A DNA stretch of 64,000 nucleotides from Eledone cirrhosa (Eukaryota). The notes under the pieces were generated by a model. It did no database searches. It saw nothing but the letters and a program-made list of their open reading frames with translations, and was not told the origin of the DNA. Numbering within the stretch: the first letter of the stretch is position 1; each line of letters opens with the position of its first letter. The translations under genes were made by a program, and so were the position numbers. Of this stretch, positions 1 through 64,000 are shown piece after piece. The stretch spans positions 369,830,001 through 369,894,000 of the forward strand of contig OZ024741.1 in the NCBI GenBank assembly GCA_964016885.1, in the 5' to 3' direction.

Positions 1-599
1 GTGTGTAATTAATACATGCATACATTTATTTTTTAAAAATTAATTGAGTTCTTAACACGCAGGATTGATAATGTTTTTGAAAAATCTAATTAACCCACGT
101 GTATATTATTTTACTTTTCTCGTGACTCGCGATTGTCTCCCTTTTCCGCTTTGTGACGCTATGATATTTCCTCAGTCTAAAGACTGCTGGAATTTCAAAT
201 TTGGCGGTCATTCGATGCGTGAAGGGATAACTTAGCGGACACGAAAAATAACTGCGGTAAGAAATTTTTTCTTATATCAAAGTTTAATGGGCATCCACTG
301 ATGATTTATAAGTGCCCACCTACATATATTCTTACAGGAAATTATGTTAGGCTTCTACATAAACTGGAAACATTCTCCAAACTTGTAGAAAACTTATAAT
401 GAAACAATTGTTTGGAAAGAGAGATATATTTTAATTTTAATTATATCTCATATAAAATAATACAACTGGTTTTCCACAAAATACATATAGTTAGCACCCC
501 AAACACTAAATTGGGATTATACTAACGTATATCCTAATGTTTGTTGAGTGAGATGGTTACCAGCCGGAGTTTAGCTTAAAGCTTTCTCTGTTATTGTAT

Positions 600-703
<104 letters not shown>

Positions 704-772
704 ATCAAGATTTAGCAAATAAGAAAACGTTTTAAAATAAATTTAAAAAAATTCACTGTACCTGCTATGGTT

Positions 773-858
773 ACCTTTACCGTACGGTTTCGAGTCTCAA
801 AAATAAATGGACAGTCCTTACGGGCCTCCATTGAAAAGAAACACTCTCGTCAGAAGGT
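773..858 (-). ncRNA. Type I hammerhead ribozyme, intact core (Penelope-associated)
   Basis: Minus strand reads ACCTT-CTGACGA-GAGT...(long stem II insert)...ACTC-GAAA-CCGTACGG-TA-AAGGT. Stem I is ACCTT/AAGGT, stem III is palindromic and the cleavage triplet is GUA. Confidence 0.75.
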
Positions 859-1138
859 TCTTTTCACTCGGAGAATATAAAATTCCCGAGTTCGAATTAC
901 GAACTGGCGCTATTCAAAATTGTTCCCGAGATGAGAATGAATGATGTAGAAGCAATTCTGTCCAGTGCCGTGTGCAAAGATAGAAGGCAGAGGTGGAGAG
1001 GTCAATCTACTACCACTATAAATAGCAGTAGTCAAAACGACCAAATGTTCGTATATCATAGGTAAGTATACAATCCAATCCAAGAAGAGAGTGTAAAGAT
1101 TAGTTTGTGAAAATTAAATGCCAGAAGCAAAGAGAGTA

Positions 1139-1296
<158 letters not shown>

Positions 1297-1460
1297 ATAT
1301 ATTAGATGAGATTATTATATTAATCGAAACCGGTTAAATACAACAATTATTTAAAAAGTTTAATGCAACAATTATAAAGTTATTCATTCTGTCGTATTAA
1401 AGAAAAAATAATCTTTAAATATACTTCTGTGCTTTTTCAACTTTACCTTTTAACTATATA

Positions 1461-1705
1461 TATAATATAAGATCAAAAGATGGTTAAAAGAGTTCCAAGT
1501 ATTTTATTATGCGCATTTCAAAAACAAATATCATCATGGGATGATATCTGCGTTCTCATCAGATAAAATAGGGAGACATGATATGAAGCTTAAAAAACAC
1601 TTGTGAATAGTGAAGTTTTAAATCAACATATCAACATATTTGTTTTTGAAATGCGTATAATAAAATACTTGGAAATCTTTTAACCATCTTTTGATCTTAT
1701 ATTAT
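1461..1705. repeat. ~70-bp inverted repeat (Penelope-type inverted 3' end)
   Basis: AAGATCAAAAGATGGTTAAAAG...ATTTCAAAAACAAATAT (~1469-1531) is the reverse complement of ~1636-1698. Confidence 0.8.
1500..1570 (-). ncRNA. Type I hammerhead ribozyme, intact core
   Basis: Minus strand reads TATTTTAT-CTGATGA-(stem II GATATCATC/GATGATATT)-GAAA-TGCGCA-TA-ATAAAATA, giving an 8-bp stem I and a palindromic stem III. Confidence 0.75.
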
Positions 1706-1789
1706 TTATACTCCAGTCCTACAAACTGTAGAGTGTTACTTATCCGATATTTGCATTGCTTTATTGTGCTACAATAAAACTCACCTCCT

Positions 1790-1841
<52 letters not shown>

Positions 1842-2016
1842 CTTTCATGTTTTTTCTGCTAACTCCCCCCTCACCTCCCTCGGAGTTCCTCCCCCACTCT
1901 GCTGATGAAGGACTTGTGTTGGAAATGTCGTAATCAACCAAGCGTGAAGCTAAAACACCATGTAGCATTTACCCCTGCGTTTGTTTGTTTATTTGTTATT
2001 TCGAACTATATAATAC

Positions 2017-2065
<49 letters not shown>

Positions 2066-2479
2066 CATACACCCCCCCACACACAAATATATATAAATAT
2101 ATATATGATATTATTTATTTTGAGAATAATACCATAACATAAGTATGACCAAGCGATTATCGCCATTTTGAACAGAAAGAGGCTAGAGAATTCTGGCCGG
2201 ATATGGTCGGTTTAAATGATAAAGGGTTTAACAACACCAACGACATGAAGAACAGCATTCGTTGATGTACTATATTAGAAAAAGAAAATGACCATGATGT
2301 CAAGAATAGCAGGTTTTTACTTACAATTCTGCTCGATCATGGCTGACTTAGAGTAAGCGACTACAACATTTACCACCATCATCGACCCCCCCGCCCCACA
2401 ACAACGATAAGAATAACAACGCCATCACTACCACCACCAACAACGACCCCAACCAAAACTGCAACTGACACAATATCAA

Positions 2480-4533
2480 CGACATCTGCTACCATAACCA
2501 CCACCACCAACAACAACTACAACAATAGCCACTACAAGAGCCACCATAACAGTCACTACCACAACAGCCACCACAACAGCATCTGCTAACATAACCACTA
2601 CCACCACCACCACCACCACCACCAAATACAACAACCACCACCACACCACAACAAGCACCACAAAAACCATCACAACAACTACCAGAACAACCACCACAAC
2701 AGTCACCACAACAACTATCACAACAGTCACCACTACAACAACTACCACCACAACAACCATAACAACAACCACCACAACAACCATCACAACAACCATCACA
2801 ACAACCACCACAACAACCATCACAACAACCACGACAACAACTACAATAACAACAACCATAACAACAACCACCACAACAACCACCACAACTACCACCACAA
2901 CAACCATAACAACAACCACCACAACTACCACCACAACAACCATAACAACAACCACCACAACAACCACCACAATAACCACCACAACAACCATCACAACAAC
3001 CACCACAACAACCATCACAACTACCACCACAACAACCACCACAACAACCACCACAACAACCATCACAACAACCACCACAACAACCACCACAACAACCACC
3101 ATTACAACCATAACAACAACCACCACAACAACCACCACAACAACCACCACAACAACCACCACAACCACTACAACAACAACCATCACAACAACCAACACAA
3201 CAACCACCACAACAACCACCACAACAACCACCACAATAACCACCACAACATCCACCACAACAACCACCACAATAATTTTCACAACAACCATAACAACAAC
3301 CACCACAACAACCCCCACAACAACCACCACAACAACCACCACAACATCCACCACAACAACCACCACAATAATTTTCACAACAACCATAACAACAACCACC
3401 ACAACAACCCCCACAAAAACCACCACAACAACCACCACAACAACCACCACAACAACCACCACATCAACCACCACAACAAACACCATTACAACCATCACAA
3501 CAACCACCACAACAACCATCACAACAACCACTATAACAACCATCACAACAACCACCACAACAACCACCACAACAACCACCACAACAACCACCACAACAAC
3601 CACCACAACAACCACCACAACCACTACAACAACAACCATCACAACAACCAACACAACAACCACCACAACAACCACCACAACAACCACCACAATAACCACC
3701 ACAACATCCACCACAACAACCACCACAATAATTTTCACAACAACCATAACAACAACCACCACAACAACCCCCACAACAACCACCACAACAACCACCACAA
3801 CATCCACCACAACAACCACCACAATAATTTTCACAACAACCATAACAACAACCACCACAACAACCCCCACAAAAACCACCACAACAACCACCACAACAAC
3901 CACCACATCAACCACCACAACAAACACCATTACAACCATCACAACAACCACCACAACAACCATCACAACAACCACTATAACAACCATCACAACAACCACC
4001 ACAACAACCATCACAACAACCACCACAACAACCACCACAACAACCACCACAATAACCACCACAACATCCACCACAACAACCACCACAATAATTTTCACAA
4101 CAACCATAACAACAACCACCACAACAACCCCCACAACAACCACCACAACAACCACCACAACATCCACCACAACAACCACCACAATAATTTTCACAACAAC
4201 CATAACAACAACCACCACAACAACCCCCACAAAAACCACCACAAAAACCACCACAACAACCACCACAACTACCACCACAACAACCACCACATCAACCACC
4301 ACAACAAACACCATTACAACCATCACAACAACCACTATAACAACCATCACAACAACCACCACAACAACCATCACAACAACCACCACAACAACCACCACAA
4401 CAACCACCACAACAACCACCACAACAACCATCACAACAACCACCACAACAACCATCAGAACAACCACCACAACATCCATCAGAACAACCATCGCAACAAC
4501 CACCACAACAACCACCACAACAACCATCGCAAC
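2480..4533. repeat. 12-bp minisatellite (ACAACCACCACA)n with higher-order structure
   Basis: About 2 kb of tandem 12-mers. The marker variant AATAATTTTC recurs at 3271, 3367, 3727, 3823, 4087 and 4183. Confidence 0.9.
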
Positions 4534-4740
4534 ATGGTAGTGTATGACAGTATGGTGAGACTGTTGTTATTTTATGGCAATGGCTTCTGTTATGTGATGA
4601 CAATGACAAGGAGACAGAGAAAATGGCGGCTGCAAGAGAGAGAGAGGTGGGGGAGAACAAGAAGTGTAGAGGGAAAATAGAAATAATAGAATAAAAGAGG
4701 TAAAGACTTCGAACAGAAAGATTAATGGCGGCCATGGTGG

Positions 4741-4779
<39 letters not shown>

Positions 4780-5185
4780 AGGTGCATATAGTGATAGTTG
4801 TGGTGGTGGATATGGTGGCGATGGTCATGGTGGGGTGTGTGGTAGAAGTGGTGGATATGGTCGCGTATACGGTGGTGGTGGTGGTGATGGTGGATATTGT
4901 AGCAATGGCGGATAAGGTGGTGCTAGATATAGTGACGGTGGATATGGTAGGGGGATGGTGAATATGGTGGTTGTGGTGGTGGTGGTGGTGATGGTGGATA
5001 TGGTGGTGGGGATGGTGATGGAGGTGGGGATGGTTGTCTTGAAGATGGTGGTTGTGATGGTGGTTGTGGTGGTGGATATAGTGGTGAATATGATGGTGGC
5101 GCTGGTGATGGTGGTTGTGATGGCAGTTGTTGTGGTGGTGGTGGATATGGTGGTGGGGATGGAGATGGTGATGGTGGATATGTTG
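4780..5185. repeat. Degenerate (GGT/GAT)n low-complexity tract
   Basis: GTGGTGGTGGATATG-type units with opposite polarity to the upstream ACC/ACA array. Confidence 0.8.
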
Positions 5186-5665
5186 GGAAAAGGATATGGC
5201 AGATAAATAATTTTAAAGCCTTGGTCGTAGATTTTCTCTGATTTAGTGCTGGGTTTGTTTTCACTTCTTTTGTCAACTTGGTCAACCCTCGCTTTAAATA
5301 AAGTGATAGGATTCACCAGGGACCCGACCGCCGAGATTGAGCCACCGATTGGTAATGGTCGTGTGTGTGTGTAAGGAGAGGGGGGCTGTGGTGCGTAGTT
5401 GGGACGAACGAGGGACGTAGGAGAGAATAAGGAGCCTTCAAAGAGATCTGGAGTGAAGAATATCTGTATGTCTCGTGTCAATGATGTATGTGCATGTGTG
5501 TATGAGTGCATGTGTGGTTGTGTCTCATTGTGCGTGTGTGTATGTGTGCCTGTGTGTGTGTGTGTGTGTGTGTGTGTGATTGCGTTGTTGTTGGCAATAG
5601 ATGCCAATAAATTAGAGTTGGTGTCGAAGAGTTTCTATTATCTGGAGGAGTCATAGATTCACAAT

Positions 5666-8878
<3,213 letters not shown>

Positions 8879-8977
8879 AGGGGGTGTAACTTGGAGTTAC
8901 TGCAGGTTCACCCGGGAGAGCACTCGATGTTTAGGTTCTCTTCTGTGATGAGGTGTAGAGCTATACAGAGTGTAATA

Positions 8978-9251
8978 TATTGAAAGGATAACAAGGACGA
9001 TTGGTTACTCCTTCATTGCATTTATTGGTGGGTGACGCGCGTTTCGCCACTGATCAACTCAAGGTTCGATCTGTACTGATCCTACCCGACTCAATAATCG
9101 GTAGCTCGACTTTAAGAGAGTCCGTCGAGCTGCCGATTATTGAGTCGAGTAGGATCGATACAGATCGAACCTTGAGCTGATCAGTGGCGAAACGCGCGTC
9201 ACCTATCAATAAATGCAATGAAGGAGTAATCAATCGTCCTTGTTATCCTTT

Positions 9252-9256
<5 letters not shown>
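8978..9256. repeat. Near-perfect palindrome (133-bp arms, 13-nt loop) from a Penelope-type 3' end
   Basis: Arms 8978-9110 and 9124-9256 pair without indels and differ by about 8 transitions. The right arm carries CGAAACGCGCGTC followed by AATAAA. Confidence 0.9.
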
Positions 9257-9281
<25 letters not shown>

Positions 9282-9286
<5 letters not shown>

Positions 9287-9727
9287 TAAACTCAAATAGT
9301 CTTTTCCAATTAATTAACTCAAAGAAAAGAATATTTCTGAGCCGTGTAATACAAATGAATATATAGGGATAAACACTGATACGAGTATACAAATGTTCGT
9401 ATTGAAAATGACCAAGTTAGCTAGATTGAAAAATACTAATTAAAATAATACAGTTTGCCTGTCTCGATTTAAAATAAAAAATCAATAAAAACAAATCTAT
9501 ATTGGCAAAAGCCGTGATACCTGGACAGATTTAAATTTCAAACTTCAAATTTGTTTCGCAACGATTAAGTGAAAGTTCCTATTTCTGTGCTCTTCTGCAG
9601 GTATCCAGAAATTGGTAAGTTTCACTTCAAAATACTAATGAAGTTTTCAATCTAGCTAACTTGGTCATTTACAATACGAACACTTGTATACTCGTATCAG
9701 TGTTTATCCATATCATATATTCATTTG

Positions 9728-9763
<36 letters not shown>

Positions 9764-10309
9764 ACATAAACGGAGAAAGCTAATAGCGATACCCCGACCA
9801 ATTTCCAACTCACTCAACAAACATTAGGAAATGCCGGAGTATATTCCCAATTAAACGTTTGGAGTGCTAACTATATTGTATTGTGTGGATAATTGGCTGT
9901 ATTATTTTGTATGAGATATATTAAATATCTCATCTCCCAAACGAATCGTTTCATTGTAAGATTTCTACACGGTAGGTGAAATTATACCAAGTTATGTAGA
10001 AACTGGACAAACTTTAAATGTTTGACAAATTTTAAAATTTGTCTAACAGATTTAAATTTTCTCCAGGTATCACGGCCATTGCCAATATAGGTTTGTTATT
10101 TTTATTGATTTATTATTTTAAATCGAGACAGGCAAACCATATGTTAAATTAGTATTCTTTCAACCTAGCTAACTTGGTCATTAGCAATCCGAACACTTCT
10201 ATAATTGTATAGGTGTTCATCCCTCATATATTCATTTGTATTACACGGCTCAGAAATATTCCCTTCTTTGAGCTATTTAATTGTAAAAGACTATTTCGAG
10301 TTTATAACT
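9282..10309. repeat. Composite fold-back repeat with ~250-bp diverged inverted arms
   Basis: 9282-9536 is the diverged reverse complement of ~10050-10309. 9645-9733 is a third partial arm copy. ~9840-10003 is the diverged reverse complement of ~350-525. Confidence 0.75.
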
Positions 10310-10421
10310 CAATATTTGATATATATATATATATATATATACCCCACTCTGAAGCGTGAAACTAATATTAACATTTTGCACAGCCTCTTCGCTTCCTCGT
10401 TGTTTTTCGTTTTCTGTTTCA

Positions 10422-10466
<45 letters not shown>

Positions 10467-10939
10467 CAAATATTGAGTATAAGTGGCGTATATATATATA
10501 TATTAGATTGGTAAATATTCTGACAAACGAAGAGCTATGCCATTGCAGTTTGAAGCTCAATTTAGTTCCAAAATCAGCAAGATAAGTCGGGTATTCTTAT
10601 CAGAGGTATAATCCGCAGAAGTATTTAGGAATTAAATTTGAAGTAAATATATCGGTCGAGCCATATTAATGCTGTGGTACAGAGCACATTGATAATAATA
10701 CACAAATAACAAATTAAAGTAATTTTTCTTCGAATACATTTCTACAAAAGTGAGTAGAAAAAAATAAAGGAAACACTAGCGAAGAAACCTTTTTGTGCTT
10801 CATTATTCATACATATCTATACAATTTAATATAAGCTTTGACTCGAGTAACTATGTAATAATTTTGCTGATTTCTTGTCACCGGAGAATTAAGAAAATAC
10901 TTGGTTTTAAGCATAAATCCAATCAATCTGACCATAGAA

Positions 10940-11820
10940 CAATACTGCAATTGTCGCTACAGGGAAGTGAGTCCTATGGACTCCAAACGCCTAACTACCA
11001 ATGTAGTATACAAATGTGTGGGCACCACCAGAACGCAGAGAAATGTATACATAGGTATGACGGCTAACACCTTCAAATCACGCAGAACAATTTTACCTTC
11101 CGACACCCAGAACGAAAGCATACACAAGCCTCTTTAGCCACCACTGACGGTTACGCGAAAACTGAATACCCTACTACTTAAGTTTGACCACCATCACAAA
11201 GACCCTACCCTACTCAGGAGCAGGAGGAGGCCTCGGAAACTTTAATCGACATTTCCCTCCCACGAAATTGTTGACCTTGTGCCTATATAAGCAACCATTA
11301 AATGATTTATTTAACCTTGCTCATTTACTTCTATATAACACACGTTTTATTGTTAATTCTTTACTTTAAAATATTCCTTCAGTCAATAAGCCTTGTCTAT
11401 AAATAGCCATACGCCTAACCTCACCCACTCCCTATTCCTATGAATATTATACCCCTTCTCCTCCTATTCCACTCATATCCACTAACCACCCCTGCCCCAC
11501 CCACACTAATTCCTTCTCTTGACCCCTTGCCTGTCCAAATACATTTACCATTCTCTGGCCCCGCCACTTTCTCCATCTGACCAGTTTACTATTATGATAA
11601 ATTAAACCAAACACTACCAAGAATAGTGACTTATTTTTTCACACCCTACAAATATTACTACACCCTCATAAAGGCTTGCTGAAGATACAAGCCGAAACCA
11701 CTTGGTGTCGTGGTCAGATTTTTACATATCTCCATATTGTAAACAACAAGATCGAAATCACTGGATATCAATCTAAACCCTTATTATCATAATTAACTCC
11801 CAAAATTTTTTCTTGAATTA
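10940..11820 (+). mobile_element. Degenerate 5'-truncated Penelope-like element (GIY-YIG remnant and 3' UTR)
   Basis: Translation gives CNCRYREVSP...NVVYKC...NVYIGMTANTFKSR. A degenerate hammerhead at ~11663-11718 has stem II GGCTTG/CAAGCC, GAAA, stem III CCAC/GTGG, TC, with the core decayed to CTCATAA. Confidence 0.7.
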
Positions 11821-12260
11821 TGGTCGAGAGCTCCATATTGGTGACGTTATGCTGCTTTTAAGCATTAACACCAACTCCAGCCAGACGGACATTGCTGCTG
11901 TCACTTGACGTCAGAATAGTAGTTAATGCTACATGTGGGATACCAGCACTAATATGAAAATATTGTAGTAAGTTTGATTTTTCGGAAATCCTTTATAGAA
12001 CTGCTGGCTGATGATAATTCCTTCGTCCGGAACTTGTTGGTTATGGATTTATTATTGATCAATGACCAGAGAATTTTCCACGGAGTTTGAAACAGTACTG
12101 TACCAGCTTATATGTGTATATTTGTAGTCCAAAGGATTTTTGTGTGCTAAACTAGGAGGATACTCTATTTATCTGGTTGATTTCTACGGACTAAGGAGAA
12201 GAAACATTTGATATATTTTATCTGTCTGTTCTTCAAACTTATAATTTCATATATACATAC

Positions 12261-12351
<91 letters not shown>

Positions 12352-12829
12352 CAATCTTATCCATCCCATGCCCCCCCTGGACAGGTCGCAGGCCCATCGC
12401 CAGTTTTTGCGGCATGAAATGGTGACTGAAATATATTTTTCGAACAGGCCCCTCTACCTAAAGCCTGAACACAACCCTTGTTAACCCGCGTGAAAGACGA
12501 CGCGGTATGATTCTTTTTCTTATCGTTCATCATATTGCAGTTTTGGTGGTCTTATTCGCGCCAGTCACCAATCTAGTACTTTCTCAGACCCGGGAAGACT
12601 AGGTTTTTTAGAGGCGGCCTTTACTCACCTCGACATATCTATATCACTGGGTTGTGGGAGTTTTCTTGGGAGGTATAGGTGTCACCCATTGCTTCATCTC
12701 CCCTAGTAGTTTACCGCTTTTGTTCCGGGTTTGCTTATTCGTCCGGCAGCTGCCCGCTTATATCGCAACTAATCGTCATATCTGTTGGCCCTCTTGCTAC
12801 CAGCCACCTGTGATCCGTTCTCTAGCCGA

Positions 12830-12995
12830 ACAGCGCTGCCGAGACCCAGGTGTAGATGGTTGGATAACACCCACGAGCTCGAGTGGTCACAGTTGATCCA
12901 ACCGGATCAGTTGAAAAGGGTTGCTTCTGACAGGACCCGCTGGAATGGGTGTTTGAGACTCTGCACTCACGACATTCTCAGGAATAAGTAGGCGA
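12830..12995 (+). mobile_element. Probable RTE-type LINE C-terminal remnant
   Basis: RPRCRWLD...LKRVASDRTRW resembles the RP..RW.D...A.DR..W motif at the end of RTE ORFs. Confidence 0.45.
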
Positions 12996-13019
12996 AGAAG
13001 GTGATCTATCAATCTATCT

Positions 13020-15472
13020 AAGGAAGTAGCTTTAGAAATAAAAAAAACTGAAAAGTAACTGGTAGCTAAAGTAGAAGAGGCACTTAGGAATGGCAGTACA
13101 GCTGAACTGCTAGCGGCGAGAACGGCACTAGACCAGTTCTTCAACGTGAAATACGAAGGTTGTATTGTCAAAAGTAGAACACGCGCTCTAAGTAACGAGA
13201 GAGCCAAAGCTGTTAGCTGGGCCTGAGTGGCAGAGGCGAAAAGTGGCAACAAATCCACAATTCGGTCTTTGCAAGACAAAGATGGACGCATTCTACTTGA
13301 ATCCAAGAAGATGTGCACGGCCTTCCAGCAGAATTTTGCACAACTGTTCGGGCAAAACGGTACGTCGAGCGAGGTGATGGACTTCAGTTCCTACCTCGAC
13401 GGCTTACCACGACTCTCGAGCACGGATGCGGAGAGCTGCGAAAGGCCGATCACAGCGGGCGAAATAGAAGATGCCCTAGGCCGCTGCGGGAAACGCAAAT
13501 CACCCGGTTTAGATGGTCTACTCTATGAGTTTTACATAGGCATGCCAGACTTGTTCTCTGGCGTCCTTGAAACGGTCTACTGCAACTGGCAGCAGAACGG
13601 GAGGATCGCCAGTTCTGTAGGCAGAGGCGTAGTAACGCTGATCAGGAAAGATGAGAACAAGGGGGATGAGATAAGCAATTTCAGGCCCATAACTCTGCTC
13701 AACACAGAGTTAAAGATTTGGGCCAAGGTGTTAGCAACGAGGCTGGCGCTTGTAGTTGAGAACCTGGTGGGGGAAGCGTAACGTGTGCAATCCCGACCAG
13801 GTCCATACACGACAACCTCCACCTCATGCGATACATCACAGAGAGGGTAGGGTGTAAACCTGGCTTCGGTGGGGCTCTGATCAATTTAGATCAGTCTAAG
13901 GCATTTGATAGGGTCGACCATAATACTTGGAAGCGGTTCTCAAGGCTGCCGGCTTCGGTCCCATCTTCAGAGGCTGGATCGCTGCCGTGCACACCAGCAT
14001 CTGCTCGGCAGTCAAGGTGAATGGCTACCTATCAGAGCCATTCCAAATCATGCGTTCCATGCATCAGGGATGCCCTCTCTCCTCCATTCTGTATGTACTG
14101 ACTCTTGAGTCATTACTGCGGAAGCTGGAGCTGTTGCAGGGCATCCCGATCGAACCACAACTGCGGAAAGCAGCGTTGCCTATGCCGAGGACATAACCGT
14201 AATGGTGTCGAAAACGTCGGAAATCGGAGTAATCGGCAACCTATTACAAGAATACGAGACGTTGACAGGAGCAAGACTAAACCCAAACGAGTCTGTCGGT
14301 TTGCAACTCGGCACATGGAGAGGCAAACCCATGCCTTCCGACAGTGTCCTTGGACGCTGGACGGAAGGACCGGTGAAATTGCTCGGGGTCTACTTTGGTC
14401 CAGACCTCCAGGTGGACAAGAACTGGAACGAGGTCACAACGAAGGTGTTTGCACTCACCCAGAAGTGGGCTGAGTGCAAACTCTCCTTGAAAGATCGAGC
14501 GGAGGTGGCGAACACTTACATAGCATCCGTCATCTACTACCGCTTGACAGTTGTGCCTTGTCCCCGCGAATACCTCACCAAAATGGAACTCCTACTCTTC
14601 AAGTTCCTCTGGGAGAAACAGGCTCCATTGGTGAGGAGATCCATCTGCTGTCAACACCCTTCTAATGGAGGTCTGGGCATGCAGTGACTGATGATGCACA
14701 AACACGCGCTGAGGCTACGCCATCTCCAGGTATTCCTGACCGGTGACCTGGTGTGGCTGTCGTTTGTGAGACTAGCTCTTCCACAACTCGTCTCACTAAC
14801 AGAGCTGCAGTCCTGGGTCAAGCGAAGACCTAAAATGGGCTCCTGGCACCTCGAGTGCCTACAGGCGCTCACAGCCCTCTACAAAGCGGAAACGGCAATC
14901 AGCGGAGACTCCACTTCGACATTCTATAGGGGATTAGTGGAGGATAAGTGCGTTCTCGACGAAACTCTAGGCATCGAAGAGGACGAACTGACCAGTCTGT
15001 TCGGAAGGACTTTCCGTCCAGGGCCTATGAATAACTTCCAGAGGTCTCTGGCCTGGAAGTGCTACCGAGGAGCTCTACCAATTCGAGACAAAATCTACAG
15101 GCACGGACGTCCTGGCAGAGATCCTGCCAAAAGGACCTGTCCAAGATGCGAGCAGGATATCGAAACCGTTCTGCACGCTATTGTTCAGTGCCCAGGGGTG
15201 ACCGACCTGTGGAATTATGTCGAACAGCTACTGTCATGTGTGGGACGCATCCAGTTGTCAGCCGAGTCCATCGTAAGGATCAACCCACCGCCTTCATTTA
15301 AGAATGAAGGAGAGGCGGTTTTCCTCTGTCTGGTGGCCATGGCAAAAGAGGTAATATGGTGGACGAGGTTAAAAGGACTGAGGGAAACACACCTTTCTCT
15401 CCGGAAAACAACTTCTCCCCTTCTTTAAGTACCACTTCAGAAGGAAGGTGAGAGTGGAGTGAGAGTGCTACA
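13020..15472 (+). mobile_element. Tx1-clade LINE copy A (5'- and 3'-truncated, disrupted ORF2)
   Basis: RT motifs SPGLDG, FRPITLLN, LDQSKAFDRVDH and QGCPLS plus a C-terminal CPRC..H..C, with several stops and frameshifts. Preceded by ATCTATCAATCTATCT and followed by (CTAT)n. Confidence 0.9.
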
Positions 15473-15749
15473 CTATCTATCTATCTATTTAACTATCTAT
15501 CTATCTATCTAAAGAAATCTATCTATCTATCTATCTTTCTGTCTGACGTGTGGAATATCGCCGGTAAGTTTTTTGTTAATTTCTATGCAAAAAACCGATC
15601 TAATTGTTTGAAAAAATACAACACTTTGTAGATTAACCCCCAAGCTGAATTGTCAGCTGGGTGGTAATCCCATTTTTCGCCCCTGTAGGGGCGAACATTT
15701 TATTTAAAAAAATTTGTTTTAAATAATCAAATTTTACAAAGTAAAAAAC

Positions 15750-17642
15750 TTGAGCAACACTAGAACGCTGGAGAACGTTAATAGAGAAAAGAGAGAGAAA
15801 GAGGCAGATATTAACGTTATATCTGCTTCTGTTGCTATGGACGTTGCCATAGATAAACTGTTACAAAAGAAAAAAAATATATCAACATTTGAAAATGTTA
15901 CAATTTCTACCGCCGAAGCGGAGAAAAATGACAATAACACACAGGAAAACACGGCAAAAAAACCCATTGACATACATACACATGAAAAAGACATCAACAA
16001 CTCTACAGATACATCTACACATAAAATTTCCAACAACGATAACATCATTATCAACAACAACATCACACAAAAAAAGAAAATGTCTTTCGCTGACACAGTC
16101 AACAAGAAACAAGATTTTATAAATCTTGATATCTCCAACGCAAGAGATATGCTCCAGCAAGGGAGAAAATTTGTAACTTTCGAAGAAAGAGGTGGGTTTA
16201 GAATTAACTCACCCCTTGAAATAAAGGAAGACACAAACCGCCGATCAGTCACTTTTAGGACTGTGTCAAATTCGTCAAGAAAACCGACATTTGTTAATCA
16301 GTCAGATATAGAAGATTCTTTCAAGGATATTCTAGCAAATGTCGATTTTCTCCAGCGAGGAAAACAGTACGGAAGTGTTTCCGTACTGTTTAAAAGCGAG
16401 ACACTCGCCCCCAAAAACTCTGTGACACCAATAGTGTCAAAAGCATACACCTTTTTCCCTACATACATGGGGAAAAGGACACAAAAAATAAAAATAAAAA
16501 ACATACCTCCAAGCATTAACATCTGGTGGATCTTGGCTGGCTTCGTAGAGCCAGAAACAGACATAATACTTTCGATACGAAAATCCATTCGACAAAGGTG
16601 GGCGGGCACCGATTTGGAGATTCTGTTGCAAATGAAACCGGAGAGAATCTCCAAAATACCCGAAAGAGTCGTTATTGATAATAACAACAAAATAAACATT
16701 TCGGTAGAAGGACGAAAATTTCACTGCTTTCGCTGTGGTAGCACATCTCACCTAAAAGCCTCTTGTCCACAAACACACAACAACAACATCATAAAAAAAA
16801 CGCTATTACCAACACCAACACCAAAACAACCACCACCACCACCACCACCACCACCACAAGTACAACGACAGACGAAACGAGCAACCACACCAAAACAAAC
16901 AGACACTCAACCAACAACAACAGAAAAAACAGAGACAACACCCCTGAAGAACACATCCCCACTCCATCCCACTCCATCAAACACTACCACAAACACACAT
17001 ACCGAAACACTACCACCACCACACAACATACCCTTACCCCACACACCTGACGATGATTATTCATCGACGGATGAAGCTGCTTCTCCTTCTTTAAGTGAAG
17101 AAGAGGGAGAACCGCGGAAATCCAAAATCTAAAAAAAGAGACACCACAAAACCCCCAAAACTCCAATCACCAACACCAACACACAACCACAGACACAAAC
17201 AACAACACAAACAACACCACAGTCAAACATCCCCCTATCAGCAAAACCAGCACCAACACCACCCCAAACACAAGCACCCACCATAAAAAGAAAACTCCCG
17301 GATGAACAACAAACTAAAACAATACAACAAAAACACAAACAACAATACGCATACATCAACACAAACAACAAGAGTTTGATGGAGGTCATCTCCCAAAACC
17401 CCAAGGTGGAGACGGAGGGCAAAACTTTCGTCAAGGCAGAATCGTCTCCACACCTTAAACTTATAAGGGTTTCTATGGAAACCTATAAAGACCTGAAAAT
17501 TAAATTTTCACAGGACGTGGGCAACCCCTGCCACAAACCCATCAACCGCGTCCTGTTGAAAGGTTTCCCCATCCCACCCAACACCCCATCCAGCACCCAA
17601 ATGGAGATTGAACAACCCGATCTCCAGGAAACGAAAAGGTAA
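15750..17642 (+). pseudogene. Tx1 ORF1 (gag-like, CCHC zinc knuckle), interrupted after 17132
   Basis: CFRCGSTSHLKASC fits CX2CX4HX4C and is followed by a Pro/Thr-rich tail. The C-terminal part (17376-17642) is homologous to the ORF1 end of copy C. Confidence 0.85.
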
Positions 17643-17683
17643 GTGCACCTTTCGTCCTTTTTCTCCAACTTTTCTTCACCAAC

Positions 17684-20600
17684 ATGGCTGGTTTACGAGT
17701 TGGAACCGTGAATGTGCGTGGCCTAGGGATGCCCTGGAAACAGGGCCAACTTTTAAACGACCTTAGGTCACACAGTATGGATGTGATAGCCATTACCGAG
17801 TCCAGGATCCTTAACAGGCAGCAACTAACCCCCATCTTCGACGACTTTGAGATCTACGCATCTCTCTGTCAGCCAGGAGGTGGAGGTGGAGTGGCTGTTA
17901 TGTTTCGGAAGAACCTGGACGTCGGAGTACAGCAAGTACACTGGTACCCGGAGGGTAGACTGGTAGTCCTAGACGTGAACAGTATCGGAGGTAGAGCCTT
18001 CAGACTGGTGGCCGTTTATGCCCCGACCGGGCAATCGCAATCACGGCCAGACTTCTTTAAGCGTCTAGAGTCTTTTCTGGGAACGTCTCGCTCCTTACTC
18101 TTAGTGGGGGACTGGAATGGTATCCTAGATATACAATGGGACTATGTGGGAGCATGTCTCAGTAGAGCGGGGTGCAACAACCTCAAAACTTTAATCGGCC
18201 AATTCCAACTGGCCGATAGGTATCGACTGGATTTCCCGACTGCACCACAGTGGACATGGGTAAACCGCAGTGGGACATCTAGATCGTATTTAGATAGGTT
18301 CTTCATTAGAGAAAGGAACAAGGATATGTTAAACTGTCCACGAATGCACATGGTTGCCTATTCAGATCACAAGTTAGTCGTCTGCTTAGTCAACCGTGAT
18401 AGAATACATAGACAGGGTCCCGGATACTGGAAGCTGAACGTGTCGTTGCCGGCACGTAAAGCTTACAGTGAACGGATAAGTAAACTAGTCAAGCAACAGT
18501 TAACGGGAGCCATCGTCAACAATAGATGGTGGTACTCTCTCAAGAAAGCAATTAGAATAGAATCGATAGGGTATAGCAGAGAGTTAGCCTTAGAGAAAAA
18601 CAGAATAGAAAGAGAACTAGTAGCCAAGGTAGAGGAGGCACTTAGAAGTGGCAACGCGGCTAGAGTGTTAGCGTCGAGAACGGCACTGGACCAGTTCTTC
18701 GATGCGAAACACGAAGGCTGCGTGGTCAGAAGCAAAACACGTGCTCTGGGAAACGAAGGAGCGAAAGCTGTCAGCTGGGCCCGAGTGGCGGAGGAGTGGC
18801 GGAGGCAAAAAGTGGCAACAAGTCCACGATTCGGTCTTTGAAAGACCAAAACGGACGCGTGCTACTTGACCCCAAGCAAATGTGCGCGGCCTTTCAGCGG
18901 CAATTTGCGCGACTGTTTGAGCAGAACGACGGTGAGGTCCATACACGACAACCTCCACCTCATGCAATACATCATAGAGAGGGTGGGTAGTAAACCCGGC
19001 TTCGGTGGGGCTCTGATCAACTTGGATCAGTCTAAGGCATTCGATAGGGTCGACCATCGATACTTGGAAGCGGTTCTCAAGGCGGCCGGTTTCGGTCCCG
19101 TGTTCAGAGGATGGATCGAGGCGATGCACACCAGAATCTGCTCGAGGGTCAAGGTGAACGGCTACCTATCGGAGCCGTTCGCAATCAAGCGTTCCATTCG
19201 ACAGGGATGCCCTCTCTCCTCCATTCTGTATGTATTGACTCTAGAGCCACTACTGCGGAAATTGCAGCTGTTGCAGGGCATCCCCCTAGAACCGGGACTG
19301 CGCAAAGCGGCGTCGGCTTATGCCGACGACGTGACAGTAATGGTGTCGAGCACCTCGGAAATCGGGGTGATCGGCAACATACTGAAAGAATACGAAACAC
19401 TGACGGGAGCAAAACTAAACCCAGACAAGTCTGTCGGTTTGCAACTCGGTACGTGGAGAGGCAAACCGATGACATCCGACAGCGTCGTTGGACGCTGGAC
19501 GGACGGACCGGTGAAATTGCTCGGGGTCTGGTTCGGTCCAGACCTCCAGGTGGAGAAAAACTGGAACGAGGTCACGGCCAAGGTGTTTGCACTCACTCAG
19601 AAGTGGGCAGAGTGCAAACTGTCCTTGAAAGGTCGAGCGGAGGTGGCGAACACTTTCATAGCGTCCGTCATCTACTACCGCTTGACTGTCGTGTCTTGTC
19701 CCCGTGAACACCTCGCCAAGATGGAACGCATGCTCTTCCAGTTTCTGTGGAAGAAGCAGGCTCCGCTGGTGAGGAGATCCGTCTGCTGTCAGCACCCTTC
19801 CAACGGAGGGCTGGGAATGCCGTGGCTGATGATGCGCAAACATGCGCTGAAGCTGCGGCATCTCCAGGTATTCCTCAACGACCCCCAACCGGTGTGGGCA
19901 CCGTTTGTGAGACAGGCTTTCCCACAGCTCGTCTCGCTAACGGAGCTGCAATCCTGGGTGAAGAAAAGACCGAAAACGATGGGCGCCTGGCACATTGAAT
20001 GCGCTCAGGCACTCACAGTCCTCTGGCAAGCGGGCGCAGCAATCAGTGGAGACTCCACTTCGACATTCTATAGAGGGATTGTACGTTACAAGGGCGACGA
20101 CGTGCTCGGAGAGACTCTGGGCGTCGAAGACGATGAGCTCACCAGTATGTTTGGTAGGACTTTCCGCCCGGGACCTATGGACAACTTCCAGAGGTCCCTG
20201 GCCTGGCAGTGCTACCGAGGAGCTCTACCGGTTCGTGACAAGATCTACAGGCACGGACGCCCTGGCAGGGCTCCTTCCAAGAGGACGTGTCCAAGATGTG
20301 CGCGGGACATTGAAACAGTTCTGTACGCTATTGTACACTGCCCGGGCGTAAGCGACCTGTGGAACTATGCAGAACAACTGCTGTCGCGTATGGGACAAAT
20401 ACAGTTGACTGTCGAGTCCATAGTAAGGATCAAACCGCCAGACTCTTTCAAAAACGAAAGAGAGGCGGTCGTCCTCTGTACGGTGGCTATGGTGAAAGAA
20501 GTTATATGGTGGACGAGGTTGAGAGGACTGAGGACAGATGCCTTTCTCTCCGGACAACAATTGATTCCCTTCTTTAAGTATCACTTTAGACGGAGAATCA

Positions 20601-20720
20601 GGGTGGAGAGAGAGGCACTGCACCCCAGTAAATTTACTGAAAGGTGGGTGAATGAAGCGAAAATGGCCCGAGTGATTGGGCCTTCTCTGTTTATAAGCCT
20701 GTATGTTGAGGAAGAGAGCA
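17684..20720 (+). pseudogene. Tx1 ORF2 of copy B (APE endonuclease, RT, CCHC), disrupted
   Basis: APE motifs NVRGL, ITES, GDWN, LDRF, SDH; RT motifs RQGCPLS, YADD. An 11-bp tandem duplication (GAGTGGCGGAG, ~18783-18804) shifts the frame, and ~440 bp are deleted at ~18933 relative to copy A. Confidence 0.9.
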
Positions 20721-20938
20721 AAAGGAAGAAAGGAGCACTTGAACAACACGCTCCTCGATTTGAGGGTTGTTCTATCGACGAGGTATTAAACAACCCATTT
20801 GTGGCGCCACCCCCCCTATTGGGGATTTCGATTGTTGAAATTGTTTGTTTTTATATTTTTTACACGACTGTATGTAAAATCCCCGGCATGTCTTTGTATT
20901 GTCCCCTTTCTTGTTGCGCCCTTGTGGCTAATAAAGAA

Positions 20939-21010
<72 letters not shown>

Positions 21011-21011
<1 letters not shown>

Positions 21012-24000
21012 ACAATTTCCAAAACAATTTCCAAAACACCCGCACCGCAAACACAACCCGAAAATATACCCCTCCCCTCCAACGCGGAAGATGACCCTAG
21101 TTCGTCGTCAGACGAGGAGGAGCACTTCCACACAATCAAAAGAAAAAAAGAAAACACACCTCAGACACACAAATGAAAACAACCCCTCCCCAAAACATAA
21201 CACTGACACCAACACAAAAGAGCTCACAACAACAGCAAACAAAAAACACCACACAAAAACAAAAACATGCATACACATACATAAGCACAAGAAACAAAAA
21301 ACTGTTAAACATTGTGTACAACAACAATCTAATAAAAACACAAGGGCCTAACTTCACCCAGGCAGGGGATTTCCCCCACCTCAAAATGATTAAGGCCCCA
21401 CAGGACACCTATAAAACTTTAAAAAACAATTTTAAAGAGGACGTGGGTCCCCCCTGCGTCGGGCCCATTAACCGCGTCCTCCTAAAAAACTACCCCACCC
21501 CCTCCCCAAACACCCACACAACTCCAAGCTCCCCAACCACACAACACACTGATGCCCCTACACTTCCACAAACCACCACCCCACCCAACAACCCATCCCC
21601 TTCCCTAATGGAAATTGTGCAGCCCGATACCCGGGACGCAGAGAGGTAAGTGCCTTTTCTCTTCACCACCAACATGGCTATGCTAAGAGTAGGCTGTTTA
21701 AATGCGCGTGGCCTGGGCTCAACTTGGAAGCAAGCAATGCTTCTAAATGACCTCAGGTCACAACGTATAGATGTGATGGTTATTTGCGAGGCCCGGATCA
21801 GCAACGTGCGACAGCTGGTCCCCACCTTTGATGACTTTGAGATGCACGCATCTCTCTGTCAGCCCGGAGGTGGGGGTGGAGTTGTCGTTCTGCTGCAAAA
21901 ACATCTGGGTCTCGCAACACAGATGGTACATTTGGACCCGGAGGGTCGACTAGTGGTTCTGGACCTTGGCAGTGGTAAAGGCGGAGCGTTTAGGTTGGTA
22001 GCCGCCTACGGCCCTTTCGGGTCAATGCGGCCGGACTTCTTCCATCGTCTGGAGACTTTTCTAGGGACGTCCCGCTCCTTGCTATTAGTGGGGGACTGGA
22101 ATGGTATCCTAGATGCACGCTGGGACAACGTAGGGGCCTGCCCCGATAGAGAGGGGTGTAATAGCCTCAAAGGGTTAATCGGTCGATTTGACCTGGCCGA
22201 TAGATATCGACTAGATTTTCCGACTGCGCCAACCTGGACTTGGGCAAATCGTAGCAGATCATCTAGGTCGTACCTAAATAGGTTCTTAGTTAGAATTAAG
22301 GATAAGGACTTTTTAAGTTGTCCAAAAATGCGCATGGTTGGATATTCAGACCACAAATTAGTGACCTGCATGGTCAACCTTGACAGAACTCATAGACAGG
22401 GACCCGGTTACTGGAAGCTCAACTTGTCCTTACCGGCAAGTAAGGCTTACAGGAACCGGATTAGCACTTTAGTTAAGGAGCGGTTGACGGGCGCCATCGT
22501 CAACAGCAGGTGGTGGGGATCTCTCAAAAGAGAGATTAGAGTAGTCTCTATAGAATTTAGTAAGGAGTTAGCCTCAAATAGAAATAGGAAGGAAAGGGAG
22601 TTGGTAGATAGTGTAGAAGAGGCAATTAGAAGCGGCGACGTGGCCAGAGTGCTAGCGTCGAGAACGGCCCTGGGCCAGTTCTTCGACGCGAAACACGAAG
22701 GCTGCATCGTCCGAAGCAAAATACGTGCTCTGGGAAACGAGGGGACCAAAGCTGTTAGCTGGGCCCGCGTGACAGAAGCCAAAAGAGGGAGCAGATCCAC
22801 TATCCGGTCTTTGCGAGACCAGGATGGACGGGTGATTATTGAACCTAAGCAGATGTGCGAGGCTTTTCAAAAGCACTTTGCCGGATTGTTCGGAAGGGGC
22901 GGGGGGCCGGTTGGGGACGTGGACTTCGGTCCATACCTCGACGGCCTGCCGCGTCTCTCGGACAGGGAGGCGAAGTAATGCGAGGAGCCGATTTCAGCCG
23001 CTGAGATAGAGGACGTGCTGAGCCAATGCGGCAAACACAAATCCCCGGGTCTCGATGGTCTTCCATACGAACTATATCTAGCTATGCCGGACTTGTTCCC
23101 CGAACTCCTCGAGGCGGTCTACTGCAACTGGCAACAGAACGGGAGAATTCCCTGTGCTGTGACCAAGGGCGTAGTCACGCTAGTGAGGAAGGACGAGAAC
23201 AAGGGGGACGATATAAATAATTTCAGGCCCATAACTCTGCTAAATACAGAGTTACAGATTTTGGCCAAGGTGCTAGCAAAGAGGTTAGCGCTTGTCGTGG
23301 GAAACCTGGTGGGAGATGCGCAGACATGTGCTATCCCGTCCAGGTCCATCCACGACAACCTCCACCTCATGCGATACATCATAGAGAGGGTTGGGAACGA
23401 ACCCAGCTTTGGTGGGGGCCTGATCAACTTAGATCAATCTAAGGCATTCGATAGGGTCGACCATGGTTACCTGGATGCGGTGCTAGCGGCGGCAGGCTTC
23501 GGACCCGTTTTCAGGGGCTGGATCAATGCCATGCACAGCAGCCGCATCTGCTCTAGGGTCAAGGTGAACGGCTACCTCTCGGAGCCGTTCGAAATCGCGC
23601 GGTCCATCCGACAGGGGTGCCCTCTCTCCTCCCTTCTGTATGTAATGACTCTAGAGCCACTGCTGCGGAAGTTGGAGTTGTTGCAGGGCATCCCGTTGGA
23701 ACCGGGATTGCGGAAAGCGGTGTCAGCCTACGCCGATGACGTAACAGTAATGGTGTCGACGGCCTCGGAAATCAGGGCGATCGGCACCTTACTGGAGGAG
23801 TACGAAAGGTTTACAGGGGCTAAGCTGAACCGGGACAAGTCGATCGGTCTGCAACTCGGCACGTGGAGGGGAAGATCGATGCCCTCCGATGGCGTCGTCG
23901 GGCGCTGGACGGAAGGCCCGGTGAAGTTGCTCGGGGTCTGGTTCGGACCAGACCTCCAGGTGGAGAAGAACTGGGGTGAGGTGACGAACAGGGTGTTTGC

Positions 24001-25375
24001 ACTGACCCAGAAGTGGGCCGAGTGCAAACTGTCCCTGAAAGGACGGGCGGAGGTGGCGAACACTTATATAGCGTCCGTCATCTACTACCGCCTGACCGTT
24101 GTGCCTTGCCCAAGGGAAACGCTCGCCAAAATGGAGCGCGCACTCTTCCAATTCCTTTGGAAGAAGCGGGCTCCTATGGTGAGGAGATCCATCTGCTATC
24201 AACACCCTTCGAAAGGAGGGCTGGGGATGCCGTGGCTAATGATACGTAAACACGCATTAAGGCTACGGTACCTTCAGGTATTCCTCTCCGGTCAACCGGT
24301 GTGGGCCCCGTTTGTGAGGCGAGCCTTTCCCAGACTCGTCTCACTCACCGAGCTGCAATCCTGGGTCAAGCAAAGACCGAGAAAACTGGGCGCCTGGCAC
24401 ACCGAGTGTGCCCAGGCACTCACGGCTCTCTGGCAGGCGGACCCGGCTGTCAGTGGAGAATCCACCTCGTCATTCTATAGAGGGCTGGTGGTTAGCAGGT
24501 GCGACGACGCCCTCGGAGAAGCCCTAGGCATGGAGGAAGACGAACTGGCCAACCTGTTCGGTAGGACATTCAGCCCGGGACCCATGGATAACTTCCAGAG
24601 GTCCCTGGCCTGGCAATGCTACAGAAGGGCTCTGCCCGTTCGAGAAAGGCTCTACAGACACGGGATCCCGGGTAGGGACCCATCGAAAAAGATCTGTCCC
24701 AGATGCGTGTGCGACGAGGAAACCGTTGCACACGCATTGGTACACTGCTCGGGCATTGCCGATCTGTGGGGTTATGTCGAACAACAGCTGTCAAGGGCGG
24801 GACCAATCCGGTTGACCACCGAGTCTATTGTAACGATCAAGCCGCCTCCCCTCTTCAAAAACGAAGGAGAGGCGGTGTTTCTGTGCGTAATAGCCATGGC
24901 GAAAGAGGTTGTATGGTGGACGCGTCTGAAAGGACTGAGGTCAGACACCTTTCTCTCTGGCCAACAACTGGTCCGTTTCTTCCGATATCATTTCGGAAGA
25001 AGGATCAGGATGGAGAGAGAGGTGCTGCACCCCAGCCGTTTCTATGAAAGATGGGTGAAAGTGGCGAGAATGGCCCGTGTGAATGGGCCTTCACTCTACA
25101 TCAGACTATAGGTGAGGAAGATGAAAGACCAAGGGAGCACCCCTTCTCTGTGCTCCTGAGGAGAAGGGTTGCACACTTTTTTCGGGGGTGTGTGCGACCA
25201 CCCAAGGCGCGTCCTCTCTATTGAGGACTTTGTTATAAATTTTATTTTTTGTTATATTTTATTTTATTTTTATATATTGTTATTGCCTCCTCCTTATTGA
25301 GGACGCCTTGTTTTGTAAACTCACCCCATTGTACTTCTCCCACTTTTGATGCCCTGGTGGCAAATAAAAGAAACA
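21011..25375 (+). mobile_element. Tx1-clade LINE copy C (second subfamily, truncated within ORF1)
   Basis: Begins directly after (ATCT)n and contains the ORF1 tail, ORF2, 3' UTR and AATAAAAGAAAC, then (ATCT)n at 25377-25400. Confidence 0.92.
21673..25110 (+). pseudogene. Tx1 ORF2 of copy C, complete apart from one in-frame TAA at ~22977
   Basis: Track ORFs 21650-22978 and 23015-25111 are in the same frame. All APE, RT (YADD) and C-terminal CCHC motifs are present. Confidence 0.9.
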
Positions 25376-25400
25376 TATCTATCTATCTATCTATCTATCT

Positions 25401-26389
25401 AGTGGACGCCTGGCACACCGAGTGTGCCCAGGCACTCACGGCTCTCTGGCAGGCGGACCCGGCTGTCAGTGGAAAATCGTCATTCTATAGAGGGCTGGTG
25501 GTTAGCAGGTGCGACGACGCTCTCGGAGAAGCTCTAAGCATGGAGAAAGACGAACTGGCCAACCTGTTCGGTAGGACATTCAGCCCGGGACCCATGGATA
25601 ACTTCACAGGTCCCTGGCCTGGCAGTGCTACCGAGGGGCTCTGCCCGTTCGAGAAAGGCTCTACAGACACGGGCGCCCGGGTAGGGACTCCTCGAAAAAG
25701 ATCTGTCCCAGATGCGTGTGCGACGAGGAAACCGTGGCACACGCATTGGTACACTGCTCGGGCATTGCCGATCTGTGGGGCTATGTCGAACAACTGCTGT
25801 CAAGGGTGGGACCGATCCGGTTGACCACCGAGTCTATTGTAACGATCAAGCCGCCTCCCCTCTTCAAAAACGAAGGAGAGGCGGTGTTTCTGTGCGTAAT
25901 AGCCATGGCGAAAGAGGTTGTATGGTGGATGCGTCTGAAAGGACTGAGGTCAGACACCTTTCTCTCTGGCCAACAGCTGGTCCGTTTCTTCCGATATCAT
26001 TTCGGAAGAAGGATCATGGTGGAGAGAGAGGTGCTGCACCCCAGCCGTTTTTATGAAAGATGGGTGAAAGTGGTGAGAATGGCCCGTGTGAATGGGCCTT
26101 CACTCTACATCAGACTATAGGTGAGGAAGATGAAAGATCAAGGGAGCACCCCCTCTCTGTGCTCCTGAGGAGAAGGGTTGCACACTTTTTTCGGGTGTGT
26201 GTGCGACCCCCCAAGGCGCCTCCTCCCTATTGAGGATTTTGTTATTAAATTTATTTTTGTTATATTTTATATTTTATTTTTTATATATTGTTATTGCCTC
26301 CTCCTTAGTGAGGACGCCTTTTTATGTAAATTTCCCCCATTGTACTTGTCCCACTTTTTGATGCCCTGGTGGCAAATAAAAAGAAAGTT
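25401..26389 (+). mobile_element. Tx1 copy D (5'-truncated, C subfamily)
   Basis: Near-identical to ~24390-25375 and bounded by (ATCT)n on both sides. Confidence 0.92.
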
Positions 26390-26405
26390 ATCTATCTATC
26401 TATCT

Positions 26406-27098
26406 ATCTACAGGCACGGACGCCCCGGCATGGATCCTTCCAAGAGGACGTGTCCAAGATGCGCGCAGGACATTGAAACAGTCCTGCACGCAATTGTACA
26501 CTGCCCGGGCGCAACCGACCTGTGGAACTATGCAGAACAACTGCTGTCGCGTGTGGGACAAATCCAGTTGACTGCCGAGTCCATAGTAAGGATCAAACCG
26601 CCAGCTCTTTCAAAAACGAAAGAGAGGCGGTTTCCTCTGTACGGTGGCTATGGTGAAAGAAGTTATATGGTGGACGAGGTTGAGAGGACTGAGGACAGAT
26701 GCCTTTCTCTCCGGACAACAATTGATTCCCTTCTTTAAGTATCACTTTAGAAGGAGAATCAGGGTGGAGAGAGAGGCACTGCACCCCAGTAAATTTACTG
26801 AAAGGTGGGTGAATGAAGCGAAAATGGCCCGAGTGATTGGGCCTTCTCTGTTTATAAGCCAGTAGGTTGAGGAAGAGAGCAAAAGGAAGAAAGGAGAACT
26901 TGCACAACACGCTCCTGGAGTTGAGGGTTGTTCTATCGACGGGGTATTAAACAACCCATTTGTGGTGCTTCCCCCCTATTGGGGATTTCGATTGTTGTAA
27001 TTGTTTGTTTTTATATTTTTTACACGACTGTATGTAAAATCCCCGGCATGTCTTTGTATTGGCCCCTTTTCTTGTGCGCCCTTGTGGCTAATAAAGAA
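26406..27098 (+). mobile_element. Tx1 copy E (5'-truncated, B subfamily)
   Basis: Near-identical to ~20243-20938. The 5' junction shares ATCTA with the preceding (ATCT)n, and it ends in AATAAAGAA plus (ATCT)n. Confidence 0.92.
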
Positions 27099-27146
<48 letters not shown>

Positions 27147-27190
27147 CTCTATCTCTCTCTCTCTCTCTCTCTATGTATATATATATATAT

Positions 27191-27261
<71 letters not shown>

Positions 27262-27347
27262 GTCTGCGTAAGCATTGAGTGCTCATGTTGGTATCACCTC
27301 CGGTAACCCACAATGTACCGAAATTATTGAATAAACCAATATAATAC

Positions 27348-27438
<91 letters not shown>

Positions 27439-28009
27439 CACACATACACACTAAGTGAACGCATTTGTTTGACAGTCAAATGAACAACACAAAATGTGGT
27501 GATCCGAGAAATAGAGATAATAGGACAAACAGAAAATACACCAAAAGTAAAACAAAACAACTCTAAGAAAACAAACAAACAAAAGAGACAACAAAAAGTA
27601 GCGGTGACAGTTTTCTGCAGGAACCTGTCAAACAAAGTTCCAGTAATTCTAACTTAAGATGGTGTTAAAGATAAAACCCATTGTGTGTTTGTGTGTGGTG
27701 CAGTGTTGTGTGTGTGTGTGTGTGTGTGTGATACGGTGTTATGTACGTGTGTGTGTGTGTGTGTGGAGGAGAGAGAAGGAACACTTTAGAATGGTTACCA
27801 CCTCCCAATCATTATTAACTCGTTTGATACGAAACCTTCCGAAAACGCCTCTGGTTCAACGATTCTGATGCATATATTTCAAAGTGTGTATATTTATCTA
27901 AAAACCTTCCAACATAATTTCATGCAAAACACTTTTAAAAGAGTATGTTCTAAACGCCAGCAAAATGTTCATAAATTTAGGGATATTAGTATATATATAT
28001 ATATATATA

Positions 28010-28538
28010 TATTTGTTTTGCGAGGTTTTTTATATGAAATCGTGTGTCGAAACAGATATTGTTATACTTGGGGAAGGTCATATTGTTGTAATAATATTGC
28101 CAGAAATAATAACAGAACACACACTAGTAAACTAAGATAGAATACAATAACCAAAACACAGTCACCCAAACGCGAACACACACCAAACACTATACACACC
28201 CAAACGTATGCGCAGGGAAGAAGACAAAAATAAATAAATAAATAAACAGATAAAATAAAAGTGGCGTAGACATACAATACAACAGGAGGAACATAATAGT
28301 ACCACTGATGATGTTGCAGATGTGCAACGAAAGAACTTTGTTAGACTATATATATATGTTTATATCTATATTATATCTGTATTTTTGACCGTTGGTCAGT
28401 CAATGATAATCATTGAGGACCAAATGAATTAACTGTGGAGATGTAAAAGATACAGAAGCGAAAACCATCCAAACAGTGAGTGTGTTCTGTTATTATTTCT
28501 GGTAATATTATTACAACAATATGACCCTCCCCAAGTAT

Positions 28539-28546
<8 letters not shown>
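28010..28546 (+). mobile_element. Short Penelope-like remnant with inverted ends and a hammerhead motif
   Basis: ~28056-28125 is the reverse complement of ~28478-28546. The hammerhead at 28301-28342 reads CTGATGA-T-GTTGCA/TGCAAC-GAAA-GAAC-TT. Its terminus is related to that of the adjacent large element. Confidence 0.7.
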
Positions 28547-28576
<30 letters not shown>

Positions 28577-29063
28577 ATACTTTGGGAGGGTCATGTTGCC
28601 AATAAGAAACACACGCACCAGTTGCTTTCACTTCAATTTATTATATATTTATAAATTTATAAATTTACAAACTTATAAATATCTGGTTGGTTGGTTGGTT
28701 CCACAACCAGATAGTTGTTTATAGTCATAGTCCTTTCGTCACACACTCTGTGACCTCTTCAGTGACTGGGGATTCCTTTCTTTGTTTCTGTGCCTTTCCT
28801 TTCTTCTATCCTACGCCATTTTGTTTCTGTGTGTGTGTTGTGTGCTCAGTTTGCGCATGCGCCACATCCGGGTGTCTGTGTGTGTTTGTGTTCATTTATC
28901 TATTTGTTTATTTATTTATTTATTTATTTATTGTTGGTTGGTTGTTTGCACAGAAGCACAATTTAGTATAGCTAAATCCGAACTTAGAAATATTATAGAA
29001 CAGTATAGCAAGAAGCATAATAGAATAGAGGCCCAGTAACTGGGAGAAGAATCTGCAAATGGC

Positions 29064-31200
29064 TTGCGTAAGCTCATGCAGCGCTCACGTAATGGAGAGA
29101 TAGCATGCTTTCCAACAGACAAGTCTGGCAGAATGTCGGTTGACAGCCTGCCAAACTACATCCAGGCAATGCAACCCCACATCACTAACACAAGAGAGGT
29201 AACACCACAGGAGCATAAGGATAGAGAAAAAACCCTCAATGCCCATATGGTGATGTGGACGAATATAATGCAGCCCAACAAAAGGACTGCCAACAACTTC
29301 CAGGCCTGGAACAATGACGTGCCAGCGTTGTATGGGCTTCGAAAAGACCATAACACGAGCTGGGACCCTGTCGCGGGACCACCAACACGGCCAGTCTGTG
29401 GGGCTAACATTGCTAGTAACTACAGACTGTCCTACTTCCTCTCCCTGATCATACGCCCCATCATTGAGATGTCCCCAGATGTGTGTGACAGCACGGAGGA
29501 CCTCCTCAGCAGAATCGGAGCGGGTAACCGATCTGGGGACCTAACAAACTGCATAATAGGCAGTATGGATGTTGTGTCCCTGTATCCATCTATTGACGTG
29601 GATTTTGCTGTGGAGAAATGCGTAGAAATGATCAGCGAGAGCAAGGTTGAGTTCCGTGGGATTGATACCAGTGAGCTGGGACTTCTACTTAAGCTTACCC
29701 ATAGTAATAGTTACCTAGACACTTATGACCTTAGCAACCTGTGCCCTACAAGACCAGCAAGAGGCAGACCACCTACCATTACCTCAATGGCCAAGAAAAC
29801 CCACACAGATAGATGGAACGGGTGGACCAGAGCCATACTGACACCCGAAAACCACGATGAACTGAAGAAAATGATTGCACATGCGGTAGGGGCCAGCATA
29901 AAATTAACCCTTAAGGAACATATGTTCAAATTTAATGGAAGAACATATGCCCAAGAGGAAGGAGCAGCCATTGGTGTTAGCATTGCAGGCGACATAGCTA
30001 ACTTATTCATGGTATGGTGGGACAGTAGACTTAAACAAAAACTTAATGAACAATTAGAAGACAGCTTAACCCTGATAATGTACTCCCGCTACGTAGATGA
30101 TATAAACATCGTAGTTAAGACACCCCCACTAAAGAATAGTCAGGAACTAGAGAAAAACACAATGGAAAGCATCCAGCAAATAGCAAACTCCATCCACCAG
30201 AGCATTAGAGTTACTATAGTCTACCCAAGTAGACACCCCAACCATCGATTACCTGTACTAGACACAGAGCTCTGGTTAGATACCATTAACAACCAAAAAC
30301 AAATCCTCCATTCCCATTATGCCAAACCCATGACTTCCAAACATCTGATCCACCGAAACTCGGCCATTTCGGACCATACCAAAATCAACATACTGATTGC
30401 GGATTTGGTACGGGTGATGAGAAATGTCTCCCGCATGTGCAACCCCGAAGAACTAGAGAGACGCATACAACACTTCATCCACCGTATGCAGTTCTCTGGC
30501 TACAATCAGAGAGATAGAATCAGAGTGTATAAAGGAGCCAGAACCAAATGGGAAAAAATGGTAAGTAATGACATAAATGGGACCTGCCCCTTGTATAGGA
30601 GCAAATTTTGGAATAGAATAGAAAGAACTAGGAACAAGGCCAATAGAATAAACTCATGGTATGATAGCAATAAATACCAGAGTGTAATGTTCATCAATAC
30701 AACCCCTAGAGGCGAACTAGCCTACAAATTTAGAAGGGCCCTAAATAAACATAATCTCAATATTAAGATAGTAGAAAGACCAGGTACCTCCGTAAAAACA
30801 CTTATTAGCAAGACATACCCGTTCCAAAGACCCTTATTATAGATAAGAAATGTATAACCTGTAAAATAAGCCCCCCATATTAACTGTAAAACTAGAAATG
30901 TAGTGTATAGCATAAGATGTACTGAAGGACAATGTAGAAACAAAAATATAGTATACATAGGTGAGACAGCTCGTAGTATAGGGGAACGAATATATGAACA
31001 CTGGCGAGACCTCCAAGATAATAAAGAATCATCTGTGCTCTACCAACATGCTAAATAGAACACAGGGTTAGATTAGAGAGCATAGAAATAAAAATAGAAT
31101 CCACACACAGAAAAGACGCAATGTTTAGGCAAATTACAGAGGCAGTAAGCATAAAAGAATTAAAACCAAAATTAAATAGAAAATATGAGTGGAACAGCAA
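29064..31200 (+). pseudogene. Penelope RT (open 29064-30842) plus disrupted GIY-YIG endonuclease
   Basis: RT motifs TDKSG, GSMDVVSLYPSI, QEEGAAIG, YSRYVDDI, LPVLD. Downstream reads NCKTRNVVYSIRC...VYIGETARSIGERIYEH and RQITEAVSI..LKPKLN, with stops in between. Confidence 0.9.
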
Positions 31201-31520
31201 CATCACAACTTACAATTAAGGACAAAATGAAAACACACACAGGACAAAATGAAAACACACACACACATAGAACAAACAACTTACAATTAAGGACAAAATG
31301 AAAACACACACAGGACAAAATGAAAACACACACACACATAGAACAAACAACCAACCAACAATAAATAAATAAATAAATAAACAAATAGATAAATGAACAC
31401 AAACACACACAGACACCCGGATGTGGCGCATGCGCAAACTGAGCACACAACACACACACAGAAACAAAATGGCGTAGGATAGAAGAAAGGAAAGGCACAG
31501 AAACAAAGAAAGGAATCCCC

Positions 31521-31565
31521 AGTCACTGAAGAGGTCACAGAGTGTGTGACGAAAGGACTATGACT
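31521..31565 (+). ncRNA. Minimal hammerhead ribozyme in the Penelope pLTR (inverted twin at 28723-28767, minus strand)
   Basis: AGTCA-CTGAAGA-G-GTCAC(agagtgt)GTGAC-GAAA-GGAC-TA-TGACT, with a perfect stem I and stem II. Confidence 0.8.
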
Positions 31566-31773
31566 ATAAACAACTATCTGGTTGTGGAACCAACCAACCA
31601 ACCAGAAATTTATGAGTTTGTAAATTTATAAATTTATAAATATATAATAAATTGAAGTGAAAGCAACTGGTGCGTGTGTTTCTTATTGGCAACATGACCC
31701 TCCCAAAGTATAACAATATCGGTTTCAACACACGATTTCAGATAAAGAATCTTGCTAAACAAATTCAGAAACG

Positions 31774-31811
<38 letters not shown>

Positions 31812-31812
<1 letters not shown>

Positions 31813-32194
31813 AAGTTTTATTTAAATTGTTGGGTTACAACGAGTAAATATTTATAACTGATATAAAAGCACTCAACATGAATTTCTTCTCTCTATCTAT
31901 CTCTCTATATCTATCTCTCTCGGTTTTTCGTTGCATGCATTTCTTCTGTTTCTTCGTTTTCTTTCTTTCTTTCTTTTCTTTTTCTCTATAACTGTCCCTA
32001 ACATTTTTCACTACCAAATCAACTTTTTAAATGGAAGTTGAAGTGTAAGGTATGTCAAATCTATCTATTTATAAGACTGTTTATATTGTATTTTGTCTGA
32101 TGAAGGCATACCATATTTTTAATATGATATCCATGAAATATATATAATGAAATAAATATGGTTTTATAAATATGGTTTCCATTTATTTAATATC

Positions 32195-32200
<6 letters not shown>
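31812..32200 (+). mobile_element. Penelope-type 3'-end remnant with hammerhead motif; unedited paralogue of the 39.5-39.9 kb hairpin
   Basis: CTGATGA...GAAA-TATATA-TA at ~32097-32146. 31812-31878 matches 39497-39563 and ~32048-32198 aligns with ~39804-39955. Confidence 0.75.
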
Positions 32201-32257
<57 letters not shown>

Positions 32258-32543
32258 ATAAAATAACAGATTAAAGTTTAAGCAAAGAATCGGTGCTTTC
32301 ACCCTTAACGGGATCTTCTGAAACTAACAAAGTCAATCTGTAAACGCAGAAGTGGATATTTCAAAAAACGTTGCAGCCGGAGGAAGACAGGAAGACGATA
32401 CTTTGGTTCGTGGAAACGTTCCCTGGCAAAGAACGGGAAAAAACGAATATAATACGTCATTAATTGAATTTTAGTCTTCAAATTTATTATTATTACTATA
32501 TTAATATTATATCTATATATATATCTATATATCTATATATATA

Positions 32544-32614
<71 letters not shown>

Positions 32615-32652
32615 ACTATATATATATATATAAATATATGTATGCATGTATG

Positions 32653-33260
32653 TCAGGTCACCAGTTGGTGCTATGGTATCATGTATTTCAGTACAACCTG
32701 TCCCATGGTCGGGTCGTTGGCGACTTAACTGGCAACCCCACGAAGGTTTCTTGGTGAGGAGGGTGACTTTGGACATCCTGCAGGACTAAACACAAAACCT
32801 GTCAAAGGGCAAAGGAGCTCTTAAGAGTCAAAGGCCATCCAAAATCACCGGGAGGGATGACCCCTTAAGCCTTTGTCAAGGCAGAATTCTAGGAGAAGGA
32901 AAACTCTGATATAACACCTGCAACCCTGATGGTATCCAATGATGTTGACTTGTTGTTCTTTTTGGTAAATATCATCTTGGTTAAGAGAGTGGGACTGGCT
33001 TTGTGCAGTGCCTTTGCTCACTATAAAAGATTCACGGCACAGGCATTGCTTTATATCTGGAGATCTCTCTGCACTTGTTGTCACATGGTACCATGGGCCC
33101 AGCACTGTATCAATAATTGTCACAGGTGTAGTGTTTGTACCAGAGTTTTCAAGTCGCTGGCTGGACTAAAAAGCCACACTCGTTCAACGCATCGGTAGGG
33201 GTTCTCCTACATGGATATAAAGTTGTGGCCGTACTCGAAAACGAGTTGGCAGCCACCATG
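32653..33260 (+). mobile_element. Non-autonomous RTE-derived element, copy 1
   Basis: RTE 5'-UTR-like blocks plus a terminal zinc-finger remnant (CSVCTRVFKSLAGLKSHTRSTH) and the end CTCGAAAACGAG...GCAGCCACCATG. Confidence 0.85.
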
Positions 33261-33326
33261 TATATATATATATATATATATATATTGGCACACATATACA
33301 CTAAGTAAACGCATTTGTTTGACAGT

Positions 33327-33880
33327 CTCATGCTCAGGTCGTTGGCGACTAAACTGGCAACCCCACCAAGGTTTCTTGGTGAGGAGGGTGACTTTGGACA
33401 TCCTGCAGGACTAAAATCAAAACCTGTCAAAGGGCAAAGGAGCTCTTAAGAGTCAATGGCCATCCAAAATCACCGGGAGAGATGACCCCTTAGCCTTTGT
33501 CAGAATTCTAGGAGAAGGAAAACTCTGATATAACACCTGCAACTCTGATGTTATCCAATGATGTTGACTTGTTCTTCTTTTTGGTAAATATCATCTTGGT
33601 TAAGAGAGTTGGACTGGCTTTGTGCAGTGCCTTTGCTCGCTATAAAAGCTTCACGGCACAGCATTGCTTTATATCTGGAGATCTCTCTGCACTTGTCGTC
33701 ACATGGTACCATGGGCCCAGCACTATGTGTCAATAATTGTCACAGATGTAGTGTTTGTACCAGAGTTTTCAAGTCGCTGGCTGGACTAAAAAGTCACACT
33801 CGTTCAGCGCATTGGTAGGGGTTCTCCTACATGGATATAAAGTTGTGGCCGTACTCGAAAACGAGTTGGCAGCCACCATG
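33327..33880 (+). mobile_element. Non-autonomous RTE-derived element, copy 2, with (TATG)n tail to 34008
   Basis: Near-identical to copy 1. Confidence 0.85.
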
Positions 33881-34707
33881 TATGTATGTATGTATGTATG
33901 TATGTATGTATGTATGTATGTATGTATGTATGTATGTATGTGTGTATGTGTGTATGTATGTATGTATGTATGTATGTATGTATGTATGTATGTATGTATG
34001 TATGTATGAGGGAGCTTATAGATAGGACAACACACGCTGTCTCTTCGTGGGGTAAGTTTTTAATTAATTTTTGTATTCTGAAACATCAAAATACAACAAT
34101 TTGTTGGTTACTGGACTCGGGAATGTCACGACAGAAGTTTGTGGAAGTTACACAAATATTTTAGTATATTTTAGCAGAGCAATCCTTATTTATATTTTAC
34201 ATTTACTTACATCTCAATATAACATGGCTAGAATTCAAATTTTGCTAAGAGAAGAAAACGGTCAAATGAACTAGATACATCTCACTGTCCACACCACCAC
34301 AATAACGTCTACACTCTCTCCCCACCATCACATGTCATTACCATACCATACCCTATCGAGACTAAAGTCATCGACCTGTTGTCAAACTCTCTACTCTCTG
34401 ATGAATGTATATATATATATGTGTGTGTATGTATATGTGTGTATATACATCACTCAGTCAAACAACCAGATTTCAACCCCAACATCTACAACAACAACAA
34501 CACCGGCACTAATGTTTACAGCAACAACAGCTTCAGAATGAACTGAAATGAACATTTACAACAATTACAGCAACAACAACAACAGCGGCATCAAAACATA
34601 AAAAAAGGAAGGGAAAAGAAAAAAGAAAAGGGAAGGGGAAAAAAAAAAAAAAAAAAAAAAAAAGGAGAAAAAAAAGAAAGGAAAAAAAAAAAAAAACTCA
34701 AAATAAC

Positions 34708-34754
<47 letters not shown>

Positions 34755-35191
34755 CAGAACAACAACATCAACTGCCACCACCACCACCACCGCCACCGCC
34801 GTCGCCATCACCATCACCAGCGACCTTAAGAACAACTTTAATAATAATTTTTCTGCTTTTGGCACGGATCCAGCGACTGGCCAGCGCATCACTGGTACTC
34901 TCTTTTGTTGACTCCGTGGAGAGCCATAACTCTATGCTGTAAAGCAATTATAGTAATACTGGACTGTAATACGATCGGCTTCAACTATACAAACTCTTGA
35001 AAGTCAACAGTTGACATAATCTGGTAATCTTGTATCAGTAATGACGGTAATATATATATATATATATGTGTGTGTGTGCGTGTAAGTGAGTAGAGTAGCG
35101 TGTGTGTGTGTTTGTTGTGTGTGTGAGTGTTGCTGTGTGCACGCATATGTATGCGTGTGTGTGTATGTCGTACGTATAAGTGTCAATAAGT

Positions 35192-35231
<40 letters not shown>

Positions 35232-35530
35232 GCGGGGACATAGAAATAATCGGGCTGGATGCCCGATCGCGCAGTTAAACCACTGGGAGTGAAGAACCCC
35301 TAGCCCATGTCAGGGTATTCTTCTAGGAGAAGGCATCTCAGGAAACTGGGTTAACTCCGATATAAAACCTGCGGCTCAGTAGTTACCGATGATGTTGATC
35401 TTTTCTTCTTTTCGGGTTATAGCTACTGTCGCTCAGAGAGTGGGATTGGTTCAGTGCACAGTCTTTCCTCACTTTAAAAATATTCGTCACGCACAGGCAT
35501 TGCACGAGTGCATTAATAATTATTAATAGT

Positions 35531-35576
<46 letters not shown>

Positions 35577-35581
35577 TATTA

Positions 35582-35613
<32 letters not shown>

Positions 35614-35622
35614 CCCAATTCA

Positions 35623-38600
35623 ATGATGTTCCAGAACAATGTAAACGAGATAATTGCCAATTTGGGTTCTGGAACAAAAAAGATCATTGGCAATAAGGGC
35701 AGGGGCCCCAAGTTATCACAACCTGGGCCCGCCCGTCATCGTGCCATTGTAATAGAGCCAAACAGGGCATTTAGTCTTGGCTGCTGGAACGTACGGACGC
35801 TGCTTGACAGGGATTCTTTGGAGCGTCCTGAACGAAGGACCGCTCTTGTTGCGAAGGAGCTTCGACGTTACGATCTTGACATCGTGGCTTTGTCTGAGAC
35901 GAGGTTAGCTGGAGATGGTCATCTTACGGAATTTTGTGGAGAATATACATTCTTCTGGAAAGGAAGAGATGAAGGAACCAGAAGAGAGGCTGGGGTAGGA
36001 TTTGCTGTTAAGACTGTACTGGTGAATAAATTAGAAGAATTCCCAGTGGGGATTAGTGAGCGTCTTATGTCCATGAGAGTTCCGCTGGACAAGGGAAGAT
36101 ATGCTACCCTGGTGAGTGTGTATGCTCCAACTATGAATTCTGTCGATGAAGAAAAACTGTCCTTTTACCATGCCTTGAAAGGTGTTTTAAGAAATATCCC
36201 TCAGGCAGACAAAGTCATCGTGCTTGGTGACTTTAATGCTAGAGTGGGTAGGGATTTTAACACATGGAATGTAATCGGAAGGCATGGGGTGGGAAAGTGT
36301 AACAGCAATGGTATGCTCTTGCTGCAGATGTGTGAGGAGCTGGATCTGTGTGTTACCAACACCATGTTCCAACAAAAGAACAAATTCAAGACCACATGGA
36401 TGCATCCTGCATCTAGGGAATGGCATCTTTTGGACTACGTCCTAGTCAGGATGCGTGACAGACAGGATGTGCGGTGTGTTCGTGTTCTTCGTGGAGCTGA
36501 GTGCTGGACGGACCACCGCCTGGTACGCGCAAAAGTGAATCTAATCACCAAACGTAAAATCCGGGCTCCTGGTGTTACCCTGCCCAAAAGATTGAATGCT
36601 GCTCGTCTTAAGGATAAAAATGTGAAGAGGACATTGGAAGAAGAGATGCAGGCTGCAGATCTTGGTGAGGATTGGCCGACCCTTAAAAAGTCGGTTTATG
36701 ATGTAGGCAGACGTGTTCTGGGATTGGTGCAGAGAAAACATCAGGACTGGTTTAATGAGAAAGATGTGCATATAGATGACTTGTTGGCTGATAAGAGGCG
36801 CGCTCTGTCACGCTACTTGACGGCAAGACCACAGGAGAGGAATACGTTGCATGAGGAGCTCAGGGATGTAAAATCACGTGTTAGGCGGAGTCTTTCTCAG
36901 ATGAAGGATCAGTGGTGGAGTGAGAAGGCTGGTGAGATACAAACTGCGTCTGATTGCAATAACACAAAGCTGTTGTACAGTCTCTTGCGTGAGGTTTATG
37001 GACCGTCTTCTTCTCTGGTGACACCGATTCGCAGCAGGGATGGCAAAGAACTTCTTCGTGACTCACAGGGAATTCTACGAAGGTGGCGAGAGCACTTTGA
37101 TGATCTTTTGAATCAGCCGTCTGTCGTCAGTGAAGATTTCCTCAATCTCGTTCCGGAAAGTCCTGTGAAAGTAGCTCTCGCAGAGCCTCCGACACTTGTG
37201 GAGGTTGCAGTGGCTATTTCGAAGCTGAACAGTGGAAGATCTCCAGGTATGGATGGCATACATGCTGAGCTCCTACAATATGGTGGTGAGAGACTCCTGC
37301 AACATCTTCACTCTCTGTTTGGAAGGATATGGGCTAATGAATCCGTGCCTGAGGACTGGAGAGATGCAGTAATGGTGGTCTTGTACAAGGGAAAGGGTAA
37401 CAGGAATGATTGTGGGAACTACAGAGGTATATCATTGCTTTCTGTCGTGGGGAAAGTTTTATGTAGGGTGCTTCTGGACCGTCTGCTGACACACATTGCA
37501 GATTGTGTCCTTCCTGAAAGTCAATCTGGTTTTCGTGTTGGACGCGGCACTACTGATATGATCTTCTCAGCTAGACAGCTCCAGGAGAAGTGCATTGAAC
37601 AGGGCTTGGATCTGTATCAGGTTTTTGTCGATCTGACAAAGGCTTTCGATACTGTCAACAGAGATGCATTATGGAAGGTTCTCCAGAAACTTGGTTGCCC
37701 TGATAAGTTCCTTGCTTTAGTTAGGTCTTTCCATGACGACATGAAGGCTTGGGTTAATGTCGGAGGTAACATGTCGGAGCCTATCTCAGTAAAAAATGGA
37801 GTGAAACAGGGGGATATTCCAGCACCGACCCTGTTTGCCATATACTTTGCAATGGTTTTCTGTATTGCATTCAGGAATTGCGAGCATGGTGTTTACATCC
37901 GATATCGAACCTCAGGCAGCATATTTAACATCAGGCGCTTTGCTGCGAAGACAAAAGTGTTTACATCAGTCATAAGAGACCTCTTGTATGCAGATGATTG
38001 CGATCTTGTAGCGCACACAGAGAGTGATATGCAGCACATTTTGAATGTATTTTCTGACGCTTGCACTGCCCTGGGTTTGACTGTCAGTCTCAAGAAAACC
38101 GTCGTCATGTACCAACCTGCACCTGGTAGGCAGTACACTGAACCAAACATCTATGTGTATGGCAAACGACTTGGAGTGGTTGATCAGTTTGTCTACCTGG
38201 GAAGCACTGTCAATCGATACGGCAACCTTGACAGTGAAATCTCACTTAGGATTAGGAAAGCAAGTGATGCTTTCGGAAAGCTAGAAAGGCGACTCTGGGG
38301 TCGGCGAGACATATGCAGGAGGACAAAGGTAAAGGTGTACAGGGCATGTGTACTCTCTTGTCTTCTTTATGCCTGCGAGACCTGGGTCACATATCGACGC
38401 CACCTTAAGCAATTGGAGCGTTTCCATCAGATGTGTCTCAGACGGATACATGGCGTTCACTGGAGGGACCACATCAGTGATGTCGAGATTTTGGAAAGCT
38501 CTATGTGTGACAGTATAGAAGCTCTTGTGCTTAAGCAGCGACTCCGTTGGAGTGGTCACCTTGCCAGGATGAAGGATTCTAGAATACCAAAACAACTCTT

Positions 38601-39168
38601 CTATGGAGAGTTGGTTAAAGGAAAACGACCGCCACATAAACCAAAAAAGAGGTATAAGGATTCCTTGAAGGCCTCTCTGAAAGACGCTAACATCTCTGCT
38701 GATACATGGGAAAATATTGCTGCTGATCGTAATAAATGGAGAAAGACTGTATATGAGGGAAAAGTTGCCTTTGAGGCATCTCGAATCGCACACGAGAAAG
38801 TAAAGCGGGACGTGAGGAAGGGTATTGCTGTTGCACTTCCAGACGGCGAGGGTCCTCCTATGTTTCTGACATGCAGCGTCTGTGCGAGACTCTGCCTAAG
38901 CAAAGCTGGACTCGAAAGTCATCTTCGCAGTCATAAAGTAAGACCAGTGGTTGACTACCAGGCTGCTGTTGGAGATGCTACTCATCATGCTTGCCAAACA
39001 TGTGGTAGAGAATGTAAATCAGCAGGAGGACTCAAGCGACATGCAAAAGTACACGAACTCCAACCACAGCCGACTATTCCCAGTAAATGTTTTGGTTGCC
39101 GACTCTGTGCAAGACATTTTGGATCATTGGCTGGGCTAAAAAGCCACATTCGATCGCAGCACTGTTAG
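35623..39168 (+). CDS. RTE LINE polyprotein: APE endonuclease, reverse transcriptase and three C-terminal C2H2 zinc fingers
   Basis: Uninterrupted 1181 aa with WNVRTL, LSETR, GDFNARVG, LDYV, TDH, SPGMDG, YRGISLL, FVDLTKAFD, GVKQG, LYADD, YLGS. Fingers CSVC..H..H, CQTC..H..H and CRLC..H...H. Start codon uncertain. Confidence 0.95.
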   Translation: MMFQNNVNEIIANLGSGTKKIIGNKGRGPKLSQPGPARHRAIVIEPNRAFSLGCWNVRTLLDRDSLERPERRTALVAKELRRYDLDIVALSETRLAGDGHLTEFCGEYTFFWKGRDEGTRREAGVGFAVKTVLVNKLEEFPVGISERLMSMRVPLDKGRYATLVSVYAPTMNSVDEEKLSFYHALKGVLRNIPQADKVIVLGDFNARVGRDFNTWNVIGRHGVGKCNSNGMLLLQMCEELDLCVTNTMFQQKNKFKTTWMHPASREWHLLDYVLVRMRDRQDVRCVRVLRGAECWTDHRLVRAKVNLITKRKIRAPGVTLPKRLNAARLKDKNVKRTLEEEMQAADLGEDWPTLKKSVYDVGRRVLGLVQRKHQDWFNEKDVHIDDLLADKRRALSRYLTARPQERNTLHEELRDVKSRVRRSLSQMKDQWWSEKAGEIQTASDCNNTKLLYSLLREVYGPSSSLVTPIRSRDGKELLRDSQGILRRWREHFDDLLNQPSVVSEDFLNLVPESPVKVALAEPPTLVEVAVAISKLNSGRSPGMDGIHAELLQYGGERLLQHLHSLFGRIWANESVPEDWRDAVMVVLYKGKGNRNDCGNYRGISLLSVVGKVLCRVLLDRLLTHIADCVLPESQSGFRVGRGTTDMIFSARQLQEKCIEQGLDLYQVFVDLTKAFDTVNRDALWKVLQKLGCPDKFLALVRSFHDDMKAWVNVGGNMSEPISVKNGVKQGDIPAPTLFAIYFAMVFCIAFRNCEHGVYIRYRTSGSIFNIRRFAAKTKVFTSVIRDLLYADDCDLVAHTESDMQHILNVFSDACTALGLTVSLKKTVVMYQPAPGRQYTEPNIYVYGKRLGVVDQFVYLGSTVNRYGNLDSEISLRIRKASDAFGKLERRLWGRRDICRRTKVKVYRACVLSCLLYACETWVTYRRHLKQLERFHQMCLRRIHGVHWRDHISDVEILESSMCDSIEALVLKQRLRWSGHLARMKDSRIPKQLFYGELVKGKRPPHKPKKRYKDSLKASLKDANISADTWENIAADRNKWRKTVYEGKVAFEASRIAHEKVKRDVRKGIAVALPDGEGPPMFLTCSVCARLCLSKAGLESHLRSHKVRPVVDYQAAVGDATHHACQTCGRECKSAGGLKRHAKVHELQPQPTIPSKCFGCRLCARHFGSLAGLKSHIRSQHC

Positions 39169-39176
39169 TTGCTATC

Positions 39177-39220
<44 letters not shown>

Positions 39221-39299
39221 GCTTATGTGCGTGCGTGTGTGTGTATATATATATGAATATGTATATTATTATTGTTGTTGTCGTTATTATTATTATTGC

Positions 39300-39336
<37 letters not shown>

Positions 39337-39456
39337 GTTATTAATGTATGTGTGTATATATGTGTGAGTGTATGTGTATGTATGTGTGTGTGTATATATG
39401 TATGTATGTGTATGTATGTGTGTGTGTATATGTATGTGTATATATATATATGTATA

Positions 39457-39490
<34 letters not shown>

Positions 39491-39580
39491 CATGTAAAGT
39501 TATATTTAAAATTGTTGGGTTACAACTAGTAAATATTTATAACTGATATAAAAGCACTCGACAAATACTTGGAGTATATT

Positions 39581-39955
39581 TACAATATTGAATGAATGGA
39601 AGGCTATATTTGTGGGGCCATATTTGTTTCATTGTATGTGTTTCGGGGATATCATATTAACGGTGTGCTGTGCCTTCATCAGACGAGATACAATGTGGGC
39701 GGTTTTATAGATGAATATATTCGACATACCGTGGTAGACATCGGCTTCATTTGAAGAGGTTCACTGCTAGAGTGAACCTCTTCAAATGAAGTTGGTGTTT
39801 GTTGCGGTGTGTCGAGTATGTTTATCTGTGAAACTGTTTATATTGTGTTTTGTCTGATGAAGGCATAGCATGTTGTTGATGTGGTGTCCCCGAGGTGTAT
39901 ATAATGAGGTAGGTATGGTTTTGTAGATATGGTTTTCCATTTATTTGGTATTGTA
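39581..39955 (+). other. 185-bp hairpin with only Watson-Crick and G.T pairs (A-to-G hypermutated Penelope-end fold-back)
   Basis: Arms 39581-39765 and 39771-39955 with loop GCTAG. Hand count: 129 WC, 56 G.T, 0 other mismatches, 0 indels. Confidence 0.93.
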
Positions 39956-40155
39956 TATATATATATATATATCTTTTTTTTTTTTTTTTTTTTTTTTTTT
40001 ATTTATTTATTTATTATTATTATTATTATTATTGTTATTATTGTTATTATTATTATTATTATTATTTTTTTTTTTTTTTTTTTTTTTTTATTGTGCAATG
40101 GCCATACTCGATAACGAGGGGGCAGCCATCATGTATGTATGTATGTATACACCTA

Positions 40156-41027
<872 letters not shown>

Positions 41028-41339
41028 TATATTACTAAAACTGTGTGATTCCTTGCTTGTCTGTAATGTAATACAGCCGAAAGGCCGCATAATTGGAAAA
41101 TACTTTGAAAGGAAGTTGACCTTGAAATGGGAATACAAATGGAATAAATCAGTTTCGCGTAAATTGGAGCACGTGTCTCGAGATACGGGGTTTTTCCAGG
41201 TACTTTCATAAATAGAGAGAGAGAGAGAAGATAGAGAGAAAGCGATAGAGGTTGTGAGAGAGTAGATTAAGAGAGAAACATGGGGAGAGGCAGAGGAGAC
41301 AGAGAAGGAGAATGGAAGAGAGAGAGCTGGTGGTGTTGT

Positions 41340-41391
<52 letters not shown>

Positions 41392-41480
41392 TGTGTGTGT
41401 ATATATATGTGTGAGTGTGTCTATGACCAGTGTATATAGATCACAGATACCCCCCACACATAGACACATATGTATATATA
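41028..41480 (+). mobile_element. Second, head-to-tail Helitron copy (5' part only)
   Basis: Diverged repeat of 40160-40550 starting immediately after the CTAG. Confidence 0.7.
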
Positions 41481-41559
41481 TATAAATGTGTGTGTGTATA
41501 TACATATACACACACACATTTATATATATACACACACAAACACACATACATCATATATA

Positions 41560-41613
<54 letters not shown>

Positions 41614-41639
41614 ATGTATATATGTATATATACAAGATC

Positions 41640-41870
41640 ATAGATCTCGTTCGCTTACCTTGCGGGGTGGAACTCGTCAAATTCGGGTGAAGGGAAAAAT
41701 ATTTCTGTTGGTCTTTCCATTGCAGATATTATCTACCGGTCGCAACTCTTGGCAGAGAGAGCCAAGTGAATTAAAGTGTCTTTCTCAAGGACATAACGCA
41801 CCACCTGACCCGGTAATCGATCTAACAACGTTATGAACACCAATCCAATTCTCTGGTCACTAAGCCACGC
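41640..41870 (-). mobile_element. Degenerate tRNA-derived SINE
   Basis: Minus strand has an A-box-like GCGTGGCTTAGTG, a B-box-like segment and TGTCCTTGAGAAAGACACTTTA. Confidence 0.55.
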
Positions 41871-42454
41871 AACGTGTAAAGTGATATTAGTAAATCCCTC
41901 TTAATTCACGATTGTATTCAAAATTATTTCAAAATCATATGCAGTCTTTCATTAGAAATATGGTAACACACGGGCTAAATATAGCAGACAAAAACAGCGC
42001 AAACGACAACATTATGCTCGTGACCAGAGTGGCGATGAGGTGAAGCAGTGTGTCCAGGTTCTAATTTCATCATCGACTCACTTTAGCTCCTAGTACAAGC
42101 AATGGTGGTTCTAGGCTTGGAAAATTGTGTGTATTATTATGAGGGAAGCGTTGGAGATGAAATGTAATCATCAACACTTGGGTATTTAGCGCCCTAAGCT
42201 AACTTGTCGATGTACGCTCATTTCTTTCAGTTATGCGTCCCATTATCCAAAATAAATTATTTTCATCTTACAGTTTGATAAACAGATGATGCTAGTTTTT
42301 GACACTTCTTGCTCTGATCAAAGTAAGAAAATTACTAAGCCTGCATTTTTCCAGAACACAATGTTTAAAAAAGGCTTTGCTAATATCGTAATATAAACAA
42401 ATATTACAACAAGGTTACAGCATACGTGACATTAACTACAAAAACTGGGACATC

Positions 42455-44230
<1,776 letters not shown>

Positions 44231-44397
44231 TACATACATACATATATATATATAACCAAAGATTAATATGGTTCATTGATTACTCAATGAATATAGTTTT
44301 ACAATAGATTAAAAGCACTCTACAAAACGTTTTCTGAGATTATTAATATTATTCGAAATATTAATAAATGAAGACGTTCACATAATCAAAATATATG

Positions 44398-44460
44398 TTT
44401 TATTATATATATTTCGGAGGTACTGTGCTGTTTTTTTCAGTACGTCCTCATCAGATAAAA
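44398..44460 (-). ncRNA. Type I hammerhead ribozyme, intact core
   Basis: TTTTAT-CTGATGA-GGACGTACTG...AGTACCTCC-GAAA-TATATA-TA-ATAAAA. Confidence 0.7.
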
Positions 44461-44927
44461 TACATGAATTGATGTATGACATACCTCAACTGTCTTGATG
44501 GTTCAATTCTAGTCATGGCAGTGATTTATTTAAATATTGAGATTTGTTGTAATAAATCACTGCTAAGAAATAGCCGTCGAAACGACTTGAGCTCTGCCGT
44601 CGGGGTCATACTTTTTCATATATATATATATATATATTGTGTGAATGAGGAAACGACCAAAGCTGTGTCCATTCTATTCGATAAGCTTCGACCCATATTT
44701 ATTTTAACTCACAGGGGTCTAAATTGCATTTAAATTGTCAGTTGAACTTTTTCACTTTGTTTATTCTAGTTCGATTTATTTATTGTTTGCTAACCTATCT
44801 TTGTTTTCTATATGAAAGCACCCTGGTCATTCTTCCAATTTGAATCAATGCCAACACGTGTAAATGGTCATGTCTGGCTTATCTTTTCTTTGAAGTCACG
44901 TCACACGTTACTGAAAGTTGAGGACTG

Positions 44928-45000
<73 letters not shown>

Positions 45001-45372
45001 ATTCACTTGTGTCCAGCAATGTGATGTAATAGCATGCAATATAGAACTTTCCATTACAGGAAGGCGAACTCTTGCTGAGGACGCGATTGCAGCAAATTTA
45101 AGTAATACATACTAACATTACCTAATTGTTGCACATGGTGGTTCCATTCGGACCACCGCCAGCAGACCGGAATCGTAGAAACTGGTGCATTGTTCCGGAT
45201 ATTTCATCTTTCCTTCCCACATGAAGTCATCGTCCTCACTGATTAAAGTATGTGTGCACTCTGATCGGTTGGATTCAAATTTTAATAATACGGACTTAAA
45301 TTATTAAATTATTGAGTGATTGAGGAAATTACCGAAGTTGTGCCAATTCTAATTGATAAGCTTTGTCCCGTA

Positions 45373-45424
<52 letters not shown>

Positions 45425-45771
45425 GTATATGTACATATACATATATATATAATATATATATATACATACATACATATATATATAAATACATATATATATA
45501 TATACATACATATACATATATATATATACACACACACACACATATATATATATACGCATACACACACACACACACACACATACACAAACACACACATACA
45601 CAAAGACACACATACACACACGCGCCATCTACTGAATATTGCCGTTTTATGGCATTTATTTTTCATTATTATAACATATTTGAAAGAAAAGCTGTCCCAT
45701 ATTTACAAATATACACGCGTGTTAGTATATTATACATACGTACATGCGTACAACACCCCCAACCCATATAC

Positions 45772-45873
<102 letters not shown>

Positions 45874-45999
45874 AGATAAATCTACCAAAATAAACGGTAG
45901 TGTCCAATCCGTATGAAGAACTCAATGTAATCCAAATATAGAAGATATCATGAAAAGAGAAAATGCATTCAAATTTTACGATAAAAATCATAGGAAAAG

Positions 46000-47241
46000 A
46001 TAAATTAATAAAAACAATGAAATAAAAACAAAGAATAGGTTCCTTATATTAAAAAAAATTATCATTTTACGATCGTTTCTGGGATATATATGTGTATGTT
46101 GGTATGTATATCATATTAAAGATCTATGTAAAACAAAATATTACAAATTATCAGAGGGGATACACATACATATGTTATGCTCCCAAGAACTATTTGAAAT
46201 CATGAAATCTAATGATATCCTATTAAATAAGCGACAGGAATTAATTATATCATGCAATCATAAAATTAGAAAAAACCTTTAAATACTATAAACTTAATTA
46301 ATATATACCTCACTCTTATATTTTACAAATTACTATAATTTTTTTAAATTTAGTTTACCTATAATTAAATATTTACTACAAAGAATTTCATAACTTTATT
46401 TCCCTCTTGCAGCTCACTTTACCTAAAGTAATCTTTAACCTCACTACTTCTTTTAACCGCATCCTATATATCACATTCAATACCTAGGATTAGTAAATAT
46501 GATTAATATCTTTAATATTACGGTTGTTTAGATAGTTATACAATTTTATCTATTTCAGTCTTTCTATATATATTTTTTATATTTTTTTTAATTTCTTTTA
46601 CTTCTTTATTTATCACTTCCATAAGAATTAATATAATTTTAACTCTGTAAGTATATCTATCAATTAATTTAATTTCCTTTTATGTATCTAGGTTCCTTAA
46701 AATTTAAACAGGAGTAGTATTTCTCACTAACATTCTCATCCCACAAAAAATTATTTTCCCTATGCTTTTAACAACATTCTTTAATAACATAATTTTTTTT
46801 TTTGGGGGGGGGGGGGGGGAATCCTTCATTATCTCATTAACTTGACCTCATTTTAATCCCTACCTTTCTCTTCCCCATTCTTTTCATTCAAAGCATAAAT
46901 TTACATTCCTCCACTCCTAGCATGAAGTTTCTACTACGGTTATTCTATCAACTTGACCTCTAACTTCTCTATTGGTCAATTCAAAACCTGTTCCCAAACA
47001 GACTTTTTGTATTAATACTTTCTTTCAATAAACATACTTCATCATTTCTGAAGATGGCATATATAAGTGGAGGTATGTATATCTCCTCTGATAATTTGTA
47101 ATATTTTTTTTACATAGATCTTTAATATGATATACATACCAACATACACACATATATCCTAGAAACGATCGTAAAATGATGATTTTTTTAAATATAAGGA
47201 ACCTGTTCTTTGTTTTTATTTCATTGTTTTTATTAATTTAT
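46000..47241 (+). mobile_element. 5'-truncated Penelope-like element with ~170-bp inverted termini
   Basis: ~46000-46170 is the reverse complement of ~47073-47241. The internal remnant reads ILLNKRQELIISCNHK. Confidence 0.78.
47040..47181 (+). ncRNA. Type I hammerhead ribozyme with a very long stem II region
   Basis: CATCATTT-CTGAAGA-(~107 nt)-GAAA-CGATCG-TA-AAATGATG, with an 8-bp stem I and a palindromic stem III. Confidence 0.72.
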
Positions 47242-47387
47242 ATATATATATAGTTAGAGAAGCAAAAAACTGCTTATTGTGATCCAGTTTTTGGTTAAGA
47301 AAGCCAGTTTCATGGATGGTTTCAACGTACGGTTAGGGGTAACTCCACAAGTTTGTAAGAATTCCGTTCAATCTTGGAGTATAAATT

Positions 47388-47600
47388 ATAAAAGAGAAAA
47401 CACAGGTAAGCATTAAGAGAAGGATTTTATCCAGGTATTTACGACCGTTTCAAATTTGAAAATTTGGACTGTGAACAACAATTATAATTGAGTGGCTGCT
47501 ATTTGCAGTATAGCAATATAAGGTTACACTTACCAATGAAACGGTCGTAAATACCTGGATAAAATCCTTCTCTTAATGCTTACCTATGTTTTCTCTTTTA

Positions 47601-47601
<1 letters not shown>
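47388..47601. repeat. ~65-bp inverted repeat whose inner edge is the hammerhead 3' half (GAAA-CGGTCG-TA)
   Basis: 47388-47452 is the reverse complement of ~47537-47601. Confidence 0.85.
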
Positions 47602-47650
<49 letters not shown>

Positions 47651-47653
<3 letters not shown>

Positions 47654-47900
47654 AAAAAAAGATGAAATCGAAAATGCAACTGGAGTCTTATTTAAAAAAA
47701 AAATATATATTTATTTGGTCTGAGATGGAGGGTCTGTGGTTTTCCTCACATCTGTGAGAAAAAACACAGACCCACCATCTCAACTCTACTTTTAAAAAGC
47801 AGAAGAACTGCGAAACCGGTAAAGGAACCAAATAAATATATATATATATTTTTAAAAATAAGACTCCAGTTGCATTTTCGATTCCATCTTTTTTTTCTTT
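47651..47900. repeat. Nested inverted repeats with a partial hammerhead
   Basis: Outer arms ~47651-47719 and ~47826-47900, inner hairpin 47721-47782, and GCAG/CTGC-GAAA-CCGG-TA at ~47798-47821. Confidence 0.8.
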
Positions 47901-47963
47901 ATACTTTCACTCGTGTAGGACACCTCGGTTATTTTTCATTTTGTTAAAAAACCTCACTTTCTA

Positions 47964-48052
<89 letters not shown>

Positions 48053-48741
48053 TATATATATATATATATAAATATATACCTGTTAGTAGATTATATATTT
48101 ATATTTCTTTATTGTATTGTCATTTACTTTGTTAATACTGTTTACTTTTTACACACACACACACTCTCTCTCTCTCTCTCTCACACACATACGCACACAT
48201 TACTGTGACAAATGACATTGAGAGAGCGTAAGATGAAGCTGGGTAGAGGTATAGTTAGTGGCGTGAAGTGTAGTGTTGTGGTGTAGTGTGGAGTTTTGTG
48301 ACATGGAGTGGAATGGTGTGGTGTACTGTGACATGAAGTGGGGGTGAAGTAGTGGGGTGAGAAGTGATGTGGTGGGTTGAGTGCGGTGCCGTGTGATGTG
48401 GTGTAGTATAATGAGTGGTGTGGTATGGTGTAGTGGTGTAGTATGGCATGGTGGAGTGGTGTAGTAAGGTGGAGTGGTGTAATGTAGTGTGATGAGGTAT
48501 GAATATATATAAGGTATCGTGCAGAGTCGATTACTGAATTTTCCCCATTAATCGAACGGCGAGTCCCCCCCCCCCCTTACCCCTCATCACCCTCACAACA
48601 ACCCACATTTATCTCTGCCCTACCCACTAAAAAAATTATTTGTGTTTTGAACAACTTCCCCCGTCCATCTGCACATAACGTTTGGTAACAACATTTTAAT
48701 TCAAAAAGAAAAAAATATTCCCCCTGGATAACACACACGCG

Positions 48742-48844
<103 letters not shown>

Positions 48845-49439
48845 ACACATACACATACACACACACACATACACACACACACATACACACACACACATAC
48901 ACACGCACGCACACACACACACATACACACACGCAAAACACATACACACATACATACACACGCACGCAAAGCACATACATACGCACACTTAGAGACACAT
49001 GCACAGAAACACATACACACACACACATGCCCACACTCAGAAAATTATCATCACTGTCGACACAACCACCAGTACCACCACCTTCAATATCACAACCGCT
49101 ACCATCATCATCACCGCGACCATCATTATCACATCAATAGCACCACTCCCACAACCACCAATACCATCACAACCCCCACCAATACCACCTCCACCCTTAC
49201 GACAACCACCAATATCACATCAACATCACCACCTCCACAATCACCTCAATTACCAATTTCACATAGACACACACACATACATGTATACACGCACACATAT
49301 AAATATCCATTGGTTAGTTGGAATGTCAACAATTTAAAAAAAAATTAAGCGTTTAAAGAATTTTTTATAGGACTAAGGACAGCATTGGGTGTGTCAAAAA
49401 TGCTTCAATGCCTAATGTAATGTTTAGTCTATCTTCCTG

Positions 49440-50310
49440 ACTACATTAGAAGGGCCATGTAGCCATATTGTAGATGTTTGTACAGCAAACAGGATCACAG
49501 GAGATGGGGTGTTTGCAACTGGCTGTGACCATCGGTTCTTTTGGTGACAAGAAACCAAGCACAGATTTTGAGCTAATCGGACAAACTTTAATATTTCGCC
49601 TCGGGTATTCAGGCAAAAGTTTAGCGAAGAGGTTATGTGTTGGACGAGACTGAAAGGACTGAAAACAGACACATTTCTCTTCATCCAAGCCCTCATCAAC
49701 TTTTTCAACTTTTACTTGAAAAGGAAGGTAGGGATGATGAGGAAAGCACTGTCCTCGCCCCAGTGGATTGGCAGTATCGGTAGAGGATCGGACGCCATGC
49801 TTTGCAGCAAAGAGTTACGGCTCTTTGTGGTCAGAGTACAAATCCCGCCGAGCTTAACTTTGCTTTTCATCCTTACGGGGTCTATAAAATAAAGTACCAG
49901 TAATACACTGTGATAATTTCTGGCCTTGTGCCAAGAGTAGAAACAATTATAATTGTTAAAAGGTGGGTGAACGTAGCAAGGATAACACGAGTTAACGGGC
50001 ATACTCTAATCACGCTCTTTCGGTAAAGAATGGCTGTAAAGATAATTTAATCATTTCTCCACAATCTATAGATGGGGACGTTATAATGAAATACTGGTAA
50101 CTTAACAAGCAACACCCATCCTTAGCAGAGAAAAGCTACATAAGGTTAAATGTAGTAAAATGCAGTTCTTGTAGGCTGATAAGAATGAAAGGGAGTGGGG
50201 CGCTTGCCTGTTGTGGTCAGGTGATGTTGGATCTGAAGGGCTCCTTAATTAGCCCTGGGTGCTGCTTCCCCCTTTGGGGTATTCTGTTGTTATTTATTGT
50301 TATTTGTTAC
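49440..50310 (+). mobile_element. Old Tx1 3' remnant interrupted by a SINE
   Basis: AKRLCVG/CWTRLKGLKTDTFL...FFNFYLKRKV and ..KRWVNVARI.RVNG are homologous to the ORF2 end of copies B and C. Confidence 0.75.
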
Positions 50311-50703
50311 GTCTTCCTTCTCTGCTTTCGGTACCAGTGGCTATCCCGCCGAGGTTAACTTTGCCTTTCATCCTTACGGGGTCGATAAAATAAAGCACCA
50401 GTAACATACTGGGTCGATTTAATCGCTTTTCCTCTCCCCCCAAATTGCTGGCCCTGTGCCTAAAGTAGAAACAATTATTGAGGATTGGCAGAATCGATAG
50501 AGCGTCAGACACCATGCTATGCAGCATAAAGTTATGGCCCTTTGCGTTCTGAGTTCAAATCCCGCTGAGGTTAGCTTTGCCTTTCATCCTTACGGGGTTG
50601 ATAAAATAAGAACCAGTAATGCACTGGGGTCGATTTAATCGACTTTCCGTTCCCCCCAAATTGCTGGCCTTGTGCCTATAGTAGAAATTATTATTATTAT
50701 TAT
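49762..50703 (+). mobile_element. SINE copies (49762-49952, 50341-50479, 50482-50703) of the family abundant in octopus
   Basis: Shared core GAGTTCAAATCCCGC..TTTGCCTTTCATCCTTACGGGGTCGATAAAATAAAGTACCAG..GCTGGCCTTGTGCC and an (ATT)n tail. Confidence 0.85.
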
Positions 50704-51442
50704 GTGGTGGTTGTGGTAGTAGTGGTAGCAGTAACAGCAGTAATATTAGTGGTAGTAGTTGTTAGTGCGGTTGTTGTTGTTGCCACGGTTGGTACAGCTG
50801 TTGTTGTTGCTGTCGCTGTTACTGTTGTTGCTGTTGTTACTGTTGTTGTTGTCGTTGTTACTGTTGTTGCTGTTGTTGCTGTTGTTGTTGTTGTTGATGG
50901 TGACGTTGGGGCTGTAGTTGCTGTTATTGTTCTGACTTTTGGCTGGTTGCTGCTGTTGTTGATGTTATTGTTGCTGTCGTTGTTCTTTTTACAAGAGGTG
51001 AAGTAAGGTTTCGTAATGTATGCGCTTACCTCGTGACGAACAAAGACAACCAATCACAGACCTTCGACCCGTATCCTCCCCTCCCACACCCACGGTCATC
51101 TACCTCCCCTTCTCCTCTCTCTACCGTGATTGCCACAACCACGCGATAATGCCATAAAACTGGACACAATTATATTGAGATTAGTTTACTAAATGGCCTC
51201 CCCACTTGCTTTACTGGTGAGATTGAAGGGGAGAGAGTTGATGGATAGAGAGGTAACGTTATTTGGTGACACACTGTGAGAGAGGGGGAGAAAGGAGTGT
51301 GTGTATTTGGCAGAGAGAGAAATGGAGAGAGAAAAGTATAGAGGGGAGAAGTAGAGAGAGGGAAAATTGGGAGATTGAGAAAAAGAAAATGAGAGGGCGA
51401 GGGATTGAGATAGTGAGGTGGATAAATAGGTAATGGTGACTT

Positions 51443-51530
<88 letters not shown>

Positions 51531-51548
51531 GAGAGGGAGAGAGAGAGG

Positions 51549-51659
<111 letters not shown>

Positions 51660-51784
51660 TGTGTGTTGACGGCAAAAAGACTTGAGAATTTTTGGTTGAA
51701 GGTAGATAGATATGTTTCTTTGATAGACAGATAAATAGATAACCAGGTAGCTAGATAATATAGATATACAGATAGATAGATATC

Positions 51785-52283
51785 TTTCTTTATTTGCCAC
51801 AGGGGCGTACAACAATGGGACATTACAAGACGTGACTGTGGGGGGCTTTACATAAAAATAACTTTAACATTAATAAATAATTGTTTCTACGTTTGGCACA
51901 AGGCCAGCAATTATCAAGTACATTACTAGTACTTTATTTTATCGACCCCGTAAGGATGAAAGGCAAAGTTAACCTCGGCGGGATTTGAACTCAGAATGGC
52001 AAGGGCCGTAACTCTATACGTCAAAGCATGGCGTCCGACCCTCTACCGATACTGCCAAATCACCGCCTTAACATTAATAAATAATTGTTTCTACCTTTGG
52101 CACAAGACCAGCAATTTCCCAGTGTATTACTGGTACTTTATTTTATCGACCCCGTAAGAAATAATAATATACTATATATAATAAAATAACAATTGAAATC
52201 CCCAATAGGGCGGGGGGTACGTTACTGCAGGGTTGTTTTACACTCTATGAATAGAACAACCCGCAACGCCAGGAACACGTTTT
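51785..52283 (-). mobile_element. Tx1 3'-UTR fragment between (GATA)n tracts, with nested SINEs (51878-52158, minus strand)
   Basis: Reverse complement reads ..CTATTGGGGATTTCAATTG..CCCCTGTGGCAAATAAAGAAAGAT(ATCT)n, like the ends of copies B and E. Confidence 0.78.
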
Positions 52284-52933
52284 GTAGGTAGCTAGATAGA
52301 TAGGTAGATACGACATTGATAAATATTTGATAGAGAGATGGATGGATGGCCTAATGTTTAAACGTGCTCGTCCGGCATACGCGAGACACAAGGTTCAATT
52401 CCCGTGTTTATGTCCATTTTTTACCCATCTTCACAGATACTTTACCCGATCTTTTAACCACTATTTATAGCGATTATCTATTATTACAATTATCTGCATT
52501 GAGGGGACTATAATTTCGATATTTACACCGCTTCATAATTCAGCTAGATTTACTCAAACACGCGCACGACGATTGTAAGTGTTTTGGATATTTGTTACGA
52601 GTCTGTGCCTTCTGAGTTCTGCCGAGGTCTACATTGTCTTTCGTCCTTTTGGGATGGATAAAGAAAATACAGGCCCAGTTCTGGTGCAGCCGTCCCATCT
52701 ATCCAGCTCGTACATCTTATATGTAATGGTTGTTATACCAGGAAAGTTGGGACAAAAATTAGAAGGGCATGCAGGGTTTAATTCTTGTTTGAGCAGTCTG
52801 AGTCTGGGTCTGGTGAATGAGGTGGGATGTAAGTGTATGATTTACGTTTGCTTGGGTTCGTGGCTTGCTTTGGTTTAATCCGGATGTATTTATGTTCATG
52901 TTAAGGCAATTAACGGTCTTATTACTTACTTAC

Positions 52934-53103
<170 letters not shown>

Positions 53104-53282
53104 CGATAACCTTAAGAAGTGGTTTGTTTTTATCTCTGATTGCTATCTGATGAATTCAGGCCATTGTTTATTTGGAAATCACATCAGTTAATCGCCGACC
53201 CCAGAGAAATATGTTTAATAGCTGAATATATTTATGCACAAATTCATATGGCCTTCGGTAATATTTACTCTTCTGTATGTGT

Positions 53283-53395
<113 letters not shown>

Positions 53396-53417
53396 TGTGT
53401 CTGTGTGTGTGTGTGTA

Positions 53418-54538
53418 TGACTAAAAACAAAACCTGTCAAAGAGCAAAGGAGCTCTTAAGAGTCAATGGCCATCCAAAATCACCGGGAGAGATGACCCCT
53501 TAGCCTTTGTCAAGGCAGAATTCTAGGAGAAGGAAAACTCTGATATAACACCTGCAACTCTGATGGTATCCAATGATGTTGACTTGTTCTTTTTGGTAAA
53601 TATCATCTTGGTTAAGAGAGTGGGACTGGCTTTGTGCAGTGCCTTTGCTCACTATAAAAGCTTCACGGCACAGGCATTGCTTTATATCTGGAGATCTCTC
53701 TGCACTTGTCGTCACATGGTACCATGGGCCCAGCACTATGTGTCAATAATTGTCACAAGTGTAGTGTTTGTACCAGAGTTTTCAAGTCGTTGGCTGGACT
53801 AAAAAGTCACACTCGTTCAGCGCATTGGTAAGGGTTCTCCTACATGGATATAAAGTAGTGGCCGTACTCGAAAACGAGTTGGCAGCCACCATGTATGTAT
53901 GTATGTATGTATGTATGTATGTATGTATGTATGTATGTATGTATGTATGTATGTATGTATGTATGTATGCCAGGTCGCTCTCGAGTGCTATTGGTAAATA
54001 TAACCTAGTACAACCTGTCTCATGGTCGTCGGTGACTAAACCGCCAACCCCACCAAGCTTGCTTGGTGATATTTGGACACTCTGTGGGATGAAATACAAG
54101 ACGCGGTGAAGGACAGAGGAACTCAACAGAGTCAAGGGCCATCCAAATAGTACTTTTCTTTTTCACCTGGGATTGAAAGTCCCCCAGTTGTTGTCACAAC
54201 ACCTTTCTAAGAGAGGGGAAACTCTGAAAAAATACCTGCAGCTTCGGAAGCATTCGATGATGTTGACCACTTCTCCTGTTACGGTAGTGTTTTTGATGCT
54301 CAGAGAGTGGGATTGGTCGAGTGGAAGGCCTTTACCCACTTAAAAAACCTCTAAAGCATAGTCATTGCTTGTTCAGGTTATGTTACAGGTTCGTGTGGCT
54401 GGCCGTAGCCTAAAAGTGCCCCATTTTCTGTAATCTGGCAAGCGATTGCAACGCCCTTAGCAGAGTTTGCAGCCATCATGTATGTATGTATGTATGTATG
54501 TATGTATGTATGTATGTATGTATGTATGTATGTATGTA

Positions 54539-54569
<31 letters not shown>

Positions 54570-55193
54570 ATCTATGTATGTATGTATGTATGTATGTATG
54601 TATGTATGTATGTATGTATGTATGTATGTATGTATGTATGTATGTATGTCGGGTCACTCTTGAGTACTACTGGTAACATGTAACGCAGTACAACTTGTCG
54701 TATGGTCGGGTCGTCAGCGACTAAACCGGCAACCCCACCAAGTTTACTTGGTGAGGAGGAGGATTTTCGACACCCTGCAGGACAAAAAACAGAACCTGAC
54801 AAAGGGCGGAAGAACTCATAAGAGTCAACGGCCATCCAAAAGTGTGTAAATATGTGCATACACATGTACCGCACGGTTAAACCACTGGGAGTGAAGGACC
54901 CCTAGCCTTTGTCAGGGCATTCTTCTAGGAGAAGGCAACTCAGGAAACTGGGATAACTCCGATATAAAACCTGCGGCTCAGTAGTTACCGATGATATTGA
55001 TCTTTTCTTCTTTTCGGTTTATAGCTTCTGTCCCTCAGTGAGTGGGATTGGCTCAGTGCACAGTCTTTCCTCACTTTAAAAAATATCTTCACGCACAGGC
55101 ATTGCACGATAGAATTAATTAATAATTCTTAATAATGGTGTATCATGCAATGGCCATACTCGATAACGAGGGGGCAGCCATCATCATGTATGT
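53418..55193 (+). mobile_element. Three tandem non-autonomous RTE-derived elements (53418-53893, 53970-54480, 54649-55193) separated by (TATG)n
   Basis: Homologous to 32653-33880 and to the RTE UTRs. Each ends GCAGCCA(C/T)CAT followed by (GTAT)n. Confidence 0.85.
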
Positions 55194-55295
55194 ATATATA
55201 TATTTACTTCTGCGTTCACAGATTGATTTTTTTAGTTTCAGAAGATCCCGTTAAGGGTGAAAGCAGCGATTCTTTGTTTAAACTTTAATCTGTTA

Positions 55296-55384
<89 letters not shown>

Positions 55385-55399
55385 CATGTACTCTATAAG

Positions 55400-57180
55400 T
55401 TCTGCTAGAAAGAGACCTGCTGGCTGGGGGTGACAAGGACAAACTGCAGTTTTGCACATACAGACACTACGCAAGCTGCGCCCAACCTACTCATGTCAAT
55501 TACCCAAGCCAAACAACACACCATACAGGGTTACTGCTCAGCAAGTATGCTGAGGTGGCATATACTGCTCCATTGAAGAAGAGCCATTATGCGGAAGCAG
55601 TACAGACTGTAGCTACGGAATAAGTTTTTTTAAACATGGCGGAAAAGATTATGAGACAGCTGACTTGGCTTCATCTGATACAAAGCCCAAATCAGTTACA
55701 TTAATACTCGTGACCACCACAAACAAAGGACGCAGGGTGGCCACCACTGATACCCACCCAAATGCCATATCAGCGACCATCACTGACACCCCAAATGTCA
55801 CACCAGTGCTACTACTAAATGTCAGAGGCCTGGAAAACCCGACCAACATGTGTAAGATCCCCTACCTAAGAGACCTAATCATGAGCAATATGCATGGCAC
55901 TAACTGAAACTCACCTGACAGCTAGCATAACAGATGTGGAAATACACATACCAAAGTATGCTGTATTTCAGACTGAAAGGAGGGAGATAACTCATGGTGG
56001 AGTTTCTATGTACAGCCATGAAGATGTCACACCATTAGTACTGTTGTCACATTCCAACTCTGTGACACACTAATAGTTCATGTAAAGCAACTCAAAATGG
56101 TGATAAGTGTCACATATCGGCCACCAGACGCCTTTAGTCATGAAAGTAAGTTTGAAGATAGCCTCAGAAAGATGGAAGAAGTCCTTAACAAACTGGATCA
56201 GAGTCTCAACGTACTGCTGCTGGGAGACTTTAGCCATCCCAAGGTCAAATAGCCTGAAGGCCACCTCCTCTCAGGGATTACGGCACCTGAACAGAGACAG
56301 AGAGGATCTCTGCTGGACCTCACAACCAGGCTGTTCGGGGAGCAAGTACACCCAACAAGAGGAGAGAATGTTCTGGATCTCTGCTTTACAAATAACACGG
56401 TGCTTATCCATAATTATTTCTACTTTAGGCACAAGGCCAGCAATAACCCAGTGCATTACTGGTACTTTATTTTATCGACCCCGTAAGGATGAAAGGCAAA
56501 GTCAACCTCGGCAAAGATTACACCAACGATTTTCTCTGATCATAACATAGTAGAACTAATATATGGTCCAATGGAGTCACTAGATATGTAACCAATAGGG
56601 AGCACTGGGAATATATCCCGCCTAAAATGTCATAAGCCTAACTGGAAAAGGATCCAGGAAGAGATCCTGAAGCAAAACTGGCGACACATCTCCACACAAG
56701 ACATCAACGCACAATTTCAATATTTCATTACAACAATACAAACCGCATGGCGCAAGTTTGTCCCGGAAAAAAGGCCAACAGACACAAACATATTATTCCC
56801 AGAAACAGGAAAATCTTTATGTGACGAAGAATGAAGATCTCAAATTTGTTAAATGCACAACAAAAGAACAAGAAGGAACTGTCTCGGTACACTGCAAGAT
56901 TGGGCTACTTTTCCATAAAAGTGGATCACTGACAGAGGACCCTCAAGGAATAAGTGAGGTACTGAATGAACAGTACAAAAGTGTTTTCACACCCCTAATG
57001 AGGTACATGCAAATAACAAAACAAAAGAAATTATTTGATACCACAGTTCAATACGGAGAAATAACGACCAGCAACCCCACAGATATAACGGAAGAAGAGG
57101 TAATATCAGCCATAGAATAAATGAGAGCAAACTCAGCTGCTGGACCTGATGGATTCCCAGCAATCCTTCTAAAAACATGG
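55400..57180 (+). pseudogene. Degenerate CR1/L2-group LINE (APE and start of RT) with a nested SINE fragment at 56411-56512
   Basis: Fragmented motifs LLNVRGL, LTETHL, HGGV, YRPP, LLGDF, LDLCFTN, SDHNIV, NEQYKSVF and AAGPDGFPAILLK. Confidence 0.75.
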
Positions 57181-58473
57181 AATGATCAAATGAGGTTTAT
57201 GTTTTAAACATAGACCGGAAAGAAATAATAAGAGTTGAAATGAATGCATGCAAAGCTTCACCGCACTAGCATCACGCCTTCATTGTCAGCCTATGAACAT
57301 TTCAGCCGACCGTCGTATATATATTGTTGTTATTAGTTAATCAAAAGTGCGGAGGAGGATCGGTAACTGTGACTTAGTGTTATTGATGTTTAATATTTGC
57401 AGCTGGCAGAGAACCCCCAAAATGTAGGCGGTGAGTGTTTGTATATAGCGTTGACTGTCAGAGTAGCAAGGAGTGGGTGAGAGAAGAAGAAAGTATAGGA
57501 GAGAGTGGAGGACCTGAGATGAGATTGGGAGGTAGATGATATATAAGTCGTTGTCGCTGAGGAGCACAGGAGCAAAGGCTATTGTAGTAGAGGTAGAAAT
57601 GGCAAAGTGGAGAGACTGCACGTCTGTATGTTATGGGTTGGTATTTGTAGTTTTCGAAATAATTTTTTTTTCGTCGCTTTATCTTTTAAACAATTTTTTT
57701 TTACTTTCTAGTTTTTCTTGATGTTGTTGAGGTTCTAGTTGTTTTTGAAGTAGTAACAGTTGCTGTTTTAGTATTAGTATTAGTAGTATTAGTAATAGTT
57801 GCGCACATAGATCTTTTGCCCCGTAGTTTTCCTTCTGTTGCAATGCATGTCTCTGAGGAATCAATATACTTTTTTCTTTCTTTTTTTTTCTCATTCTCTC
57901 CGTTTAGAAAGAACGCCGAGGTTTATAAGTTTATAGCTCCTCGCTGCTCTCCCTTTGTTAATTTATCAATGGACCTCTAGTCTCTAATCTTTATTTTTCA
58001 TTTTTTTATTTGTTTTTTGCGTTTGTTTTCACATTAACTTCAGATATTATTTGATATTCTGTAAATAGTTTATAAAAATGTCGAAGAAGGAAGGGACTTA
58101 TTGTCTGTCTTTTTTATATTCATTTTTTATGGTTCCTTGATTGTAAAATCGTTAGTATGTAATGTAACACTCATTTGTTTCTTCCCTGGCAGTCTTCAGA
58201 TCCACTTACGATACTCAATCAATTTGAAGGGCTTCTCGATTTTAATATCAGTTCACTTGATCAATTAAATAATTCGACTGAATAGACAGATTTTCATTTT
58301 TTTTCTTTATAGCTTAACCTTTCAAAGAACACACCATAGCTGGGTGTGTAGATAAGATAGTTGCCTCGTAACCACGAGATTTGCGGATCGATCTCACTGT
58401 ATGACAACTTGACCAAATCTTTTCTGTAGTTTTATGATGACCAATGACTTATAAGTGAAATTTAGTAGATGGA

Positions 58474-58506
<33 letters not shown>

Positions 58507-58691
58507 GTGTTTGCCTCCCAGTTCCCGCCCGTCCCTCAATCTTTCTAATTTCTCATTCTTTCTTCTGATGAAGGTAGCGTCCGAAACGTTATGACCCTCT
58601 TCCTGCTATTTCAATCGCTAATCTAATATATTCCTTCTATTTACTGTACAGTTTGTTTTGTTATCTCTCTTTACCTTTTACACACGCACAG

Positions 58692-58729
<38 letters not shown>

Positions 58730-58766
58730 TTATTTTTTAAGTGTGTGTTTTGACGCAAATGACCAT

Positions 58767-59112
58767 AATAATTGTTTCTAGTTATGGCACAAGGCCAGCA
58801 ATCACTCCAGTGCATTACTGGTTCTTTATTTTATCGATCCCGTAAGGATGAAAGGCAATGTTAACCTCGACGGGATTTGAATTCAGAATGTAAAGGGCCG
58901 TAACTCTATGCTGCAAAGCATCGCGTCTGACCCTCTACCGATACTGCCAATCCACTGCAAATGACCATAATAATTATTTCTACTTTGGGCACAAGGCCAC
59001 CAATTACCCAGTACATTACTGGTACTTTATTTTATCGACCCCGTAAGGATGAAAGGCAAAGTTAACCTCGGCGGGATTTGAACTCAGATCATAAAGGGAC
59101 GTAACTCTATGC
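58767..59112 (-). mobile_element. Two tandem SINE copies, the first bracketed by a direct repeat
   Basis: Same core as 50482-50703. GCAAATGACCATAATAATT occurs at ~58755 and ~58957. Confidence 0.85.
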
Positions 59113-59926
59113 TTCAATAGTCGGTCATTATATGTTATAATTTAGAAAATCGCTTTAAGTATTCCCGGAGAAGGAAAAAAGTTGACAGAGCAAGCTATGG
59201 GATATGGAACTCCGGATCAGTAGGATGGCGTGTTAGTGCCTCAACCACCGTGCTAAAATGCCACTGACAACCAATTCAGTCTTTCCAGAAATTTTAAGCC
59301 TGTAGCATTTATATATTATCTAAAATAGATGGGCAAGAAAGAAAGTGTGTGTATGTGTGTGAAAGAGAGAGAAACGGAACAAGACATACATACAGAAATA
59401 AAGAGAAAGAGATAAATAGAAAGATAGATAGATAAGTAAATAGATATACAGAGGATGGGGAAAGAAAGAGAGAGGGAGAGAAAGTCGGGAGAAGATTAAA
59501 GTCAAATTGAAGAATCCAGAAAAACACAGGTTGAAGACAGAAAATGACATATTTTAGAATGTGCCTTTAATTGTCACTAACATCAGGTTACTTATTTATC
59601 CCTTTCTCACTCCATTATAACTTTCAGTCTTTCTTAATTCAAACTCCTTAATTTTCTTTGCTTCACGTCAGTAGGATCTCGGATCTAGGATTACCCTGAG
59701 ACGCAATTGGAGAAATCCAAGACAAAACACATTAATGTCACACTTTAGAAGAAGGGGTTGACACAAGGTAATGCAAACAAACACAAACAAAGATTATACG
59801 ATACAAGACATCAATTACGCTGGAGGAGTTGAAGAACAACAGAATAACGCCAGTGGAATTTCAAATTTGATTATATATATATATATAGTTATACACCCCA
59901 TATATATATATATATATATATATATA

Positions 59927-61500
<1,574 letters not shown>

Positions 61501-62315
61501 TCTTTGTCTATATAACAGGCTGAATGCGTTGAGGCGCAAAACCCAACAAAACTTAAGTACCTGTATATATCACTGTTGTCACTAATTATACTTAACTCGT
61601 CCTATGGATTGAGTGTTCTTACCCTTGGGTAATTGTACTACAGTATACATATACATATATAATATATATATAAACACACACATATATATCGATATGCGAA
61701 CCATGTGTGGAGCTTCAAAAATACTAACACAGCGTCCCCCCATTAAATGGAGTGTAATTGAAAGACCCACCGCCTATGTAATTGGGACAAAGGTTTGCCA
61801 GCTGTGTAATTCGGAAAAGTGGGATATACTCTCGCAACTGGCTTCAAAGGAACACTTAAACACCCACCACGACTGCTTTAGTCGCTGTCCACACGAAGCA
61901 AAGTGCATTCTGAAATAATGGTATACAGCAGATTAATTGCATTTATTTTCTTCAACTTTTTAGCTCTAACTTTGCACTACACAAATTGGTCCCCCATTTT
62001 TTTTTCATAGTTACTTCCCTTTAAAGGATTTGTCTATTTATGGCTAAATTCGAGATTTTCTGTCCTGGAGAAACACTCTATGCCCTGGAAAAAACTGTAT
62101 TTTCTAAAAACAGAAATACCCATCTTTGTTTATATAACAGGGTAAATGCGTTGGGGCGCAAAACCCAACAAAACTTAAGTACCTGTATACATCACTGTTG
62201 TCAGTAATTATACTTAACTCGTCCTATGGATTGAGTGTTCTTACCCTTGGGTTGTACTACAGTATACATATACATATATAATATATATATAAACACACAC
62301 ATATATATTGATATA
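61501..62315 (+). mobile_element. Penelope-like 3' fragment between ~195-bp direct repeats
   Basis: IKWSVIERPTAY..GTKVCQLCNSEK..I....HLN...CFSRCPHEAK. 61501-61695 is repeated at ~62123-62315. Confidence 0.75.
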
Positions 62316-62691
62316 TATATAAACGTTTGGAGTTAGAAGGCCAAAACAATGCAGGTGTGGATATAGAATATAAATACAAATGCAAAAGATATTGCTGACA
62401 ATTAGTCTTTTACCTTAAATTTATTTGAATATCCTTAATTTTCGAGATAATATCTCTTCTTCGGAGGGAAGTAAAGGGGTTAATCCAGTGTTCTAATTAG
62501 CTTGCTAAGTCATGCTGACAGGAAATAGTATAAAAATTCCATTCTATTTCTATGTCAAAGAGTGAAGGTTAGGTGGATAAAGGGTTGTCTCCCTTTAAAA
62601 GGATTTGGATATGTATGTCTAAGTGTGTGTGGGAGAATAAAGCGATGAAATGCCTATGATGGTTGGAAGATCACTGATGAAGGACAAACTT

Positions 62692-62769
<78 letters not shown>

Positions 62770-62847
62770 GTATACTATATATATATAAATATGTATACTA
62801 ATAGATACATACATATATACACATACGCGCACTCGCCCCCCCCCACC

Positions 62848-62926
<79 letters not shown>

Positions 62927-63276
62927 CATATATATGTAAACATACAACTATCTGAAGAGAACATGTCAGCAGGTTATCATACTACCACTCTCACATCTAC
63001 GAAATACATATAACAGAACTATGTAATAAACAGATTTACACATAAAACTGCCTCTCTTACTCATAATATATATATATTTCCTCTGTTTTCCTCTGTCCAG
63101 ATAACTTATTTTAGTTATCGCTCGCACAGATTTTAGGTATCTAGTCTTTAATGCGAAGAAATACCAACGATAATCAGCAGACTACTGATGACGTCTATTT
63201 TTATTCATATGTTCATATTCGCAACAACGCAGCACGGCATTTTACATATATATATATATTGTTATACTCAGAAACG

Positions 63277-63386
<110 letters not shown>

Positions 63387-64000
63387 GCGTGTGCGTTTGT
63401 GTATGTATGTATATATATATGTGTAGTTATATATATATATGTAGTTATACATATATATGTATGTATGTATATATGTGTATGTATATGTATGTATATGTGT
63501 ATATATATATATTTGCTGAATTCTTTATTGTAGAGTTTTTTCGGAATGTTTTTGACTGTTATTTCATGTAAACAAACATTCGTCTCATTCTGACGTCACC
63601 AGCCCTGTCTCCACATGTGCGTTTTATTTTCATAATTACGCATATAATTGGCATATTATAATCAGTGAGATTTTGGTTATCGTGTCGAGCTCTGCTGATG
63701 ATCCAACCGTGACCACCCCCACTGAAAGTTTCGTGAAATAGTCTTTTCAAGACTATACAGAGCATTTGTAGTTTTTCCAAATTGAAGGATGAGTATTTTA
63801 AACTTTATTTTATCATGAGCTAAGGCTCTATTTCCCTGGATTTCACTAAATTATGTGTGATGAATCTATATCCTGATTCTTTTTGAATTGAGTTTGAATT
63901 ATTTTTCCCGCATCTTACATTAACTATTTTCCCATTTTGACGTTATAGTCACTTATATATTATGAAATACTGTGTGCTTCTTGCTCATAATAATTTCTAT

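Follow-up and report, generated by a model that had tools for sequence, protein, structure and literature searches.

A genomic hairpin with G.T-only mismatches in the 3' UTR of an Eledone cirrhosa LINE suggests RNA editing copied into DNA

A stretch of 64,000 nucleotides of the Eledone cirrhosa genome, referred to here as the window, contains a LINE whose 3' UTR carries a long hairpin in which 56 adenosines of an otherwise perfect palindrome are replaced by G, always on the same strand. It is very probable that RNA editing has here been copied into DNA by some route, and the reading that is favored, and considered probable, is that an ADAR-edited transcript of the carrier LINE was retrotransposed into germline DNA. 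A broader proposal can be advanced with moderate confidence, namely that ADAR editing of retroelement RNA acts as a heritable, context-specific germline mutagen, which would be the main source of divergence of the LINE, ratcheting A to G through successive source copies, and would occasionally yield hairpins that are multiplied by other retroelements.

Counted inward from the pair formed by 39581 with 39955, the stem consists of 185 pairs, 129 of them Watson-Crick and 56 G.T (30 GT and 26 TG), with no A.C pair, no other mismatch and no indel, closed by a loop of 5 nt (Table 1). The recount reproduces exactly the earlier hand count of this stem, and a control palindrome (8978-9256) again gives 5 G.T and 3 A.C. 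This control belongs (window 8975-9259, together with loci L149-L170) to an older high-copy family with variable centres and 2362 first-look candidates, possibly another Penelope-type end. For comparison, 60 clean hairpins (stem of at least 100 bp, at most 5% transversion mismatches) were collected from the window and the first 200 loci, mostly copies of two families fetched for the analysis. Apart from the window stem, the other 59 hold 40 G.T and 28 A.C over 10,754 bp, with a maximum of 5 G.T each; G.T-only stems elsewhere, which the original prediction had named as a point against itself, are absent from these 59, so that it stands on this count. The folding energy of the edited plus strand is -271 kcal/mol, against -132 for the minus strand.

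Table 1. Coordinates of the hairpin, its carrier and related features in the window
Feature	Position	Strand	Remarks
Near full-length intact RTE-type LINE (carrier)	34010-40148	+	Homology with other copies back to 34075
Single ORF: AP endonuclease, reverse transcriptase, C-terminal C2H2 fingers	35623-39168	+	
Microsatellite 3' UTR, long-UTR type, ending in the (TA)n target site	39169-39489	+	
Unpaired tail (3' extension) of Pen-A	39490-39575	-	Consensus-identical, 0/34 As changed
Left arm, antisense reading of Pen-A 3' end	39581-39765	+	30/80 As are G
Loop, at a small natural stem-loop of Pen-A, a frequent inversion point	39766-39770	+	
Right arm, sense reading of Pen-A 3' end	39771-39955	+	26/66 As are G
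Minimal type I hammerhead-like layout in right arm, LINE sense, hand-drawn	39840-39916	+	GAAA core changed at 39894, 39895
Right (TA)n, T/ATT tract, LINE terminal motif (from 40093), short (TATG)n tail	39956-40148	+	
Older rearranged Pen-A paralogue, used to polarise changes in the original prediction	31808-32203	+	Not hyper-edited

The direction of the changes is given by paralogues from the same genome, where a first look gave 1445 candidates for 39490-39960; 40 of these were scored, and 30 loci were cut out. The majority consensus of 29 paralogues is a perfect palindrome across the stem, and the window copy departs from it at 56 positions, every one of them A>G on the plus strand (left arm 30, right arm 26). 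The changes had been predicted to be A-to-G in both arms, and the family consensus contradicts the C-to-T direction that had been named as the alternative. Within the stem 56 of 146 As are changed, compared with 0 of 34 in the adjoining unpaired tail (p=7e-7), which had rightly been described as nearly unchanged. Editing depends on the 5' neighbor (T 29/60, A 21/46, C 4/19, G 2/17), and the sparing of As after G, first noticed by eye, amounts to 2/17 edited versus 54/125 after other bases (p=0.016). Likewise, the 21 loop-proximal base pairs, also said to be spared, contain 13 As with none changed, where 4.1 would be expected from 5' context (P of about 0.005). ADAR favors a 3' G, a preference that does not show in the hairpin, where two of the ten As followed by G are edited. 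A 5' G is disfavored by ADAR according to the available text of PMC8586724, and over four independent editing events it is avoided strongly (5/107 versus 190/558, p=8e-12). Clustered A>G changes on one strand, one signature of ADAR, account for 56 of 56 differences in the window copy and number 48-54 in loci L210 and L211 and 37 in L222; confinement to the duplex, another signature, is found in the window stem, is doubtful for L210, and is lacking at the sites in the LINE ORF discussed below. The edited plus strand is the sense strand of the LINE, as had been claimed, and runs opposite to Pen-A's own sense, antisense to its ORF, as the model of a LINE carrier needs.

The stem is the palindromic end of a Penelope-like element, here called Pen-A, inserted in the (TA)n of the LINE 3' UTR. 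The 29 other Pen-A copies are near-identical and perfectly palindromic, and lie in (TA)n between unrelated flanks. In longer copies the sequence continues beyond tail and left arm into a minus-strand ORF of ~740 aa. Where the inversion occurs varies between copies, some having a loop of a few bases and others arms of up to 3.2 kb. An interpretation of the hairpin as a MITE was rejected because of these longer copies, which enter the reverse transcriptase ORF, and because of the variable inversion point. The family is abundant, with 6,885 arms matching a 32-letter degenerate pattern. Its protein matches no Pfam family and no solved structure up to E=1, so that the clade was read by eye: the predicted motifs resemble those of the Hydra clade of Penelope-like elements (Craig et al., PMC8557442). 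Points of agreement are DKT and CxCX5C motifs, an RWR motif in the place of the clade's RWK, and a GIY-YIG-type endonuclease at the C terminus; like members of that clade, Pen-A also targets (TA)n, leaves truncated copies in inverted arrangement, has its tail on one side only and contains a hammerhead-like motif. It differs in its length of ~4 kb and tail of 86 nt, against less than 3 kb and 30-40 nt. The window contains a third Penelope-like element (28569-31780) with inverted arms of 378 nt, a 600-aa RT-like ORF on the plus strand and a one-sided tail.

The hammerhead-like layout of the right arm has both core motifs and 26 of 26 standard pairs in an unedited copy; it is not the minimum-energy fold, and Rfam returned generic hairpin matches only, with no hammerhead match in the Pen-A end. 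Among 143 matches at the fetched loci the GAAA core is intact in 133 and reads GAGG in the other 10, which represent three events (window, L211 and L217), two of them unselected, because the pattern by which L217 was found demands one such G. At this editing rate, the core change is likely due to chance. An active ribozyme would cut off the 3' end of the LINE, an outcome that pairing in the long stem and editing would be expected to prevent.

LINEs of the RTE clade have one ORF with AP endonuclease and reverse transcriptase, and a short tandem-repeat tail. The carrier, which owes its label to the original prediction, shows these features as judged from its predicted domain content and its (TATG)n-type tails; the profile matches of its ORF over the cut-off are PF03372 and PF00078. 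Its 5' limit was placed at the end of a (TATG)n tract, and no target-site duplication is readable, because both flanks are (TATG)n. Compared with the family majority, the window ORF has three A>G changes (36416, 37150 and 37959), and its three G>A lie at sites where the older clade or the long-UTR copies also have A. This LINE is very young and active, with 40 of 40 scored matches identical over 481 bases. The hairpin is located, as predicted, between the stop codon of the ORF and the terminal motif, and its insertion site in the (TA)n of the LINE is established: among 47 LINE copies having the terminal motif, 16 have the long UTR with an empty (TA)n at the hairpin site. None of these 47 copies contains the hairpin, nor does any of 30 in an overlapping sample, and a junction-spanning search returned the window alone among 40 scored of 1301 candidates; these samples of possible parents and siblings were drawn almost wholly from contigs C1 and C2.

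Several other observations concern LINEs and repeats in these sequences. After the end of the ORF, L044 and L059 have a common foreign insertion in the (TAT)n of the LINE 3' UTR, a possible second case of a LINE with nested cargo, and in the LINE copies L113 and L138 the 5' segments are inverted, as twin priming would produce. Repeats of ~550-600 nt with the terminal motif and tail of the LINE (window 32640-34008, 53419-53968 and 54478-55105) are probably its non-autonomous partners. The window also contains at least three tandem same-strand L1/Tx1-like LINE copies with (TATC)n between them and repeated 3' fragments (12887-26740), and a degenerate trinucleotide repeat of ~2.5 kb with several frames open (2476-5212).

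The model proposed for the window copy starts with the palindromic insertion of Pen-A into the (TA)n of a long-UTR LINE copy, a step that can be seen in outline. A germline transcript of this LINE would then have folded its 185-bp perfect stem in RNA, and an ADAR would have deaminated ~38% of the adenosines in the stem to inosine, while leaving untouched the unpaired tail, the turn next to the loop and most As that follow a G. The LINE reverse transcriptase would have read inosine as G and inserted the window copy; as inosine is copied as G, each edited A.U pair now appears as a G.T mismatch between the arms. The same route would also account for a second edited hairpin, which another Penelope family (Pen-B, see below) spread to eight loci, and for the predominance of A>G in the divergence of the LINE copies themselves, where it would act at a low level. 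The original prediction that a LINE transcript was hyper-edited and then retrotransposed gains support from the sense strand of the edits and from the Pen-B parallel, while the several cycles it envisaged do not emerge for the window copy. We infer the exact route of this copy, because no parent or sibling LINE with the hairpin was found. The word 'fixed' in the original prediction is not supported; what is seen is the presence of the copy in the assembly.

Beyond the window, three more independent hyper-edited copies were found. A search pattern with one fixed G gave 11 matches, three of them hyper-edited (window, L210 and L211) and the remaining eight rejected as not hyper-edited, and a second pattern gave four, namely the window, L211, L217 and L218, the last an old unedited hairpin that was dropped. 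L211 has 50 G.T and 0 A.C, and the Pen-A tail forms the end of its edited strand. In L210, an inverted Pen-A insertion (L210:729-1636, G000:C320), one arm shows 54 A>G over 557 aligned bases, its partner arm is unedited, and the edits extend past the paired part. Hyper-edited hairpins are not confined to LINE 3' UTRs: for L210 and L211, both on contigs of ~120 kb, no carrier was seen in the ~10 kb to either side. Window and L211 have 19 of 24-26 edited sites of one arm in common (p=3e-6), with differing junctions and orientation; these are read here as shared hot sites. Neighboring hairpins on the contigs of edited events are unedited, and the frequency of hyper-editing is estimated at about one arm in a thousand (3 of 6,885 arms, with roughly half of the edited ones caught).

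L217 is a Pen-A hairpin nested in another Penelope-like family, Pen-B, within whose 3' region it lies; its edits are on the sense strand of Pen-B. The adjoining Pen-B segment has full-length matches at ten loci. The edited hairpin is present with the same edits at seven of nine further Pen-B loci and missing at two, and three more distant copies are without it in the 1.1 kb fetched. The hairpin carried by Pen-B is thereby found at eight loci, on five chromosome-scale contigs and two small ones, and the Pen-B insertion on contig C4 has it in both inverted arms. The six of nine rows that can be scored arm versus arm give 27-39 G.T and 1-2 A.C. The end of Pen-B was reached at three of four loci fetched further, and the flanks differ mutually and from those on C4. 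Common edits at independent insertions with differing flanks argue strongly against an artefact, and their occurrence on five chromosome-scale contigs is hard to produce by polishing or by a somatic event. Variable sites among the Pen-B siblings (11 A/G versus 1 C/T, p=0.006) hint at further editing rounds. Editing of the UTR after the Pen-B ORF in a subfamily was also considered and rejected, as all 12 copies have the same UTR and a deletion marks the subfamily. The loci of this nested case are L217, L220-L230 and L234-L237.

The LINE copies also diverge from each other mainly by A>G on the sense strand. The ORF was compared in the window and 51 copies (L098-L148; 47 rows complete), selected for identity in a segment of 481 bases at the end of the ORF or in one of 279 bases upstream of it, and the distinct sites differing from the majority are 87 A>G, 24 G>A, 14 C>T, 9 T>C and 41 transversions; among singletons, A>G (54) again exceeds T>C (9). 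Polarity is based on the singleton spectrum and on the long UTR present in both clades, rather than on an outgroup. The rate of A>G follows the 5' base (A.151, T.123, C.070, G.033; p=4e-6) and the 3' base (G.175, or 46/263, C.085, T.060, A.040; p=2e-7). Eleven copies form an older clade, whose consensus departs from the main one at seven sites; each of these reads A in the older consensus and G in the main consensus. Sixteen A>G sites occur in the two clades alike. The A/G sites define nested clades, in a tree of 47 copies that is poorly resolved (3 of 43 branches starred). There is no sign of selection on the multi-copy A>G sites, 11 of 12 sites with at least five copies being non-synonymous where 74% is expected. 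The Pen-A ORF, used as a control, shows 10 A>G and 11 T>C (45 arms at 37 loci; Fisher p=4e-5 versus the LINE), and this symmetry implies that the skew of the LINE is neither genome-wide nor common to all retroelements. The A>G sites of the LINE ORF show no clustering (19 close pairs versus 23 expected), and predicted pairing is no higher where they lie (p=0.08; for the multi-copy sites, 0.29), which leaves room for a biased reverse transcriptase; for the ORF signal taken by itself, such a DNA-level or polymerase process has a low but appreciable probability.

On 39490-39960, four of 24 listed sequencing runs were compared (X1, X3, X5 and X22). The contigs of X1 and X3, from one sample, have zero depth at 39602-39697, 39810-39825 and 39890-39960, holes that prove nothing, because contigs drop rare variants and the ~6,900 arms of the family swamp one copy. 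The lack of G-bearing contigs in these two runs is the chief reservation about the window copy itself. In X22, raw RAD reads have A at five edited sites listed, the reads being indistinguishable from those of thousands of paralogues. X5 reaches a depth of 107-164 at 39602-39633 and of 134-212 at 39906-39937, two segments where every unedited 31-mer differs from the window copy by 5-8 letters. None of these read data are counted for or against the model. None of the runs on record is an RNA run with this stretch, and no RNA from the window locus was seen. Adenosine-deaminase domains (PF02137) are encoded at at least three places in the genome; this family also covers ADAT and ADAD.

Some alternatives accept the editing and place its entry into DNA elsewhere. 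In retroprocessing, the hairpin would have inserted at the present locus, the transcript of this locus would have been edited, and its cDNA would have replaced the chromosomal copy by recombination. This would suit the lack of a parent or sibling LINE, and the editing of a single arm in L210, which a simple hairpin transcript does not explain, resembles a partial replacement or a template switch. However, the activity of the LINE makes ordinary retrotransposition likelier, the parent may be missing from a haploid assembly, and the Pen-B case is one of spread by insertion, so that retroprocessing is considered unlikely. It could also be argued that the edited hairpin RNA came from another transcript and was inserted into the (TA)n by the Pen-A machinery, the LINE being a bystander. 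Pen-A does target (TA)n, and for the edited hairpin L211 no carrier was seen within ~10 kb; but the edited strand ends in the tail in L211 and L217, as a Pen-A template should, whereas the edited strand of the window copy has the tail at its 5' end, and this explanation is regarded as decidedly improbable.

The remaining explanations dispense with inherited RNA editing. RNA-derived sequence in the assembly, or an assembled somatic insertion, could be suspected from the zero depth of the X1 and X3 contigs on the most edited bins and from the finding of two of the four events on contigs of ~120 kb. The depth argument is weakened by the swamping of one copy and the dropping of rare variants described above, and an artefact of this kind is made very improbable by the same Pen-B-borne edits at eight loci, by the nested clades that the LINE A/G sites form and by the unedited hairpins on the same contigs. 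Finally, the changes could stem from a DNA-level or polymerase process, such as strand-biased mutation, misincorporation by reverse transcriptase or deamination of the DNA strand in an RNA:DNA hybrid. The ORF sites, unrelated to predicted pairing or clustering, would agree with it, and so would L210, where the edited strand is the would-be first-strand cDNA. Such a process can hardly be credited for the hairpin, as it cannot give 56 of 146 As in the stem against 0 of 34 adjoining, on one strand and in both arms; moreover, the non-A/G changes of the ORF show no slippage pattern, the new base equaling the 3' neighbor in 17/61 and the 5' neighbor in 17/61. 

RNA editing is taken to leave the genome unchanged. 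If the proposal is true, editing would supply inherited mutations, at any rate to mobile DNA, which makes up a large share of such genomes, and edits could become fixed from any RNA that these reverse transcriptases copy, including the RNA of host retrocopies. Whether editing restricts or diversifies retrotransposons in heavy editors would become testable from assemblies alone, the genome would keep a fossil record of germline editing, and germline ADAR activity could be recognized in any genome simply by its G.T-only palindromes. Ages of LINE copies based on divergence would be inflated, because most differences would arise at the RNA step, and genomic G copies could be mistaken for editing in RNA-seq, and vice versa.

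Edited RNA is known to return to DNA in plant organelles, where retroprocessing concerns C-to-U edits of organellar genes and replaces the locus; the similarity ends there, as new insertions are seen here. The portions available of the papers cited next set the extent of the comparison with each. Knisbacher and Levanon (PMC4866542) described APOBEC-edited LTR retrotransposons fixed in vertebrate genomes, with G>A changes, using 19 invertebrate genomes as negative control and calling clustered changes other than G>A negligible. The two cases share clusters of one transition, a bias to the element sense, a sequence context and germline entry by reverse transcription and integration; they differ in that the APOBEC case is cytidine deamination of cDNA, whereas A>G, an RNA duplex, and non-LTR and Penelope-like elements are involved here. 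G>A DNA editing was likewise reported in the accessible part of PMC2873906, with an A>G excess only in RNA traces. The avian retroviruses RAV-1 and ALV undergo ADAR hyper-editing described as rare (cited in PMC8586724, in the text available), also with A>G clusters, 5' G avoidance and copying to DNA by reverse transcriptase, but they are exogenous viruses, while the elements studied here are endogenous, inherited and re-amplified. ADAR1 binds human LINE-1 RNA, and its restriction is editing-independent in the portion available of Orecchini et al. (PMC5224506), with no editing in more than 2.5 kb of RNA, whereas here A>G is the commonest difference between copies. In coleoids, Albertin et al. 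(PMC9068888) found, as far as the accessible text goes, repeat-directed A-to-I editing in 3' UTRs of all tissues and broadly transcribed ADARs, measured as RNA versus DNA and, in the squid, directed to repeats; that text describes no genomic imprint, whereas the imprint is read here in genomic DNA; active RTE elements have been described in octopus in the available part of 10.1101/2021.01.24.427974. Full-text searches, mostly of non-subscription papers, turned up no report of ADAR edits that had become fixed in genomic copies of non-LTR or Penelope-like elements, the available portions of PMC5974252 and PMC11167929 contain none, and the word 'editing' is absent from that of PMC13282606. Compared with the deaminase-edited retroelements already described in germlines, the present case stands apart in that the editing probably took place on RNA with ADAR-type chemistry, in that the elements are of the non-LTR and Penelope-like kinds, and in that edited copies were re-amplified.
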